Assembly: GCA_003233345.1 (NCBI GenBank)
Contig: QILK01000244.1
Location: forward strand, 5,977-69,976
Length of the DNA stretch: 64,000 nucleotides
Direction: 5' to 3'
Origin: Gammaproteobacteria bacterium
Lineage (GTDB): Bacteria > Pseudomonadota > Gammaproteobacteria > SZUA-21
In this document: positions 1 to 64,000 of the stretch, one piece after another
Layout of the letters: every line of letters starts with the position of its first letter
Position numbering within the stretch: the stretch's first letter is position 1
Made by a program: the position numbers and the translations under genes
The notes under the pieces: generated by a model
Database searches by the model: none
The model's input: the letters and a program-made list of their open reading frames with translations, nothing else
Told to the model about the DNA's origin: nothing

Positions 1-610
1 GCAGCTAAGGTTTTTTTCTTGGTCACTACAAGCGATTTCACTGCCACCACGGCGAATAACTTCTGAGCAATATTGGCAAGCATAGACTTTGGCCAGTAGT
101 GGTGCTGAAAATGGGCACTGTAAATCAGACAAGTTTTTTCTCCTAATATTGCGTTAGTATATTACCTGGTTTTCGATATTTCGCTAGTATTTGCAGTGTT
201 GAACCCCGTGGTGATTGGTTTCCACAGGTCAACATTAAATTTGTTCTTAGGCATTTTCTAATGGGTATGGTTGAAGGGCAATACTTGCCTGAAAAACAAA
301 CAGAATAATCACTGTATCAATTTTTGAAAGGATTAACGTGAAATCGTTTAGTGGACGAAATGGCTATATTTCAGGCCGAATTTGCTTTGAGTTTGACAGA
401 TTTCCTTGTTATGTTAGAAGACAGTTAATAACTATTTAATATTCGGTGTAATAAAAATCTTTATGTCACTGTATACTAAAGCCTAGTGGTATTAATCAAA
501 TAGCGGTTTAGCTTTAAGAGGCGCTCCTATATAGAACTGATAGAACTGACTAAAACCATAAAAATAAGAAGGTATAGCGTTAGTGATTTATTCAGATTTT
601 AACGATACGA

Positions 611-3292
611 TTGGCACGCAAAATTATGGCGAGAATAAATAATAGAAACCCGGATTCATCGGGCTTGAAAAAAATCCTAGTAGTAGCAACTCGGGCTTTT
701 AGCATGTTTGTCGTGCTGACGATTTTAACGTCGGCGCTATTATCGATGGTCGCACTGGGTGTCTATCTACATATCACACCTGATCTTCCCTTGACGGAAG
801 ACCTGGGTTCCTCAGAAAAATCCATTCCATTGCGGATCTATAGTAAAGAAGGAAAGCTTATTGGTGAATTTGGTGACAAACGACGGTCGCCATTGGAGTA
901 CAAGCAAGTTCCACAGCAAATGATTAATGCGTTTATTTCCGCTGAGGACGAACGATTTTTCGAGCATTTCGGTGTCGATTATGTCGGCATGTCAAGAGCG
1001 TTGGTTAGCTATATTAAAAACCGGGGCAAGAAAAAACAGGGTGGAAGTACCATTACTATGCAGTTAGCAAGAAATCTGTTTTTAACTTCAGAGAAAACCA
1101 TCAGACGAAAATTACTGGAAATTGTATTGGCGGTTCGAATCGAACGAGAATTATCAAAAAAACAGATCATGAAATTTTATCTTAATAAAATATATCTAGG
1201 CAAACAGGCTTATGGTGTTCAGGCAGCTGCCAACATTTATTACGGGAAAAATGTTGATAAGCTGTCAATAGCACAAACTGCGATGATCGCTGGTTTACCA
1301 AAAGCACCGTCGAACTATAATCCTATAGCTAACCCCAAACGCGCGCTCTTCAGACGTGATTATGTGCTGGGTCGTATGTACGATTTGGATTATATTAAAG
1401 AAGAAGTGTACAAAAAGGCGATCAATGAAAAAATAACTGCAAAAATACATAAAGCGGTTACAGAGAGCGAGGCACCTTATATTGCCGAAATGGCAAGGCA
1501 ATACATGCGCCGCCAGTTTGGCAACATGGCTTATCGAAATGGCTATAAGGTTTATACGACGATCAGCTTGAAACTGCAGGATACAGGAAACAAGTCGCTA
1601 AGGAATGCGTTGCTGCAATATGACCGGCGACATGGTTACCGGGGACCAGAAATGCATAAAAATATGCCGGTCAATGCAAGCAACGCTTATCGGGACAAAG
1701 AGTTAAGTTCCCTTTCAGTGATAGGCGGTTTGTTACCGGGCATCATCACCACGGTTCAACAGAAAAGTGTTACTGTCTATTTAAAAGGCGGTACCTCGAT
1801 TGAATTGGACTGGGCCGCGATGAAGTGGGCAAGAAAGTTTATTTCGACTAAAAGAACAGGACGATTTCCGCGAACGGCTTCGCAGATACTAAAAGTGGGA
1901 GACATTATTAGAGTCCATGAAGAAAATGGAAAATGGATTCTGGCGCAAATACCGACTGTTTCAGGCGCATTAGTCTCTATACGACCGAAAGACGGGGCAA
2001 TCCTTGCTATGGTCGGCGGGTTTGATTTTCGTAAAAGTAAATTTAACCGGGTGACCCAAGCTAAAAGACAGCCTGGCTCGAACTTCAAGCCGTTTATTTA
2101 TTCGGCGGCCTTAAAAAAGGGCTTTAGTCCTGCCAGTATTTTTCCGGACACACAAATTGCCTATGAACAGGATGGCAATCGCGGACTTTGGAGCCCACGC
2201 AATCCAGATGGAAAATACCTTGGACCCATGCGGTTAAGAGAAGCGCTGGCCCGATCCAGAAATCTTGTCGCTGTTAGAGTGTTGCAGGAAATTGGCATTG
2301 GGTATGGAATCGATCATGCCGCTAATTTCGGCTTTGCAAAAACACAATTACCCCATGCGTTATCGCTTTCCTTGGGCAGTGCAGAGGTGACGCCGCTCCA
2401 GCTCGTCGCAGGTTATGCCGTATTTGCCAATGGTGGTTTTCGGGTAGAACCTTATTATATAACGCGTATTGATGAATACGGTAAGGGCAATATATATGTT
2501 GCCGAACCCTGGATTGCTTGCCAAAAAAAATGTGGCAAAGATATTAAGGGGTATCCGGCAAGGCGGGCTATTACGGCGGCAAATGCTTTTCTAATGACAT
2601 CGATGATGAAGGATGTTATTACTCGAGGAACTGCCCGAAAAGCGCTGGTTTTAAAACGATCTGATTTGGCTGGCAAGACAGGTACTACGAATGACCAAAA
2701 AGATGCTTGGTTCTCAGGTTTTAATCCAGATTTGGCGACAACGGTATGGGTTGGTTTTGATGCCGCTAAAAATCTAGGAAGGGGTGAGTATGGTGGTAAA
2801 GCTGCATTGCCCATGTGGATAAATTTTATGCGGGTTGCCTTAAAGGGCAAGCCCGTTAGAAGGCTTAAGCCGCCAAAAAACTTGATAAGAGTTCGAATCG
2901 ATGCCAGTACCGGGTTATTGGCTAGAGGTTCATCCGGAAAGGTGGTAACAGAGTATTTTGTAAAAGGTCGCCAACCTAAAGTGGCCAGTTTTGAAAATGC
3001 GGGCGCTCCGGGTAGCCCAAATGCACCTGGTCCAGGTGCGCCAGGTGCGCCAGGTACTCCTTATACATCGGGTCCAGGCTCCCCAGGGGCTGGTGGTGCA
3101 CCGAGTCCATTTCCAGGTGCGCCGGTTGAGTCTAGACGTACTCCTAACCATGTAACTCGCCAAGGGTCAACCCCTGAACGCTTTGATTCTCGGCAACATC
3201 CATCATCTTCAGGAAGACAAGGTAGTTCAAGGAGAGCGCTACCACCCGTGCGACAAATACCACCACCAGGATCACCTGAAGGGGTGTTTTAG
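611..3292 (+). CDS. mrcA: Penicillin-binding protein 1A (bifunctional transglycosylase/transpeptidase) with Pro/Gly-rich C-terminal tail
   Basis: 893-aa ORF with an N-terminal TM anchor. Its glycosyltransferase motifs (EDxRFxxHxG, GGSTITQQLA, RKxxE) and transpeptidase motifs (SxxK-like SNFKPF, KTGTTN) run collinear with E. coli PBP1A. Confidence 0.9.
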   Translation: MARKIMARINNRNPDSSGLKKILVVATRAFSMFVVLTILTSALLSMVALGVYLHITPDLPLTEDLGSSEKSIPLRIYSKEGKLIGEFGDKRRSPLEYKQVPQQMINAFISAEDERFFEHFGVDYVGMSRALVSYIKNRGKKKQGGSTITMQLARNLFLTSEKTIRRKLLEIVLAVRIERELSKKQIMKFYLNKIYLGKQAYGVQAAANIYYGKNVDKLSIAQTAMIAGLPKAPSNYNPIANPKRALFRRDYVLGRMYDLDYIKEEVYKKAINEKITAKIHKAVTESEAPYIAEMARQYMRRQFGNMAYRNGYKVYTTISLKLQDTGNKSLRNALLQYDRRHGYRGPEMHKNMPVNASNAYRDKELSSLSVIGGLLPGIITTVQQKSVTVYLKGGTSIELDWAAMKWARKFISTKRTGRFPRTASQILKVGDIIRVHEENGKWILAQIPTVSGALVSIRPKDGAILAMVGGFDFRKSKFNRVTQAKRQPGSNFKPFIYSAALKKGFSPASIFPDTQIAYEQDGNRGLWSPRNPDGKYLGPMRLREALARSRNLVAVRVLQEIGIGYGIDHAANFGFAKTQLPHALSLSLGSAEVTPLQLVAGYAVFANGGFRVEPYYITRIDEYGKGNIYVAEPWIACQKKCGKDIKGYPARRAITAANAFLMTSMMKDVITRGTARKALVLKRSDLAGKTGTTNDQKDAWFSGFNPDLATTVWVGFDAAKNLGRGEYGGKAALPMWINFMRVALKGKPVRRLKPPKNLIRVRIDASTGLLARGSSGKVVTEYFVKGRQPKVASFENAGAPGSPNAPGPGAPGAPGTPYTSGPGSPGAGGAPSPFPGAPVESRRTPNHVTRQGSTPERFDSRQHPSSSGRQGSSRRALPPVRQIPPPGSPEGVF

Positions 3293-3325
3293 AGTATTTT
3301 TTTACCTAGTCGAAGTTGCTTATTG

Positions 3326-4504
3326 TTATGGATAGCCATTGTTGCTAAATGGTTTTAGCAATGGATACGGAATGGTAACCTGGCGGGCACAAGCGGTGAC
3401 TGATTTGTCAGAAATGACAGGTTTAAATATTATACCTTGGGAACCAAATGCCAGCGTATAGGATTTGGTATCTGAATAGATATCTGCACAACCGCTTTCA
3501 CTAGATTTTTTTGGTAGCTGGTTTCTGGCCAATTCCTTTAGTTTTTTATCCAGTGATCCTTTCGGGACCACGCTTCCAAAATAAACGTCAAAATTGAATA
3601 TTTCGCCTTTTGTCAGATCAAATACATAACTATTATCGCAATTGTGACAAATAGCTCTTTTCGAACATGACCAGTTGACCGTGCCATTTAAACTTAGTGT
3701 CTTATTGGTAATATGGCTTACCTTCATATCAAGTATAAATGATAGTGAGTCGAAGTTTGTTAACTTGGCTGTTTTATGACACCATTTCAAATCTTCGACA
3801 ATTAGTCGGTGTCTGGTTTCGAGTAAATCATTAATTTTCTGCTTGATATTAGCGTTAGGAAATCGCACTAGTCGGGGGAGGCGTATATTGTGTTTTTTAT
3901 TCCGGCTGGTTTCCTGGTACCAAACGTAAACAATTTTTCCGACACGTACGGGTTTTTCTTTTTTATATTTCATAACAAGCTTATAAGACTTGTAAATATT
4001 TTTAGCATCATTATAAAAATATTCGCTGGCAACATTGATTGGCATTATTCGTCTTAAGCGAACTCTGAGGTATTTTTTTTTGGCCGATCGTCGGCTGCCA
4101 GTAATGATTGAATTTTTTCGAGATAAAGACCACTTGATCGTTTTTTTGTTTTTTAATTTTTCAAACAAAAATAGTTTTTTGGAACTAGTGGCAGATTTTA
4201 CACGTGTGGTTAGTAAGCCTTCTTTTTTCGATGATTCGTAAAAATATTTTGCGACCAGCTCCTTTTTCAATGACACATTTTCATTCGTATCACGAGGGAG
4301 ATATAAATGCATTGTAATTGCGCGGGAACCAATATGGCCTCGATAAAGCCCTTGCCATAATAAACTTTCCGCGACTACTGGCATTGTGAAGAACAGTAAA
4401 GTAAATATAAAAAAAGTTTTTCGGTAGAAGATTCTAAGTAACATTATGTCCAGTTTAGTAAAAAACGCATTGAGTTCTGCGTATGAATAATGGCCTATGA
4501 GCAA
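3326..4504 (-). CDS. Hypothetical lysine-rich secreted protein
   Basis: 392-aa ORF with a hydrophobic N-terminal signal-like segment (likely true start at the internal Met MLLRIF...). No recognisable motif. Confidence 0.4.
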   Translation of the reverse strand: MLIGHYSYAELNAFFTKLDIMLLRIFYRKTFFIFTLLFFTMPVVAESLLWQGLYRGHIGSRAITMHLYLPRDTNENVSLKKELVAKYFYESSKKEGLLTTRVKSATSSKKLFLFEKLKNKKTIKWSLSRKNSIITGSRRSAKKKYLRVRLRRIMPINVASEYFYNDAKNIYKSYKLVMKYKKEKPVRVGKIVYVWYQETSRNKKHNIRLPRLVRFPNANIKQKINDLLETRHRLIVEDLKWCHKTAKLTNFDSLSFILDMKVSHITNKTLSLNGTVNWSCSKRAICHNCDNSYVFDLTKGEIFNFDVYFGSVVPKGSLDKKLKELARNQLPKKSSESGCADIYSDTKSYTLAFGSQGIIFKPVISDKSVTACARQVTIPYPLLKPFSNNGYP

Positions 4505-4810
4505 TAGCTGGCAGTTGATAAATAATATAAAAATAAATCTATAAATCTGGAGGCGCGAGAACTATTATCGTACCATACTTTATATGTCGCTATCCATGAA
4601 ATTAGAGTAGCAAAGCAAAATAGTTACCGGTTAATCAACTGTTATAGAAGCCAAATAAAGATACAAAATTTACCTATTTTGTGAGCAATTCCCGCTTTTT
4701 ATACATCTTAATACAACTATTCTTGAACTATACTTTAGCAATAACATTTAAATTTTTGTGCTAATACATTTTTCAATGGGTGAAACTCACTTCGACCGGG
4801 GCTATAGTAG

Positions 4811-6754
4811 ATGCAGCTAGAGAAAAGGTTACGGCGTATTACTCGATTAACCACCTTGTCTATAGCGTTGGCAATCATATTCTTTATTCCGCTGGGTTAT
4901 TTTACGGTTGGACTAAAGTATGAAAAAAAATTGCTAGCTGTATACTCAGAATTTAATGCCGACCTAATTTCCCGAAAAATTGTTAGCAATCCAAAAGCAT
5001 GGCGTTCGCAAACCGGGCAGTTTAAACAGAATCTAGCCCCCGCTGTTTGGCAGAATAAACATATTTACTATCGTATTAGTGATACGCAACAAAAAGTACT
5101 TTTTGGTGTCGGTGAAGCACCTAAACGACCTGTTTTTAGCGCCAGAGCCCGTTTGCTGGTAGAAGGAGAGATTGTAGGAAATATAGATGCGCAGATTAGT
5201 CTGACGCCGTTATTGTATGGGACTTTTCTGTCATTTCTCCTTTCGTTAGCGGTGGCATGGGTTATTTTTTATCTCCTGAATATGTTGCCGTTTGCCGCTT
5301 TGACTAGAGTAATGAAACGCCTTGAAGAGTCAGAAAGTAAATTGAAAGTCGAAGTGGATGCAAAAGAAAATGCGCTAAGAGAATATCGTCAAGTAAGTGA
5401 TGCGATGGTGTATCAGGCAACACATGATGATCTAACAGAATTACCGAATCGCGCCTGTTTTACACAAGCTTTTGACAAGCATTTTTCCAATGTTGCTGAT
5501 AACGAAGAGGCGGTGTTCTCGATAATGATTTTCGATCTAAATCGCTTTAAGGAGATTAACGATAATCTCGGGCATCCGTTTGGAGATGAAGTGATTAAAG
5601 CGGTGAGCAGGCGAATACGTCAAACACTACCGGAAACAGATTTACTAGCCCGTATAGGTGGGGATGAATTTGCAGTTTTGTTGACATCCAGTGGAAAAAA
5701 AGCAGCGATAGCGCAGGCTAAAGAAATTGTCGACTCGGTAAAAAAGCATATCGTTGTTGAAGGCTATCATTTATCACTCCAGGGAAGCATCGGGATCTCC
5801 AGTTATCCTGCGCATGGTACAACGTTTGAAGAGTTGATGCGCCATGCAGATATCGCTATGTATTGTGCCAAGCAAAATGAAAAAATGGTTTGCAGTTATG
5901 AGCAGGGATACGAAGACAATGGACCTGATCGGCTGATACTGACGGCGGATCTTCGCCAGACTATCGACAATGGCGGCTTGGCGCTATTTTTTCAGCCAAA
6001 ATTTTCACTAAAGTCTGGTGAGGTTGTCGGGGTCGAAGCGCTCGCACGCTGGACGCATCCTGAGTACGGGGCAATAGCGCCGGAAATATTTATCACCCTA
6101 GCGGAACAAGCAGGCATCATACATTCCTTGACCGAATGGGTATTGGAAACTGCATTACAGCAACAGGTTGCCTGGAATAAGCAGGGTTTAAGTCTCGATA
6201 TGGCTGTTAACATATCGTCACGAAATCTTCAGAATGATCAGTTTACACAGCAGGTCAGTACCCTGTTGGAAAAGTATGATTTGGAGGGTGCAGGCCTTAC
6301 ACTGGAACTGACAGAAAGCAGTATCATGCTCGACCCGGGGAAGTCGATTGAGCGGATACACGGCTTGTCAAAGTTAGGGATTAAAGTTTCGATTGATGAT
6401 TATGGTATAGGTTATTCATCGTTGGTCTACTTAAAAAAGCTGATGGTCCATGAGCTGAAAATTGACAAATCTTTTATTTGTAATTTATTGGATGACGATA
6501 ATGATCAGGTTATCGTCCGTTCAACCATAGAAATGGCTCATAATTTGAATTTAAAAGTCGTTAGTGAGGGAATTGAAAACACTGAAATTTACAATCTGTT
6601 AAAAGAACAGAATTGTGATATCGCTCAGGGACATTACTTGTGTGACCCTTTGCCCATAGAACAGTTTGGTAAATGGATTAGTGGCCAGTCAATAGCGGGC
6701 CAGGCGATTAATGGGAATTCTGACAAGGTCATCTCTAGCTTGCGTACTTTATAA
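4811..6754 (+). CDS. Membrane-anchored GGDEF-EAL protein (diguanylate cyclase/phosphodiesterase)
   Basis: Two TM segments flank a periplasmic region. It carries an intact GGDEF motif (RIGGDEF) and an EAL motif (GVEALARW), followed by the downstream EAL-domain catalytic motifs. Confidence 0.85.
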   Translation: MQLEKRLRRITRLTTLSIALAIIFFIPLGYFTVGLKYEKKLLAVYSEFNADLISRKIVSNPKAWRSQTGQFKQNLAPAVWQNKHIYYRISDTQQKVLFGVGEAPKRPVFSARARLLVEGEIVGNIDAQISLTPLLYGTFLSFLLSLAVAWVIFYLLNMLPFAALTRVMKRLEESESKLKVEVDAKENALREYRQVSDAMVYQATHDDLTELPNRACFTQAFDKHFSNVADNEEAVFSIMIFDLNRFKEINDNLGHPFGDEVIKAVSRRIRQTLPETDLLARIGGDEFAVLLTSSGKKAAIAQAKEIVDSVKKHIVVEGYHLSLQGSIGISSYPAHGTTFEELMRHADIAMYCAKQNEKMVCSYEQGYEDNGPDRLILTADLRQTIDNGGLALFFQPKFSLKSGEVVGVEALARWTHPEYGAIAPEIFITLAEQAGIIHSLTEWVLETALQQQVAWNKQGLSLDMAVNISSRNLQNDQFTQQVSTLLEKYDLEGAGLTLELTESSIMLDPGKSIERIHGLSKLGIKVSIDDYGIGYSSLVYLKKLMVHELKIDKSFICNLLDDDNDQVIVRSTIEMAHNLNLKVVSEGIENTEIYNLLKEQNCDIAQGHYLCDPLPIEQFGKWISGQSIAGQAINGNSDKVISSLRTL

Positions 6755-6828
6755 ATCCGGGTCAATGATAGCAATTGAGAGTACAGGCCTGAACAAGTTT
6801 ACATGTCATCGTTCGAGGCCCGAAAACT

Positions 6829-7707
6829 TTATATGTTTAAGACGGGCATATCTTCATCTTCGATCCCCCGGCTTTCAATGCTAATGGAGATAGCAGCAAA
6901 TAATCCTGCTGATATTAATAGTATAACAACGTAGATCAGGCTAAATGCTTTTAGAACGGCTAAAGAGTATGGCAAAATAACAGCACCAGGCACTGGTGGT
7001 ATTATGCCTTTTGTCTTTAAGTAGGTTGCAACGATCAATAAGATTGGAAACAATATTGCGATAAGTATCCATAATATTTTAGTAAACCCTGCAAGCGCAG
7101 ATACAAAACTGCGTATTAGCGCGACGATATGAAAAAAGATTAATAAGCAAAAGGCGCCAAGTGCCATTGCTAAAGCGGGATCTTTCCACAGGTCCGGTTT
7201 CAACAGCATATTAACGTATCTGTCCCCCAAAGAGTTTTTTGAAAAAAGCTCAATTGAAAATGCTGCTAAAAATGCGATTGATCCCAGCAAAATTAATATT
7301 TTAGGTAAACGGTGTTCGGGGAATCGGCTTCCAAGGCCATTGCCAGCACCGATAAGTGCAACGGTCCACAAGGGCAAAAAAGCCAGCAGCGTATAGGTAG
7401 GCGCGGCGCCGTTAACAATTGCCAGCAAGGGCCAGGTGACAACGCCGAATACCATTAATAACAAAGCCAGTATACGGCCTTTTGTGGTGACGTAAAATAA
7501 AAATGGAATGACGGCTAACACCATTATTGCTATGACCATCGTTTTTTGCTTGCCCTGAATTTGTGATAGATCTAGAAGCGTCCAGATACCGTAAAATTCA
7601 GTTAGCCCATTACCGCTAACGATTATTGGTAAATAGACGGCAATAACAAGCAATATTCCACAGATTAAAGCCCATTTTTTTATCCAGCGGTAATCATCAT
7701 AGTACAT
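6829..7707 (-). CDS. Polytopic inner-membrane protein, unknown function
   Basis: 292-aa ORF that is almost entirely hydrophobic helices. Confidence 0.45.
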   Translation of the reverse strand: MYYDDYRWIKKWALICGILLVIAVYLPIIVSGNGLTEFYGIWTLLDLSQIQGKQKTMVIAIMVLAVIPFLFYVTTKGRILALLLMVFGVVTWPLLAIVNGAAPTYTLLAFLPLWTVALIGAGNGLGSRFPEHRLPKILILLGSIAFLAAFSIELFSKNSLGDRYVNMLLKPDLWKDPALAMALGAFCLLIFFHIVALIRSFVSALAGFTKILWILIAILFPILLIVATYLKTKGIIPPVPGAVILPYSLAVLKAFSLIYVVILLISAGLFAAISISIESRGIEDEDMPVLNI

Positions 7708-7892
7708 ATTGAAATCCTTAGTTCTATCTTTTATTTTTGCTAACTGGTTTACTCAACGCGTTGTTGTGCGTTATTTCCGCCAACATGAATATAAACTCGA
7801 TTTTATTAAGATACGTCTAAAGTTTCAATACATTGATAAAAACTGTACGGTTATTGATCAAATACAGTGACTAATAGTGAAGTCGATTAATG

Positions 7893-10169
7893 CTATGATC
7901 TGCGGTTCTCTCGCACTTTATTTTTTGACTCAATTGTCTCATGAGCAAAAATTCCCGGTGGTATTTGTATGGTAGTGTTTTGGTCGTGTACCTGTTGGGC
8001 ATTAAAGGTGGCCTGGTCAAGGTCATGAGATATTTTTGCGGGTGTATTTAGTAATATGTCTTGGTATTGTATTACCCGCTTTCGAAGTTGCAATACTAAA
8101 CGACAAGTCATGATCGACAGAGCCGCTAGTAATATCAGTATGGCCAGTGCAGAATAAAAGCTATTATCAAATTGAAGTTCTGAGTTGTAAAACAATAACT
8201 CTTTGAATAAAATACCTCCGACTATCAGTATTGGCATTAGCGCAGTGGTAATTATTGTTAATGCAAACGCAGATGTTTGCGGGTACACACCCATCCAGGG
8301 GATTTCAAATCCTTTATCTGCACTGGTTATGCGTTGCAAAAGGGCGCGTAAATGGACAATAAAATAAGTTAGAATGGCAAAAATTATAACGATACCAACA
8401 ATGCTGAGGTAGTCAGCAGGAATTGTTGCGCCAAACAGGGTCAACGTTCTGTTTAAGTCTTTAAGCCTGACAAACAAATCTTTTTCGAGGGAATCAAGGC
8501 TAAGATCATATTGGCCGTGTTTGCGAATATAGTGGTAGAGATCAGGGAACTGGTTTCTAAAATTTTTACTTTGGATGATGGTGCCAGGCACTTGTTTTTT
8601 TAGTGCTAGTTTATAGGCTATTCTGGTTTTCTGTGTGCCGGCAGTCTTTGCCAATATCATTTTCCTAAGATCAAAGTTGACCTGTCTTGTGCTCACCGGT
8701 ATAAAAGTATGTAAATCCGGTGTCACTTTATAGCTGTCCTTATCTGTCTTTGAGTTCGTCTTTAAGATGCTATAAGTTCTGAAATAAATATAATATCCTG
8801 ATTGATCACCGGAAGGATAGCTACCGAGTATCGATTGCATTTGCCTAGGGGGAATGGAGACCATGCTGAATACCCCCGTATGCTGGTAGTTGGAACCCTG
8901 TTTGTTTTTTGCGCTGTCGGTTGATGTAAATACGTTAACCGATCTTTTGTATTTAATTTTGTACTCTACGGCGTCAGCAGAATGAAGGCCAACGTTTTGA
9001 GACGACTTCGAAGGTGTGGCTTCAATAACGATAGCGTTATTTGCATAAATTTTATCGAATATATACAGTCTAATATCACCCATCTGATCCCATACGTTCA
9101 TCGCTTGCTCGATGGTTTCAGGTTTTCTTGATTCAAAATTTATCCCCGAGCGCTGCGAATTATTTAGCACAATGGCTCTGATTTGCTTCGATTTAGTGGT
9201 TTTATCACTTAGTGAACCGCCGCCGCCATTGCCAGAAAAGGTTTCCGTGATTGATGGGTCATGAGCCTTCTGGCATACAAAAGACGAGCCCTGGGAAAAA
9301 GTAGTATTCTTGATCAGTTGGTAATAACGACCAAAAAAATCAGGGTAATGATTGATAACATGTGGGAATTCGTAGGGTAGTGGTTTTGCCGCGTAGGTTA
9401 AAATACTGTGATATTGTGTTGTTTTGCTTTTTGCCTGCTTGCTTTTGGCGGCTGCTGGGGATGCACTTTTTCCTTGTTTTGTTCTCAGTCTTGCTTTGGC
9501 GCGTTTAGCTTTACTTGACTTATTACGTTGAGAAGTGGTTTTTCTCAGGGATATTTTGGTATTAAGGAGTCCGCCCTGGGTATATTTAGAAAACTCTAGC
9601 AAGGTATCCTTAAGTTTTTGGTTATTTATTTTCAGCCATTGATTATAACGTTCAGTGCAAAACTGATTAATAAGCCATCGGTTGTTAATCCTGTTGGTTT
9701 CCTGTGTAGCAAAAGCGGAATCGACAAAAGACCTAATGGGTTTTTGCTTGGGGAGATCACTTTGATTATTGTCCCAGTCAAGTTTAATGCCTTCATTGGC
9801 ATAGTTGTGTAGTTGCGATATAAATTCGTTTCCCAGGATAGTTGTGTATTTAAGGTGATTTTTGTTATTGCTTATATAGTCCTGTGTGCTCTGAGAAATA
9901 TTTTTCGAAAATTTCTTCACCGTTTTTAGGTCGTCTATGGCTTTGGATAAAGAATCAGAGTTAGTAAAAAAGATTGCGGTTGCCAACGCCAGGCTAGTGA
10001 TAATAAGGGCAAAGTGAATGCTGCGAAGATGAAATATCATTTTGCTATTATTAGCAGGCGTTTTTTTTGATTGAGCGTTATCGGTATCCATATAGTCGAG
10101 ATCCATTGGGGCTGTTGGCTTGCGCAGGCCGACTGTAGCGACTAGCGCTATCAGTAACAAACTAGTCAT
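7893..10169 (-). CDS. Large membrane protein of unknown function (N-terminal TM, big extracytoplasmic domain, C-terminal multi-TM)
   Basis: 758-aa ORF with a Lys/Ala/Ser-rich basic linker (KSSKAKRAKARLRTKQGK...) and no recognisable catalytic motif. Confidence 0.5.
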   Translation of the reverse strand: MTSLLLIALVATVGLRKPTAPMDLDYMDTDNAQSKKTPANNSKMIFHLRSIHFALIITSLALATAIFFTNSDSLSKAIDDLKTVKKFSKNISQSTQDYISNNKNHLKYTTILGNEFISQLHNYANEGIKLDWDNNQSDLPKQKPIRSFVDSAFATQETNRINNRWLINQFCTERYNQWLKINNQKLKDTLLEFSKYTQGGLLNTKISLRKTTSQRNKSSKAKRAKARLRTKQGKSASPAAAKSKQAKSKTTQYHSILTYAAKPLPYEFPHVINHYPDFFGRYYQLIKNTTFSQGSSFVCQKAHDPSITETFSGNGGGGSLSDKTTKSKQIRAIVLNNSQRSGINFESRKPETIEQAMNVWDQMGDIRLYIFDKIYANNAIVIEATPSKSSQNVGLHSADAVEYKIKYKRSVNVFTSTDSAKNKQGSNYQHTGVFSMVSIPPRQMQSILGSYPSGDQSGYYIYFRTYSILKTNSKTDKDSYKVTPDLHTFIPVSTRQVNFDLRKMILAKTAGTQKTRIAYKLALKKQVPGTIIQSKNFRNQFPDLYHYIRKHGQYDLSLDSLEKDLFVRLKDLNRTLTLFGATIPADYLSIVGIVIIFAILTYFIVHLRALLQRITSADKGFEIPWMGVYPQTSAFALTIITTALMPILIVGGILFKELLFYNSELQFDNSFYSALAILILLAALSIMTCRLVLQLRKRVIQYQDILLNTPAKISHDLDQATFNAQQVHDQNTTIQIPPGIFAHETIESKNKVRENRRS

Positions 10170-10418
10170 TGCGGCATAAAATTAATATAAAATATAGAAC
10201 ATATTTCAATTTTTTTATAGGCAAATTGGATTTTTGTGAAATGGTTTTGTTTGCCCGTTATCAATAGGTGCTAAATAGACTAAGGTAATAAAAACACACC
10301 TATTTTCTCAAAAACAATCGTATTTTAAGAGGCTATACTTTAAGATTGATGGCTATATCAATCCTGATATTAGCGGTTCTTGTTAGTACGGTAATCGGGT
10401 GTTTAGAAGAGAAAAAAT

Positions 10419-11528
10419 ATGAAAAAAACAAGGGTGGTCGTATTATTTGGTGGTCGTTCTGCGGAGCATGAAGTGTCTATTATGTCAGCACGCAACGTTA
10501 TTGCCGCCTTGCCGAAAGATAAATATGAGGTAATCCCTATCGCAGTGGATAAAGAAGGTATGTTTTTGCCGCCGGAGGCGGCACCAAAAATTCTGGCGTC
10601 AGCGGATCTGGCAACACCACTCGAAAAAATGAAAAATACAGCGTTGGTGCTGGTACGTGGCGATAAGGGGGCGGTGATAACCAGTCCTTTGGGTGGTGGC
10701 GAAAGCATTGGTGTCGACGTCATTTTGCCGATTATGCACGGACCTTTTGGGGAGGATGGTGCGGTTCAGGGTTTAGCACGCATGGCAAATATTCCGGTGG
10801 TAGGGTGCGATGTGCTTGGCTCTGCTATTAATATGGATAAGGACGTAACGAAAAGATTGCTAAGGGATGGCGGGATAAATATTTCTGAGTATATATTAAT
10901 ATACAAATATAATAAGGATCAATGGAGTTACGAAAAAATAGCTAAAACATTAGGGGACATATTTTATATGAAACCTGCCAATATGGGATCTTCTGTGGGT
11001 GTTGCCCGTATTAAGTCGGCAAGGGAATTTGACGAAGCGTTAAAAAATGCCTTGAAATATGATACCAAAATATTATGCGAGGAAGAAATTATTGGTGAAG
11101 AAATGGAGTGCGCGGTTATTTCTCACGATGATATCATTGAGACCTCGGTCATTGGTCGAATTGTTACCTCAAAAAGCCACGATTTTTACGACTATAACTC
11201 CAAATATATTGATGAAAGCGGTGCGACGCTGGAAATGCCAGCAAAAATTGATAAAAAGCTTGAAGAACGGATCAGAGAAACGGCAGCGCGTGCGTTTGAG
11301 ATTACCTGCTGTGAAGGGATGGCCCGGGTTGATTTTTTCTATGACCCTGTTAACGACAAATTGTATATTAATGAATTGAATACGATTCCAGGATTTACCA
11401 ACATCAGTATGTTTCCAAAGTTATGGGAGTTGTCTGGAATTGCCAACGATAACTTGCTGGAAATGCTGATCGAAGACGCCATTCGACGGCATCAGGATAG
11501 AATGGCGCTTAGTGTTGAACCTGGATAG
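10419..11528 (+). CDS. ddl: D-alanine--D-alanine ligase
   Basis: Starts MKKTRVVVLFGGRSAEHEVS. The ATP-grasp motifs match the DdlA-type long form. A SD (gaagagaaaaaa) lies upstream. Confidence 0.9.
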   Translation: MKKTRVVVLFGGRSAEHEVSIMSARNVIAALPKDKYEVIPIAVDKEGMFLPPEAAPKILASADLATPLEKMKNTALVLVRGDKGAVITSPLGGGESIGVDVILPIMHGPFGEDGAVQGLARMANIPVVGCDVLGSAINMDKDVTKRLLRDGGINISEYILIYKYNKDQWSYEKIAKTLGDIFYMKPANMGSSVGVARIKSAREFDEALKNALKYDTKILCEEEIIGEEMECAVISHDDIIETSVIGRIVTSKSHDFYDYNSKYIDESGATLEMPAKIDKKLEERIRETAARAFEITCCEGMARVDFFYDPVNDKLYINELNTIPGFTNISMFPKLWELSGIANDNLLEMLIEDAIRRHQDRMALSVEPG

Positions 11529-11628
11529 CTTTGTGGACTGCTTTGTTAAATTTTTTTGAACAAATTTTACAGCTGTTTGCATTAAAATTAATTGAATAAC
11601 GGCTAATGAGGCATATAAGGAATATTTA

Positions 11629-12408
11629 ATGCAAGCGTTATCGGAGAAGGCATTGTCCAGGCTGGGCGACCCTGTTCTAGGGTATTTAGTGAATGAGTGG
11701 GGTCTTGTTTTTCATAGTACGCTGGAATTGCTATTAGTACTGGTAACGTTATTTTTATCTCTATCGTGGGTTATTTATAGTTTTTTTCTAAAAAGTCGCA
11801 TAGAAGATATGAGTGTGCATCCTCACGGCTTATTCGTCCGCTATGTTCGTTTTACCACATCTTTGTTTTACTTTTCGTTTTTCATAGCGATAATAAAATT
11901 ATACGTTGTTGACCTGACTCATCTTGAGAATAATACACTGGAACCGGATATTAATAAAAACGAGCATATTCTGGTATTGCGAAGTTTTTACTCTCTTAGA
12001 CTTCCGGGATATAGCGATAACGTAATAAATTGGAAAACGCCACAGTTGGGAGACTATGTACTTTATGTGTCACCCTTAGTCAGGGGAAAAAGACATTTGG
12101 GCCGGATCGCCGGCTTGCCAGGTAATCAAGTGAATTTGGATTTGGCTAGTGCGACCTACAAAATCAACAATAAACCAAAAAAGTTCAATTTCAAAATCGG
12201 CAATCTTTCTAATAAATACCGCAAGATGCACCAGTGGAAAGTCCCAAAACAGAGCTACTTATTGTTGCCGAATAGGATTTCTGACCAAGTTTTTTCAGAG
12301 ATTTTAAAAGTAAATGGAAAGACATTTAGAATCGACAATAAATTGAAAAAGAGGTCGTTGATTATTAAAAATAAAAATATTATCGGCAAAGCTTTTTATT
12401 CTTTTTAA
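11629..12408 (+). CDS. Signal peptidase I (S26)-like protein, possibly non-catalytic
   Basis: Contains the S26 box-D-like segment GKRHLGRIAGLPGNQV (compare KRxIGxPGD), but I could not find the SMxPTL serine box. TM segments at the N-terminus. Confidence 0.4.
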   Translation: MQALSEKALSRLGDPVLGYLVNEWGLVFHSTLELLLVLVTLFLSLSWVIYSFFLKSRIEDMSVHPHGLFVRYVRFTTSLFYFSFFIAIIKLYVVDLTHLENNTLEPDINKNEHILVLRSFYSLRLPGYSDNVINWKTPQLGDYVLYVSPLVRGKRHLGRIAGLPGNQVNLDLASATYKINNKPKKFNFKIGNLSNKYRKMHQWKVPKQSYLLLPNRISDQVFSEILKVNGKTFRIDNKLKKRSLIIKNKNIIGKAFYSF

Positions 12409-12463
12409 GCGTGACATTTTTAGGTAAGCAGTGGTGTCAGCGATATTTTTTTAGATATTTTCC

Positions 12464-12985
12464 TCAAGGCTGATAATCTTGTGTGGAAAATATAGAGCTA
12501 GTATGCCATGATCTATCGCCAAAATAATAGTCCATTTTGATAAAGCGGGCGTTATAGCTAAGCAATAAATGCCCCTTTAACATGGTGAGCCTGTATTGGG
12601 TCGGGATAATAGTATGTTTAGCATAAGGAATAGAGTCGATATAGGCAGGCGCGAGTTGTTTTAGTGTATCTGGATATTTTTTATTGACATCTTTGTACCA
12701 TGAAATCGCTTCGACTAGTTTCTGTGCATTGCGTTCGGCGACCGCACTTTGGTAGCTAACAAGTATATAGCTAAGTGAAGCAATAATGACATAGAAGGTA
12801 GCTTCTTTCGGTTTATAGATAGCAGACAGATAAAATGCGTAGCTTAATAATAGATAAGGTGCAAAACCAAGTGTTAAATAAAATGCATCAATGACGCTCA
12901 GGAATATAGCAATGACTTTACCGGTGCGGGCAAGCACACTGGATTTTGCTGGTAGGTTCAAATTTGGTGCTTCACTAACTTCCAT
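12464..12985 (-). CDS. Hypothetical membrane protein
   Basis: 173-aa ORF with 3 predicted TM helices and a soluble C-terminal domain. Confidence 0.4.
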   Translation of the reverse strand: MEVSEAPNLNLPAKSSVLARTGKVIAIFLSVIDAFYLTLGFAPYLLLSYAFYLSAIYKPKEATFYVIIASLSYILVSYQSAVAERNAQKLVEAISWYKDVNKKYPDTLKQLAPAYIDSIPYAKHTIIPTQYRLTMLKGHLLLSYNARFIKMDYYFGDRSWHTSSIFSTQDYQP

Positions 12986-13233
12986 AGCAACCCTTGTGCT
13001 GTCTTATAATTAATATATCGGTCACTAATGGTATAAGTGGAGGCTGTTTTCAGTATTGTGGTATTGTTACCAGTGTATTTTCTGGAAAAGAAAAAAACGC
13101 TGTTTATACAGGTATTTATAACATTTTTAACGATTGGGAGAGGTTTTTGCAGGTAAATACCCTGGATGATTCAGCATCAGCCAGAATAGGGTTGTTTTTC
13201 TCGTTACTGACGCTTTGGACGATAAGGAAAAAG

Positions 13234-14604
13234 ATGAAATATGAAGTAATAAATGCACAGATATCGCCGCTTGGCCGTCTCGATGTGCTTTCAAAACTTG
13301 AAGTGGCCAAGCTACTTGATACAAGCCAGGGTGGCTTGTATAAAATGTTTCGCAATTGCTCGTTAGCAGTGCTGAACTGTGGCAGTAACCTCGATGATGG
13401 TAAGGAGCTGCTTGACAGGTATAAAGAATTTGATATCCGGGTAATACAAGTCGAACGTGGGATTAAACTCGAAGTAATCGGTGCTCCGGCCCATGCCTTT
13501 GTTGATAACCAAATGATACGTGGTATCAATGAACACCTGTTTGCGGTCCTCCGTGATGTGATCTTTGTCAGTGATGAAATATACGAGAATGCGACTTTTG
13601 ACTTACGCACTACGGATGGTATCAGTAATGCGGTTTTTCATATTCTTCGAAATGCAAAAATACTGCGCCCTGGTGTTGTACCCAATTTAGTGGTGTGCTG
13701 GGGAGGGCATTCGATAGGCCGGACAGAGTACGAATATTCAAAGGAAGTAGGTTATGCAATGGGTTTGCGCGGGTTAAATATTTGCACCGGATGCGGACCG
13801 GGAGCAATGAAAGGCCCTATGAAGGGGGCCACTATTGGGCATGCCAAGCAACGTATTATCGATGGACAATATCTTGGTATTTCAGAGCCGGGCATTATCG
13901 CTGCGGAATCACCTAATCCTATCGTCAATGATCTTGTTATCATGCCGGATATAGAAAAACGTTTGGAAGCCTTTATTCGACTCGGCCATGGCATTATTGT
14001 CTTTCCAGGTGGTGTTGGTACCACCGAGGAAATTTTATATATATTAGGGGTTCTTTTGCACCCGGACAACCGTGATATTCCTTTTCCATTGTATTTTACC
14101 GGGCCGGGACACGCCAAAAAATATTTTGAACAAATCGACCAGTTTATAGGCGTAACATTAGGGGCTGATGCGCAAAGTCGTTATCAAATTATAATTGACG
14201 ATCCTGACCTGCTTGCCCATGAAATACAGAAGGGGATTAAGGAAGTTAAAAAATTTCGAAGAGAAAACGGTGACGCATTCTATTTCAACTGGTTGTTAAA
14301 AATTGACCAGGAGTTTCAACAACCGTTTAATCCAACACATGAAAATATGAAATCGCTGGAATTACACAAAGATCAGGAAGTACATTTATTGGCTGCAAAT
14401 TTAAGGCGAGTATTTTCCGGTGTTGTTGCTGGAAATGTAAAGGATGAAGGTGTCAGGTCAATCGAGAAATACGGTCATTTTGAAATCCGTGGGGATTCGA
14501 GTATTATGGGGCCAGTGGATGTGTTACTAAAATCGTTTGTGGCCCAACACCGTATGAAGTTGCCAGGAAAAGAGTATGTGCCTTGTTACAAAATTGTTAA
14601 ATAG
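13234..14604 (+). CDS. ppnN: Pyrimidine/purine nucleotide 5'-monophosphate nucleosidase (PpnN/YgdH, LOG family)
   Basis: Collinear with E. coli PpnN from MKYEVINAQISPLGRLDVLSKLEV through PGKEYVPCYKIV. The LOG motif is PGGVGTTEE. I moved the start to the ATG at 13234, which has an AAGGAAAAAG SD. The ORF-track start at 12994 adds 80 unsupported residues. Confidence 0.85.
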   Translation: MKYEVINAQISPLGRLDVLSKLEVAKLLDTSQGGLYKMFRNCSLAVLNCGSNLDDGKELLDRYKEFDIRVIQVERGIKLEVIGAPAHAFVDNQMIRGINEHLFAVLRDVIFVSDEIYENATFDLRTTDGISNAVFHILRNAKILRPGVVPNLVVCWGGHSIGRTEYEYSKEVGYAMGLRGLNICTGCGPGAMKGPMKGATIGHAKQRIIDGQYLGISEPGIIAAESPNPIVNDLVIMPDIEKRLEAFIRLGHGIIVFPGGVGTTEEILYILGVLLHPDNRDIPFPLYFTGPGHAKKYFEQIDQFIGVTLGADAQSRYQIIIDDPDLLAHEIQKGIKEVKKFRRENGDAFYFNWLLKIDQEFQQPFNPTHENMKSLELHKDQEVHLLAANLRRVFSGVVAGNVKDEGVRSIEKYGHFEIRGDSSIMGPVDVLLKSFVAQHRMKLPGKEYVPCYKIVK

Positions 14605-14662
14605 CAGCAATGTTATTTCGTGTTATGATTTTCGTTTGTGTATTACTACAAGGGTGTAGGTT

Positions 14663-15220
14663 TTGAGAAAGCTAAGCGTATATTTTGGAATTGCTTTGTT
14701 CATTTATAGCTTTTCCATTGGACTATTTGCCAAGCAAATATATAACAAAAATGGTATTTATTTTGAGTATCCAGATGGTTGGAAAGTGTCGATGGAAAAA
14801 GTCGAAAAAGACTTTGTGCAAGTATTTGTCGAGACGCCTAACCCAAAGGATGCGGCTTCCTTTGTTGTTCAGCTCTATACCAACTACCAAATCATGAAGT
14901 TACAGAAATACGCAAGATCTATGTCGAAAACCTTACAGTCGGGGGTGCCTAAAGGCTACAAAGTACGGAGTTACGGGTTTAAGCCGGTGGCGATAAAGGT
15001 TGGAAAAAAGAAACTTAAAGCAGTCGTTGAAAGCTACAAAATCAAACGCAAAAAAGAGTTTAGCAAACAGCAACGTTATTATCTTTCCTTTAAAGACGCT
15101 AATCGGGTTATGTATGTAGTCGTTATTATTGCTGACGACGAATCCGCCTATTTTGACAAGCTAAAAACGGTTTTTTTAAACACGATAAAACTAAGACCGG
15201 CACTCAAACCAATCCTCTGA
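14663..15220 (+). CDS. Hypothetical secreted protein
   Basis: 185-aa ORF with an N-terminal signal-like hydrophobic segment, Lys-rich. Confidence 0.4.
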   Translation: MRKLSVYFGIALFIYSFSIGLFAKQIYNKNGIYFEYPDGWKVSMEKVEKDFVQVFVETPNPKDAASFVVQLYTNYQIMKLQKYARSMSKTLQSGVPKGYKVRSYGFKPVAIKVGKKKLKAVVESYKIKRKKEFSKQQRYYLSFKDANRVMYVVVIIADDESAYFDKLKTVFLNTIKLRPALKPIL

Positions 15221-15263
15221 TGTCACCCTAGTCGTCGATCAAGGCGAACATTACGCATGCAAG

Positions 15264-15306
15264 TAGCCCGGACTTCGCGTAGCGAACGCCGGGGAAACGA
15301 ACATCG
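15264..15306. repeat. Solo terminal repeat of the MITE-like family (GTAGCCCGGACTTCGCGTAGCGAACGCCGGG)
   Basis: Near-identical to the ends of the elements at 44823, 51784 and 59232. It sits between convergent genes. Confidence 0.6.
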
Positions 15307-15351
15307 TCACCCCAGTAAAATCGGGATAAACCAGAAAACAACTTCTGAGCG

Positions 15352-16776
15352 TTAATCAAGGTTTTCAAGTTCGCTGACAATGTGTGTCAGCACGGATTCC
15401 CAGTCACTAATTTTTTGTTGCCGAAACAGTTTTATGCTCGGATACCAAGGACTGTCTTGTCGATCTAATTGCCAGCGCCAGTCAGGAAGAAAGGGTAGTA
15501 GCATCCAGCAGCGGGCACCTAACGCACCGGCTAGGTGGGCGACGGAAGTATCGATTGAAATCACCAGCTCCATTTTTTGAATAATAGAGGCGGTATCGCC
15601 AAAAGTGGATAAATGTCCGGAAAGGTCGGTGATATTATTGCTTGCCAATAATGTCTTGTCGTCCGGGGTCATATGATCACGCTGAAGGCTATAAAAAGTA
15701 AACCGCTCGTTTTTAAACAGGCCGCTATTGTCGAGAACTTTTAGCGGGCAGGAACGGTTAAAGTCATTGGCATGATTAGGATTGCCAGCCCAAACTAGAC
15801 CAATTGAATGCTCGTCAATGTCAACCGAATCGGATTCCGGGGTTGTCAGATAAGGCGTCTTTGTTGGTATATCCTCTTCTTTTTTAATAAATACGGAAGG
15901 AAGATCGGCGATTGATATATGAAAATCGTAATCCTCGGCATCTATACTGGTTACCAGTTTATCAATACCGTTTGCGCTCTCGAATAAAGAGTGTAAAGGT
16001 TTGTTATTCTGTAGAATAGTCGTTGCCCCCAGTTGCTTTAATGCAGGAAGAAAGCGTATATATTGTATTGCGTCACCAAAACCTTGTTCCAGGTAAATGA
16101 GTAAACGTTTTTGATCCAGGCTTTCGTCGGTCCACTGGGGCTTATCAGAATCATGTTTTAGTTTCCCCGGTCTTTGCCAGCGCCAACTATAATAGTCCCA
16201 ACCTTTTTTATAATCGCCGAGCGTAAGCCACGCGTTTGCCAGACTCCAATTGGCTTCAACGTGGTTCGGGTCTTTATCGACCGCTTTTTCAAACCAGGAA
16301 ATGGCTTCGGTTAATTTAGCCTGGGCCGCGAATGAAAGACCGGTATTAACATAAAATTCGACAATATTAGGTTCAAGCGATATTGCCTGGCGAAAGCAAG
16401 TTTCTGACTCTTGCGGTCTGGATAAAGACATAAGCGCAAGGCCCTTATTGTTCCAGGTATGGGCGAAGTCAGGTTTTAATGCAATCGATTTATCAAAAAT
16501 ATCAACGGCATCAGCGTGTTTTCCCAATGAATCGACAATATTGCCAAGCCGAAAGTAGGCCAGTGCATGGTCAGGTGCAATTTCAACCGCACGGCGACAG
16601 TATTTTTCTGCCGTGAGCATGTCGCCAGATAAGCCTTTAACGCCAGCGTATAAACACCAGTAATCGGCGTTGTTATCAACTTGATCAGCATATTCAGATA
16701 GTAGCTTGTCCGCTTCATCAAATTTGGATTGCGAATACATTTCAGCGGCTGAGCGCATAGCCTGGTTAAGCGACAT
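15352..16776 (-). CDS. TPR-repeat protein fused to a glycosyltransferase family 9 (heptosyltransferase-like) domain
   Basis: The N-terminal ~200 aa is TPR repeats. The C-terminus carries GT9 signatures GFGDAIQYIRF and DTSVAHLAGALGARCWMLL. Confidence 0.7.
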   Translation of the reverse strand: MSLNQAMRSAAEMYSQSKFDEADKLLSEYADQVDNNADYWCLYAGVKGLSGDMLTAEKYCRRAVEIAPDHALAYFRLGNIVDSLGKHADAVDIFDKSIALKPDFAHTWNNKGLALMSLSRPQESETCFRQAISLEPNIVEFYVNTGLSFAAQAKLTEAISWFEKAVDKDPNHVEANWSLANAWLTLGDYKKGWDYYSWRWQRPGKLKHDSDKPQWTDESLDQKRLLIYLEQGFGDAIQYIRFLPALKQLGATTILQNNKPLHSLFESANGIDKLVTSIDAEDYDFHISIADLPSVFIKKEEDIPTKTPYLTTPESDSVDIDEHSIGLVWAGNPNHANDFNRSCPLKVLDNSGLFKNERFTFYSLQRDHMTPDDKTLLASNNITDLSGHLSTFGDTASIIQKMELVISIDTSVAHLAGALGARCWMLLPFLPDWRWQLDRQDSPWYPSIKLFRQQKISDWESVLTHIVSELENLD

Positions 16777-16933
16777 TCTGGAGATTCCTGTTATGATAGT
16801 TCCGCGACAGTATAGCTAAATTTAGCACTTGAATCATAACTTTAGATAGCCAACGGATTGAGATAGCCCCTATTGACGGGATTTGCGGCTATATTTTTCC
16901 CGGTGAGCGCAGGTTTTGGGTGAGCACGGCCTG

Positions 16934-17350
16934 TTACAGATAGCTTCTTTCTCTTGGGTCTACTACGACCATGCCAGGTACATTTTTTAAGCCTTCAACC
17001 AGTGCTAGATAATCTTCGAGATGCGAATCGTCAAAGTCTATATCAGATACGATTTCCAGTCGTTCCTGGCTATGCGCTAGGATGTCTGATCGAGATAAGT
17101 CATTTGGTAGTTGAATCAATAGGTTGCCTGTTTCATCTTTTACCTGAGGGGTCGAATTTAGCCCGACTACCAGTTGCCAGTTTTTAAACGTAATTTCAAT
17201 TTCATTATCGGTATTTTTTTTGAGTTTCGGTGTATATGAAATTTGCTTGCTATGGAGTACGGAGGTCTTAAGCGTATCTAATACCTGATCGATATTAACA
17301 CTCTCTTTACAATAGGCAAATGCTTGATAAGACATGATTATCCCCACCAC
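16934..17350 (-). CDS. Hypothetical protein
   Basis: 138-aa ORF with no recognisable motif. Confidence 0.35.
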   Translation of the reverse strand: MVGIIMSYQAFAYCKESVNIDQVLDTLKTSVLHSKQISYTPKLKKNTDNEIEITFKNWQLVVGLNSTPQVKDETGNLLIQLPNDLSRSDILAHSQERLEIVSDIDFDDSHLEDYLALVEGLKNVPGMVVVDPRERSYL

Positions 17351-17466
17351 CAGTGCTAGATACTATAAAGTGTAATGGGTGATTCGGTAATAGCAATCCG
17401 AAACAGTCATAGAAATCGTGCCAATAAAGCAATCTAATGACTGTCATGAATTCAGGTTATCCTAAT

Positions 17467-18144
17467 TTAGTGATTAGGTTGGATGGCAGCAGTTTTCGCG
17501 GATTGATTGCCGATAGTTGTTATTTCCGGCGTCAGAAAATATACCGAGATAGAAATAATAATGGCAACAATACTATTATGCAGACGTCTAAAGCAAAGTA
17601 ATTTAAACGCGCTTCCGAACGACCTTTTGATACGCTGGTTACTAAAGTCGACAGAATAAATTTCGTCCAGTAATAAATGTACGATATAACCGGTAGCAAT
17701 AAATAATCCAGAGAACCATGCAATTGCGGGTGTGCATAAGAATATATGGTAGGCAACGCAAACAGTAATAAGTGCAATCATTAGTGCGGCAAGAATTGAG
17801 TGAAATAGTCCTCGGTGTACTGTGAATTTTCCGAAAATATATTTAACCGGGAATCTGATTAAAATAAACATGGCGACTGATAACGTTAATAGAACCAGTA
17901 TTGGAAAAATAGAGTAGTACCATATAAAGAGAAAGCAGGCAGCAACGATCCCAAAAAGGGTAAAGACGACATAGGTGGCGCGGGAATGATCGGAATCAAT
18001 GTCCGGCAAGATTCCGCCAAAGGCCCCGACCAACGTGAGTGCGATGGCGGCGAGTATATTGATATAGCCTAAAGTATAGATAAATCCTGCGGTTGCGACG
18101 GAGGCGATGGTGCCTATTGCTAAATGCGTTTTAAATGCTGCCAA
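17467..18144 (-). CDS. YdjM-family membrane-bound metal-dependent hydrolase
   Basis: Multi-TM protein with the LPDIDxxHS motif characteristic of the YdjM/PF04307 family. Confidence 0.55.
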   Translation of the reverse strand: MAAFKTHLAIGTIASVATAGFIYTLGYINILAAIALTLVGAFGGILPDIDSDHSRATYVVFTLFGIVAACFLFIWYYSIFPILVLLTLSVAMFILIRFPVKYIFGKFTVHRGLFHSILAALMIALITVCVAYHIFLCTPAIAWFSGLFIATGYIVHLLLDEIYSVDFSNQRIKRSFGSAFKLLCFRRLHNSIVAIIISISVYFLTPEITTIGNQSAKTAAIQPNH

Positions 18145-18358
18145 TTACTTTCTCCCAAACTAAATTCATACAGCAAGTAGCCTGGATGATTTGTACGACC
18201 AACTAAGTGAAAAATTAAGTAGGCAGTTTGCCAGGTTAAATCAGGTGTATGTTCATACAGTAATAAATACGGTGCGGAAATTATTTGATATATATGATAA
18301 AGTGTAAAGGAAGTTTAAGGAACCTATTTTTTTTATTTTTAATTTTAAAAACTCAAAC

Positions 18359-19180
18359 ATGAAGAGTATGCGTGTATTGATTAAGTTTGTTACCTTGTTA
18401 GTCGCTGGTTTGCTAATTTTAAATGTATTTATGTATTTTTTTCAGCCAAGCATGCTTTTTATGCCTTACCGAGACATAGACGCAACGCCAGAATCATGGG
18501 GAATGCGTTATAGTCATGTCGAGATAAAGACAGAAGACAATATTAAATTGCACGGATGGTTTATTCCGGCTAAAGATTCAAATAAGGTTATCCTCTTTAG
18601 CCATGGTAATGCAGGAAATATTTCTAATCGCGGAGATTCGATTAAAATATTTCACGAGCTAGGATTAAATGTACTGATTTTTGATTATAGAGGTTATGGG
18701 AAAAGTGAGGGGCACCCTCACGAGCAGGGACTGTATCAGGATGTCTATGCAGTCTGGACCTACTTGATAGAGAAAAAAGGCTATACGAAAGAAAATATTA
18801 TTATTTTTGGCCGTTCTCTGGGCGGTGCGGTGGCAATGTGGTTGGCGGTTAAAGTACAGGCGCATTCTTTAATTATCGAATCAACGTTTAGTTCTTTTCG
18901 TGACATCGCTAGCGCACAGTTACCGATTATTTCACGATTGCTTATAGCGCGTTATAGTTTTAAAACTGCGGGCAGAGCCAGCAAATTTGCCGGGCAGTTA
19001 CTCGTTGTGCATAGTGTTGAAGATGAAATTGTACCTTATAAGCTCGCAAAGAAAATTTTCAATGCGGCAACGCAGCCGAAGACATTTTTAACCATTAGCG
19101 GTGGGCATAATGAAGGTTTTATGCTTAGTCAAGAAGTCTACAAAAATGGGTTAAAGCAATTTATTAGTAACCTTAAGTGA
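18359..19180 (+). CDS. Alpha/beta hydrolase (BEM46/ABHD13-like)
   Basis: N-terminal TM, nucleophile elbow GRSLGG, and HGNAGN near the N-terminus. Confidence 0.7.
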   Translation: MKSMRVLIKFVTLLVAGLLILNVFMYFFQPSMLFMPYRDIDATPESWGMRYSHVEIKTEDNIKLHGWFIPAKDSNKVILFSHGNAGNISNRGDSIKIFHELGLNVLIFDYRGYGKSEGHPHEQGLYQDVYAVWTYLIEKKGYTKENIIIFGRSLGGAVAMWLAVKVQAHSLIIESTFSSFRDIASAQLPIISRLLIARYSFKTAGRASKFAGQLLVVHSVEDEIVPYKLAKKIFNAATQPKTFLTISGGHNEGFMLSQEVYKNGLKQFISNLK

Positions 19181-19293
19181 TGATCTAGAGTTTGGTACTT
19201 GTCGGAATGGAGGCGTTATTGTGTATCTACCCACAATATTCGCTAACGAGGCTAATAACTGGGTAAAGGTAATAATATTATGCGAGAAATATT

Positions 19294-20700
19294 ATGCTAG
19301 ATAAGCAAATTTCAACATCTCACAAGATCCCCGATCCGCGAATACCCGGTCAAGCCAGTTTTATTCCAGAGCCTGAAAAGGGTGGTCTATTGGGTCATGT
19401 CAGAGAAGTCAAACAGGACTTTCATGGCGCCATGATCCGTTGGCATGAGCAATACGGCGATCTGGTTAAGTTTAGACTGGGTAGGCAGCGCGTCTATCTG
19501 CTCAGTCATCCGCAATTTGCAGAAGAAGTGCTGATAAACCAGCAAGATGTTTTTAGTAAAGTTTATAATCCAGATAAACCCAGAGGATTGAGCCTGGTGC
19601 TGGGCAATGGTTTGATTACCAGCCAGCGTGCCTTATGGAAAAAGCAAAGAAGACTGATGCAGCCAATATTTTATCGAAGCGGCCTCAAAGATCTGGTACC
19701 AAAAATTACTGCGGCAGGAACAAAACTGATTGAAGAATGGCAGCAGTCTGACTTAAGTAAACCGATGGATATAAGCGCGCAGATGACACGCTTAACGCTT
19801 GAAGTGATTACCCAGACGATGTTCAGTACTTGTGTTCAGTCCGAAGTACCGCAATTTGCACCGGCGCTAAAAAACGTTCTGGCATTTGCGCAAAACAATG
19901 CCTTTAATCCATTAGCACCACCCTTGTTTATCCCGACCCGAGCCAATCGAGAGTTCAAAAAGTCTAAAGCAATTCTGGATAATCTTATTTCTGGAATCGT
20001 CAACAAGCGCAAGCACAGTGGTAAAAGATACCAGGATTTACTCGATGTGTTGCTTTATACAGTGGACGAAAGCTCGGGGCAAACGATGAGCCAACAACAG
20101 ATAGTGGACGAGGCCTTAACTATTTTTTGCGCGGGGCATGAAACAACGGCTAACGCCTTGTCCTGGACCTGGTATTTATTATCGCAAAATCCTGCTATTT
20201 GCCAAAAATTACATAGTGAGTTAGATAGTGTGCTTGATGGACGCATCCCAAATGTTAACGATTTAGCGTCGTTAGTTTATACACGTGCTGTTCTGGAAGA
20301 GTCTATCAGGTTATACCCACCCGCAATTGTTTTGATTCGCAAGGTAATGAAAGATACTGAAATAAATGGCTATAAATTGCTTAAGGGTGCGCTGGCTATC
20401 GTCAATATTCGCAATATTCATCATCATTCAGATATATGGCATAAACCGGATTCATTTAATCCAGAAAGATTTCTGGGTGACAATAAGGATAATATTCAGA
20501 GACTGTCTTATCTGCCCTTTGGCGCAGGCCCCAGAGTATGTATCGGCAATCATCTGGCACTGATGGAAGGGCAGTTATTGTTGGCTTATATTGCGCAACA
20601 CTATGCATTGAGTCTGGTAAAGGGTCATCCGGTTAAAGAAGAGTTGGCAGTTACATTGCGACCAAAGTATGGATTGTCTATGGTTTGTAAAGCCAGGTAG
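19294..20700 (+). CDS. Cytochrome P450
   Basis: Heme-binding loop FGAGPRVCIGNHLA, I-helix AGHETT, and K-helix ExxR (EESIR). Confidence 0.85.
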   Translation: MLDKQISTSHKIPDPRIPGQASFIPEPEKGGLLGHVREVKQDFHGAMIRWHEQYGDLVKFRLGRQRVYLLSHPQFAEEVLINQQDVFSKVYNPDKPRGLSLVLGNGLITSQRALWKKQRRLMQPIFYRSGLKDLVPKITAAGTKLIEEWQQSDLSKPMDISAQMTRLTLEVITQTMFSTCVQSEVPQFAPALKNVLAFAQNNAFNPLAPPLFIPTRANREFKKSKAILDNLISGIVNKRKHSGKRYQDLLDVLLYTVDESSGQTMSQQQIVDEALTIFCAGHETTANALSWTWYLLSQNPAICQKLHSELDSVLDGRIPNVNDLASLVYTRAVLEESIRLYPPAIVLIRKVMKDTEINGYKLLKGALAIVNIRNIHHHSDIWHKPDSFNPERFLGDNKDNIQRLSYLPFGAGPRVCIGNHLALMEGQLLLAYIAQHYALSLVKGHPVKEELAVTLRPKYGLSMVCKAR

Positions 20701-21084
20701 TATTGCATTATGGCTGTGGCTGACTTCTACGCCATCTGACGACTCAGTGGTAGATTGGTGTCTCAATAACAAAAAAAGGTGTGCCACAAGGTAAACACTA
20801 TTGTCCCTATTAGCCTTTATTCCTTTAAATCCTGTGGCACTAACGTCCAATTAAGTTTGTTAATTGGGGTCCACTAGAGGTGGTAAACAAACTAAAAGTC
20901 GCATTTAACGATAAAGTACATAATATCAATGCTTTGTGTAATTTTTCTTGCATTTATTGTCTATTAGTTCAGTCGTACTGGTAGAATATAAATAAACAAA
21001 TGGGAAATAATCACACGTAAACGATTATATCGGATTTTTTACCACTGTCAAAGGATAATTAACTAAATTTTGTACACATTATTC

Positions 21085-21741
21085 CTAAAACGGTGCCTCT
21101 GTCACAAAGTGCACAGATTCTCCCGTCTGTGGGTGCTGGAATGATAAAGACAGTGCATGCAGCATAAGGCGGGAAGGCATGACACTGCTGACAGGATTAT
21201 AGAGCCGATCCCCCAATATCGGATGCCCTATTGCTTGCATATGTAAACGTAATTGGTGCGTTCGCCCGGTCACGGGTCGTAGCTCAACGCCTGTCGCATT
21301 ATTTTCGGTGTTTTTCCAAAGAACTTTGAAGTGAGTGATGCAGTGTTTGCCATTTTCCACATTAATTATTTGTACTGGCCGATTTTGCCAATCAGCGCGT
21401 ATGGGAAAATCAATCCGACCGGAAAGGTTTTCGATAATACCGGTTACAATAGCAATATAGCACTTATTAACCTCTCGGGCTTGAAATTGCATGCTAAGGC
21501 GTCGGTGTATTCTTTTGTTTCGGGCAAAGACCATGATACCCGAAGTCGCCATATCCAGCCGGTGTACGGTAAGTGCTTCGGCAAAGTATTGCTTTATTCG
21601 GCGTTCCATACAGTCTTTTCTGTCCTCGCCTTTGCCCGGAACAGACAGTAGCCCGGCAGGTTTATTTACCACCAATATTACGCTGTCCTGATAAAGGATG
21701 TCTAACGGTGTGTTTTCTGGTGGTTTATAGATATACGTCAT
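21085..21741 (-). CDS. rluA: RluA-family pseudouridine synthase (23S rRNA/tRNA)
   Basis: Collinear with E. coli RluA (ILYQD..VVNKP.GLLSVPG; HRLDMATSG; GRTHQLR). I placed the start at the internal Met MTYIYKPPENTPL (21741) rather than 21822, which would overlap pirin by 50 nt. Confidence 0.8.
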   Translation of the reverse strand: MTYIYKPPENTPLDILYQDSVILVVNKPAGLLSVPGKGEDRKDCMERRIKQYFAEALTVHRLDMATSGIMVFARNKRIHRRLSMQFQAREVNKCYIAIVTGIIENLSGRIDFPIRADWQNRPVQIINVENGKHCITHFKVLWKNTENNATGVELRPVTGRTHQLRLHMQAIGHPILGDRLYNPVSSVMPSRLMLHALSLSFQHPQTGESVHFVTEAPF

Positions 21742-21772
21742 TGATAACAGCTGGATTATGCGACAGTTGCAA

Positions 21773-22678
21773 TTATATTTCCTGCATATCGGCTTTACTT
21801 TTAACCAGAGTGCCGTCCTCAAAGTCTTTTATCGCCTGTTCTATTTCGGCACGCTCATTCATAACAAAAGGCCCATATTGTAAGATAGGTTCGCCGATCG
21901 GTTTAGCGGTTACCAGTAACATTCTGGTACCCTCCGGACCGGCCCATATTTCAACATCAGAGCATGCTTCGTCACTATTGTCGGGTTTGAGGATAGCAAG
22001 GTTAAATTGAGAGACCAGTGTTTGCGATACATTTGCCTCGCCCTCAAAAACATAGAGGATAGCCGTATGATCGCTAGGCAAAGTATTTCTGAAAACTTCT
22101 TCGGGATTGAGCCTGATATCGAGAAAACAAATTTCAGTAATATCCTCTTTAACCGGTCCAGGACAGCCCTCGTAATCGCCTGCCAGTACCCGCACAGTTT
22201 TTTCTTTCTGGTTAATTGTGGGCACTGAATCAGGTTTTATTTCTTTATATTCTGGACAACTCATTTTTTCTGATTTTGGGAGATTGATCCATAATTGAAA
22301 CCCTTTAAGCAAGCCTTCAACCTGCTGAGGCATTTCCGAATGAATAACGCCGCTGGCCGCTTTCATCCACTGGGCACCGCCGGCTTTTAGCTCACCTTGG
22401 TTGCCCATGCTATCTTTATGACGCAAATGTCCGTCGATTAAATAGGTAAAAGTGACAAAGCCTCGATGTGGGTGTTCGGGAAATCCGGCAATATATTCGT
22501 CAGGATTATCGCTGGACATATGATCGAGTAATAAAAATGGATCAAGATTGCGGCAGCTAGGTGAGCCAATTGTGCGAAAAACGGTTACCCCTGCTCCCTC
22601 GGTAATCTCTAGCGCTGTTATTATCTTGGCAACCGAGTGTTTGCTCATTTTGGTCTTCTCCATACGCGCATAAAGCAT
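21773..22678 (-). CDS. Pirin-family bicupin (quercetin 2,3-dioxygenase-like)
   Basis: HPHRGFxTxTYxxxGxxxHxDSxGN cupin metal motif, ~300 aa. Confidence 0.8.
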   Translation of the reverse strand: MLYARMEKTKMSKHSVAKIITALEITEGAGVTVFRTIGSPSCRNLDPFLLLDHMSSDNPDEYIAGFPEHPHRGFVTFTYLIDGHLRHKDSMGNQGELKAGGAQWMKAASGVIHSEMPQQVEGLLKGFQLWINLPKSEKMSCPEYKEIKPDSVPTINQKEKTVRVLAGDYEGCPGPVKEDITEICFLDIRLNPEEVFRNTLPSDHTAILYVFEGEANVSQTLVSQFNLAILKPDNSDEACSDVEIWAGPEGTRMLLVTAKPIGEPILQYGPFVMNERAEIEQAIKDFEDGTLVKSKADMQEI

Positions 22679-23072
22679 GATTAGTGCTGATTAAATCGTT
22701 AAAACACGAGATCAACTGCGATTGTCATAGCGATTTTGAAACAATAGGTTTTATAAAATGGATTGGTCTATTTTACCTTATCTAAATCTGAATTGTGGGT
22801 CAATTCCAGATATTAAATTTTGAGAAAAGCGTTTGTAGAGTATATATACCCTCATAAAAATACACCTATTATTGGGTCGCGTTTGTGACTATGCTGTAGT
22901 TTGTTCATTGCGTAATCATCACCTGTCGATGTGAAGAGAAATCGAGTACTAATTTTCATTTTTAAAGTATGTAAATTTAATCTTACAGTAAAATCCGCCC
23001 CGGCTTACCTTTAGACTTGTTACATTAAATTTGTGGTACTAATTAAAATTCGATTAAACAGGGTGCTAATAA

Positions 23073-23405
23073 ATGAATGCCAGACAAAAAATCATGCTAA
23101 TAATACTGATGGTTTTATCACTTGTTACGTCTATTGGTTTTAGCAAAGAAAAAAAAGTGAAATCGATGCAAATGATTAATAATTTTGGTTTCGATACATG
23201 GGATTTTAACGCTCCCAGTTGTAAAAAAATATCAAAGCTAATGGTTAAGACTTTTAGCCAATGCGTAGATCAGGGTACGAGTAAAACCAAGGGAAGGTTT
23301 ACCCAATACAAATGCAAGCTAAAAAATAAAAGCGAAATGTTGATTTATGCAAAAAAATCTATCTGTAAAAAACAATACCAGTCAATGTATATAGAAGCTT
23401 ATTAA
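23073..23405 (+). CDS. Small secreted Cys-containing protein, unknown function
   Basis: 110-aa ORF with a signal peptide. Confidence 0.35.
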   Translation: MNARQKIMLIILMVLSLVTSIGFSKEKKVKSMQMINNFGFDTWDFNAPSCKKISKLMVKTFSQCVDQGTSKTKGRFTQYKCKLKNKSEMLIYAKKSICKKQYQSMYIEAY

Positions 23406-23478
23406 CTATTATGGTTTTACAGTTTAGTTAGTCACTCGACCATAGTGTTTGGCCGAGTGATTTTTAAGTCTGATAAAA

Positions 23479-24423
23479 CTATGAGTCGCTTTTATCAGGG
23501 TCAGGCTTGTCATCAGAAGTGTTTTTGCTTATAAATTTTAGTTTGTATTTCCACTCGTTAAAGTGAACGATTTTGAATTTTTCCAACAACAAAACCATGA
23601 TGACCAGCGTAATTCCAAGTATGATTAGGATCTGAACCAGTTTCAGATACCATGCGGTCGCCCATTGAAATGCGACTTTCCCGCGATGCATCATTGAGAC
23701 CAGCTTTTTTACTTTGATTTTTTTGAGTTCATATAGCGATAATTTAACAGTGCAGAATTCGTTAACATTATCAAATTCGCCTAGCTCAACTCCCAATGAT
23801 TGTATGTCTCGTTCGATTTCGAGGATTCTGTTTTCCAGTAATATCAGCTTTTCAACTTTACCTTTACCGCGCAAGCTGGTGAGTGCTTCGCGGGTTTTTT
23901 CCAGGGATTTTCTTTTCGCTTTTAGTTCCAGGTAGTCATTGGTTTTGTCAGTTTTAGTGACCTTAAACGATACCAGCTTTCCTACCTTTTCCAGACTAGC
24001 GATCATGTTCTCAAACTGATCTGGATTGACGCCAATACCCAGGGATAAAAACCGATTACCTTTAAGCCCCGAGCTTTGCTCAAACTGGATAATGGCTTTA
24101 TTGGACTTTATAATATCAATTACTTTGGACTTGTCTTTTTCATAATGTTTACTTTCAGTCACGGCCGAGCCTACTTTTTCGTATCGCTGACTTGATGCCG
24201 TGCTATGAACGTCGGGTGCCCGGCGTTTGGATTTTCCACCTTTTCCAGAGATATAATTTTTTGATTTCCATGAAAAGCGTGTTTGCCTGGAATAGGAAGA
24301 TTCGTAGTGTATCTGGTTTAGGTTGGGTTGCGTGACATAGCCATAATACAGCCGAAAAGCAATCATCGAGAAATAGATGCTTACTGCAATTAATATTGCC
24401 TTGAAATAGATCGATTTTTTCAT
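23479..24423 (-). CDS. Membrane protein with coiled-coil (N- and C-terminal TM helices)
   Basis: 314-aa ORF with no catalytic motifs. Confidence 0.4.
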   Translation of the reverse strand: MKKSIYFKAILIAVSIYFSMIAFRLYYGYVTQPNLNQIHYESSYSRQTRFSWKSKNYISGKGGKSKRRAPDVHSTASSQRYEKVGSAVTESKHYEKDKSKVIDIIKSNKAIIQFEQSSGLKGNRFLSLGIGVNPDQFENMIASLEKVGKLVSFKVTKTDKTNDYLELKAKRKSLEKTREALTSLRGKGKVEKLILLENRILEIERDIQSLGVELGEFDNVNEFCTVKLSLYELKKIKVKKLVSMMHRGKVAFQWATAWYLKLVQILIILGITLVIMVLLLEKFKIVHFNEWKYKLKFISKNTSDDKPDPDKSDS

Positions 24424-24483
24424 TGTTATTAGCGTCCGTTAATTATTTATATTATTAACGGACGCTAATTGGGAATGGTTTTA

Positions 24484-24888
24484 TTATATTGGGGAGCGAG
24501 GTTTAAAAAGCACCAAATTACCTGGTCCTAATAAGGACTGGACAATGACCACTGCAAGGAGAAATGCAGGATATTCCCAGCCTCCATTGGCATTGGAGAA
24601 AACCCAGCCGTTGCCAGAGTGAACTATAACCGCGCCGATCATTACCGGTATTAAAACTATGCTAGTCCAACGTGTGAAAAGCCCTGCTAGCAATAAAGCG
24701 CCACCACCTAATTCCAGTAAAATGACTATATAGGCGGACCATCCAGGAAAACCGGCACTCGTAAAAAACTGCACGGTTCCAGGAATGGTAAAGACCAGTA
24801 TTTTTAGTAATCCATGGGCAATTAACATTGTTGCTAATGAAAGCCGCAGTATCAATAATGCCAGGTCTGTTTTTGTATTTTGAGTCAT
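24484..24888 (-). CDS. DoxX-family membrane protein
   Basis: 134-aa protein with 4 TM helices and DoxX-like topology. It is operonic with the MarR regulator upstream. Confidence 0.65.
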   Translation of the reverse strand: MTQNTKTDLALLILRLSLATMLIAHGLLKILVFTIPGTVQFFTSAGFPGWSAYIVILLELGGGALLLAGLFTRWTSIVLIPVMIGAVIVHSGNGWVFSNANGGWEYPAFLLAVVIVQSLLGPGNLVLFKPRSPI

Positions 24889-24934
24889 CGTAGTCTCCTT
24901 AAAAGTACTAATTAGTACTAGTTGGGTAAAATTT

Positions 24935-25387
24935 TTAAAATAGATTTTTGATTTTTTCCAGTATTTGGGTTGCGTCTCTTATTTCGGCATCACTAATGCG
25001 ATCAAAGCATTTTTTCAGATATTGAATTTGTCGGGGGAATTCCTTTTCAAAAACGGTCACGCCTTTAGCCGTCAGCGCGACTAAAATACATCGTCTGTCA
25101 TCTAATTGCTGAAAACGTTTGACCAGTTTTTTGTTTTCCAGTCGATCAATAACCCCCGTCAAGGTGCCTTTGGTAATCAGTGTTTTTTCGCCTATTTCCT
25201 TAAAGGTTAGTCCTTGGGTATTACCCAGCGTAAAAATCACATCGGCTTGGGCAACCGTTAAATGGGAATCGGAATAACCGGCGGCGTCATAACAAGTAAA
25301 CGCCTGGTATGCACTTGCCAGTGCTTTTAATAAAGGCAAGAAATTTTGGCGGGCAGCATTATTTGTGGTAATCGTTGTCATAGTCAA
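24935..25387 (-). CDS. MarR-family transcriptional regulator
   Basis: 150-aa protein with a winged-helix segment LTFKEIGEKTLITKGTLTGVIDRLENKKLVKR. Confidence 0.8.
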   Translation of the reverse strand: MTMTTITTNNAARQNFLPLLKALASAYQAFTCYDAAGYSDSHLTVAQADVIFTLGNTQGLTFKEIGEKTLITKGTLTGVIDRLENKKLVKRFQQLDDRRCILVALTAKGVTVFEKEFPRQIQYLKKCFDRISDAEIRDATQILEKIKNLF

Positions 25388-25509
25388 GCCTATTGGTTCT
25401 GATTAAGGTTAATATAGTACTAATTAGTACTAATGTCAAGCTATTATACTCAGTAAGCTTTAAGGTATATTGGTGAAGTCAAATGTGATCAGATTCGGAG
25501 AATGACTAA

Positions 25510-26208
25510 ATGGAAGAAAATATTCATTGGGTATTATTGCCAGGGATGGATGGTACTGGCAATCTGTTTGCGCCCTTTGCGAGTCAGTTTGATGACCCGC
25601 AGAATTATACCGTGATCAGTTATCCGGCTGATTACCATGTTCCCTACAAGCAACTGCCTGGCTATATCAAAGAGCAGATCCCGACAAATAAAAAGTTGGT
25701 TTTGCTTGGTGAATCTTATTCCGGCCCGGCAGCGATTATGCTGGCGGCTGAGCAAAACCTTGATATCGGCTGTTTGATTTTAGTCTCTAGCTTCGCAAAA
25801 TTCCCGTCAACGTTTTTAAAGCATATTTCCAGAGTATTGCCAATTTCGTTGTTATTAAAGTTACCAATCCCCAACTGGCTGATTAAATATTACTGTTTTG
25901 GGGAGTGGTATAATCAAGCGCTCGGAAAAATGCTGCAAAACAATTTAGGGCACAAAGCCGGGGTGATTGCTCAGCGACTGTATGATGCCAGTCAAATAGA
26001 TGTTGTGCCTCTACTACCTCGACTAAAAATGCCTTGTCTCTATATACAGGCAACAAAAGACAAACTGGTTCCACCCAAGGTATTAGTGGATTTAGAAAAG
26101 GGTATCGATAAACTCCATGTGATTGCGATTGAGGGACCACATTTTATTTTACAAGCGCGCCCAGAGTATTGTTATGGGAAACTAAATGAACGCTTAAAGC
26201 ATTTCTAG
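25510..26208 (+). CDS. Alpha/beta hydrolase
   Basis: GESYSG nucleophile elbow, 232 aa. Divergent from the MarR gene. Confidence 0.6.
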   Translation: MEENIHWVLLPGMDGTGNLFAPFASQFDDPQNYTVISYPADYHVPYKQLPGYIKEQIPTNKKLVLLGESYSGPAAIMLAAEQNLDIGCLILVSSFAKFPSTFLKHISRVLPISLLLKLPIPNWLIKYYCFGEWYNQALGKMLQNNLGHKAGVIAQRLYDASQIDVVPLLPRLKMPCLYIQATKDKLVPPKVLVDLEKGIDKLHVIAIEGPHFILQARPEYCYGKLNERLKHF

Positions 26209-26790
26209 TTTGTCAATGATAATCAGTTTTGGGGTTGAATCGATCCTGTTTCTTGGATGTTTATCGGTAGTAATGGTGTTAACGGAAAAATGTTTTTTCG
26301 GAAGTTCGCGGCACCAGTTAGTAATAATCTCGGTTTCTTCATAACCGCCTGGGTGTCCCGTGTAAGCCACCACTGTAATTCGGCCACCTTTAGCTAGCAG
26401 GTTAATTGCTGACTGTAGACTAAGCAGGGTAGAGTCAGGCTGGGTGATGATTGATTTGTCGGAACCAGGGAAATAGCCCAAGTTATACATGACTGTTGTA
26501 ATTTTTGTTTTTTTGTTACCTGGAACCATTTCTTGTATTAACTCATGGCCGCATTTAAACAAGGATACTTTCTGTAGGCGGTTATGCTTGCCGAGCAAGG
26601 AATGAGTGCTATCCAAGGCTTCTTGTTGTACATCAAAAGCAAATACGTGGCCATCACCAGAAACGTGATTTGCCAAAAATAGGGTATCGTAACCATTACC
26701 CGCGGTAGCATCTATAGCAGATTCATTGTCGCATAGAACCTCAGCAATGCTGAGTTGTGCGATTTTAACCAGTGATAATTGCTTATTCAT
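26194..26790 (-). CDS. mnmM: tRNA (mnm5s2U34) methyltransferase MnmM (YtqB family, class I SAM MTase)
   Basis: Strong collinearity with B. subtilis YtqB: IDATAGNGYDTLFLA..GHVFAFDVQ and NLGYFPGSDKSI..VVAYTGHPGG. It overlaps the upstream FAD gene by 8 nt. Confidence 0.75.
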   Translation of the reverse strand: MNKQLSLVKIAQLSIAEVLCDNESAIDATAGNGYDTLFLANHVSGDGHVFAFDVQQEALDSTHSLLGKHNRLQKVSLFKCGHELIQEMVPGNKKTKITTVMYNLGYFPGSDKSIITQPDSTLLSLQSAINLLAKGGRITVVAYTGHPGGYEETEIITNWCRELPKKHFSVNTITTDKHPRNRIDSTPKLIIIDKLEML

Positions 26791-27868
26791 CCCAGTATCG
26801 ATTTATATGACAGTTTTTTGGAATCGATTCTGCAAATACCAAGTGTCGGGCAAACAAGCTGGCGTAATAGGGTATTAATAATGCACCTTTGGAACCAAAG
26901 CCATTGAAGATAGCTAATTTGGGATTTTGCGGGTGCAATCCTATAAACGGCATGCGGTCCCGGGTGCATGGGCGAATCCCAGCCAAGTGTGCCCGTATCT
27001 TAATTTTAGCGTTACTGCCATCACGAATGATGCAACGAATGGCCTTGACCAGTGTTTCTTGCCCTTGTCGAGTTGGAAGTGTAGATAACTTTTCGCGCTC
27101 ATAGGTCGCCCCGAACCTGAACTGGGTGTGGGTATCAGTATTGAGTGTTGGCAGCAGCCAGTTTCCACTGTTAATGATATGATTGCTTAAAGGCGTGCGA
27201 ATGCTGGCGTTGAGTATTTCACCTTTAACCGGTGCGAAAGGCAGCCATTTAAACCAAGGGTTGGTAGACGCCTGGTAGCCTTCACAAAAAATAACGGTTT
27301 TCGCGCTGTAATGATCTATCATGACGCCATTGGAATTTTGTTTGATAGTAGATCGCTCAACAGATTTTGTAAGATAGGCGTTATTTTCCTTGAGAAATTC
27401 AATCATTTTATCTAGTAACAACGGGCTATTAACATAACCGGTACAAAGTTGGCTACCGCTACCAAAATCATCACTTAGACAAGAAAAATGGTGTGCAGGG
27501 TGTACTGTTTTTAGGAAAGGCCGGAAAGCAGGATCTTTGAGGCGGGATTCAAACAGTTGTTTTTCGTCGATAGATTTAAATATGCGGAGCATGTTTCGTG
27601 ATTGGAAAAATGTCGTTGCAAAATAGTTTTCGAGCGTTGAATACAGTGAGTTTGCTTCTGACAAATAGGATTCCGCCAGCGCCATTTTTGCTAGTTTTAG
27701 TCCGGTAACCGGGTTGATTATTCCTGCGGCGATTCTTGATGCTGTGTTTTTCTCGGTGCTATCTATTACCAGGATTCGTTGTCGCAACTGTAATAATTGC
27801 CAGGCTAACAGGCTGCCCGCGAGGCCTTGGCCAATAATAATATAGTCAAATTGGAGGTGATTATTCAT
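26783..27868 (-). CDS. FAD-dependent oxidoreductase, MnmC(o)-like (MnmC C-terminal domain homolog)
   Basis: N-terminal dinucleotide fold (YIIIGQGLAGS). The C-terminal segment AGIRPCTRDRMPFIG matches E. coli MnmC CGVRCATRDHLPMVG. Confidence 0.7.
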   Translation of the reverse strand: MNNHLQFDYIIIGQGLAGSLLAWQLLQLRQRILVIDSTEKNTASRIAAGIINPVTGLKLAKMALAESYLSEANSLYSTLENYFATTFFQSRNMLRIFKSIDEKQLFESRLKDPAFRPFLKTVHPAHHFSCLSDDFGSGSQLCTGYVNSPLLLDKMIEFLKENNAYLTKSVERSTIKQNSNGVMIDHYSAKTVIFCEGYQASTNPWFKWLPFAPVKGEILNASIRTPLSNHIINSGNWLLPTLNTDTHTQFRFGATYEREKLSTLPTRQGQETLVKAIRCIIRDGSNAKIKIRAHLAGIRPCTRDRMPFIGLHPQNPKLAIFNGFGSKGALLIPYYASLFARHLVFAESIPKNCHINRYWDE

Positions 27869-28016
27869 AAATTCTAAAAAAGGAAAAATCCAGGCGGTTC
27901 AGTATTGGTCTTAAGTAAAATAGTACCTTAGTTGATAAGCCCGGCAATATTAAATATTAACACATTAACAACTGTGGATAACGTATACTGAATACGTTTT
28001 TGTTATTGTATAAGGA

Positions 28017-28247
28017 ATGTCTGGTAAAAAATCCGGCACACAAACCAAACGCGAAAGCCGCGCGGTTAGGTCAAAACGTTGTCAACAATGGCAAGGTGGT
28101 GGTTTACCCAAAGCCGAGTTTTGTAAGCGAGAAGGGTTGAATGCGACCTGTTTCTATTGCCAGTGTGGTATTTTACAAAAAGCCTCGTTAGAACAAGCCG
28201 TCATACAGACCGACCCAGCTCCTGATCGCCCCACTGATCTATGCTAG
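28017..28247 (+). pseudogene. IS3-family transposase OrfA (HTH) remnant
   Basis: AEFCKREGLNATCFYCQ aligns to the IS3/IS407 OrfA consensus EEVCRKMGISEATFYNWKKKYGG. The copy is degenerate and no OrfB follows. Confidence 0.45.
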
Positions 28248-28384
28248 CGAGCAATTTCCAAGGTGTTCAATTAATTTCTAAAATAGTTAAATATTAATAA
28301 AATTGGTATTGCCGGTATAATTCGCACAACGATATCTAGAATAGACATCGCTGCGCGTTAGTTTACTAAGAAGTGAGGCTGGGT

Positions 28385-28534
28385 TTAGTCATTACCCATT
28401 CCGCCATTTCCATCACGATCACCATCGCCACCTTGGCCTCCTCGATCACCATCGCCGTCGCCATCTCCGCCGCCATCTCCGCCGCCATCTCCATCGCGTC
28501 CGACATGCAATTTAATAATATATTTTGTTAGCAT
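28385..28534 (-). CDS. Candidate 49-aa Gly/Asp-rich small protein (MLTKYIIKLHVGRDGDGGGDGGGDGDGDGDRGGQGGDGDRDGNGGMGND)
   Basis: Not in the ORF track because it is under 60 aa. A perfect AAGGAG SD sits 6 nt before the ATG. The locally GC-rich GGC/GAT codon run keeps its frame. It lies downstream of the ABC exporter on the same strand. Confidence 0.35.
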   Translation of the reverse strand: MLTKYIIKLHVGRDGDGGGDGGGDGDGDGDRGGQGGDGDRDGNGGMGND

Positions 28535-28779
28535 TGTAATCTCCTTAAATAGTCACTATTGCGCATGAGGTTAAAGGTAACCTCGTGCTGGTAAGTAACG
28601 ACCAAAAATTGATAAAGTCTTATATCTCGATCGTCAAAGAATTGTCCCAATAGTAGATTTAATTTTCAAATACTATTTCTGATCAGACGCCGACTTATTT
28701 AGGTTACTGTCTATGCCCAATAGTGGCTAGAAAATGAGACTTTGACCGCATTTTTATTGCAAAATATATCCTAATTATT

Positions 28780-30564
28780 TTAAGACTCGAGGCGATCGCC
28801 TCGGTATTGGTGCTTAATAATTTTTCGGAAAGGTAAATGCGATTTTTCTAGATCTTGCAGTGTGCCAATTGTAACGCTACTATCACCATTCATGTAGATG
28901 ATTCGATCGGCATCTTCGAGTGTAGAGTAACGATGCGCGATAACTAGAAGTGTGCATTTTCTCTTAAGATTACGAAGTGTTTTTTTAATTTCCTGCTCTG
29001 AGTAACTATCCAGGGAAGCGGTGGCTTCGTCGAGTATGATAATGGGTGTTTGTCGCACAAACGCTTGCGCAAGAGCGATTCTCTGCTTTTGACCACCAGA
29101 TAACATATTTCCAGAGCTGCCTAGAATTGTATTATAACCGTGTGGTAAATTTTTAATAAACGAATGTGCATAAGCTGCCTTTGATGCCTTGATAATATCC
29201 TTATCGCTACAATTTTCTGCGGCTAGACGAATGTTCTCCATGATAGTGTCATCTAGTATAAAAGGATCTTGCCAAACAACGGATATCTGTTTTCTTAATG
29301 CATTTAGAGATAGCTCTCGTATGTTGATATTATCTAAGTGAATACTTCCAGAAGTAGGATCGTATACGCGTAGTAATAGCATTGCTAACGTTGATTTTCC
29401 GACGCCACTCGCACCCACGATACCAATGAATTCACCTGGTTCAATATCCATTTCCAGATCTGAGATAACGATTGGTGATTTATCATAATGAAAACTGACA
29501 TGGCGAAAATGGATTTTCCCCTGGAATGATTTTAATGCGACAGGGTGATCCTTTTCCTTAACGACCGCTTTTTTATCGAGTATTTCAGATACTCTTTCTG
29601 CGGCGCCTGCTTGAATTTGAGAACGCATTGGTAAGCTTGCTAAGCCCCTGATCGGCACGACTAGGTAGACGAGATAAAGAATGAAATTGACCATATCGCC
29701 GATAGTCAAAAGACCTAGTTTGATCCGATACAGACCAATGGTAACTAATACTATTGCAATTGCGGCGGCTAGTAACTCGAATGTAATATTAAATAAATTG
29801 TGTAGCAAAAGATTCCTCATTGCCGCTTTTCTAAATAGTCGAAATAGCTTATTAAATTTTTTAACCATTAGGCTCTCAGCGTTAAATGTAACAATACCGA
29901 GAATATTATTAATAGACTCTTCCTCAAAGCTTCCCATCTTCCCGCGAAAAGAAAGGAATAATCGCGAGCTTTTGCGGGTTCTTCCCAAAAATATTCCTTG
30001 TTGAATGAGGAATATGGGGATAAATAATAGAGAAATTACCGCGAGCAATGGGTCAATATAAAATAGCAGGCCAGTATAGAAAATAGCCGTCAATATATAG
30101 CTGATCAAGTGGCTTGGTAATAAGACGACTAATCGAGAGATGCTGTTGATATCCTGGCCTAGCCTGGTTAACAAGTCACCACTGGGTTGCGTGTTTTTAA
30201 ACGGGATAGAAAGCTTAAATATGTGTTGATATAAATTATGACGAATTGCATGAATGACTTCCTGTTGCATCGCTTCATGATAATAAGCATTTAAGAAACG
30301 GAGCGTCTGAAGAAACAAGAACAAGGAGCAGAAAGCCAATAAGTAATCTGGTGCCAGATTAAATTCCTTATTGTAAAGCGCATTGGCACCTTGCCCTAAC
30401 ATCCAGATCAGTATGGCACCAGTACTTATAGCAAAAATTAGAACGATACAATTTATTGTAAATCTTAGTTTTTGCTGTTTTAAATAAACCACGAAAATCA
30501 AAAATAGATCATATAATTTTCTGACCGGTTTATTTTTTGCTATAGGTTTTCGATCAGTCCTCAT
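28780..30564 (-). CDS. ABC exporter, fused permease/ATPase (type I exporter)
   Basis: 6-TM domain plus NBD with Walker A GASGVGKST, signature LSGGQKQR, and Walker B IIILDEATASLD. There is no C39 peptidase domain. Confidence 0.85.
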   Translation of the reverse strand: MRTDRKPIAKNKPVRKLYDLFLIFVVYLKQQKLRFTINCIVLIFAISTGAILIWMLGQGANALYNKEFNLAPDYLLAFCSLFLFLQTLRFLNAYYHEAMQQEVIHAIRHNLYQHIFKLSIPFKNTQPSGDLLTRLGQDINSISRLVVLLPSHLISYILTAIFYTGLLFYIDPLLAVISLLFIPIFLIQQGIFLGRTRKSSRLFLSFRGKMGSFEEESINNILGIVTFNAESLMVKKFNKLFRLFRKAAMRNLLLHNLFNITFELLAAAIAIVLVTIGLYRIKLGLLTIGDMVNFILYLVYLVVPIRGLASLPMRSQIQAGAAERVSEILDKKAVVKEKDHPVALKSFQGKIHFRHVSFHYDKSPIVISDLEMDIEPGEFIGIVGASGVGKSTLAMLLLRVYDPTSGSIHLDNINIRELSLNALRKQISVVWQDPFILDDTIMENIRLAAENCSDKDIIKASKAAYAHSFIKNLPHGYNTILGSSGNMLSGGQKQRIALAQAFVRQTPIIILDEATASLDSYSEQEIKKTLRNLKRKCTLLVIAHRYSTLEDADRIIYMNGDSSVTIGTLQDLEKSHLPFRKIIKHQYRGDRLES

Positions 30565-30884
30565 CAGTTAACGATTTTCCTGGTAGATAAAAGAAAGATT
30601 CTATACTCAGTTAGAATATTAGATAAATCAATCCGGGTAACTAGTTATTTCTGGCTAGTAATGTTGGTAATGTTACGTGTTTCAATGAGTTAACTAAACT
30701 GGAAATGCCATTTGGGAAAGCACGATCGATCGGTTGTCCAATCGCTTTGGGTTTTTGGGCGTGGAGTTCTTGTTATTTCTATCGAGTACTCACTATACTA
30801 CACTGGGTAGAAGCGCTATGGGCGTAAGTTTAACGATAATAAGAATACACTGTGGGGTTAACCAGTGAGTGAGACTGTATAAAG

Positions 30885-31760
30885 TTAGTCAAATGATTTT
30901 TTCGATTCAATAATTTTCAAAACCGTAGCAGGTAATTTTTCGGATAACTGGGAATCACGCGGTATAACATACTCTGGTAGATACGCATTTTCTGGGAATT
31001 GAAAGCTAGAGGCGGACGTAAGCATAATAGTGTTAATGTGAGTATTGTTTGAATCCGAAACTCTTAGAGCATTTATTAGTGCCAGACCATTAAGTGTTTT
31101 AAGTGATCTGCCCACTATTAGTATATCAAATTTTGTTTTTAGCAGGATTGATAGTGCCTCTAATCCATCATTGACTAACGTTATTTCTAACGGCAAATCA
31201 GATACGACATTTTTATACGCCAAAGCCATAGACATCGAAGATTCTGCAATGACAACTGATTGCGAAATTGTTAGTGGTACATTAGCAATAACATTTAATT
31301 CCTTCTCTATTGCCGTGAAATCAGGTTTAGAAGCGGTCGCTTCCATTACCGCTTTGCGTATCAGGTCAAGGTAACTAAAACATTGGTTGACAAATTTTTT
31401 ATCTACTCGGCTAAAATCGTTATTTAGTCTTTCCAAATGATCTTCAAAGTAATGGCAGATAGAGCTAACTATGGGTATACCGTGAGTTCCAGCACTACCT
31501 TTTACACTGTGTACATTTCGGTATAACTCATCAAAAGTTTCCTTCTGATTGCAATTGTCCTCAAGCGCAAGTACCAGTAATTCCTGGTCATTGCAACGTT
31601 CAGGCATTGCATCGAGAAAGCCAATTTTTAATGTTTCTAACAGTGCCTGGGCATCGCTAGTCGCCGTAGTGTTTCTATTATTCATCGTTAATTTATTTAA
31701 CCATCTTGGAAATAGCCACGCAATTACGGCCCTGATGTTTGGCTTTATAAAGAGCCTCAT
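30885..31760 (-). CDS. HPt-domain protein with degenerate receiver-like C-terminal domain
   Basis: HPt motif HSVKGSAGTHG. The C-terminal ~130 aa resembles a REC fold but lacks the usual D..MP signature. Confidence 0.55.
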   Translation of the reverse strand: MRLFIKPNIRAVIAWLFPRWLNKLTMNNRNTTATSDAQALLETLKIGFLDAMPERCNDQELLVLALEDNCNQKETFDELYRNVHSVKGSAGTHGIPIVSSICHYFEDHLERLNNDFSRVDKKFVNQCFSYLDLIRKAVMEATASKPDFTAIEKELNVIANVPLTISQSVVIAESSMSMALAYKNVVSDLPLEITLVNDGLEALSILLKTKFDILIVGRSLKTLNGLALINALRVSDSNNTHINTIMLTSASSFQFPENAYLPEYVIPRDSQLSEKLPATVLKIIESKKSFD

Positions 31761-33354
31761 CGGCGGTTTGATTTATCTTCTCGGCAGCATTATACATAGG
31801 AAAACCAGAAAGGCCCGCACTAAAGGTCACGGAAAATTCAGAATTTTCATGTGTAAAACGCATTTCCGAAAATTGCTGCCGAATTTCATTAACAACAAGT
31901 AACGCGTTATCGATATCAGTGTCAGGGAGTACTAACGCAAATTCCTCGCCGCCGTATCGACCGATACTATCGGTTTTGCGTAAACGTTGTTGCAGTAATC
32001 GCGCAAGATTTTTAAGTACGCGATCACCCATCATATGCCCGTAATTATCGTTAACTTGTTTAAAATGATCAATATCGATCATGATAAAACTGACAACAGA
32101 TTTTTGCCGCTTAGCACGTGATAACTCTGTCATAAGTTGTTGTTTTATGTGAGCATGCTTCAGCAATCCAGTTAGACTGTCTTTACTCATTAGCCCACTC
32201 AATTGGCGAGCTCGCTGTACGCGTGCTGTCACCGATAATACTAAATGTTCATCGCCAATAGGTTTATTTAAAAAATCATCACCGCCTAATCCCAAAGCGG
32301 TAAGTTGGTTTTCGAGTTTATTTTCCGTTGACAAAAAAACAATAGGAATGGTTAAATAATTATCTTGAAGCCTAATCAATTTCGCAAGTTCTAGTCCCGA
32401 GCACTCGGGCATGTGGATGTCCATTAGGATCATTTCTGGATCATGCTTGGCTATATCTTGAAAAATATTTTTTGGTTGACTCATTATACTCACTTCCATG
32501 CCTTCTTTAGTTAATATCAACGCATAATAGTCTGCGAGTATTACATCATCGTCAACAATTAAGATACGATAAGGGTCTTGTATATCGGGCGCAGTTAGCT
32601 TGTCCAGTCGGTCAGCAAGTTGATCAATATTAATTGGTTTAATAAAGTAGGCATCCCCCCCAGCACGCACGGCTTCAAGACGAACTGCAAATTCATCGAG
32701 TGATGAAGTAAAAATTACCGGTAAGTTTGGAGCGTGATGCTCATGTATACGTTGTACGATATCGATACCGGCTAAATTTCCCTCGGCGAGTACAATATTT
32801 GAAATAATGGCTGCCGGTAATCTTTCCTTGAGTGCGTTAATTAGTTCATTACCCGTGGAATATTGCTCTACTTGATAACCAAATCGCGTTAGTTGTAACG
32901 AGACTTTCTTATCCGCTTCGATATCGTCTTCTAATATGTAGATCAGAGCGCCCATTTCCTCATTATCTTTAAGCGTTGTTTCTGTGGGCGCTGGCTTATC
33001 AATTACCGCACTACCTGAGCGAGCTTCTAACATGCAAAATCGGTTTATCAGTTGCGAAACTTTATCCCATTCATCATTAGTAACGGAGATTTTATCTTTA
33101 CCCCAGTGTTTAATTAACTGTTCTATCTCGCGTGCTTTATCGCTTAGTTGGTGTAACCCAAATGTGGCACCTGAACCGACAAGACTGTGGACTAGTCTAT
33201 GTACTGTATTAAAGTCATCGCTCACACGATCGCGATCAACCACGATGTTTTGCCAAAGCAGAGAAATATCTTTAAGTTTTTCTGGCAATTGTGCTACATA
33301 GGCATCGGTTAATGCCTGAAGTTTAGCTTGTATATCTTGAGTTTTAGTCACCAT
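31693..33354 (-). CDS. HPt-REC-REC-GGDEF response regulator (diguanylate cyclase)
   Basis: N-terminal HPt (HSLVGSGATFG), two receiver domains, and a C-terminal GGDEF with an intact GGEEF motif (RYGGEEF). Confidence 0.8.
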   Translation of the reverse strand: MVTKTQDIQAKLQALTDAYVAQLPEKLKDISLLWQNIVVDRDRVSDDFNTVHRLVHSLVGSGATFGLHQLSDKAREIEQLIKHWGKDKISVTNDEWDKVSQLINRFCMLEARSGSAVIDKPAPTETTLKDNEEMGALIYILEDDIEADKKVSLQLTRFGYQVEQYSTGNELINALKERLPAAIISNIVLAEGNLAGIDIVQRIHEHHAPNLPVIFTSSLDEFAVRLEAVRAGGDAYFIKPINIDQLADRLDKLTAPDIQDPYRILIVDDDVILADYYALILTKEGMEVSIMSQPKNIFQDIAKHDPEMILMDIHMPECSGLELAKLIRLQDNYLTIPIVFLSTENKLENQLTALGLGGDDFLNKPIGDEHLVLSVTARVQRARQLSGLMSKDSLTGLLKHAHIKQQLMTELSRAKRQKSVVSFIMIDIDHFKQVNDNYGHMMGDRVLKNLARLLQQRLRKTDSIGRYGGEEFALVLPDTDIDNALLVVNEIRQQFSEMRFTHENSEFSVTFSAGLSGFPMYNAAEKINQTADEALYKAKHQGRNCVAISKMVK

Positions 33355-33733
33355 TATGTTGTTTAAATACCGTTCTTATCTGGTTGGCTAACTGCATTGG
33401 ATCAAATGGTTTGGGAATGACTTCCATTGCGCCCATTGCTAGTAAGCTTGCTACCTCATCCGTCTGCACCTTTGCCGTCATAAAGATAACAGGTGTTTTA
33501 GTCATCTCAGGTAACTTTTTTATAGCCTTAAGTGTCGTTGGGCCATCCATACCAGGCATCATCACATCCATTAGTAATAAATCGGGTTTAAAGGCAATGA
33601 CATTATCCAAAGCTTCTTGCCCTGAACTACAGACACTAAGGGTAAAGCCACCTACTGTTTCCAGGGCTATACGAGCTACTGCTTGAATATCCTGTTCGTC
33701 TTCGACATACATAATACGTTTCAATAATGACAT
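33344..33733 (-). CDS. Single-domain CheY-like response regulator
   Basis: 129 aa: DLLLMDVMMPGMDG, a conserved T/K, and 11-nt overlap with the downstream gene. Confidence 0.8.
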   Translation of the reverse strand: MSLLKRIMYVEDEQDIQAVARIALETVGGFTLSVCSSGQEALDNVIAFKPDLLLMDVMMPGMDGPTTLKAIKKLPEMTKTPVIFMTAKVQTDEVASLLAMGAMEVIPKPFDPMQLANQIRTVFKQHNGD

Positions 33734-33753
33734 TTATTTATCGTCCTGCGAAA

Positions 33754-36700
33754 TTAGACAATTTTAGCTAATGGTAATTCTGAATCTCTATCTCTATCTC
33801 TATCTAATAAATTGGTGATAGTTTGCAATAATTTTTGATTGCTGGTTGAGGATTTAAGAAGAGCCGCGCTGACTTTTTCCGCTACGTCTACCCCAATCGT
33901 ATCCGCTGAAAATATAACTACCTGGGGCTGTGATTTTGCTGATTCGATCACCGTTAGTACCTCCAAACCATGATCATCAGGTAAATCCAAATCCAATAAC
34001 ACTAGACTAAATATTTCATTGCGTAACAATTGTTTTGCCTGTGCGACTGTCTCTGCACCAACAATTTGTGCGTGCCCTTGCAAGAAAACCTCAACGACGC
34101 GACGAACCTCAGCGTTATCTTCAACATGTAATATTCGCGGGCGGCTGGTACATACAGCGTGTTGTACGGCGTTTAGTAATCGTTTTTGGTCTATAGGTTT
34201 TTCTAACCAATCGACGACACTGATTGAGCCACTGCTAATACCCTGCTTACTTTCATTGGTTTTCGCTGAAACTATCACTACCGGCAATTGGCAACTTACC
34301 AACTCCCGACGTATCTCTTTTAAAAAACTAATTCCGTCTTGCCCCGGAAGCATAATATCTAAGGTAATAGCCTGGTATACATTTGGGTTATTTTTTAGAA
34401 AATTTTTCGCCTCAGCGGTATCAGAGGCAATATCTGCGTTCAGTCCGCCAACCATCAGTATCTGTCTTATAATGGTTGCGATGTCCGTATCATCTTCAAT
34501 AATCAAGATACGTGGAGCATCTTTGTTAATAGCAAGATGCGTAGCCACCTTAGAATTATTGTCACCGACTGTAACCTTCACCTCGTTAAAATCAAGGTGG
34601 AATTTAGAACCGACTCCCTCCTCAGATTCGAAGCTAATTTTTCCCCCTAGTTTTTCCACTATTGCTTTGGAAATACTTAACCCTAATCCAGTCCCGCCAA
34701 CGGTGCGGGTATCCGTGGAATCCGATTGGGTAAACTGGTCGAATAGCCTAGGCTGGAATTCCTTCGGTATGCCAACGCCAGAATCAGTGACAGAAACTCG
34801 AACATAATCATTAAAATTGCTAATACTAATTTCAACTATTGATCCTTTAGATGAAAATTTAGCGGCGTTCGACATCAGATTTATTACAACCTGCATAAGT
34901 CGATCTTTATCTGTATATATCCAAACGTTTTTAAGTTCAGTGCTAAACGCAAATTGGACGTCGTATTGTTTCGCATAAGCTTCGTTGTCTTTAATAGCCA
35001 ACTTAAGGTAAGAGGCAAGCTCGAGATCCTGAAAGTCGAAGTTAATCTCACCCGATTCAATTTTTTGAGTATCTAAAATATCATTTATCAATAACATTAG
35101 TCGCTCAATGTTACTATTGGCGATTGCGAGCATCTCTTTGGCCGCATCTGGGAACTCACCGACGGCCCCTCCAATTAACAGACCAATTGATCCACGTACT
35201 GAGGTCAGTGGCGTTCTGAGTTCATGGCTTACGGTTGATATAAATTCATTTTTCAGTTTATTGACCCGGTATCGTTCACTGATATCACGTGTGGTTACCA
35301 AAAACCGTGGGTCTTCTCCTGCCAGTGAAATATATTGCAAAAAAATCTCGACCGGAACCAAAGTACCATTCTTATGCTGATGTGTGGTTTCCAAATTCAG
35401 CAATGGTACTTCGCCCAAAATCATCGGCTCCAATGTCTTACGAAAACGTATATCGTCATACTCACTTAGTATGTCTACGGGAGTCATATTTACCAACTCG
35501 TCATAACTGTAGCCAATTTGAATCGTTGCCCCGGCATTAACATAAAAATACTTCAGTGTCTTTGGGTGAAACATAAAGACACAATCCAGCGTTTTATCCA
35601 GTGTATTCTTAAATTGCCTGAGCACCTGCTCAGATTTAATCCGTTCGCTGATATCTCGCACCACACCCACTACTTGACGTCTTTTGGAGAGTTCCATCGG
35701 CGCAATGTTTAACGATATTGGAAACAATGAACCATCGCTACGCCTGGCTTTTAGGTGTCCATCATTACCGAGCACGAGTGTACTCGCTAGACTCGGATTG
35801 GTCGTTAGTTTCTCATGTACTTCCCGCTCAGCATCCGGCAAAAGAATGGAAACATTGCAACCGATTATATCTTCTGCCTGATATCCAAATATTTTTACCG
35901 ACGCTGAGTTAAATGTCTGGATAATTCCCTTTTCATCAATGGTAATAATAGAATCAGCAACCGTATCAAGAACCGCTCGTTGATAGGTCTCACTTTCTTT
36001 AAGCGCAATTTCAGTTATTTTTCGTTCATCAATTTCTAATTTGAGTGTACGATGCGCGCGTATATAATCGAGGGTCAAGCCAATTAACGGCGTACCATAT
36101 GCTACGATTTTCATAAAGTGGGCGATATTAAAATGATTATCGAACAAAGCAGTTGATCCAAAAGTCATGTGTAATTGAGTGACGACTTCTGGAATAGCGC
36201 TGATAACCAATGCGTGAGCAAACAAGCTAGGGCGACGCTTATATAATCGCGGGTAAATAAATAGACCGGCAAACAAAAATAGTACTAAAGGTAACGCATC
36301 GTATGGGCGTGTTATAAAAGAATTTGGAAAAGTAGTCTTAGGCAGGTAAGCAGTCGTGGCGGCGATATGTATAATAACATAGGCAATCACACCAAAAATA
36401 AGACTAACGCTGATGATGAACCCGAAACCACGTTCGCTTTTAGCTTCTTTTTTTCGGATTAATAAAATGCTAACACCTGCGATCATGATAATCGCATTAA
36501 AGGTTCGACAAATTGCCCATGTAAATGGAATAAGATCACGATTGTCAGCGACCGCAGGAATTAATCGATCAGCGGCCAATGTATGGAAGGCATCCATGCA
36601 CCCGGCCATAAAAAAAGCCACCCCGATAATGGGCGTGGTAATATCATTGGTGATTTTGTAATGACTCAACGCAAGAAAGACAACAAAAACAGCGACACAG

Positions 36701-36978
36701 AAAGCGCTCCATTCTAATAGTGTATGAACAAAAGCACCGGATAATGTATGGAAATGGGCATCAACGACCTCATAAATAGGCGCGTTTAACGCCCAGGCAT
36801 GATCCATTTTAGAACCCTGTGTTCCGAAATCGAGACCTAACATTGTTAACAAAAAGGGTAGGCTACAGGCTAGTAATATTCCAATAATTAATAAATTTGG
36901 AATTCGAGTCCCATCGCTACGAGTCGGAGTAGATACATTTTGTCTAAATCTTTCCAATTCTGGTTTCCCTAATTCCAC
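33754..36978 (-). CDS. Hybrid sensor histidine kinase (polytopic N-terminal sensor, 2 PAS, HisKA, HATPase, 2 receivers)
   Basis: H-box VSHELRTPLTSV, G-boxes GTGLGLSISK, and receiver signatures TLDIMLPGQDG and LLDLDLPDDHG. Confidence 0.85.
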   Translation of the reverse strand: MELGKPELERFRQNVSTPTRSDGTRIPNLLIIGILLACSLPFLLTMLGLDFGTQGSKMDHAWALNAPIYEVVDAHFHTLSGAFVHTLLEWSAFCVAVFVVFLALSHYKITNDITTPIIGVAFFMAGCMDAFHTLAADRLIPAVADNRDLIPFTWAICRTFNAIIMIAGVSILLIRKKEAKSERGFGFIISVSLIFGVIAYVIIHIAATTAYLPKTTFPNSFITRPYDALPLVLFLFAGLFIYPRLYKRRPSLFAHALVISAIPEVVTQLHMTFGSTALFDNHFNIAHFMKIVAYGTPLIGLTLDYIRAHRTLKLEIDERKITEIALKESETYQRAVLDTVADSIITIDEKGIIQTFNSASVKIFGYQAEDIIGCNVSILLPDAEREVHEKLTTNPSLASTLVLGNDGHLKARRSDGSLFPISLNIAPMELSKRRQVVGVVRDISERIKSEQVLRQFKNTLDKTLDCVFMFHPKTLKYFYVNAGATIQIGYSYDELVNMTPVDILSEYDDIRFRKTLEPMILGEVPLLNLETTHQHKNGTLVPVEIFLQYISLAGEDPRFLVTTRDISERYRVNKLKNEFISTVSHELRTPLTSVRGSIGLLIGGAVGEFPDAAKEMLAIANSNIERLMLLINDILDTQKIESGEINFDFQDLELASYLKLAIKDNEAYAKQYDVQFAFSTELKNVWIYTDKDRLMQVVINLMSNAAKFSSKGSIVEISISNFNDYVRVSVTDSGVGIPKEFQPRLFDQFTQSDSTDTRTVGGTGLGLSISKAIVEKLGGKISFESEEGVGSKFHLDFNEVKVTVGDNNSKVATHLAINKDAPRILIIEDDTDIATIIRQILMVGGLNADIASDTAEAKNFLKNNPNVYQAITLDIMLPGQDGISFLKEIRRELVSCQLPVVIVSAKTNESKQGISSGSISVVDWLEKPIDQKRLLNAVQHAVCTSRPRILHVEDNAEVRRVVEVFLQGHAQIVGAETVAQAKQLLRNEIFSLVLLDLDLPDDHGLEVLTVIESAKSQPQVVIFSADTIGVDVAEKVSAALLKSSTSNQKLLQTITNLLDRDRDRDSELPLAKIV

Positions 36979-37216
36979 TTATTGGTTAGAGTCTCACTTG
37001 TTATTTACATTTTTGATTAGCCAAGGACGTAAATAGATGGAGAAATAATAGGTGTACAGCCAGTGTCAGTTATGCACACTTAATGCCATTTATAGGCAAT
37101 TGAATTTAGAAATTCTGTCATATCGAAGCGCCCGGATTCAAGTTAGAAAACTGCTCTATGGCCGTGGCAGGATTTAGAATTTTTGTTCGATATGGAGCAA
37201 ACTGAAGGGTATAGCG

Positions 37217-37258
37217 CTGTCATTTTATATCGAACGGGAAAATATCAGGATTAGAGTT
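37217..37258. repeat. 42-bp direct repeat copy A (CTGTCATTTTATATCGAACGGGAAAATATCAGGATTAGAGTT)
   Basis: About 90% identical to the copy at 39070-39112. The two copies bracket the genes at 37385-39010. Confidence 0.55.
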
Positions 37259-37384
37259 AATGTGTCCTCGATAATTTTTATTTAATATGACTGTTTACAT
37301 TTAATTTTCCTTACCCTATCCTGTTTATCTACACTAGAACCGCCTAATAAATTTTGTTTCCAGGTATATTGTAGACGGAGCAGT

Positions 37385-38059
37385 ATGATAAAAAGGATAA
37401 TTTCACTTTCAATAATAGTGCTACTTATTGGTTGTAATGTCGCTTTCGATTCCGCCTTATCATTACCCTCTGATAGTAGTAAACCTGATAGTAAGCTTAT
37501 GGGCACTTGGTATGCAGGTAGTGGCAAACCGTTTATAGGTTATTTGATCAGTGTCGGCACGCCTGTAGGTGATCCTCCTGCAAAAGTAACTATGGGTATT
37601 AATTTTAGTCTTTACGGTGATGATGGTTCGCTGATTCCGGCACAATATTGGGGTTACACATCGAAAATTAATAATGAGCGTTATTTGGTGATACTGTTTA
37701 AGCCTGTTAAGTATCACTTGTCAGGAGGTTTGTTTAACGGATTAAGTAAAAAGAAACTTTTAGCTTATATTTTTAAATATCAGCTAAAAAATAACAAACT
37801 CGTTATTAGTTGGCCTGATTCCGGTAAGATTGCCAGGGATTTAAAAAATGGTATTTTTAAATACGTAAAGGATAAAAATGATAAATCGGGTATTGACGCA
37901 ACCATTATACACACTGGTTCTGAAGAGTTAGTAGAATATTTTAAAAATAATACTAATCGTATATTTGATAAAGTACTTAACAGCAAGCGTCAGGAAGTAA
38001 TAGAATTAACCCGTTTAAATTTGGGTACAAAAACACAAAAGTTAAAAAAGGGGAAATAG
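37385..38059 (+). CDS. Lipoprotein, unknown function
   Basis: Signal peptide with lipobox LIGC. 224 aa. Confidence 0.5.
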   Translation: MIKRIISLSIIVLLIGCNVAFDSALSLPSDSSKPDSKLMGTWYAGSGKPFIGYLISVGTPVGDPPAKVTMGINFSLYGDDGSLIPAQYWGYTSKINNERYLVILFKPVKYHLSGGLFNGLSKKKLLAYIFKYQLKNNKLVISWPDSGKIARDLKNGIFKYVKDKNDKSGIDATIIHTGSEELVEYFKNNTNRIFDKVLNSKRQEVIELTRLNLGTKTQKLKKGK

Positions 38060-38083
38060 CTATTTCATGAGGGAGTATTTATC

Positions 38084-39010
38084 ATGAGTAAATACGTAAT
38101 TGAAGCTCGATCAATGGTCGTGAAAAACACATTCGGTATTGGCAGGCATAACTATTGGGTGATGCGTGAAGAAGGTACAAAAGGCAGCGACGGTGTTGTT
38201 GCCGAGCTTCATGGCATGGCTTATAACCGTAATACAAAAGAATATGTAACGATAGGTACAAGCGAGAAAGTTCATTCTCTGGGAGGGTTGCATATTGTCC
38301 ATGGTTATACTTATGCGAAACAGGTCCCAAAGCATCTTATTGATAAAACGCCCCAAGAACGCCGCATACATTCACTAATCGCCGATAATCAAAAATCTCA
38401 GGTAGTCTTTACCGGCAGTTTTGAAGACGTTAAGAAACGCTGGGCACAAGCAATAATGGGATCAAAAGAATTAAGTAATAAAGATCTAAATTATCCCCTG
38501 CTAGGGATTCAAGGGAAACCCGAACAGCTGGTTAACAGCAACTCCGCCTATGCTACATTTGCTGAGCTTATGGGTGTTAAAATACAGCGTTTCCCGGGCT
38601 ATGAGCCGGGTATAAAAAACCGCGTACTTTCACCAGAGCGAATCGACCAGCTTAAGTACCGGCCACAACAATCGATAAATCAAAAAAATATACACAGCAG
38701 CGTAGATCCAATTGCATACAATTCATTAACACACCACGAAAAACAGAATATCGCACCGGGTGAATTATGGAAAAAACTTGGTTTCTCCCCAAAAACCGAT
38801 GTGAAATCACAAGTGTATAATTTTGAAAACACAAAAGGCAATATAAAACAAATCGCAATGTATTCTTCAGATTCTGTAAAAGCGCTAAATACTGCCGATC
38901 GACGCGATCCCACACAAGTCCTAAATGATTATTATCAACAAATTGCTAAAAACCCCGAAAAAAATACCTCGAAACCTAAAAGACAGGATCAAGGGGTTGA
39001 CTATGTTTAA
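38084..39010 (+). CDS. Hypothetical cytoplasmic protein (308 aa), no recognisable domain
   Basis: A strong ORF 24 nt after the lipoprotein gene, preceded by the SD-like GAGGGAG. No signal peptide. Confidence 0.5.
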   Translation: MSKYVIEARSMVVKNTFGIGRHNYWVMREEGTKGSDGVVAELHGMAYNRNTKEYVTIGTSEKVHSLGGLHIVHGYTYAKQVPKHLIDKTPQERRIHSLIADNQKSQVVFTGSFEDVKKRWAQAIMGSKELSNKDLNYPLLGIQGKPEQLVNSNSAYATFAELMGVKIQRFPGYEPGIKNRVLSPERIDQLKYRPQQSINQKNIHSSVDPIAYNSLTHHEKQNIAPGELWKKLGFSPKTDVKSQVYNFENTKGNIKQIAMYSSDSVKALNTADRRDPTQVLNDYYQQIAKNPEKNTSKPKRQDQGVDYV

Positions 39011-39069
39011 ATCGGTGGTGACAGTGGGCGACCCCGTTTTGCCTCTTTAATAATTAGTTCACAATAACA

Positions 39070-39112
39070 CTGTGATTTAATATCGAACGGGAAAAATATC
39101 AGAATTGTAGTT
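39070..39112. repeat. 42-bp direct repeat copy B
   Basis: CTGTGATTTAATATCGAACGGGAAAAATATCAGAATTGTAGTT. See copy A. Confidence 0.55.
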
Positions 39113-39403
39113 TGTGGTTCCTTGATTGTCCTTTTGATTATCCTATACTTACGTTAAGCGGACTTAGCTTAGTCATCCCGAGTTTCGCTACCATGGATGA
39201 AATAAAAAAACGTTATGCACTTAGTGTTGGCAAAACTATTTTCGTATCTCGCTTACTGCATTACAGAATATTATAAATGAGTCTGAGAACACTATAAGAC
39301 GATATGGGCTCTATCCACTCACTGTGGATACAATTGTGAACCCAAAAATTTCAAACAACCATGTTAATCCATAATGATTGCTATTATGGTGTATTGGTTA
39401 TGA

Positions 39404-39856
39404 TTGATTTCACATAGGAGAATACGATTAATGGACAGAAGTGTGTTAATTAGTTTGTTTTCTTCAGGAGACTGGAAAGATCGATTTGAAGCCTGTCTGC
39501 AAGAAGGTTTGGAAATCGATCAATGTTCAGTAGACGATGGCTGGTCGTTGGTGCATTTTGCTGTTGAAGCAGAAAACTATGCCGCCGTTAATTGGTTGTA
39601 TTCTCGCGGCGCAGATCTCAATGCTCAGGATGAGAGCGGCAATACCGCCTTGCATTATGCTGTGCAAGCCGATGTTGAAATGTCGCTGCAAATCGATTCA
39701 ACAGTCGATTTTCGCGGCACCGGATTTTTGTTGTCACTGGGTGCTGATCCGCGAATAAAAAATTCGACTGGCTTGACGGTGCAAGATATCGCTGCCAGCT
39801 TTGGCGACACTATTTTAATGGAATATAAAACGCTGGAAATGGCAAAAGGGCTCTAA
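39404..39856 (+). CDS. Ankyrin-repeat protein
   Basis: About 3 ANK repeats (GWSLVHFAVEAENYAAVNWLYSRGADLNAQDESGNTALHYAV). The true start is possibly the Met at residue 10. Confidence 0.7.
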   Translation: MISHRRIRLMDRSVLISLFSSGDWKDRFEACLQEGLEIDQCSVDDGWSLVHFAVEAENYAAVNWLYSRGADLNAQDESGNTALHYAVQADVEMSLQIDSTVDFRGTGFLLSLGADPRIKNSTGLTVQDIAASFGDTILMEYKTLEMAKGL

Positions 39857-39888
39857 AGTGTTTAGCCGTAGCGGAGAGTAGATCAAAT

Positions 39889-40497
39889 CTAGTAGATCAG
39901 CATCGTTTTTTTGGACAAATGCACGCTAGGCACCTGTCTGTCAAAGGTTAAATAATTAAGGTTTGGATGTAGTGTGCGGATCAAATCCATATCGCGCTGA
40001 ATTTTATCCTGTACGGAGAATCTTACTGCACCCTGGTATCGCAAATCAAATTTGATATTTCCCAGATAGGCCGTCAATCCAGGATAAATCCGAAAATGTA
40101 AAGCGTGATTACTATTGACGTTTTGTCTTAACGGCATACCCTTGTAGCGATGGCTCAAGGTATAGATGCCCGGGTCCAGTTTTATTAAATAGATTCTTGA
40201 ATTATGCAATATAGAGTGGCTAAATACAGATGTTCTTAATCCTGTCGATGTATTTAAAAGAGGTTGCGTGATAACACTGGCTACTTCTCCTTTTTCGTTT
40301 TTTAAAACCAGGTCAATACCCGTATTATATTTTCCTTTTTTAGAAATGGTTAATAACAATAAACCATATTTTTCTTTGCCGCTAAACTGGATTCCTTGTC
40401 GCTGACTGTCGTCAGGTGATTTGGTGCTGATACTTTTTTGTTGGCAGGCTGGTATCATTATCACAAGAAACGCGATGAGCAATAGTTGCTTGGCCAT
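39889..40497 (-). CDS. Secreted protein, paralog family A (shares C-terminal PGLTAYLGNIKFD module with 45019-45639)
   Basis: Signal peptide. The conserved C-terminal block aligns with the other copy. Confidence 0.5.
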   Translation of the reverse strand: MAKQLLLIAFLVIMIPACQQKSISTKSPDDSQRQGIQFSGKEKYGLLLLTISKKGKYNTGIDLVLKNEKGEVASVITQPLLNTSTGLRTSVFSHSILHNSRIYLIKLDPGIYTLSHRYKGMPLRQNVNSNHALHFRIYPGLTAYLGNIKFDLRYQGAVRFSVQDKIQRDMDLIRTLHPNLNYLTFDRQVPSVHLSKKTMLIY

Positions 40498-40724
40498 AAA
40501 TTTGAAACTCCCCGATCCGAAAACAGCCGTATTTTAGCTATTTCTTTCTAATATGTACAATATTCTAGCACCCATAGGCGCGATTTAAAACCGTTAGTGT
40601 TAATTAAAAGTATACAAAAAGCAAGGCAAATTGATAGAAGTCAACGCAGTGTGGCTGCCGGAGTTTTTAGAATTAAACGGTATTTAATAAAGGATCTATT
40701 AGCCTAATAATCTTGAGAGTAAGG

Positions 40725-40756
40725 CTATAATTGAAAGCCGGGTTAAATACCCGGCC
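40725..40756 (-). terminator. Putative Rho-independent terminator of cspA
   Basis: Perfect 7-bp stem GCCGGGT/ACCCGGC with a 4-nt loop, followed on the minus strand by a T-rich run (CTTTCAATTAT), about 30 nt past the cspA stop. Confidence 0.45.
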
Positions 40757-40781
40757 TCCATAATTAAAGATCTAAGCTAAC

Positions 40782-40988
40782 TTATTCGCTAGTTTGAACC
40801 TTTAATGCTTGAGGACCTTTCGGCCCCTGTTCTACTTCATAAGTGACTTCTTGACCTTCGTTAAGTGTCTTGAACCCACCGCCTTCAATAACTGAAAAAT
40901 GTACGAACACATCGGGACTGCCATCAGAAGGAGCAATAAAACCGAAACCCTTGGAATCGTTAAACCATTTAACGGTACCTGTAGCCAT
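40782..40988 (-). CDS. cspA: Cold-shock protein, CspA family
   Basis: [21 protein letters not shown]1/RNP2 motifs, 68 aa. Confidence 0.9.
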
Positions 40989-41331
40989 GTAACTTACCTC
41001 TTAAATAAATATCAATACCCTATTGCAAAACATCCAAAGTTACAGACCGAGAAGACCAAGATGGTAATTCTGATTTGACCCAAAGAACGTGCAACAATTA
41101 ATCAATTAATCTGAAATCAAAAAGCAATGCAAAAATCTTTCTAAGGACATTCCAAACTGCACTCGATATTTTAGACTAATTCAGCAATTATATACCATAT
41201 TTAGGCACAGAATAAACTAAGTATGCAAAAAGAGTTTGTTTCGCAAGAATAAATATCAGGGAAAACAGGGCTGAACTGAAGGAAAATAGCAAAAATTACT
41301 GTAAGAACAGAATATTATTGGGGAATTACCA

Positions 41332-41529
41332 GTGAAAAAGCGTTTGAACGAACTAGAGTCCAGATTAACATTTCAGGACGATACTATACAGGAACTTAAT
41401 AAAGTACTAATACATCAGCAAAATCAGATTGATAATCTAGTCAGTCAGGTGGAGCAGCTGAAGCATTATATTCAGTCGATGGAGCCTCCAACGATGGAAA
41501 AACCGTCTGAGCCGCCACCGCATTATTGA
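41332..41529 (+). CDS. slyX: SlyX-family protein
   Basis: 65-aa coiled-coil starting LESRLTFQDDTIQELN, typical of SlyX. Confidence 0.8.
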   Translation: MKKRLNELESRLTFQDDTIQELNKVLIHQQNQIDNLVSQVEQLKHYIQSMEPPTMEKPSEPPPHY

Positions 41530-41556
41530 AAAAGGCTAGACTAAGGCTGTTTTAAC

Positions 41557-41757
41557 CACCTAAAGGCGATAAAAATTTACAGGCTGAATAGCGACTTTAG
41601 GGTTTTTATTTTCCTAAAGGCATTAACTATTTGTGGGTGAATGAGGTACTTTAGATTTTTATTTTCCTAAAGGCGTTAAATATTTGGGGGTAAATCAGGT
41701 GCTTTAGTTTTTTATTTTCCTAAAGGCGTTATATTTTTCTGCGCCAATCACCTGGTG
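41557..41757. repeat. Tandem array of about 3.5 copies of a 53-56-bp repeat (CTTTAGnTTTTTATTTTCCTAAAGGCGTTAAATATTTGGGGGTAAATCAGGTG)
   Basis: Direct tandem units at 41595, 41649 and 41702, with a partial unit starting at 41557. Intergenic, just after slyX. Confidence 0.7.
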
Positions 41758-42033
41758 AATTCGCAAAAAACCCAATAATATTAAAGGGATAAAGAAGGTT
41801 TTTCGATCTAAATTCGTGCATCAGTCACAATTTACAAGATTAGTATTAGTTGCCAAGCCCAATGTGATTGTCACACATTGACAACGCGTTGTTATGAATT
41901 AACTTAAGTCTATCTCAATCAAATCGGTAAATACTGCTTAACAAAATGTGAGCTTATTGCCGTTGGTGTTCCATATTTTATCTGTTGATGTTCCTAAGTA
42001 TTTGCTTGGCAATCCTGTCTGGAGGGATTCAAA

Positions 42034-42495
42034 ATGAAAGTATCAGTTAAGGCGGTAGTCGTATTGTTTGCTGTAGTTATAAGTTTGGTGTTGGGTGGCT
42101 GTTCCAAGTTTAGAAAAGGCAAAGCGGAGAATGGTTATAGTAAGCAAAAGGTGGTCTACCACATTAATAATATCAACTCGGCATTCCTGGCACTCAGAAA
42201 TGTTAAAAATCACTTGAATTCCCTCGGAGAAGGTAATGCACATATTATAGTGGTTGCTCACGCCAGTGGTGCCTATACTCTGGTCGATGGCGCAGAAGAT
42301 AGTAAAGGGCGGTCATTTGGCGCGACAATACAAAACTTGTCAACACGTGGTGTTAAATTTCAAATTTGCTCCAACACCATACGCAATAAAAAAATCAAAA
42401 AAGATAAAATAAACCTAAATGCTGAAATAATTCCTTCTGGTGCGGCACATCTAGTGCACCTCCAACAGAAAGGTTATCTTTATGTAAAGCCTTAA
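42034..42495 (+). CDS. DsrE/DsrF-like family lipoprotein
   Basis: Signal peptide with lipobox LGGC. The mature ~125-aa region has a DsrE-like pattern (VV.H.N....AL.N.....G......IVV.H..G; GVKFQIC.NT). Confidence 0.5.
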   Translation: MKVSVKAVVVLFAVVISLVLGGCSKFRKGKAENGYSKQKVVYHINNINSAFLALRNVKNHLNSLGEGNAHIIVVAHASGAYTLVDGAEDSKGRSFGATIQNLSTRGVKFQICSNTIRNKKIKKDKINLNAEIIPSGAAHLVHLQQKGYLYVKP

Positions 42496-42739
42496 TCTGT
42501 CTGTTCCCGGTCTTTTAACAAGCTAGATATTGATATCGATACAGGTGCTTCTGTCCCTCATCAGAAGCCCTGTCAGGTTTTCCGTCTGATCGCCTGATTT
42601 TTATATATTTCTATTTATTTTCCCCGCTAACTGTTGTAATCCACGCAAAAATGAGCGAGACAGAGAAACTATTAATAAGTTGTTTAGATATATTGTAAAA
42701 GTGCATATAATAATCGAGAGACAAACGTTGGGGGATGTG

Positions 42740-43801
42740 ATGAATCGGTTTTATAAAGTAGCACTACTTTTTGTGACTATTTATATGGGTGGTTGCTCAA
42801 GTATCAATAATTTTCTTTCTACTGACGGTGTTGTAAGTGAGCCATCAAGCAACAGTATCGTCGCAGATCGCCTCATTTCTGAAAAAAAAGACAATGACAA
42901 ACCCAAATTTGTTGCCGTAGATAAGCAAGGCGCTGTCGATATTCCAGAGCATGCGGAGCATGCGAAAATAAAGCTGGCTGGTCTATATTATCGGTTGGCA
43001 TTGCTTTACCAGAAAAAAGGAGAGTATAACCAGGCCGTGATCGAGCTTAATAAGGCGCTGAAAATAGATTTGGTTAATCTTGGGAAAAATCATCGTCGAG
43101 TGGGCACCATCTACAGTATGCTTGGCACTATCTACTATAAAAAAAGAAAATACCCGCTTTCGGTAACGAATTTCAAAAAATCAGTGGCAGTTGCGCGTTC
43201 ACAATTCAGGAAAAACGATATAAAAAGTCGGCTTAGATTGTCCAGTGAATTGGGGAACATTGGACTGGCCTATTGGAAATCTGGAGAGCTTGATAGTGCT
43301 ATAAAGTCGCTAAAAGAAGCACAACAGATTTCAGCTGTTGTTAAAAAACAGCCAAAGAGAAAAGTTGCCAATCGTTATATTTATTTAGGCCTTGTCTATT
43401 GGAAAAAGAAGGATTATAAATTGGCGATTTCAAATTACCTAAAAGCGGTTGAAATTGAAAAGCAACTTTTAGGGAAAGATCATTATCAGTTGACAAAAAG
43501 GTATGCCAACTTAGGGTTGCTATTCCGGCTGGATGGTAATGCGCCTAAGTCGATAGAATATTATTCCTTGGCATTGGTGTTGGAACAAAAAGAGCATGGC
43601 GATCATCACAGTGTGGTAGCCAATCGCTACAGTGATTTAGCGGCAATATATCGGCGTAGTGGCAATATAAAAAAGGCGATTTCCACTTATCAAAAAGTGG
43701 TGACTATACGCAGCAAACACCTGGGAAAGCAGCATCCAAAAACTGTCGCCATACAAAAACGTATTAGTATGCTCAAGAATCAACCGAAGCGCCAAAAGTA
43801 A
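42740..43801 (+). CDS. TPR-repeat lipoprotein
   Basis: Start moved to MNRFYKVALLFVTIYMGGCSS, which has a GGGGG SD. It is followed by about 7 TPR-like repeats (AxxYxxLGxxYxxxGxYxxA). Confidence 0.65.
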   Translation: MNRFYKVALLFVTIYMGGCSSINNFLSTDGVVSEPSSNSIVADRLISEKKDNDKPKFVAVDKQGAVDIPEHAEHAKIKLAGLYYRLALLYQKKGEYNQAVIELNKALKIDLVNLGKNHRRVGTIYSMLGTIYYKKRKYPLSVTNFKKSVAVARSQFRKNDIKSRLRLSSELGNIGLAYWKSGELDSAIKSLKEAQQISAVVKKQPKRKVANRYIYLGLVYWKKKDYKLAISNYLKAVEIEKQLLGKDHYQLTKRYANLGLLFRLDGNAPKSIEYYSLALVLEQKEHGDHHSVVANRYSDLAAIYRRSGNIKKAISTYQKVVTIRSKHLGKQHPKTVAIQKRISMLKNQPKRQK

Positions 43802-43833
43802 CTAACCGTGTCGAGTTGTATGTTGTCGTCAGT

Positions 43834-44703
43834 TTAGCATCCGCGCGTATTGTACCAGATCCATGGGCCAGTTTTTTCGTCTTTCCATTTAACCCAGCCT
43901 TGATACTTCGTTGCGTTAACGACTTGCTTGTTCGAGCAATAATCAGAAGGCTGGGTCATTTCGATTCGCATCCAGTCGTCTCTAATCTCGAGGATATTGA
44001 AGTGGTAGTTTTCTCGGTACGCAGGAACCCATTTAAGGCGCTTTGAAGCGATACTGGGTTCCTCTCTTAGTGAATGCCTTACTCTGGAGCGGAAATACAT
44101 AGGCGATTTTTTGCTAAAATGTTGTTCCCAGCTTTTGAAAGATAATTTTATTGTCCCTGATGAAATAAGGCATTGATGTGTCCAGGCGATACCTGTCGGC
44201 CCTTCTGAATGGCGGAATTTTATCCAGCCATCTTTTCTTATCTGGTAAGCAATAAAGGTAGGAGACTCATAACCAGTTTCCACCATGCCATTGGAGTTGA
44301 AAGGTGTGACTTTGGTTTTACTGCTATTGATAAACCAGCCATTAATAATCCAGGCAATAGGTTGACTGCCGGGTTTATTGAAAATCGGCAGTCGTACCTG
44401 TTTTTTCCAATCACCTTTGGAATTAAGTTCGTCCGGTGACAAATGCCCAATACCCAAATTAGCACGCGTATTAAAAACTTTTAGGGGCTGGTACGAAAGA
44501 CTTGGTATTTGCACTTTCGGAATGTCTGGGGGTAGGGGTAATTGCGATCGAATTTCGTTACAGCTATCAGGTGAGTAACTGTAAGGGTTTTTTGGAAAGC
44601 TGGCTAAGCTAACGACTAGGAGGCTTAATATTAAAGGAGCCAAGGCAAAACGATTAGATCTAGGCATTTCAACAATCCTGGTGTCACGGGGTTTGTGGTA
44701 CAT
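43834..44703 (-). CDS. Hypothetical secreted protein
   Basis: 289-aa ORF. A signal peptide follows the internal Met (MPRSNRFALAPLILSLLVVSLASF). Confidence 0.45.
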   Translation of the reverse strand: MYHKPRDTRIVEMPRSNRFALAPLILSLLVVSLASFPKNPYSYSPDSCNEIRSQLPLPPDIPKVQIPSLSYQPLKVFNTRANLGIGHLSPDELNSKGDWKKQVRLPIFNKPGSQPIAWIINGWFINSSKTKVTPFNSNGMVETGYESPTFIAYQIRKDGWIKFRHSEGPTGIAWTHQCLISSGTIKLSFKSWEQHFSKKSPMYFRSRVRHSLREEPSIASKRLKWVPAYRENYHFNILEIRDDWMRIEMTQPSDYCSNKQVVNATKYQGWVKWKDEKTGPWIWYNTRGC

Positions 44704-44822
44704 AAGATAAAATATAGTTTAAAAATTAAACCGAATTACAAAATTTCGATATGAATATTACAACAATATTGACAAGGTATTGATTTGTCTTTATTAGTTT
44801 TTTTACTTAGTTAATTGAACAA

Positions 44823-44978
44823 GTAGCCCGGACTTCGCGTAGCGAACGCCGGGAGAACGAACATCCTCCTCTTCCGTGCTTTAGTCAGCTACCAACTACC
44901 TTGCGCATACGCTTGTTTCAATTGAATCTCGAACTCTATTCCTTTTCCCCGGCGTTCGCTGCGCGAAGTCCGGGCTAC
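44823..44978. mobile_element. MITE-like palindromic element (156 bp) with ~32-bp terminal inverted repeats
   Basis: GTAGCCCGGACTTCGCGTAGCGAACGCCGGG ... CCCGGCGTTCGCTGCGCGAAGTCCGGGCTAC. The core is the reverse complement of the core of the 59232 copy. Confidence 0.65.
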
Positions 44979-45018
44979 GGATCTACATTCTATGTAGAAA
45001 GGATTCGTTGGTCGCGGA

Positions 45019-45639
45019 TTAGTTACCAAATTTTCGCCGTCTGAGTGATCTTCGCGGATCAATTACCTGACGGTCCAGTGTCAGGTGATTTAGTTTGGGC
45101 TGTAATTTTTGTACCCAGCTAATATCTCTGACGATCATGTCGCTAACGGATACCTTTGTTGAGCGACGACGACTGAAATCAAATTTGATATTACCCAGGT
45201 AAGCAGTAAGCCCAGGATTCACGCGGAAACGGAATGAGGTATTATATTGATGAAAATGGTAGAGCTTGGTACCAAACAGTCCTTTTTTTAGCATTTCTCC
45301 ATGATAGCTGGAAATGGAATATATCCCCGGTTTTAACTTTAGAAAATCAATTGCTGACCCGTTCATTTTAAGGTGTGCGTTATTTTGTAGTAGATTGGCG
45401 TCGATATAGCCGGCGATTCTGCCATTGATATCTTTAATTGTAATACGAATTTTTGCGCTGATAGCGCCCTTTTGCGTCAGTGTTGCCATGACCAAACCGT
45501 AATTTTCGTCGCCTTTGAATTCTACTAGCGTATTACTATTATGAGAGCGATTGATTAAATTTCGCGCATGGCAATCAATAAAAATTGTTAGGATAGCTAG
45601 CAAAGATAAGGATTTTACGGTTATATTTTTTGCTGGCAT
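45019..45639 (-). CDS. Secreted protein, paralog family A (second copy)
   Basis: Signal peptide. Its C-terminus (RVNPGLTAYLGNIKFDF...HLTLDRQV) matches the 39889-40497 protein. Confidence 0.5.
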   Translation of the reverse strand: MPAKNITVKSLSLLAILTIFIDCHARNLINRSHNSNTLVEFKGDENYGLVMATLTQKGAISAKIRITIKDINGRIAGYIDANLLQNNAHLKMNGSAIDFLKLKPGIYSISSYHGEMLKKGLFGTKLYHFHQYNTSFRFRVNPGLTAYLGNIKFDFSRRRSTKVSVSDMIVRDISWVQKLQPKLNHLTLDRQVIDPRRSLRRRKFGN

Positions 45640-45724
45640 AATGCGGCCTCATAATTGAGTGAAAAATAATTTGGCTAGAACGGGTGTCAGTTTGGATAAT
45701 CGCAAGGATCATGCCGATCATTGG

Positions 45725-46297
45725 CTAGGCCGTTTTATTTTTATAGGAATCGGATTCGTCAATAGGTTCGCTAACTGAATCCTCGATATGGTTTAAGGGC
45801 TCCAGCTCAATATTTTCATTAGCAAATTTAGTGGCCAGATGAATTCTAACAAGTTGGGTTAATTGTCGCGAAGGGGCTGATTTTTTTCTAAATAATCTCG
45901 GGTCGAAAAGGTTTTTAAAAATCTGTACAGGGGTCATGAGTATCCCCCATGGAAGAGACCACCATCCAAACATCATTGAATAGGCAATTCCTTTTAATCT
46001 ATATTTAAGGCCACAGGCGCTACAACAAATGTACGGATTACTTCTCCATGAGGTAACGACTATCGCTGACCAGATGGTATAGGAAAAATGGACATCGACA
46101 TGTTTGTCTGAATGGCACTTTGGGCAGGGGGATTTAAAAATATTGAGCGTACTTTTATAAACTAGATCTTGCGGGATATTTTTTGCAAAATCGACATAGG
46201 GCGAACACTTTTCGCAGTGGGCACTGCAAAAATGTTTTTCTCCATCTCTAATACCTCCTAGTAAAACTGGGCTATCACAATAGCTGCATTTATTCAA
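45725..46297 (-). CDS. Zinc-ribbon membrane protein, unknown function
   Basis: Two CxxC...CxxC pairs, then 2 TM helices. Confidence 0.4.
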   Translation of the reverse strand: MNKCSYCDSPVLLGGIRDGEKHFCSAHCEKCSPYVDFAKNIPQDLVYKSTLNIFKSPCPKCHSDKHVDVHFSYTIWSAIVVTSWRSNPYICCSACGLKYRLKGIAYSMMFGWWSLPWGILMTPVQIFKNLFDPRLFRKKSAPSRQLTQLVRIHLATKFANENIELEPLNHIEDSVSEPIDESDSYKNKTA

Positions 46298-46411
46298 GAA
46301 TCACCTCAAGGGAACTAGTTATTGGGTATCGATTAAAGTGTTTCATGATCACAATTATATTTCAACATTGCAAAAATAGTGTAAGTTTGACAGCGCTAAC
46401 ATGGAGTTGAC

Positions 46412-47731
46412 TTAATGATTTTTATATTTTTCGATAATACTAATTAGATCGTTAATGGGCATGGCTTTGCCAATTTGATAACCTTGGGCACGGTTTACCC
46501 CGAGTTTTTTGATGTTTGTGAGTATCGCTTCGGACTCGACACCTTCACCTACTACTTCAAGCTTAAAGCGGTGTGCCAAGTCCGCGACAAGTTGAACGAT
46601 GTTCCAGTTTTCGCTGCCGACGCTTAGTCCCATCAGAAAAGATTTATCGATTTTAAGTTCATCAATAGGCAACCTGTTTAAGTAATTGAGTGAAGAAAAC
46701 CCAGTTCCAAAATCATCGATCGAAATTTTAGCGCCGATGTTCTTTAATGTATTAAGTATTCCGATAGTATGGTCAACATTATTCATCATGACACTTTCGG
46801 TTATCTCAAGTACTAAATTTGAAGCAGGTATACTCCACAACTTTATTGCCCGCCCAATGAATTCTACAAATTGGTAATCATCCAATAACGAAGATGAAAC
46901 GTTGATCGAGACCGAAATATCAGGGTGTTGCTCTAACAATTCACGGGATTGTCTAAGGGCTGTATTAACAACCCATTCCGAGAGCACCCGAGTGGTGTCT
47001 GTTTTTTCAGCTATTGGAAAAAATATTTCTGGCGAGATAAACCCGTGTTTATGGTTGTGCCATCGCGCCAATACTTCAAATCCAGATATTGACTGGGTTT
47101 GCAGACAAAGTTGTGGTTGATATAATAAAAACAGCTCATTCCTTTTTATTGATTCTGCTAAATCTTCTGCAAGCAAGTATTCTTTTTCAAATGCTTGATC
47201 AAACGAAGGGTCAAAAAACGAATAGGTTTGCCCACGGTCTATTGTGTATTCCAATGCTTTTTCCGCACATTGCAGTAATCGCGTGCCGGTATTAGCTGTA
47301 TCTGGAAAAATCACCGCGCCGATTTTTAGACGGGCTTTTATTTTTGTTTTATCAATACACAAGCCTTCATCCGTTATTCGTATAAGCTTGTCTATCGCCA
47401 GCAAAACGATATCTTCTGATGCGATCGGGTCAAGAAAAATCGCGATTCTATTTTCCTGCAGAACAAAAAAAAGATCATCGTTTCTTAGGATTGATTTTAG
47501 GTTGGTGACAACTTTCGAGCAAAAGCGAATGCCGGTTGCTACGCCATATTGCTTATCGATCGTTAGAAAATTATTAATCTCGACTAATAACAAAGATTTT
47601 TTAAAGGCTTGCCTGGCATTGATGTTCAGGCGTCTATCCAGGTTCTGAATGAGTTCGAGACGACTGGAATGTGCAGGTATATTTTCAGGGTTCAAATGAA
47701 AAATGCTCCAGGATCTATACCAAACGCCCAA
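46412..47731 (-). CDS. EAL-domain c-di-GMP phosphodiesterase with degenerate N-terminal GGDEF-like domain
   Basis: EVL variant of the EAL motif (GFEVLARW) plus downstream EAL motifs (DDFGTG, ELKIDKSF, KLEVVGEGVE). No GGDEF motif in the N-terminal domain. Confidence 0.8.
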   Translation of the reverse strand: MGVWYRSWSIFHLNPENIPAHSSRLELIQNLDRRLNINARQAFKKSLLLVEINNFLTIDKQYGVATGIRFCSKVVTNLKSILRNDDLFFVLQENRIAIFLDPIASEDIVLLAIDKLIRITDEGLCIDKTKIKARLKIGAVIFPDTANTGTRLLQCAEKALEYTIDRGQTYSFFDPSFDQAFEKEYLLAEDLAESIKRNELFLLYQPQLCLQTQSISGFEVLARWHNHKHGFISPEIFFPIAEKTDTTRVLSEWVVNTALRQSRELLEQHPDISVSINVSSSLLDDYQFVEFIGRAIKLWSIPASNLVLEITESVMMNNVDHTIGILNTLKNIGAKISIDDFGTGFSSLNYLNRLPIDELKIDKSFLMGLSVGSENWNIVQLVADLAHRFKLEVVGEGVESEAILTNIKKLGVNRAQGYQIGKAMPINDLISIIEKYKNH

Positions 47732-48924
47732 GGCTCGTGTGTGGTGACTATCTCCAGTGGTTTAGATTCTGCATCGGTTTCTACCAGAGCCAGGTCGATG
47801 ACAGGCAGGGCGTGGATCATCACATGCTTGTGGTCGAGAACGAGCATGACTCGTGGGCGCAGCCGTCGTGTGCGATTCTGACTTAAGACTATTCCGATTT
47901 CACCAGAAGACAGTTCGACAATACTACCAGTAGGAAATATCCCTAAACACTGGATAAATTCTTCTACCAGTTCACTTTGAAATTCAATATCGCGCCATTC
48001 ATATAAACAGCGAATGGCATTTAGAGGTGACAAAGCTTTGCAGTAGGATCGTTCGGTAGTGATTGCATCATAGCAATCGACAATAGCAGCAATACGGGAA
48101 AAAACCGGTATCTGCGATCCTTTGAGTCCTTGTGGATAGCCACTGCCGTTCGCCCTTTCGTGATGATGCATTGCAATTTCGATTGACTTGGTACTCATAT
48201 TTCCGCTTTGTTGCATAATCGACACGCTGTGTTCTACATGCGTTTTAACTAATTCAAACTCTTCTTCGCTAAGGCGGCCTGGTTTTGATAATAGACCGCG
48301 GGGAAGTTTAGTTTTACCAATATCGCAAAGCATGACGCCGACTGCCAAGTGGTTTAATTCGTTGACACTCAACCCAAGATGGCGGCCAAAGGCGACCGCC
48401 AGCGTAGCCGAGTCAATAGAATGCTTGTAGGCATAAGTGTCAATACATTTTAATTTGGTTAACCAAAGAAACGCATCTGGATTCCGAACAATGCTGGTAA
48501 CCATGTCTTTGACCAGCAATTTCATTTTTGATATTTCCAGCGCTTTATCATTTCCAGCGTCTTGCATCATTTGCTCGACCTGGGTTATCAGGCTGGAATG
48601 ACATTCTTTTGCGAATTTAATTTCATCCTCGACCAGCTTGGTATCCTGGTAACGTATGATTGCTTTTGGTAGGTCTGCTATTCGATTAGTTTTTTGGCCA
48701 GCGGCGGGAATATTTTGCAGTTGACTTTGATAGGGTGCTTTGTCGTGATCAATAAAGACATAAAGGCAATACTTACTTAGCGTATCGACTTCGCTCGTCG
48801 TGCGAATATAAAAACCTTGGAACAAAAAGGGCGTTTCCAGCCAAGGTCTGTCGAGTCTGGATACATACATTCCAACCTTGAGGTTAGCTATTTTTACTTT
48901 TGATTCCACGTGATAGTAACCCAT
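47692..48924 (-). CDS. HD-GYP domain c-di-GMP phosphodiesterase
   Basis: HD...HHERANGSGYP motif. It overlaps the EAL gene by 40 nt on the same strand. Confidence 0.8.
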   Translation of the reverse strand: MGYYHVESKVKIANLKVGMYVSRLDRPWLETPFLFQGFYIRTTSEVDTLSKYCLYVFIDHDKAPYQSQLQNIPAAGQKTNRIADLPKAIIRYQDTKLVEDEIKFAKECHSSLITQVEQMMQDAGNDKALEISKMKLLVKDMVTSIVRNPDAFLWLTKLKCIDTYAYKHSIDSATLAVAFGRHLGLSVNELNHLAVGVMLCDIGKTKLPRGLLSKPGRLSEEEFELVKTHVEHSVSIMQQSGNMSTKSIEIAMHHHERANGSGYPQGLKGSQIPVFSRIAAIVDCYDAITTERSYCKALSPLNAIRCLYEWRDIEFQSELVEEFIQCLGIFPTGSIVELSSGEIGIVLSQNRTRRLRPRVMLVLDHKHVMIHALPVIDLALVETDAESKPLEIVTTHEPWAFGIDPGAFFI

Positions 48925-49165
48925 AGTAATGAACGGAAATAAATCAATAGGTATCCGTGAATATATCGGTCAATCAGGCTAAACCTTGATGGTCAGATGA
49001 ATAGCTAACCTGAATATGTCATAAATGATGAACCGACTATCTGCAATGATAACGTTTAATCAAAGGCTTATTAGTAATTTTTTGTGTTGTTAGTTGTTAT
49101 ATTTTCGGTTGTTTGGGAATTTAGTGGATTCAGGGTTACTATCCTTTTTCAGCAGCGCCCTTTAC

Positions 49166-49515
49166 ATCCGCGAGCCACAAGATTTTTTTCAGCGCAGACA
49201 ACTGGGGTTGTAATGACGCTGAAAAAAACTTCGCGGATGACGGGCTTCCATTGAATTTAGGGAAAACCTAAATATCTTCACTGCTGTTTTGTTAACTTCA
49301 AATCGTCATTCCGGACTTGTTCTGGCATTCAGGAAGTTGTTGAAAATACTGGATTCCGGAACAAGTCCAGAATGACGGGAAAGCGAGTGAAATATCTTAT
49401 AAAAAAAATACCAAAGTCAAATTCACTGGAAGCCCCTCTACGGTCAGTCAGAAGATTTTTTTTCGCGACTGAGCCACGGTGTGGAGTGAAAAAAAAACTT
49501 GTGACTGACCGTACT
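49166..49515. repeat. Cluster of three related REP-like palindromic units (long imperfect hairpins)
   Basis: Units at ~49166-49236, 49304-49378 and 49437-49515. They share arms of the form CGTCAT(C/T)CG.GAAGTT and poly-T/poly-A inner arms, each folding into hairpins longer than 20 bp. Confidence 0.5.
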
Positions 49516-49629
49516 AAAAAAGAATAACAGCCCAAAATCCAAATTATTTAAGAAATAAGCAAGCGAGCCTAATTTCCCGGAAATTTAGCGAGATATCTTC
49601 AGATAATATTAGCCCTGGTTTTATTAGGC

Positions 49630-51749
49630 TTAATTGCGCCGACTTTGCCTATGCTTTTTCTGTTTAGGTCGCGGCTTGCCGTGGCTTGGCTGCGAGTTCG
49701 GCACCAGCTGGTGTTTACCGCTACCGATCAAGTCAGACCGCCCCATTTTTTTCAGGGCATCACGTAAGATGGGCCAGTTCTTGGGGTCATGATAGCGTAA
49801 AAAAGCTTTATGCAGCTTGCGATTTTTTTCGCCCTTGACGGTATAGACATTCTCTGAGTCTTTTGTCACCCGTTTCAGTGGGTTTTTTTCTGAATGATAC
49901 ATTGCCGTCGCAACCGCGAGTGGTGATGGTAAAAAACCTTGCACCTGGTCGGGTCGAAAGCGATTGTGTTTTAACCATAGCGCAAGATTAAGCATATCAT
50001 TATCCGTTGTTCCTGGATGTGCGGAAATAAAATAAGGAATCAGGTATTGCTCCTTACCTGCTTCGGCAGAATATTTTTCGAAGAGTTGCTTAAATTCATT
50101 GTAGGCCCCAATGCCCGGTTTCATCATTTTATTCAACGGGCCTTGCTCGGTATGTTCGGGGGCGATTTTAAGATAGCCACCGACATGATGGGTGACCAGT
50201 TCTTTGATATATTCCGGTGAGCGCAGCGCTACGCTAGATCGTATCTAAGTCCCGAGGCAACAAATATCCGCTTAATACCCTTTATTTTTCGTGCACGCCG
50301 GTAGAGAGCGATCAAGGGGTCGTGGTTAGTGATAAGGTTTTTACAAATACCCGGAAATACGCACGATAAGCGTCGGCAGGACGCTTCTATTTTTTCGCTC
50401 TTGCAGGTTAACTTATACATGTTGGCCGTGGGGCCACCCAGATCGGAAATATTGCCGGTAAACCCTGGAACCGTATCGCGGATCGTTTCAATTTCACGAA
50501 TAACAGAATCTTCAGATCGGCTCTGGATTATTCGACCTTCATGCTCTGTTATCGAGCAAAAGGTGCAACCGCCAAAACAGCCGCGCATGATACTGATAGA
50601 GAAGCGAATCATTTCCCAGGCTGGTAGTTTTGCGTCTTTATAACTGGGGTGCGGTTTACGGGTATAAGGCAGCTCGTAGAGTTTATCCAGCTCTTCCGTG
50701 GCCAAGGGGTATGGCGGCGGGTTGAGCCAAATATAGCGTTTATCATGGCGCTGCATTAGCGCACGTGCGTTACCCGGATTTGTTTCCATGTGAAATACAC
50801 GCGAAGTATGTGCATATAGTATTGGATCGGCGACAACCCGGTCATACGGGGGAAGGCGGATAACCGTCTTATTTCTGTTAGGGACGAATTTTACGACCTG
50901 CCCACTATCGGGTTGATTCACCGGTTTATTGGTATTTTCATCTACGCGACAATCTTTGTTCCAGGCATACGGGTCAGGGGGATTTTCTATTCGCCCGAGT
51001 TTGTCTACGTTAGTAGAATCGATAATTGTCCAGTTGTCGAGCGGGCCTTTATTCATAAAAGCGGTGCCGCGAATATCGATTAGTTTATCGATAGTCTCGC
51101 CATTGGCCAATCTATGTGCGATCTCGGTAATCGCCCGTTCGGCGTTACCGAACACCAGCAGGTCCGCTTTTGAGTCAGGCAGAATGGATCGTCTGACCTT
51201 ATCGGACCAATAATCATAATGGGCGATACGGCGTAGGCTGGCTTCAATACCACCAATAATTACCGCAACGTTTTTATAGGCTTCCCTGATGCGTTGTGAA
51301 TAAACGATAACAGAACGATCAGGACGTTTACCACCAACGCCGTGGGGCGTATAAGAATCGTCGGTGCGAATTTTACGATCCGAAGTATAACGGTTTATCA
51401 TTGAGTCCATATTGCCAGCGGTAATACCAAAAAAAAGATTGGGTTTACCAAGTTCCATAAACGCCGTTTTTGATTGAAAGTCGGGTTGGGCAATGATCCC
51501 TACGCGGAAACCTTGTGATTCCAGCAGGCGTCCTACCAGGGCCATGCCAAAGCTTGGGTGATCGACATAGGCATCGCCGGTGACGATGATAATATCGCAA
51601 CTGTCCCACCCAAGCTGATCCATCTCTGCACGCGACATGGGCAAGACCGGGGCAATGCCAAATCGCTTGGCCCAGTAGGGACGGTAAGAAAATAGTTTTT
51701 TAGCAGCTAGCATGGCCGCTATTATGGTCGACTTACGGTTACGCTGCAA
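49630..51749 (-). pseudogene. ygiQ: ygiQ (UPF0313 radical SAM protein), split by a frameshift near 50229-50247
   Basis: The 506-aa ORF (CxxxCxxC radical SAM box CFGGCTFC) ends ...GLRYDLA*. The next frame reads ...[36 protein letters not shown], continuing E. coli YgiQ collinearity into the 168-aa ORF. Confidence 0.7.
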
Positions 51750-51783
51750 CTTGCAAAGGAATACACTTATAGTATGTGCAACT

Positions 51784-51943
51784 ACTAGTAGCCCGGACTT
51801 CGCGTAGCGAACGCCGGGAAAAAAATGATCTTAATTTCAATCAAAAACCTGCAACCCTTCTGCCAGAGCATATCGGGTACATCTGGCTTTGCAGTTGTTA
51901 TAATGTTCGTTTCCCGGCGTTCGCTGCGCGAAGTACGGGCTAC
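51784..51943. mobile_element. MITE-like palindromic element (160 bp), same TIR family, different core
   Basis: The TIRs match the 44823 and 59232 copies. It fills the divergent intergenic region between ygiQ and the SirB2-like gene. Confidence 0.65.
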
Positions 51944-51982
51944 ATATTGGCAACCATAAATGACATTATAAGGGCAAATTGT

Positions 51983-52351
51983 ATGGTCAAAATTATACAC
52001 ATCGTTACTGCAATATTGTCGATAAGCGGATTTATATTGCGTGGTGTTTGGATGATACGCGGGTCCAGATTATTAAAAAATATCTGGGTTCGGGTTTTAC
52101 CTCATGTTAACGATACGTTATTGCTGGTAACAGCGGTTATGTTGGCGGTAACGTCTGGATCATATCCCCTTCAGCAGGGCTGGTTAACAGCAAAAGTCAG
52201 TGCATTATTGTTATATATTTTTCTGGGGATTATGGCTTTTCGATCCAGGTCAGAGAAAAAACGGAAAGTTATATTGTGGCTAGCCGCCATTCTGGTCTTT
52301 TTCTATATCGTTGCCGTTGCCAGAAGTAGAAACTGGCTGGTTTTTATATAA
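51983..52351 (+). CDS. SirB2-family inner-membrane protein
   Basis: 122-aa, 4-TM protein (MVKIIHIVTAILSISGFILRG...). The ORF-track start at 51776 lies inside the MITE and translates the repeat. Confidence 0.6.
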   Translation: MVKIIHIVTAILSISGFILRGVWMIRGSRLLKNIWVRVLPHVNDTLLLVTAVMLAVTSGSYPLQQGWLTAKVSALLLYIFLGIMAFRSRSEKKRKVILWLAAILVFFYIVAVARSRNWLVFI

Positions 52352-52364
52352 GGAAGTAGTCAGG

Positions 52365-52871
52365 CTAGGCTTTGCGCATCCAGCCGACAGCGACCCTGGG
52401 CTGTAATATAGAATAGGCATTGTTGTTATATTCTAGCGAAAATATTTGTCGTGGTTTTCCGAATATATTTTGCTGGATAATTTCTACCTGGCCATCACTG
52501 ACTGAAGTGACTATGCCTAAATGACCATATTGAGAGTCATGAAATACCAGGATATCATCACGGGCCGGGCGCATAGGGCCATGATTATTGAATTGAATAA
52601 GACCACGCGCCGGGTTCAGGGTATTGTCAGCTAGGTTTGCATCAAAGAAGTCCCGGGCGTGACCCCAGATATTGGGCATTTCGTGTGACTTGGCAAGTCG
52701 ATAAAAGCGTTTTATATATTCTACACACTGCCATTTTTGGCCATAGTAATAGCCATCATCGGCATAGTGCTTTCCCTGGCTGTGATGAAAATGAAAGCCA
52801 TTTTCAAAAGCAGGTACCTGCTTGTAGCTATCAATTTGTGAACCAATGTTTGCGCTGTCCCAAATTAACAT
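52365..52871 (-). CDS. Cytoplasmic CHAP-domain (Gsp-amidase-like cysteine peptidase/amidase) protein
   Basis: Candidate catalytic Cys in WQCVEYIKRF and His in SQYGHLGIVTSV. No signal peptide. The start is 3 nt after the upstream gene's stop. Confidence 0.55.
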   Translation of the reverse strand: MLIWDSANIGSQIDSYKQVPAFENGFHFHHSQGKHYADDGYYYGQKWQCVEYIKRFYRLAKSHEMPNIWGHARDFFDANLADNTLNPARGLIQFNNHGPMRPARDDILVFHDSQYGHLGIVTSVSDGQVEIIQQNIFGKPRQIFSLEYNNNAYSILQPRVAVGWMRKA

Positions 52872-52874
52872 AGG

Positions 52875-54047
52875 CTAACCACCTATCCACTGGCGAATAC
52901 GCGAAGACAGGGATTGAATATCAGTGCCATTACAGATTTCGACTTGTAGGTCGGCTGCGCGTTGCCGGTCAAATCGATTTAATTCACCGTAACTGACTAA
53001 CATTGCTTGACCATGGAGTCCGCCTAACAGATCTTTTAGCGTATCGAGCTTGTAAATGGCTTCGGCTCCTGAACCTGACTGGCCGTTCGAGCGTCCGAAG
53101 TGCTTGGTTTTGCATTCAATGATATAAAGTTTATTGTTTGCAAGAAACGCGACATCAATTTCGTTACGGACAACAGGGTTACCCGTTCCGCGAGTGATTT
53201 CCACACTGCGGCCGACATCCTGTATCATCGGGACTTGCTTGCGCAATGTATTTATCACGGCATAGACATGTTCTTCAAGCCAGCCACCGTTTACATAAAA
53301 ACGTTCATCTTCACCTGCGAACACAATTCTGCCATTTTCTATTGATAAAAACCGGTTGTTCTCGAACTTCGATAAAAGATAATCAAATTCTGGATTACCA
53401 CGCAGATGCCGATCTTGTAACGGTGGTGAAACCAGACGTTCGGCCTGGTGCGCATACCAGTTCAGAGCTCTAAGTGGCCCCTGTAATTGGCTTACTTTGT
53501 TAACCAGATCGACAGTGGTTTTTTGGTGGCTAGCATCGATGCTATCGGTTTTGATTGCTTCCAGCTTAGCGCCGTGGGCTGACAGGAATGCACGTAGCTT
53601 GATTTTGTCGGCGATTGCATGCGCTGCCTGGTTTTCTGGATTAATCCAGGCTATTTCGTCTTTTTCCGGGTGAACATAGAATATCGGCTTGTTCTCGGCA
53701 CGAAAAACGTCATAGGCGGCAATCGATAACAGCTTATTTCCGCCAGAAAGATTTAGTATTAAATTTTTATCTTCGTATTTTGCCAGCAGGTCGATTAACT
53801 GATTGCGGATGGCTTCAATATTCCACGGATCATTAAGGTCGAGAAACTCTACTTTGACACCGGTGGGCTTTATCGTTGTTGCAAGATGGCGGGCAGTTTG
53901 CCGCGATTGTTGATGCTGTACCAAGACGATCTTGTCCGGCCTAAATTGAGGATCGAGTACCGGTGTTATATTGGCAGCTGGACGGTCGGAAACCAGAGAG
54001 ACAATAATATCTGCTTTTAAATGGGTAGTGTTTTTTGCTGGTGACAC
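52875..54047 (-). CDS. Card1/Can1-like CARF-domain + PD-(D/E)xK nuclease (candidate cyclic-oligoadenylate-activated effector)
   Basis: The N-terminal Rossmann-like domain ends strand 4 with NLSGGNK, matching the CARF motif [DN]x[ST]xxx[RK]. The C-terminus carries a restriction-endonuclease motif: GGWLEEHV helix Glu, D298 (EIDVAFL), E311-C-K313 (IIECKTK). Length is 390 aa. Confidence 0.5.
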   Translation of the reverse strand: MSPAKNTTHLKADIIVSLVSDRPAANITPVLDPQFRPDKIVLVQHQQSRQTARHLATTIKPTGVKVEFLDLNDPWNIEAIRNQLIDLLAKYEDKNLILNLSGGNKLLSIAAYDVFRAENKPIFYVHPEKDEIAWINPENQAAHAIADKIKLRAFLSAHGAKLEAIKTDSIDASHQKTTVDLVNKVSQLQGPLRALNWYAHQAERLVSPPLQDRHLRGNPEFDYLLSKFENNRFLSIENGRIVFAGEDERFYVNGGWLEEHVYAVINTLRKQVPMIQDVGRSVEITRGTGNPVVRNEIDVAFLANNKLYIIECKTKHFGRSNGQSGSGAEAIYKLDTLKDLLGGLHGQAMLVSYGELNRFDRQRAADLQVEICNGTDIQSLSSRIRQWIGG

Positions 54048-54206
54048 GGTGATTGTTGGTTTTATGTATTACTATAACCGCTATTATTAACAGCCATTAG
54101 ATTACGTCAAAAACGCCGCAATTAGTAGTAATATCGACTATAAAGATATCTGTTCCGGCTCATCTATCATCCTGGCATTGTCCGGAACAGCGGGTAACAA
54201 AACCGG

Positions 54207-54542
54207 CTAGCTACAGCCTTTTGGTCGCGGCAATCCAGCGATTTTGTTTGCGCATTTGATTAAACCGGTTGGGAATAGCGAATAAATGTATTTTTGGCTG
54301 CTCCTGTCCGCGCCAAATTTTTTTTTCATCATTTTTGAGAATACTCTTGGCTCTGCCACAACGCCATATTCATTAAAGTGTTCTCTCGCCATTGTAATGA
54401 TATCCCAGTGTTCCGGTGATAATTCGGGTACCTGTTCATTGACGGCAATTTTTGCTGCCAGATCTTCCGACCATTCTTCTAAATTTTCCAGCCAACCAGC
54501 CTCGCTGAGCTGAATTGTCTGGCCATTGACTTCTGTCTGCAT
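54207..54542 (-). CDS. tusE: TusE/DsrC-family sulfurtransferase
   Basis: 111 aa with a C-terminal ...PKGCS tail carrying the conserved Cys, and DsrC-like core motifs. Confidence 0.7.
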   Translation of the reverse strand: MQTEVNGQTIQLSEAGWLENLEEWSEDLAAKIAVNEQVPELSPEHWDIITMAREHFNEYGVVAEPRVFSKMMKKKFGADRSSQKYIYSLFPTGLIKCANKIAGLPRPKGCS

Positions 54543-54721
54543 TCGGGTTTACTCCTAAGATCAAAATACCTGAGTAATTTTATCAGGTATGAACATCAAA
54601 TGCTATCGTGCTTTTGCTGTTTTTTATACTCTCACCATCATTGTCACAATACTATCAAGGTTTAGCAGGACCGAATTAATATTCGCTTTAACCGCCTATT
54701 TTGCGGTTTGCGGAAAATCGG

Positions 54722-56350
54722 TCAGTCCGTGGGTTTTGACAGTAATTTTTCAAACGTCTTAATCATTAATTGTGCTCGATGTGACCAGTCGTATTGACGC
54801 TTTGCGATACCTGCAAGCTTTGTTGATAGGGTGTCTGATAAATAACGATCGAGTAGCGCGATGATATTGCTTGTGATCGACGGAATTCTTTGAGCCGGGT
54901 CAGCGGAAATTTTAAAATAATTAACGAGTTCCGGGTCCAGGTACTGATCAAGTTCATCAATGCCATCCTTGAAACCACTAAAATAACTGGCCACTGGTGC
55001 GACACCATTGGCCAATGCTTCCATTAAGACCAATCCGTAGGCTTCTGGTACAACCGAGGGAAAAATAGCGATGTCCGCGCATGGGAATAGATAGGATAAC
55101 GGGCGATGGTCCATGCGCCCCAGAAACAGGCAGTGTTGATCGAGTGTGCGGCCGTGTGCAAACATTTTATCGATATTGCCATCGACCTGAAGATAAGAAA
55201 GCACATCTTTCCAGGGACCACTTTCGTGGCTGCGGTCGAGGTCAAATCCTTGCTCAGCCAGTGCCAGTAATAGCGCGTTGTCAGCGGATGTGATCGCATA
55301 GACAAGTGCTTCCAGTGTTTCTCTATAGGCCCCGGAACCAACGATGAGTAATTGGCTATTTGCATGCTTGGCTAATATTGCCGGTAAGGAAACGATTAGT
55401 GATTGCAGTCCTTTGCCTGCTGTTAGCGCACCAACAAATAATAGTATTGGCCCCGTTAAGTCAATGCGGCCAATTTTTTCGACGATATCCATATCCATCG
55501 CATTTTCATTATATTCATCAAACATTTGAGTGACCGACTGAAGCTGGCCGGATTCCAGCTTGTGGTAAAGTTTTTGCAGTTGATCGGGAGACTTTCCACG
55601 GTTGAGTTTAATGACCCCGGAATTCAAAAAGTCGGCTATTTTGCTTTTTCGATCAGCCTTATTAACAGGATGAAATAGGCTGGTATCAACGCCGATACCG
55701 ACGATGCTGGTTTTTGCAATAATGTCTGTTTTGATATCGGCGAACAATTCAATAATTCTATTTCGAACCTCATGGTTGCCAGTGATGATTTGGTCGCAAG
55801 CGATCAGCGCGTCACGGGCCTTGTCATAGTACCTTGAATCTTTCTTAACCGTATACTCGATAGCGCTGCCGTGAAGAAAAATAACTAACGGTACCTTATG
55901 TTGGTGGCAGGGCATTAACGCCATATAAGGTTGCATGACAATATGGTTGGCAAAGACGATATCAGGCGCAATAACATCTAATATTTCATTCAAGACCCGT
56001 TCATTTATAGCGATAAATTTATCGAGCTCGGTATCGCTTAGTTCGACAAAACTCTTAACATGCCCGGGCCTTTGTTTGTCGGTTAGGTAAACCGGATATA
56101 TCTCACCGGCTGGAATATAGTGAAGCAGACATTGATCTGCGTAGGCTTTGTTAATGACCGTGACCGTGCAGTCAGCTTCTTTGTCCCAAACCCAGTATTC
56201 GCCTATATAGCCAATATTTTCCGGGTTGGATTCGCGGCAAATAATATGGACTCGATGACCCAGGTTCAAAAAAGAACGCGCGAGGTAACGGTTATACTCA
56301 TTGCTTCCAGAGCCCGTTAGTTCATAGCCATGGTAAAGTACGATATCCAT
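54722..56350 (-). CDS. Glycosyltransferase family 4 (GT-B) with N-terminal extension
   Basis: 542 aa with the EX7E motif (EAYGLVLMEALANG) near the C-terminus. Confidence 0.7.
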   Translation of the reverse strand: MDIVLYHGYELTGSGSNEYNRYLARSFLNLGHRVHIICRESNPENIGYIGEYWVWDKEADCTVTVINKAYADQCLLHYIPAGEIYPVYLTDKQRPGHVKSFVELSDTELDKFIAINERVLNEILDVIAPDIVFANHIVMQPYMALMPCHQHKVPLVIFLHGSAIEYTVKKDSRYYDKARDALIACDQIITGNHEVRNRIIELFADIKTDIIAKTSIVGIGVDTSLFHPVNKADRKSKIADFLNSGVIKLNRGKSPDQLQKLYHKLESGQLQSVTQMFDEYNENAMDMDIVEKIGRIDLTGPILLFVGALTAGKGLQSLIVSLPAILAKHANSQLLIVGSGAYRETLEALVYAITSADNALLLALAEQGFDLDRSHESGPWKDVLSYLQVDGNIDKMFAHGRTLDQHCLFLGRMDHRPLSYLFPCADIAIFPSVVPEAYGLVLMEALANGVAPVASYFSGFKDGIDELDQYLDPELVNYFKISADPAQRIPSITSNIIALLDRYLSDTLSTKLAGIAKRQYDWSHRAQLMIKTFEKLLSKPTD

Positions 56351-56445
56351 TTATCTTGTCTGAGTCGCCAGTGTTGTGCGGGGAAATAATACCAGGGTCG
56401 CTTATATCATAGGTGCTATTGCCTATTTTGCTATAAGTAAATATT

Positions 56446-56784
<339 letters not shown>

Positions 56785-57121
56785 CTAATCAATGCTCCCA
56801 ACCAAACAAAGAAGGGTTTTCTAATATTAAAAAGATCAATATTCTCTGAATATCATATTTTACTAACGGTGCAAGAGATTATACTGGCTTGATGTCTGTG
56901 CGGCTAGGTCTTTATTGTTAATGGAAAAAATGAACCCACGGATGGCCAGTGTACAAATATTCATCTGTTTATCAGGGTCAACAAAAACTATCTTGGGCAC
57001 ATAATAAAGGATCTATTAGTGTCTATACTTCAGGGTTAAGCGGGGTTAAGTGCGCTGGTGCAGCGCGTATGCGACTGTTCGCGGTATTACAATACCGACT
57101 ATAGTTTAGCTTCCGAAATAG

Positions 57122-59173
57122 GTGACGAAAAAAATGAAAATGATATCAATACTGGTTTATACGCTGGTCGCTTTATTATCGCCATTTTCGATCTCATATT
57201 CAGCAGATCAGCCAGGAAAAAAAGTTATTCTTGTGCTCGATGCATCGGGAAGTATGTGGGGAAAATTAAAGGGCAAAGCAAAAATAGTGATTGCCAGGAG
57301 TGTGGTCAAGGAACTATTGAATACCTGGGATAACAATACAGAGCTTGGCTTAATTGCCTACGGACATAGGGTAAAAGGTAGTTGCAAAGATATAGAAACA
57401 TTAATTCCAGTGTCGAAAGTCAACGTAAAGAATTTTATGAAAATCTTGAATGCCGTGAGTCCAAAAGGAAAGACCCCGATTGGAGCTGCGGTACTTAAAG
57501 CGGCTGAAACCCTAAAATATACCGAAGAAAGTGCCACGGTCATTTTGGTCAGTGATGGTATTGATACTTGCGGAATGGATCTGTGTAAACTTGCGAGCAA
57601 GCTAAAGAAAAGTGGCGTAGACTTTAAAACGCATGTTATCGGATTTGATATCCGCACACGAAGTGCTGTCAAACAGTTGCAGTGCCTAGCGAAGAAGACG
57701 GGTGGCAATTATTTTGCGGCTAAAGATGCTGCCGGTTTAAAAACGGCGATGGCGACAACAGTCAAGCTAGTGGCAAAGGCTAAGCCTATCGTTGTTAAAG
57801 CTAAACCCAAACCCAAACCCAAAGCTCAACCCGATCTGGGACCGGGTTTATTGTTATCTGCGGTAATCACCAAAGGGGCAACAGCGATCGAAAAAAATGT
57901 CCATTATAATGTTTATGAGCCGCAAAAAGATATTCATGGCAAACGTAAGCGAATCAGTCAGCATCGTTATAAAGGTAGGAAAACGGTTATAAAATTAGCG
58001 CCAGGTAAGGTTGTTGTTGTCGCTCATTATGGCATCAATTCAATCGTTGAAGCAGAACTGGAAGTGAAGGACAAGCAACTCACCGAATATATTTTTGATA
58101 TGAATGTCGGCAGTCTGGCGTTGTCGGCAACGGCGGCCAAGGATTCAAAACTAATCGATAAGAATGTACACTTTAGTATTTATCTGCCGGAAAAAGACTT
58201 GAACGGAAAGCGCAAGCTGGTTAGTCAGCAACGATATAAGGGCAATAAAACCCTGGTGATACTAAAGGCGGGCAAATATCATCTGCAAGCGCACTATGGG
58301 GTTAATTCGATCGTTGAGGCGGATATCGAAATTAAAGCCAAGCAGTTAGTGGATCATACCTTCAATATGAATGTCGGGACGATGGCTTTATCGGCGACCG
58401 CAGACAAAGACAGCAAGCTGCTAGATAAGAATGTGCACTACTCTATTTATCACCCGGAGAAGGATTTACACGGTAAGCGTAAGCTCATTAATCAACAGCG
58501 TTATAAAGGTAACAAAACCCTGGTGACACTAAAGGCGGGTAAATATCATGTCGTTGCTAACTACGGTGTCAATGCGATTGCAGAGTCAGAAGTAGAGATC
58601 AAAGCCAATCAGCTGGTTGAGAATTCGTTTAATATGGATGTGGGCAATATTGCTTTGTCCGCTGCGCAAGCACCGGGGGCAGGATTAATCGAGAAAAATC
58701 TACATTTCTATATCTATGATCCCAATAAAGACCTGCATGGAAAAAGAAAATTGGTTAGCCAGCAGCGTTATAAAGGTAACAAAACCGTGGTTACCTTAAA
58801 ATCAGGTAAATACTATTTGCGTGCAAACTATGGTATCAATGGCTTGGCGGAAAAGCAGATAGAAATCAAGCCCAATCAATTGGTCGAACAGTCCTTTGAT
58901 ATGAATACCGGCGCGGTTGCCTTTTCCGGCGTTGAAAAGGAGGGTGGGGTGGCAATCGCAAAAAACATGCATTACTATATCTATCTCCCTGACAAGGATA
59001 TTCACGGCAAGCGAAAACTGGTCAATCAGCAACGTTATAAGGGCAATAAGACAGTTGTGGTTCTAAAGGCAGGGAAATATCATATCCAAGTGCAATATGC
59101 CGATAAGAAAGTTGAAAAAGAAATTGAGATAAAGGCAAATGCTTTACAGGAAATAGTTTTTGTTATGAAATAA
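57122..59173 (+). CDS. Secreted VWA-domain protein with five C-terminal tandem ~88-aa repeats
   Basis: Signal peptide and vWA MIDAS motif (VLDASGSM). A Lys/Pro linker is followed by 5 repeats (KNVHYxIYxPxKDLHGKRKLVSQQRYKGNKTxVxLKAGKY...). Confidence 0.75.
   Translation: MTKKMKMISILVYTLVALLSPFSISYSADQPGKKVILVLDASGSMWGKLKGKAKIVIARSVVKELLNTWDNNTELGLIAYGHRVKGSCKDIETLIPVSKVNVKNFMKILNAVSPKGKTPIGAAVLKAAETLKYTEESATVILVSDGIDTCGMDLCKLASKLKKSGVDFKTHVIGFDIRTRSAVKQLQCLAKKTGGNYFAAKDAAGLKTAMATTVKLVAKAKPIVVKAKPKPKPKAQPDLGPGLLLSAVITKGATAIEKNVHYNVYEPQKDIHGKRKRISQHRYKGRKTVIKLAPGKVVVVAHYGINSIVEAELEVKDKQLTEYIFDMNVGSLALSATAAKDSKLIDKNVHFSIYLPEKDLNGKRKLVSQQRYKGNKTLVILKAGKYHLQAHYGVNSIVEADIEIKAKQLVDHTFNMNVGTMALSATADKDSKLLDKNVHYSIYHPEKDLHGKRKLINQQRYKGNKTLVTLKAGKYHVVANYGVNAIAESEVEIKANQLVENSFNMDVGNIALSAAQAPGAGLIEKNLHFYIYDPNKDLHGKRKLVSQQRYKGNKTVVTLKSGKYYLRANYGINGLAEKQIEIKPNQLVEQSFDMNTGAVAFSGVEKEGGVAIAKNMHYYIYLPDKDIHGKRKLVNQQRYKGNKTVVVLKAGKYHIQVQYADKKVEKEIEIKANALQEIVFVMK
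57848..59170 (+). repeat. 5 x 264-nt tandem coding repeats inside the VWA gene
   Basis: The repeats are visibly similar at the nucleotide as well as the amino-acid level. Confidence 0.7.
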
Positions 59174-59231
59174 AATCCGATCAGGACTAGTGCTCCGCCC
59201 AATTAATTTTTCACGCAAAGTGCCTATATCC

Positions 59232-59378
59232 GTAGCCCGGACTTCGCGCAGCGAATGCCGGGGAAAAAGGAGCAGGGTTCAAAATTCAGTTAAAACAGGC
59301 GTATGCGCAAGGTAGTTGGTAGCAGAGAAAAACAGAATGTTCGTTCTCCCGGCGTTCGCTTCGCGAAGTCCGGGCGAC
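59232..59378. mobile_element. MITE-like palindromic element (147 bp), inverted relative to the 44823 copy
   Basis: It has the same TIRs. The core GCGTATGCGCAAGGTAGTTGGTAG is the reverse complement of the 44823 copy's core. Confidence 0.65.
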
Positions 59379-59477
59379 TGGTACAATTGACTAAGTGAAA
59401 AAATTAATTGGGCTGACGACAAACCAGACTGCGATAAGTGTTGTGTCAGTCAAGTCTGCCATGAACAGGACAGTAGT

Positions 59478-60431
59478 TTGCAAGAGTTTATACAAACCTA
59501 TTTTATAACGCCGTTTATAAATCGTTTTGCACCTGAGGAAAAGCTCAACTGGATATTTTTGCTGTTAACCGTTGTTATTGCGGCCATTATATATTTGTTT
59601 CAGTTTCGCAAGCAAAATAGCTATTCGTTGATACAGCTAAAAGACTTTATTTTTCCAGCAAGAATATATAAAAATCAATCAAGCAGAACCGATGTTTATT
59701 ATTTTATCGTAGATACCTTGCTTCGATTTCTAATTATTACACCTTTTATAGTCTATGGTGTGCAGGTTGGTGACCAACTGACTAAAGCTTTAAATGCTGT
59801 CTTTGGAGAATTTGCGAACCCTGTCTTTCCCAGCGAGCTAGTGGTTATATATTTAACTTTTTTCTTTGTTGTCGCTTATGATTTGTCTTTCTATCTTGCC
59901 CATCGTTTGCTGCATAAAATTGGTTTTTTATGGGAATTTCATAAAGTTCATCATTCTGCGGAAGTGCTTAATCCCTTGACATTATTCCGGGAACATCCAG
60001 TTGATCAACTTGTTAATGGTGCTTTTGCCGGCATTGCGACCGGACTGGTCTTGGGGCTGTTTGATTATTTTACAGCAACCCCGGTTAGATTCTCAGGCGC
60101 TGTTTGGATAACCGGGTTTTTATTTATCGTTGCTGGTGGACATTTTAGGCATATGGAAATATGGATATCGTACGGCAAGTACTTCAATCTGTTGTTTATA
60201 AGCCCGGCGCATCATCAAATACATCACAGTTGCGATCAAAAACATAAAGATAAAAATTTTGGTGGAATTTTTTCCTTTTGGGATGGCTTATTTTGCTCGC
60301 TTTATATGCCCGTAAAACCAGAAAAATTGGTTATGGGTCTCACCAATGATGAACATAAGAACTACCATAATGTTTGCTTGTTATATTGCTTGCCGTTTGC
60401 CAATTTGTATAGGAAAATATTCAAAAGCTGA
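59478..60431 (+). CDS. Fatty acid hydroxylase / sterol desaturase family membrane protein
   Basis: Histidine boxes HRLLH, HKVHH and HHQIHH. Polytopic. Confidence 0.7.
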   Translation: MQEFIQTYFITPFINRFAPEEKLNWIFLLLTVVIAAIIYLFQFRKQNSYSLIQLKDFIFPARIYKNQSSRTDVYYFIVDTLLRFLIITPFIVYGVQVGDQLTKALNAVFGEFANPVFPSELVVIYLTFFFVVAYDLSFYLAHRLLHKIGFLWEFHKVHHSAEVLNPLTLFREHPVDQLVNGAFAGIATGLVLGLFDYFTATPVRFSGAVWITGFLFIVAGGHFRHMEIWISYGKYFNLLFISPAHHQIHHSCDQKHKDKNFGGIFSFWDGLFCSLYMPVKPEKLVMGLTNDEHKNYHNVCLLYCLPFANLYRKIFKS

Positions 60432-60446
60432 ATTTTTTGGGCAAAG

Positions 60447-60893
60447 GTGATGAAGACTAAACCGAGCAAAGCTGTAATCTATGCGGTAATTTACCTGGTC
60501 AGTTCTATTTTGTTGTTGAATATAACTTACTACGTTTATTATCCTGAAATAGTCAGTGAGTCACGACCCAGCAATATTGATATCTTGCCAACCGAATTGG
60601 AAATACTGGTTCTACTTCACCCTTATACCCTGACTTACATTGGTAGCAAAGCTATTTTTTGTTATATCGGACTGTATCTATTTGTAGGTTTTTTTTCCAA
60701 CAAGCGTAGTGCGGTGACCATTGTATTTTTAACGGTATTGGGGACACTGATAGATTTTTTATGGCATTATTTTCTATTTGTAGGTGAGAACAGTCTGTTT
60801 AACGTTTCCTATTACTTGGCTAATTTTGGTTTACCCTATTTGCTGGTTATTATGTACTTCTTTTTTAGCTTCAGTATGCGTCAGTCAGATTAA
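60447..60893 (+). CDS. Hypothetical membrane protein
   Basis: 148 aa, 4 TM helices. Confidence 0.4.
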   Translation: MMKTKPSKAVIYAVIYLVSSILLLNITYYVYYPEIVSESRPSNIDILPTELEILVLLHPYTLTYIGSKAIFCYIGLYLFVGFFSNKRSAVTIVFLTVLGTLIDFLWHYFLFVGENSLFNVSYYLANFGLPYLLVIMYFFFSFSMRQSD

Positions 60894-60969
60894 ATAATTG
60901 AAATTCATATATCGATTCAATAAGCGCGGTGGATGAATTTTGTGGGGAGCGTTCAGTATCAGGCCGTTA

Positions 60970-61800
60970 CTATTTGGACTGTTTGTCATTTAAAATAATG
61001 CGCTTCAATGTATTTTTCAATAATCCTGGGTGAAAAGGTTTGGTGATATAATCTTCAGCGCCAAGATCAAGGCATTGTTGTATCACCTCCTCGTTATCGA
61101 TTGAGGAAATCATGACGATATAGAGGTCATTAAACGGCGGATACTCACGGATTTGCTTTAATGTTTCGATACCGTCGATGTTAGGCATCATAATATCGAG
61201 AAATAATAAATCAATTGGTTTTACTTTTAAGCGCTGGATTCCATCTTGGCTATTGCTCGCATAATCGGATCGAAACCCAAGCTTTTTTAAGCGCATCGAT
61301 AAAATCTCGTAATTTAAATCATTGTCGTCAATGATAAGGATGTTGTAGTTGTCATTTTTGGTCATTTCTCCGCTATTCGACCAGTCAAACTGTTTTTTGT
61401 CCTTTAGGCATTGCCATACTCTTGAGTTGATTTTTTTGAAGTCATAGGGTTTTAACAGGTAATCGGCCGCACCATAATCCAGGCAGGTAAGAACGGCATC
61501 TCTGTCCTTAATGCCGGTAACGACAAGTACCGGAATATGTTCGGTCACTGGATTCGATTTAACGCGCATCAGAAATTCAAATCCATCCATGCCCGGCATG
61601 TTCAGATCTAGCAATATACAGTCAAATTTTTGTATATCCATAATGCTAAAAGCTTCTTCTGCCGAACCTGCCGCACACGTGTGGTAGCTTTCTTTGCTTA
61701 GTCGATGGGTCAGGAGTTCCCGGTTTGAGAGGTTGTCGTCTATGACCAGAATGGAGACAGGGCTGTTTGCTGGCGTATTTTCAAGAGAGTTAATTTTCAT
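60970..61800 (-). CDS. Response regulator with two receiver domains and no output domain
   Basis: DCILLDLNMPGMDG and LLFLDIMMPNIDG. Confidence 0.8.
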   Translation of the reverse strand: MKINSLENTPANSPVSILVIDDNLSNRELLTHRLSKESYHTCAAGSAEEAFSIMDIQKFDCILLDLNMPGMDGFEFLMRVKSNPVTEHIPVLVVTGIKDRDAVLTCLDYGAADYLLKPYDFKKINSRVWQCLKDKKQFDWSNSGEMTKNDNYNILIIDDNDLNYEILSMRLKKLGFRSDYASNSQDGIQRLKVKPIDLLFLDIMMPNIDGIETLKQIREYPPFNDLYIVMISSIDNEEVIQQCLDLGAEDYITKPFHPGLLKNTLKRIILNDKQSK

Positions 61801-62119
61801 TGGAATAATTTGTCACTCAGTCTAGATTGTTATGTAAATTTTATCGGCGAATTTACCAAATGCTAGAGTGCGTGAGTTCAAAAATTAGAATGATTATTGC
61901 ATAGTTTCATACAGTTAAAGTTTTACGGTTGTACTACATTAATTTCACTAGCTATTTTTTATTGACCCCGATCATGATGGTAAAGGTTCGCGTTGCATAT
62001 CGTTAAAACGATTAGGGTTAATTAATGAAAACGCTAGTGTTGAGTGCCCATTGCTCGATAATCAGTATGGTTTTTAGGTTAACGCTATCGCAAGAAAACG
62101 ATCAATAAGGAAAGCAGGG

Positions 62120-64000
62120 TTGACTGTACTACCCAAGATTCGTCATTCACTTAAATATCGCATTGCGGTAATTATTTTTGTGCTCGAAGGTTTTATGATG
62201 GCAGTGGTGCTAAGTGTAACGCTGTCCGACTCGCTAAACGAAAATCGCAAGCAGCTCAGAATCAACGAAAAGGTGATGATGAATCTGTTGTCTGATCTTA
62301 GCCGCATCGCGTTGTTAACAGCGGAATACGATGATTTGCAACCTTATATCGATCAGATAGTACAGGACCCGAATATTGCTGCCGTTCATCTAGCTGATTA
62401 CAAAAACCGGATTGTGGTCAGTAGCCGGCATGTTTATATAGGCCGAGAACTACGTGTATTGGAATCGAGTGACGGTGAAAAGCGCTGGCGGACTAGAAAA
62501 ATAAACAATAGCAACGGTGTCATTGGTACAGTCGCCATGCTGTTTTCATACGAGAATTTAATTTCAACCAATCAAAAAGTTAGAAATTCAGGGATTACAA
62601 TTGCGTTAACAAGCATGGTTGTGATCGCCGTTATTGGTTATTTGATCGGTTACTTGCTGACCCGGCGGCTCGAAGAGTTGACTTATACCGCGCAAAGATT
62701 TGCGAAAGGTGAGTTCGAGGTTAGAACCAACCTTAAAGGCGGTGATGAGGTGGCGATACTTGGTCGAGCATTTAACAGTATGGCAGAAAATGTTTCAGAA
62801 AATATGGAAGTGCTTAGGCGAATTAAAGATGACCTGGAAGACAGGGTGGTTGAGCGAACCCTGGAACTGGCAATTGCGCGTGATCAGGCAATAAGTGCCA
62901 ACAGGAGCAAAAGTGCATTTTTAGCGAATATGAGCCACGAAATTCGTACACCGTTGACAGCCATTATTGGATTTTCAGAAGCCATCGCCGATGGGCGTTT
63001 ACCCGTAGCCGATCAACAACAGCTTATTAAAATAGTGATACGCTCAAGTAAAGATCTGTTGCGAATAATTAATGACATACTGGATTTCTCAAAAATTGAA
63101 GCCGACAGGTTAGAGATCGACAGGCTGCCTACTAATCCTTTTGATCTTATCGAAGATGTTTACTCACTGGTGGCTTTAATGGCAGAAGAAAAAGGACTGT
63201 TGTTTAGAGTGGATTTTATGTACCCGATGCCCGAAACCATTAATACTGACACGCTACGTTTAAAGCAAATATTGATTAATCTTTGTAACAATGCCATTAA
63301 ATTTACCAAAGAGGGATATGTGTTAATAGAAATTCGCTGTATCGTCGAGAGCCAGAAAATTATTTTTGCGGTAATTGACACTGGAATAGGGATCAATGAA
63401 GATCAACTTGAAAAGTTGTTTCAACCTTTTTCACAAGCAGACTCTTCAACGACAAGAGAGTATGGCGGCACAGGCTTAGGGCTGCATTTGTCGAGAATAC
63501 TGGCGGGCAAACTTGGGGGTTCTTTAGCTGTGGAAAGTGAAGAGGGTGCCGGCAGCAGGCTCACTGTGGAAATTGATACCGGGAATCTTGATGGTGTGAA
63601 AATGCTGGAAGAGGGTACTGATTTTGATACCTCAGGCGAGCGATCAAAAAATTCGATGTCAACCCATGTCGAGGGGCATGTTTTACTGGTTGAAGATAAC
63701 GAAGATAATCAGCGTTTGATTTCCATGTTTATACAAAAGACGGGTGCCAAGGTTGATATCGCCTCAGATGGCGTGCAGGCGATAGAGATGACTTCGAGAA
63801 AAAATTACGACTTAATTTTAATGGACTTGCAAATGCCCAATATGAATGGTCTTGATGCGACGCGAGAAATTCGCGAAAGAGGATTTACCGGTCCGATTAT
63901 CGCTTTAACGGCTAATGCCATGAAAACAGATATCGATGCATCAACACAAGCGGGGTGTGATGAGCATTTATCTAAACCAATCGACCGGGTAAAATTTCTA
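62120..64000 (+). CDS. Hybrid sensor histidine kinase, 3' partial (runs off window)
   Basis: Absent from the ORF track because no stop falls within the window. TTG at 62120 is preceded by AAGGAAAG, with an alternative ATG at 62195. It has 2 TM helices plus HAMP, an H-box MSHEIRTPLTAI, a G-box GTGLGLHLS, and a receiver ILMDLQMPNMNG. Confidence 0.75.
   Translation, partial: MTVLPKIRHSLKYRIAVIIFVLEGFMMAVVLSVTLSDSLNENRKQLRINEKVMMNLLSDLSRIALLTAEYDDLQPYIDQIVQDPNIAAVHLADYKNRIVVSSRHVYIGRELRVLESSDGEKRWRTRKINNSNGVIGTVAMLFSYENLISTNQKVRNSGITIALTSMVVIAVIGYLIGYLLTRRLEELTYTAQRFAKGEFEVRTNLKGGDEVAILGRAFNSMAENVSENMEVLRRIKDDLEDRVVERTLELAIARDQAISANRSKSAFLANMSHEIRTPLTAIIGFSEAIADGRLPVADQQQLIKIVIRSSKDLLRIINDILDFSKIEADRLEIDRLPTNPFDLIEDVYSLVALMAEEKGLLFRVDFMYPMPETINTDTLRLKQILINLCNNAIKFTKEGYVLIEIRCIVESQKIIFAVIDTGIGINEDQLEKLFQPFSQADSSTTREYGGTGLGLHLSRILAGKLGGSLAVESEEGAGSRLTVEIDTGNLDGVKMLEEGTDFDTSGERSKNSMSTHVEGHVLLVEDNEDNQRLISMFIQKTGAKVDIASDGVQAIEMTSRKNYDLILMDLQMPNMNGLDATREIRERGFTGPIIALTANAMKTDIDASTQAGCDEHLSKPIDRVKFL

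Follow-up and report, generated by a model that had tools for sequence, protein, structure and literature searches.

What is the function of a pair of similar intergenic DNA segments that bracket a lipoprotein gene and the gene for a 308-aa protein, with the second copy lying ahead of an ankyrin-repeat (ANK) gene, and what might the two enclosed genes encode? We addressed these questions in the 64-kb stretch of DNA from which the locus comes (hereafter the window). With modest confidence, we posit that positions 37385-39010 are an immunity/effector module and that the repeat around it is duplicated promoter-proximal DNA, likely a site for a common regulator.

The direct repeat and the genes that it brackets

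The repeat had been noticed in a sequence-only reading as a pair of near-identical 42-bp sequences. Both copies, with the core quoted for them, are present at the two places given, and the similarity is real but extends further, to a direct repeat of ~63 nt (Table 1; 50/63 identities and a single 1-nt indel, located in an A-run); over the 42 nt, the identity is about 86%, for which "near-identical" is slightly generous. Searched against the whole 64-kb window with blastn, the repeat is recovered at E = 9e-10, and a profile built from the two copies detects just 2 sites in the window with nhmmer (E about 2e-17 each; next best E = 2), there being no third copy in the 64 kb. The copies are both intergenic, share the same orientation and are spaced 1853 nt start to start, with one complete module between them. 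They are 79% identical over the whole repeat; most alike is a core of 22 nt without substitutions, and the sequence on either side of it is about 70% identical. By our own estimate, this perfect-identity run is marginally non-random (p about 0.07). The exact 16-mer ATATCGAACGGGAAAA is found at 37227 and 39080 and at no other site in the window, and taken by itself a 16-mer is too short for significance in 64 kb. Outside the 63 nt, the flanks of the copies are no closer to each other than shuffled sequence. A degraded second lipoprotein gene 3′ of copy 2 was considered and rejected, the similarity not rising above that of shuffles. In metagenomes, the 8 matches to the repeat core all have unrelated flanks and are attributable to chance.

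Table 1. Features of the repeat region and the module (window coordinates).
Feature	Position	Strand	Remarks
1-mismatch 9-mer copy ATATCGAAG	37120-37128	+	CTGTCAT directly before, as in repeat
Inverted exact copy of 9-mer ATATCGAAC (from repeat core)	37185..37193	-	33 nt upstream of copy 1
Repeat copy 1 (~63 nt)	37210..37272	+	Divergent intergenic region between hybrid sensor kinase gene and lipoprotein gene; ends 112 nt before lipoprotein ATG
Sigma-70-like match TTTACA-17-TATCCT (predicted promoter)	37294..37322	+	Downstream of copy 1
224-aa lipoprotein gene (MIKRIISLSIIVLLIGC...)	37385..38059	+	Proposed periplasmic immunity protein; no family assignment
308-aa protein gene	38084..39010	+	Residues 1 to ~192, conserved toxin-like head; ~196-308, separate tail type
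Repeat copy 2 (~64 nt)	39063..39126	+	Starts 52 nt past 308-aa gene stop; ends 304 nt before ankyrin ATG
Sigma-70-like match TTGATT-16-TATACT (predicted promoter)	39122..39149	+	-35 hexamer overlaps 3′ end of copy 2
141-aa ankyrin-repeat protein gene	39431..39856	+	No signal peptide; separate unit with upstream repeat alone in common

The first enclosed gene does encode a lipoprotein, as had been read from the sequence, with a signal peptide featuring a K/R-rich n-region and a hydrophobic h-region, followed by the lipobox L-I-G-C. It ends 24 nt before the 308-aa gene, with which it is probably co-transcribed; its AF2 model (pLDDT 41) is unusable. The ankyrin gene starts at ATG 39431, which is preceded by a good AGGAG ribosome-binding site and gives a protein identical to database protein P0157; with this start, copy 2 precedes the gene by about 305 nt, in agreement with the placement first proposed for it.

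A toxin-like head shared with XVIPCD and RTX proteins

The second enclosed gene had been described as coding for a domain-less cytoplasmic protein, and indeed it has neither a signal peptide nor a match in Pfam (E <= 0.1) or NCBIfam. Its head, with the motifs IEARS, H22, AELHG, RW, YP, NSNSAY and EPG, belongs to an unnamed family of 364 clusters (50% identity, E <= 1e-3), across which E7, R9, H22, E41, H43, W120, Y137, N151-S154, P175 and G176 are conserved; every residue conserved in >=80% of about 130 members is present in the window protein. Among the 150 best-scoring members, the Pfam domain PF20410 (X-Tfes_XVIPCD) is found in 16 and RTX repeats in 11 (P0030, P0043, P0086, P0121), and our own XVIPCD profile matched 21/154 family members. 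The family includes P0009, whose cluster bears the name "XVIPCD domain-containing protein" (Xanthomonas sontii/sacchari), and P0010 from Stenotrophomonas koreensis. The head always begins at residue 1-5, ahead of the secretion module, in the manner of a passenger domain.

For residues 1-140, AF2 gives a model with a pLDDT of about 90. In the proposed search for a toxin fold by structure modelling, Foldseek found no match for the head in the PDB or BFVD, and a sequence-profile search of the PDB likewise gave none. Libraries of defence systems and phages yielded nothing for the lipoprotein/308-aa pair, a plasmid collection searched with the head gave no match, and no published toxicity test of the head was found in the literature searched.

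The ~110-aa tail of the window protein is of a type common to P0003, P0007, P0044 and P0064. It was also considered as a divergent XVIPCD and rejected, since hhalign against 14 XVIPCD tails aligned nothing. In P0003, P0007 and P0044, the tail terminates in a Glu-rich stretch. RTX repeats and HemolysinCabind matches are both absent from the window protein, and about 35 ORFs of the window that were scanned include no secretion-system genes, vir genes among those looked for.

Upstream lipoproteins and comparison with known systems

In 6/7 loci (the window, L091, L001, L002/L003, L093 and L095 (MVSARRAALCALAALIIGGC...)), the head-family member is directly preceded by a lipoprotein gene, L094 being the only examined locus without one. 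The L091 gene is an ortholog of the window lipoprotein gene (76% identity), with a head-family gene next to it again, and in L002 the lipoprotein gene is tandemly duplicated. The upstream lipoproteins of different lineages show no detectable homology to one another, and between the window lipoprotein and those of the other loci the signal peptide alone aligns; such non-homologous lipoproteins would be unusual if all of them neutralised the same head.

The arrangement invites comparison with the X-Tfe/X-Tfi (effector/immunity) pairs of the Xanthomonadales-like, bacteria-killing type IV secretion system (X-T4SS), such as X. citri XAC2609/XAC2610 and S. maltophilia Smlt3024/Smlt3025 (reviews PMC6536674, PMC8740702), in which the X-Tfi genes are usually upstream of the X-Tfe genes and co-transcribed with them, the X-Tfi has a signal peptide and lipobox where its effector is one that works in the periplasm, and many X-Tfe N-termini are without an identifiable domain (PMC6536674). 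Like these, the window has a head homologous to the heads of Xanthomonas/Stenotrophomonas XVIPCD proteins, a partner gene immediately upstream (24 nt) with signal peptide and lipobox, and a location apart from any secretion locus, as is the case for most X-Tfe genes. Unlike them, the window protein has no C-terminal XVIPCD (~120 aa, PF20410, recognised by VirD4), and its host is an uncultured low-G+C gammaproteobacterium. Judged from its sequence, with a different ~110-aa tail in place of an XVIPCD, the window protein does not strictly qualify as an X-Tfe. With the RTX type I exoproteins it shares the head, which is the N-terminal passenger in those 11 of the 150 best members, but it is without their C-terminal Ca-binding nonapeptide repeats. 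By analogy, the type VI periplasmic pairs (e.g., Tse1/Tsi1) would also be comparable, as an envelope toxin without a signal peptide adjoining a periplasmic immunity gene is what we propose here, and the parallel between X-Tfe/X-Tfi and type VI effector/immunity pairs has been drawn before (PMC6536674); however, there is no T6SS marker domain (PAAR, MIX, VgrG), the immunity gene comes first and no homology was found.

Accordingly, we predict that the lipoprotein is most likely a periplasm-facing, outer-membrane-anchored immunity protein, and that the 308-aa gene product may be a secreted antibacterial toxin, in which the ~190-residue N-terminal head would be the active part, probably with a target in the cell envelope, and the ~110-residue tail is probably a delivery or recognition part. 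The sequence-only reading had placed a possible effector/immunity relationship between the ankyrin protein and its neighbor of no recognized family. The idea fares well when moved to the lipoprotein and the 308-aa protein, with the XVIPCD/RTX relatives of the latter and the lipoprotein gene upstream in 6/7 loci, but not for the ankyrin gene: no ANK gene is found beside the head-family member in loci L001-L003 and L093-L095, and a partnership of the ankyrin and 308-aa proteins is not supported.

Possible roles of the repeat

Our best guess for the repeat, and the most plausible of its readings, is a duplicated promoter/operator. A sigma-70-like match is predicted directly downstream of each copy, so that the search for promoter motifs at both copies succeeded in finding one at each, but matches of this kind occur no more often than in shuffled sequence, and the spacing of core and predicted -10 hexamer is not the same at the two copies (a difference of 26 nt). 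Consensus sequences for sigma-54, sigma-28 and sigma-E/ECF were compared with the repeat by eye, and none fits. A structured RNA was likewise rejected: Rfam gave nothing at gathering score and just noise at E <= 1, and both copies, folded on either strand, have z-scores (+0.25 to +1.3) no better than shuffles, the z-score of the 290-nt ankyrin leader being -1.35. The exact 9-mer ATATCGAAC has 3 occurrences in the 64 kb, all in the repeat region, and the clustering of 9-mer copies in the first intergenic region is only suggestive (our own estimate, p about 0.08). On the duplicated-operator reading, the 63-nt repeat would be duplicated DNA that lies just ahead of the promoters predicted for the module and for the ankyrin gene, with the core ATATCGAACGGGAAAA(A)TATCAG as the most likely, still putative, shared transcription-factor site; therefore, both units would be switched together through this candidate site.

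The comparative evidence bears on this reading and on its rivals. The arrangement is kept in a 96%-identical strain, and the module in a contig at about 77% identity. Copy 1 is kept in the related-strain contig L096 with 2 substitutions (G37215A, T37243C), the second of which falls inside the core, and the 3′ part of copy 2 is conserved in contig L097. In the comparison proposed for 37217-39112, the module is kept in the close strain and related contigs; the nearest genomes by the neighboring kinase are MAGs at 64-67% identity that, in a scan of genome contigs, have none of the flanking genes and are thus uninformative on synteny. The alternative put forward along with the duplicated promoter, that the repeats are recombination boundaries (attL/attR-like or from a homology-mediated cassette swap) left by insertion or duplication of the module before the ankyrin gene, with no regulatory role, appears unlikely. 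Exactly one complete module does lie between the direct repeats, modules of the effector/immunity kind are often exchanged, one is duplicated in tandem in L002, and the G+C of the lipoprotein gene (0.33-0.36) is somewhat lower than that of its neighbors (about 0.40). Nevertheless, there is no integrase, transposase or tRNA within about 15 kb of the repeat, which itself forms neither a hairpin nor an attC-like structure, the copies are diverged outside their core rather than identical, and the module is kept at both levels of identity, with no empty site found in what is very little comparative sequence; recombination sites around a cassette found no support in this limited sequence.

It strikes us as rather improbable that the repeat has no function and has survived by chance from an old duplication of local intergenic DNA. 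Such an origin would account for there being two copies only, with no others in the window or the metagenome scan, for the marginal statistics of a constrained core and for the related strain, in which the repeat (2 changes in 63 nt) is no better conserved than the remaining intergenic region; it would leave aside the equal placement of both copies relative to the downstream gene start and predicted promoter, the extra 9-mer copies in the first intergenic region and the 22-nt run without substitutions. We regard as very unlikely a further scenario in which the 308-aa and ankyrin proteins are effectors that an intracellular or amoeba-associated bacterium directs at its host (e.g., by a Dot/Icm-type system), co-regulated through the repeat, with the lipoprotein as an unrelated neighbor. 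The ankyrin protein matches Legionella Ank effector models weakly and in part, over the generic ankyrin repeats only, TPR and ANK genes abound in the window, whose G+C is about 39%, and the Glu-rich ends of the related tails would be in keeping with such a role. Against it, antibacterial X-T4SS effectors carry the head, the recurrent upstream lipoprotein fits an envelope-acting toxin, the ankyrin gene is absent beside the family in other loci, and the window has no Dot/Icm genes.

A bolder extension of the immunity/effector reading, which we consider doubtful, is that the head, with its conserved E7, H22, E41, H43 and NSNS motif, is a new antibacterial enzyme fold served by >=3 delivery routes, that the new tail is the signal of an unrecognised export pathway and that the 63-nt repeat is an operator for both the weapon and the ankyrin gene. 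If true, XVIPCD would serve the X-T4SS, RTX the T1SS and the ~110-aa tail a further route in non-Xanthomonadales bacteria. The repeat itself is a small candidate shared operator of local interest only. The conserved polar residues E7, R9, H22, E41, H43 and N151-S154, together with the lipoprotein partners, make toxicity and immunity straightforward to probe. More broadly, the locus offers a functional handle on an unnamed family of 364 clusters, a putative warhead of Xanthomonas/Stenotrophomonas T4SS and RTX exoproteins, and the same putative warhead occurs beyond those lineages joined to another type of tail, which could point to a further route of delivery.

Two direct repeats upstream of neighboring genes

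The 42-bp direct repeats that the sequence-only reading placed around a two-gene module are present and longer than it claimed, with an exact 16-mer, ATATCGAACGGGAAAA, found in the whole window at 37227 and 39080 only, and similarity extending over 63 positions, 50 of them identical (blastn against the whole window, E = 9e-10), copy 2 having one additional A relative to copy 1. Both copies are intergenic and in the same orientation: copy 1 lies between the divergent genes for a hybrid sensor kinase and a lipoprotein, and copy 2 lies 52 nt past the stop of the gene for a 308-aa protein and, as had been noticed, upstream of an ankyrin-repeat gene (~305 nt before its ATG). A profile built from both copies recovers no third in the window, and outside the repeat, to the left and to the right, similarity does not exceed that of shuffled sequence. 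A core of 22 nt is free of substitutions, and its flanks are ~70% identical. The 9-mer ATATCGAAC of this core occurs exactly three times in the 64 kb, twice in the two copies and once inverted, 33 nt upstream of copy 1, and a one-mismatch copy shares the CTGTCAT prefix of the repeat; by rough estimates, this clustering and the substitution-free core have a chance p of about 0.07-0.08, i.e., they are only marginally unlikely.

Coordinates of features around the repeats (window positions)
Feature	Position	Strand	Remarks
Operon-like gene run	30885-36978	minus	Divergent from copy 1
Hybrid sensor kinase gene	33754-36978	minus	Diverges from lipoprotein gene
One-mismatch 9-mer copy	37120
Inverted 9-mer copy	37185-37193
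Repeat copy 1	37211-37272
Sigma-70-like match, predicted	37294-37322		3′ of copy 1; TTTACA-17-TATCCT
Lipoprotein gene	37385-38059	plus	224 aa
308-aa gene	38084-39010	plus
Repeat copy 2	39064-39126
Sigma-70-like match, predicted	39122-39149		3′ of copy 2; TTGATT-16-TATACT
Gap before ankyrin gene	39127-39430
Short ORF	39193 (ATG)		27 codons, MDEIKKRYALSVGKTIFVSRLLHYRIL
Ankyrin gene	39431 (ATG)
Orphan lipoprotein gene	39889-40497	minus	202 aa, lipobox IPAC
Tandem array	41550-41740		Just downstream of slyX

Because of the position and orientation of both copies, we favor, with modest confidence, a shared promoter-proximal segment, i.e., duplicated regulatory DNA. The promoter-motif search proposed earlier did return a sigma-70-like match 3′ of each copy, but both are weak and of a kind that shows no enrichment over shuffles. 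Neither copy, on either strand, folds better than shuffles, and Rfam has no family over the repeat at the gathering score and none that is sensible at E <= 1. That the copies enclosing the module are the scar of an insertion is unlikely. The window has no tRNA, a scan of ~35 ORFs inside and outside +/-15 kb gave no recombinase, and the neighborhood is ordinary chromosome (PBP1A, PpnN, P450, GGDEF/EAL proteins, CspA, SlyX, DsrE-like and TPR proteins). In a closely related strain, two contigs span the region with the same arrangement (L096, 96.4% identical to 35450-38232; L097, 93.9% identical to 39099-40484), and copy 1 there has two substitutions, one of them within the core. The nearest genomes found with the kinase, at only 64-67% identity, have none of the flanking genes and are uninformative on the presence or absence of the segment proposed for comparison earlier. 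A functionless remnant would be quite improbable. Eight metagenome-contig matches to the core were set aside as chance, their flanks being unrelated.

The divergent run codes for a MASE3-PAS hybrid histidine kinase with two receiver domains, a single-domain receiver, an Hpt-REC-GGDEF protein and an Hpt/REC protein, and looks like a c-di-GMP phosphorelay from which a DNA-binding output domain is absent. The array beside slyX has ~3-4 units of 53 nt (TRF: period 53, 2.7 copies, 88% matches), each with a hairpin-like element CTTTAG...TTTTATTTTCCTAAAGG.

The ankyrin gene

The ankyrin product (141 aa, two to three repeats) has no signal peptide, matches Legionella Ank effector models through generic repeats only, at scores far below cut-offs, and has only two relatives, namely its related-strain counterpart and, on a contig of 576 nt, a protein 59% identical to it. 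The proposal that it partners the 308-aa protein finds no support, as no other locus examined has an ankyrin gene beside a relative of that protein; nothing but the 63 nt they share upstream connects it with the module. The unusually long gap before it (~300 nt), which includes the short ORF, is 96% conserved in the related strain, with no Rfam match and a folding z-score of only -1.35. Convergent with it is the second orphan lipoprotein gene, conserved in related-strain contigs L097/L098, whose product has no family match in any library searched.

A conserved head with alternative tails

The enclosed genes are as the sequence-only reading described them, a lipoprotein gene and one for a domain-less protein, the latter without a match in Pfam, NCBIfam, PADLOC or PHROG. 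A word-indexed search finds only 8 relatives of the 308-aa protein, and a profile search 364 among 1.84 billion cluster representatives. They share the first ~190 residues (the head), always from the very N-terminus (MxxY[ST]IEARS), and the window protein keeps every residue conserved in >=80% of ~130 members (I6, E7, R9, H22, E41, H43, G44, W120, Y137, N151-S-N-S154, M163, P175 and G176). The structural modeling suggested earlier gave an AlphaFold2 model with pLDDT about 90 over residues 1-140; Foldseek found no similar fold in PDB or BFVD, nor did a sequence profile find anything in PDB.

Among the best 150 of the 364 members, the head is followed by RTX nonapeptide repeats, a mark of type I substrates, in 11 (proteins up to 2808 aa) and by PF20410 X-Tfes_XVIPCD in 16 (Pfam, best E = 1.6e-33); a custom XVIPCD profile detects this domain in 21 of 154. 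NCBIfam likewise gives a match to its Smlt3024 effector model, in the XVIPCD part. In Xanthomonas sontii and X. sacchari, the P0009 cluster bears the annotation 'XVIPCD domain-containing protein'; P0010 comes from Stenotrophomonas koreensis. Through XVIPCD, the VirD4 coupling protein recruits antibacterial effectors (X-Tfes) to a bacteria-killing type IV system, the X-T4SS (PMC8740702; PMC6536674). Lying N-terminal to two different secretion modules, the head is a passenger domain and most plausibly a toxin.

The window tail (~196-308) was rejected as an XVIPCD, with no Pfam match and nothing aligned by hhalign against 14 XVIPCD tails; it forms its own type with P0003, P0007, P0044 and P0064, and the protein has no RTX repeats. 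The 64-kb window has no secretion genes, which is uninformative because X-Tfe genes are usually dispersed over the genome (PMC6536674).

Lipoprotein partners and the probable effector/immunity pair

The 224-aa protein carries a classical lipoprotein signal (MIKRIISLSIIVLLIGC) and has no family assignment and only two relatives, the related-strain counterpart and a 76% identical ortholog on L091 (a 731-nt contig), where the next gene, which starts MTNYVIEARSMGVKNTF..., is orthologous to the 308-aa gene. L091 begins with Illumina adapter sequence (1-55, …GTGACTGGAGTTCAGACGTGTGCTCTTCCGATCT), which makes the start called for its first gene artefactual. A lipoprotein gene immediately precedes the head-family member in 6/7 loci checked: the window, L091, L001 (188 aa), L002/L003 (185 aa; duplicated in L002), L093 (194 aa) and L095 (139 aa after ORF extension to MVSARRAALCALAALIIGGC), L094 being the sole exception. 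In metagenomic L002 (926-2130 and 1497-1545), the tandem lipoprotein copies flank a 5′ effector-gene fragment (GTG TCG CAA TAT ACC ATC GAA GCA CG, VSQYTIEAR); the immunity/effector junction has thus been duplicated locally. Upstream of the pair on L001, also a metagenome contig, positions 1-540 hold several copies of a ~115-nt unit (GGCGTTGGGACATACAACGCACC...GTGCGAAGCACACCAAAGGATTTACGG).

The upstream lipoproteins fall into three or more groups, between which no homology is detectable; this counts against a simple one-immunity-one-toxin picture; they may be independent solutions or co-vary with the variable tails. Immunity genes (X-Tfi) usually lie upstream of their X-Tfe and are probably co-transcribed, their products having a signal peptide and lipobox where the effector targets periplasmic structures (PMC6536674). 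The module has this gene layout and the head in common with such pairs, but its protein is without XVIPCD, the defining feature of X-Tfes, and we therefore do not class it as one. The effector/immunity pair suggested earlier is probable, but its partners would be the lipoprotein and the 308-aa protein and not the ankyrin protein. The head defines an unnamed, putative toxin-head family common to X-T4SS effectors and RTX proteins, of which the window member carries a third kind of tail.

What the first reader, a model, noticed from the sequence alone, without database searches (positions are those of the whole stretch)
52365..54047. Orphan Card1-like CARF-nuclease gene coupled to a cytoplasmic CHAP peptidase
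The 390-aa protein has a CARF-like N-terminal domain, with the family motif [DN]x[ST]xxx[RK] present as NLSGGNK after a predicted beta-strand. Its C-terminus has a PD-(D/E)xK nuclease motif (helix Glu, then D298, E311, K313). This is the Card1/Can1 architecture of cyclic-oligoadenylate-activated nucleases from type III CRISPR, yet no cas genes, CRISPR array or cyclase appear anywhere in the 64 kb. Its stop is 3 nt from the start of a signal-less CHAP-domain gene (Gsp-amidase-like Cys/His). I do not know this pairing as a described system. It could be a stand-alone signal-activated abortive-infection module, or the CHAP enzyme could act on the ligand or a conjugate.
Basis: partly seen in the sequence, partly recalled or inferred. 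Interest (0 to 1): 0.75.

Follow-up and report, generated by a model that had tools for sequence, protein, structure and literature searches.

The report
Unlinked Can2/Card1 nuclease beside CHAP amidase
The gene is a genuine, intact relative of the CRISPR helper nucleases Can2/Card1 sitting in an ordinary chromosomal neighbourhood with no CRISPR genes nearby, but its tight pairing with the CHAP enzyme looks like a local accident of gene order rather than a new two-gene defence system.

Summary
Window 52875-54047 (-) encodes a 390-aa protein with a Card1-type CARF domain and a Card1-type PD-(D/E)xK nuclease domain. The AF2 model has pLDDT 94.6 and superposes on VC1899 and cA4-bound Can2. CHAP starts 3 nt after its stop, lacks a signal peptide and resembles Gsp amidase. 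I found no cas gene, CRISPR array or Cas10/CD-NTase in the 64 kb.

The proposed Card1-CHAP system is not supported.
- None of 79 related Can2 loci has a CHAP neighbour.
- Of 80 CHAP-family loci, only one has Can2, and it is a 97.7%-identical strain of the same organism.
- In the two nearest relatives (55% identity) the order tusE-can2-CHAP-ygiQ is kept. There a DeaD helicase gene on the opposite strand separates can2 from CHAP.

The nuclease is not a relic. Its catalytic residues are invariant and Ka/Ks is 0.08. Three of the four conserved cA4-contact residues are kept, unlike in VC1899. Fifty of the 79 relatives lie in type III-B CRISPR loci.

Best reading: a cOA-gated Can2-family nuclease physically unlinked from its cyclase, with incidental CHAP adjacency. 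Whether the genome holds a Cas10 elsewhere could not be tested. It is a new member of a known kind, of modest interest.

The parts
52875..54047 (-). Can2/Card1-family gene (390 aa): N-terminal CARF domain plus C-terminal PD-(D/E)xK nuclease
   Evidence: Pfam PF23400 and PF09002. PADLOC CARF4--CARF_PDDEXK 2.3e-120. PDB hits 1xmx, 7bdv and 6wxw. AF2 pLDDT 94.6. Foldseek TM 0.87 to 1xmx and 0.79-0.81 to 7bdv.
53592..54008 (-). CARF domain (residues 14-152). It holds S20, H45, K105 and Y124, which align to the cA4 contacts S19, T42, K99 and Y118 of SthCan2. The motif NLSGGNK is residues 99-105.
   Evidence: Alignment to 7bdv. Contact residues taken from PMC7969007. Column counts.
52887..53309 (-). 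PD-(D/E)xK nuclease domain (residues 247-387) with the NGGW motif, E258, N295-E296, D298 and E311-C312-K313
   Evidence: These residues are invariant in 119 homologues and in all 68 clade members counted.
52365..52871 (-). Stand-alone cytoplasmic CHAP (Gsp-amidase-like) cysteine amidase gene, 168 aa, catalytic C49 and H117
   Evidence: Pfam PF05257 4.2e-14. PDB trypanothione and Gsp amidase domains. AF2 pLDDT 87.7. Foldseek 3a30 2.1e-9, TM 0.73. Invariant columns.
52872..52884 (-). Junction: AGGTGG (52879-52884), TAG stop of can2 (52875-52877), 3-nt spacer CCT (52872-52874). Both genes are in the same reading frame.
   Evidence: Sequence read. The stop and the 3-nt spacing are kept in a 97.7%-identical strain, where the junction is TAG TCT ATG.
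54083..54110 (-). Sigma-70-like promoter candidate (TTGACG-16-AATAAT, 10 of 12 matches) upstream of can2
   Evidence: This is a consensus match only: 8 sites were found in the region against 6.6 expected by chance.
54205..54218 (-). Short hairpin followed by a T-run, overlapping the tusE stop. It is a possible terminator separating tusE from can2.
   Evidence: consensus match only. Sequence read.
54207..54542 (-). DsrC/TusE-family gene upstream. It is a syntenic neighbour in the two nearest relatives, not shown to be functionally linked.
   Evidence: Pfam PF04358 5.3e-35. TIGR03342 at 6.7e-31. The adjacency is conserved in L081 and L083 with a 12-nt gap.
49630..51749 (-). ygiQ radical-SAM gene, the downstream end of the syntenic block. 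It is interrupted in this window.
   Evidence: L081 and L083 carry CHAP followed by ygiQ.

Best explanation
The 390-aa gene encodes a functional Can2/Card1-family (CARF4, DUF1887) effector.

Inferred mechanism, by analogy with solved relatives: the protein is a homodimer. Its two CARF domains clamp a cyclic oligoadenylate, most likely cA4. Binding re-orients the two PD-(D/E)xK domains so that they nick DNA and/or cut single-stranded RNA.

Shown here:
- Family membership and fold.
- Intact catalytic residues.
- Strong purifying selection.
- Retention of three of the four conserved cA4-contact residues.

Inferred, not shown: that the ligand is still cA4, and that it is made by a Cas10 encoded elsewhere in the genome.

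The gene sits in a vertically inherited housekeeping block, GT4 ... tusE - can2 - (deaD) - CHAP - (sirB) - ygiQ. The 3-nt coupling to CHAP arose in this lineage only, because no gene lies between them here. The CHAP protein belongs to a widespread stand-alone Gsp-amidase-like family with its own, unrelated role.
For: Membership and fold.

Catalytic residues: N295, E296, D298, E311, C312 and K313 are invariant in 68 of 68 sequences.

Selection: Ka/Ks is 0.084 between the two orthologues L081 and L083. That is as low as the neighbouring ygiQ (0.12), CHAP (0.12) and tusE (0.05).

Ligand pocket: the window has S20, K105 and Y124, matching SthCan2 S19, K99 and Y118. The cas-linked relatives carry S in 48 of 50, K in 49 of 50 and Y in 50 of 50. 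The fourth contact (T42) is H45 in the window but S in both orthologues.

Ancestry: 50 of 79 related loci carry Cmr3, Cmr5, RAMP, Csm6-type, Csx16 or Cas1 genes.

Precedent for effectors acting at a distance: cyclase-positive type III loci that lack effectors may activate effectors encoded elsewhere (PMC11229360).

Incidental CHAP adjacency: 0 of 79 Can2 loci have CHAP. Only 1 of 80 CHAP loci has Can2, and it is the same species. CHAP homologues sit in unrelated contexts. DeaD lies between the two genes in L081 and L083. A TusE-like gene sits directly upstream of CHAP without Can2 in L099.

Resident gene: GC and GC3 lie within about 1.6 SD of other window genes. No defence genes flank it.
Against: - No Cas10 or other cOA synthase was found in 64 kb, and the rest of the genome could not be examined. 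The source of any ligand is therefore unknown.
- H45 and N104 depart from the S/T and T seen in almost all cas-linked relatives. The ligand may differ.
- VC1899, the best PDB sequence match, is an orphan that cA4 does not activate (PMC7969007).
- In all three genomes of this lineage can2 and CHAP stay within 2 kb of each other. Gene order around ygiQ is otherwise not conserved among gammaproteobacteria whose YgiQ is equally similar. A functional link within the block cannot be excluded.
Confidence: 0.6

Rival explanations
1. A CRISPR-independent orphan sensor nuclease. The lineage has been permanently recruited away from type III CRISPR and now responds to a different small molecule or nucleic-acid end, or has a constitutive housekeeping or stress role, as proposed for VC1899 or for the CARF domain of RtcR.
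For: - The window protein and its two orthologues form a 100%-bootstrap lineage, and none of the three has cas genes within 6-10 kb.
- The gene is embedded in a housekeeping block under strong purifying selection.
- The best PDB sequence hit is the orphan VC1899.
- H45 and N104 deviate from the cas-linked consensus.
- A separate 15-member orphan clade (94% bootstrap) has a conserved, remodelled pocket. This shows the family can leave CRISPR loci and change its pocket.
Against: - The pocket of this lineage keeps S20, K105 and Y124 like the cas-linked proteins. It lacks the acidic and hydrophobic replacements that make VC1899 unable to bind cA4 (D9, D34, V115; PMC7969007).
- The two orthologues keep all four contact positions as S, S, K and Y.
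- Absence of cas genes in 6-10 kb flanks says nothing about the rest of the genome.
Confidence: 0.25
2. A two-gene Card1-CHAP abortive-infection module. CHAP would act with the nuclease, for example by processing a ligand conjugate or as a second effector.
For: - The 3-nt spacing with a Shine-Dalgarno-like motif inside the can2 3' end suggests co-translation.
- That spacing is kept in a 97.7%-identical strain.
- Proximity within 2 kb is conserved in all three genomes of the lineage.
- Literature lead: in Psychrobacter lutiphocae a DUF1887 effector lies next to an LRAT-like hydrolase and a radical SAM enzyme (PMC12825302). My own knowledge, not tested here: LRAT-like hydrolases are papain-fold enzymes like CHAP.
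- An M23 peptidase gene is operonic with Can2 in Beggiatoaceae.
Against: - 0 of 79 Can2 loci have CHAP, and 1 of 80 CHAP loci has Can2 (same species).
- No CHAP, NlpC or LRAT family was listed as recurring among 221 neighbour representatives.
- In the nearest relatives the genes are in different transcription units, separated by a convergent DeaD gene.
- The CHAP family is widespread. Named members come from Verrucomicrobia, KSB1 and Clostridium at about 50% identity, and the contexts examined are unrelated.
- PADLOC has no hit for the CHAP protein.
Confidence: 0.08
3. A decaying relic: a former CRISPR ancillary gene cast adrift and no longer functional.
For: - VC1899 was interpreted this way in PMC7969007.
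- The start is GTG with no obvious Shine-Dalgarno motif.
- No cas genes are nearby.
Against: - Ka/Ks is 0.084.
- The ORF is full length in four independent assemblies.
- All catalytic residues and most pocket residues are conserved.
- The AF2 model has pLDDT 94.6.
Confidence: 0.04

Closest known systems
Can2 / Card1 (SthCan2 7BDV, TsuCan2, Treponema Card1 6WXW; CARF4 clade, DUF1887/PF09002)
   Same: - Same two-domain architecture and fold (Foldseek E 1e-31, TM 0.79-0.81 to cA4-bound 7bdv).
- Same catalytic E...D...ExK residues.
- S, K and Y of the four cA4 contacts shared by Can1 and Can2 are kept.
- Nearest sequence relatives outside its own lineage (38-51% identity) lie mostly in type III-B loci.
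   Different: - No cas genes or CRISPR array within 64 kb.
- The fourth contact is His instead of Thr/Ser.
- N104 replaces the near-invariant Thr.
- Only 23-25% identical to the solved Can2.
VC1899 (Vibrio cholerae, PDB 1XMX), the published orphan DUF1887 protein
   Same: - Best solved match (2.9e-50, 30% identity, TM 0.87).
- Also not next to a type III system.
- Nuclease residues are conserved.
   Different: VC1899 has D9, D34, R96 and V115 at the four contact positions and is not regulated by cA4 (PMC7969007). The window protein has S20, H45, K105 and Y124, a pocket much closer to active Can2. In the tree VC1899 is an outgroup to the whole set.
Cdn1 (Psychrobacter lutiphocae, PDB 8Z4I/9U49), a Can2-family RNase activated by cA4 and cA6
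   Same: - Same family and fold (Foldseek 2.2e-24).
- Its paper describes its locus as adjacent to a radical SAM enzyme and an LRAT-like hydrolase (PMC12825302). That loosely parallels CHAP and YgiQ here.
   Different: - Cdn1 lies inside a type III-B locus.
- It is only about 20% identical.
- Whether its neighbours are related to CHAP or YgiQ was not testable here.
E. coli glutathionylspermidine amidase domain / trypanothione synthetase-amidase (CHAP)
   Same: - The CHAP protein shares the fold and the Cys-His dyad.
- It is cytoplasmic, like Gsp amidase.
   Different: - It is stand-alone at 168 aa.
- No Gsp-synthetase domain (Gsp amidase is fused to one in E. coli) turned up in the 35 window ORFs scanned with Pfam. 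The only ATP-grasp protein found is a D-Ala-D-Ala ligase about 41 kb away.
- 36 of 57 family members carry an N-terminal membrane anchor.
- The substrate is unknown.

Membership tests
Can2/Card1 (CARF4, DUF1887) | N-terminal CARF (Rossmann-like) domain of the Card1 type | tested here: met
   PF23400 at 4.8e-16, residues 14-152, above its cut-off. The AF2 model shows a beta-alpha repeat. Foldseek matches the CARF domains of Can2, Card1, Cam1, Csm6 and Csa3.
Can2/Card1 (CARF4, DUF1887) | C-terminal PD-(D/E)xK nuclease domain with an intact catalytic Glu, Asp and ExK | tested here: met
   PF09002 at 1.5e-28. E258, D298, E311 and K313 are invariant in 119 homologues and in 68 of 68 clade members.
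Can2/Card1 (CARF4, DUF1887) | cA4-contact residues conserved between Can1 and Can2 (SthCan2 S19, T42, K99, Y118) | tested here: inconclusive
   The window has S20, H45, K105 and Y124, so three of four are identical. The two orthologues have S, S, K and Y. Actual ligand binding was not tested.
Can2/Card1 (CARF4, DUF1887) | Encoded in or next to a type III CRISPR-Cas locus | tested here: not met
   No cas gene or CRISPR array in the 64-kb window. Fifty of 79 relatives are cas-linked. The rest of the genome was not available.
Can2/Card1 (CARF4, DUF1887) | Homodimer whose nuclease activity is switched on by a cyclic oligoadenylate | not testable with these tools
   This needs biochemistry or a multimer and ligand model. 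Only a monomer model was possible.
VC1899-type degenerate orphan | Ligand pocket lined by acidic and hydrophobic residues incompatible with cA4 (D9, D34, V115) | tested here: not met
   The equivalent window residues are S20, H45 and Y124.
CHAP / Gsp-amidase-like cysteine amidase | CHAP fold with a catalytic Cys-His dyad | tested here: met
   PF05257 at 4.2e-14. C49 and H117 are invariant in 57 sequences. Foldseek 3a30 at 2.1e-9, TM 0.73.
CHAP / Gsp-amidase-like cysteine amidase | Paired with a glutathionylspermidine synthetase domain, as in bifunctional Gsp synthetase/amidase | tested here: not met
   The protein is 168 aa with a single domain. NCBIfam gives PRK10507 at only 37.6 bits against a cut-off of 882. 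No Gsp-synthetase domain was found in the 35 window ORFs scanned with Pfam, the flanking genes included.
Conserved two-gene defence system (Can2 + CHAP) | Co-occurrence of the two genes across independent lineages | tested here: not met
   0 of 79 Can2 loci have CHAP. 1 of 80 CHAP loci has Can2, and it is the same species. DeaD lies between the genes in L081 and L083.
Defence island | Neighbouring genes belong to known defence systems | tested here: not met
   PADLOC on 10 flanking genes gave only an 18-bit HD-domain match. Pfam shows PBP1A, Ddl, PpnN, P450 and c-di-GMP and two-component signalling genes.

The most novel reading that the evidence does not exclude
The tusE-can2-CHAP(-ygiQ) block could be a CRISPR-independent unit. 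In it a still ligand-competent Can2-type nuclease would be gated by a signal not made by Cas10. The Gsp-amidase-like CHAP enzyme would make, destroy or respond to that signal. The evidence does not exclude this, because the three genes stay within 2 kb of each other in all three known genomes of the lineage, while gene order around ygiQ differs in the other gammaproteobacteria examined.
Probability: 0.08. Interest if true: 0.7.

Novelty: new member of a known kind. Interest (0 to 1): 0.3.

Why it matters
Can2/Card1 effectors are understood only as accessories of type III CRISPR loci. The one studied orphan, VC1899, looked dead with respect to cA4. This gene is an orphan by location, yet it is under strong purifying selection and keeps most of the cA4-contact residues.

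That makes it a useful test case for two possibilities. CARF effectors may routinely act at a distance from their cyclase, as suggested by the inter-locus signalling analysis in PMC11229360. Or some may have been recruited to CRISPR-independent signalling.

The practical message for genome scanning is a caution. A 3-nt gene junction is not evidence of a functional pair unless the pairing recurs in independent lineages.

Tried and rejected
1. Exact-sequence look-ups of the Can2 protein (window reference and P0001) found no contig. The CHAP protein did, giving L093.
2. I could not name the organism. No source names the window proteins. YgiQ homologues at 72-76% identity come from many sulfur-oxidising gammaproteobacteria, including Sedimenticola, Thiodiazotropha and Sulfuriflexus, with no resolution. 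Rfam found no RNA gene in the window.
3. An initial NJ tree suggested one 18-member orphan clade containing the window protein. Bootstrapping gave it only 25% support. I therefore dropped that claim and kept only the trio (100%) and the 15-member Beggiatoaceae-type clade (94%).
4. I tested whether Can2 relatives recurrently neighbour papain-fold hydrolases or radical SAM enzymes, prompted by the Cdn1 paper. Among 221 neighbour representatives, none was listed as recurrent for the former and Radical_SAM matched only 2. Caveat: families matched by a single member are not all listed.
5. The paper search for 'DUF1887' plus 'CHAP' gave nothing relevant.
6. Makarova et al. 2020 (CARF classification) is not held, so I could not check what it says about CARF4 members outside CRISPR loci.
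7. One wasted paper search ('Card1' matched the unrelated CARD11 and CARD14 literature).
8. The promoter and terminator scan gives only consensus matches near chance level. They are listed as candidates only.
Full report

Yes. The minus strand carries a 390-aa ORF (52875-54047, GTG start) followed by a 168-aa ORF (52365-52871). The junction reads GGT GGT TAG CCT ATG, so three bases separate the stop from the start. An AGGTGG motif lies 7 nt before the ATG.

The 390-aa protein:
- It matches Pfam CARF_Card1 (4.8e-16, residues 14-152) and Card1_endonuc (1.5e-28, residues 247-387), both above the curated cut-offs.
- It matches the PADLOC model CARF4--CARF_PDDEXK at 2.3e-120.
- Among solved structures it aligns over nearly its whole length to VC1899 (2.9e-50), SthCan2 (7.5e-40) and Card1 (1.3e-21).
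- An AlphaFold2 model built on 119 homologues has mean pLDDT 94.6 and pTM 0.92.
- Foldseek places the model on 1XMX (TM 0.87) and on cA4-bound Can2 7BDV (TM 0.79-0.81). Cdn1, Card1 and other Can2 structures follow.

The 168-aa protein:
- It is a CHAP domain (4.2e-14).
- Its nearest solved relatives by sequence and by fold are the amidase domains of glutathionylspermidine and trypanothione synthetase.
- C49 and H117 are invariant.
- It has no N-terminal hydrophobic segment.

**2. Surroundings in the window**

Thirty-five window ORFs, the larger ones included, were scanned with Pfam. They are ordinary chromosomal genes: PBP1A, D-Ala-D-Ala ligase, PpnN, a P450, pirin, a pseudouridine synthase, an ABC transporter, histidine kinases and response regulators, GGDEF/EAL proteins, a VWA protein and a fatty-acid hydroxylase. 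By sequence motif, 47692-48924 is an HD-GYP protein.

- No window ORF other than can2 resembles the cas genes found next to relatives.
- No CRISPR-like array was found.
- Rfam found nothing.
- PADLOC on ten flanking genes gave only an 18-bit generic HD-domain match.

The gene is therefore not in a defence island. Its GC and GC3 lie within about 1.6 SD of the other genes, so there is no sign of recent transfer.

The immediate order on the minus strand is P-II, GT4 glycosyltransferase, DsrC/TusE, can2, CHAP, then SirB on the plus strand, then ygiQ. A sigma-70-like site (54110-54083) and a small hairpin at the tusE stop suggest can2-CHAP may be its own unit. These are consensus matches at about chance frequency.

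**3. Relatives of the nuclease**

The protein database holds 371 homologues. Only two clusters exceed 50% identity, P0002 and P0003 at 54-55%.

A scan of one genome per species returned 79 usable loci at 37-51% identity. They come mainly from Methylococcales, Chromatiaceae, Beggiatoaceae, other Thiotrichales and Nitrosomonas. Their conserved neighbours are a Csm6-type (Cas02710) protein, Cas1, RAMPs, Cmr3, Cmr5 and Csx16, which means type III-B CRISPR-Cas loci.
- Fifty of the 79 loci carry at least one such gene.
- Eighteen of the 29 loci with at least 5 kb on both sides do so.
- None of the 79 has a CHAP neighbour.
- Among 221 representatives of the non-cas neighbours, no papain-fold hydrolase family was listed as recurring. 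Radical_SAM matched only two.

**4. The nearest relatives and the gene block**

P0002 (an NCBI MAG) and P0003 (an ENA assembly) show the same order: GT4 ... DsrC/TusE, then can2 after a 12-nt gap, then CHAP, then ygiQ. A 614-617-aa DeaD-box helicase gene lies between can2 and CHAP on the opposite strand, convergent with can2.

So the block is syntenic in this lineage, but in the relatives can2 and CHAP are not co-transcribed. The 3-nt coupling is specific to the window organism. It recurs in L093, an otherwise identical JGI contig. It also recurs in L094, a 97.7%-identical marine-sediment strain whose junction is TAG TCT ATG.

Other gammaproteobacteria with equally similar YgiQ (72-76%) have entirely different ygiQ neighbourhoods. 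The block therefore marks a real but small lineage.

Between the two relatives Ka/Ks is 0.084 for can2, 0.117 for CHAP, 0.049 for tusE and 0.120 for ygiQ. The nuclease gene is under selection as strong as its housekeeping neighbours.

**5. The CHAP side**

The CHAP protein belongs to a large family of 165-212-aa single-domain proteins that are 48-65% identical to it. Named members come from Verrucomicrobia, candidate division KSB1 and Clostridium. Thirty-six of 57 aligned members have an N-terminal hydrophobic anchor. The window protein and its closest relatives lack it.

Three homologue contexts were examined: an NRPS cluster, a cluster beside S8 peptidases, and a SlyX...SPL...SDR region. None contains Can2. 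In 80 metagenomic CHAP loci (495 kb) a Can2 profile hits only L094, the same species as the window. One locus, L099, has a TusE-like gene directly upstream of CHAP with no Can2 between them. This fits can2 being a guest within a tusE/CHAP neighbourhood, but it is a single case.

**6. Is the sensor still a cOA sensor?**

Zhu et al. (PMC7969007) identified four contacts conserved between Can1 and Can2: SthCan2 S19, T42, K99 and Y118. They showed that VC1899 has D9, D34, R96 and V115 there and is not regulated by cA4.

| Contact (SthCan2) | Window | P0002 / P0003 | 50 cas-linked relatives |
|---|---|---|---|
| S19 | S20 | S | S in 48 |
| T42 | H45 | S | S/T in 48 |
| K99 | K105 | K | K in 49 |
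| Y118 | Y124 | Y | Y in 50 |

Sources.

The window lineage thus keeps a Can2-like pocket, with two local departures in the window protein itself: H45, and N104 in place of the usual T. This favours retained binding of cA4 or a close relative. It does not prove it.

**7. Phylogeny**

In a neighbour-joining tree the window protein groups with P0002 and P0003 at 100% bootstrap. A first tree placed this trio inside an 18-member clade with no cas neighbours, but that grouping has only 25% support, so I do not rely on it. VC1899 and SthCan2 fall outside the whole set.

**8. Most likely mechanism**

Shown: this is an intact, selected Can2/Card1-family protein whose relatives are mostly type III-B accessories.

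Inferred by analogy with the solved Can2, Card1 and Cdn1 structures (PMC7969007, PMC9704534, PMC12825302):
- It forms a homodimer.
- It binds a cyclic oligoadenylate across the CARF dimer.
- Binding activates metal-dependent DNA nicking and/or ssRNA cleavage.

Where the signal comes from is open. A Cas10 encoded elsewhere is the simplest source, and action at a distance has been proposed from genome statistics (PMC11229360). I could not inspect the rest of the genome.

The main rival is a CRISPR-independent role with another ligand (about 0.25). The two-gene Card1-CHAP module is unlikely (about 0.08). Gene decay is very unlikely (about 0.04).

**9. Comparison with what is known, and novelty**

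The protein meets the structural definition of Can2/Card1. It fails the contextual criterion of type III linkage within the window. It does not share the degenerate pocket of VC1899.

Orphan CARF genes are already known. VC1899 is one (PMC7969007), and the 2025 CRISPR classification notes the abundance of CARF homologues outside CRISPR-Cas systems (PMC12669027). This is therefore a new member of a known kind.

The tight junction with a Gsp-amidase-like CHAP gene is real but lineage-specific. It is best explained by local gene order. Interest is modest (0.3). The residual novel reading, a CRISPR-independent tusE-can2-CHAP unit, gets about 8%.

Noticed in passing
window 50227-50236 (within ygiQ, 49630-51749, minus strand): ygiQ is split into 506-aa and 168-aa ORFs by a 5-bp tandem duplication (CTAGCG|TAGCG) that creates a stop. 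An otherwise identical JGI metagenome contig (L093, 0 mismatches over 12.7 kb) lacks the duplication and reads through. This is either a strain-level pseudogene or an assembly error.
   Followed up: yes
L004, L007, L019, L021, L027, L040, L059 and others (Beggiatoaceae and other Thiotrichales); e.g. L027:99-4614: A 15-member clade of Can2 homologues (94% bootstrap) has no cas neighbours and a consistently remodelled CARF pocket: S20 to H/Y, Q22 to T, V44 to H/Y, T101 to S, K105 to R. All nuclease residues stay invariant. In five loci (L004, L007, L021, L027, L059) the upstream order Ser/Thr kinase - M23 peptidase - can2 is conserved. In L021 and L027 the M23 gene abuts can2 (2-nt gap, 4-nt overlap). 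Three of the five (L004, L021, L027) also carry a sugar-transferase gene upstream of the kinase. This could be a Can2 branch with a different ligand.
   Followed up: partly
L048:8694-11137 and L045:63-1465: In two Thiotrichaceae/Thiolinea loci a gene overlaps the start of the Can2 homologue by 4 nt. In L048 it is a HipA-family kinase gene (HipA_C 2.1e-45). In L045 only its 3' end is on the contig. This looks like a toxin-antitoxin-like context without cas genes.
   Followed up: no
L099:4478-5489 (metagenome contig UOFL01000222.1): A DsrC/TusE-like gene (37% identical to the window's) lies 145 nt upstream of a CHAP homologue (58% identical) on the same strand, with no Can2 gene between them. 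Two Parabeggiatoa loci (L004, L007) also have a TusE-like gene 370-500 nt downstream of can2. The recurrence of DsrC/TusE-family genes near these genes is unexplained.
   Followed up: partly
window 52869-52877: can2 and CHAP are in the same reading frame, separated only by TAG CCT. Read-through of the stop would give a 560-aa CARF-nuclease-CHAP fusion. The stop is kept in a 97.7%-identical strain (TAG TCT), so the two are treated as separate genes. An in-frame arrangement is a 1-in-3 chance event.
   Followed up: partly
window 51787-51822, 15262-15297 and 44819-44854; also 59228-59408 against 44793-44982: There are dispersed intergenic repeats. A 36-bp element occurs at least three times at 97% identity; one copy lies between sirB and ygiQ. 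A roughly 190-bp element is present twice at 84% identity. They may be REP-like or miniature mobile elements.
   Followed up: no
window 41594-41738: A 53-bp tandem repeat of 2.7 copies (88% matches) in a 1.5-kb stretch (40498-42033) in which no ORF of 70 aa or more was called.
   Followed up: no
CHAP family alignment A3: The CHAP family splits into two forms. Thirty-six of 57 members have an N-terminal hydrophobic anchor preceded by basic residues. A soluble form of about 167-170 aa includes the window protein. The core motif GYYYGQKWQCVE(Y/F)(I/V)KRFY and the QQN motif are almost invariant across phyla. The family has no assigned function.
   Followed up: partly
literature: PMC12825302 (Cdn1, Psychrobacter lutiphocae type III-B locus): The paper describes a DUF1887 effector and Csm6 positioned next to a radical SAM enzyme and an LRAT-like hydrolase. 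This loosely parallels can2-CHAP-ygiQ in the window. I could not fetch that locus to see whether the neighbours are homologous.
   Followed up: no
window 7893-10169 (-), 3326-4504 (-), 6829-7707 (-), 37385-39010 (+): Several sizeable ORFs (758, 392, 292, 224 and 308 aa) have no Pfam match at E <= 1e-4 or 1e-5.
   Followed up: no
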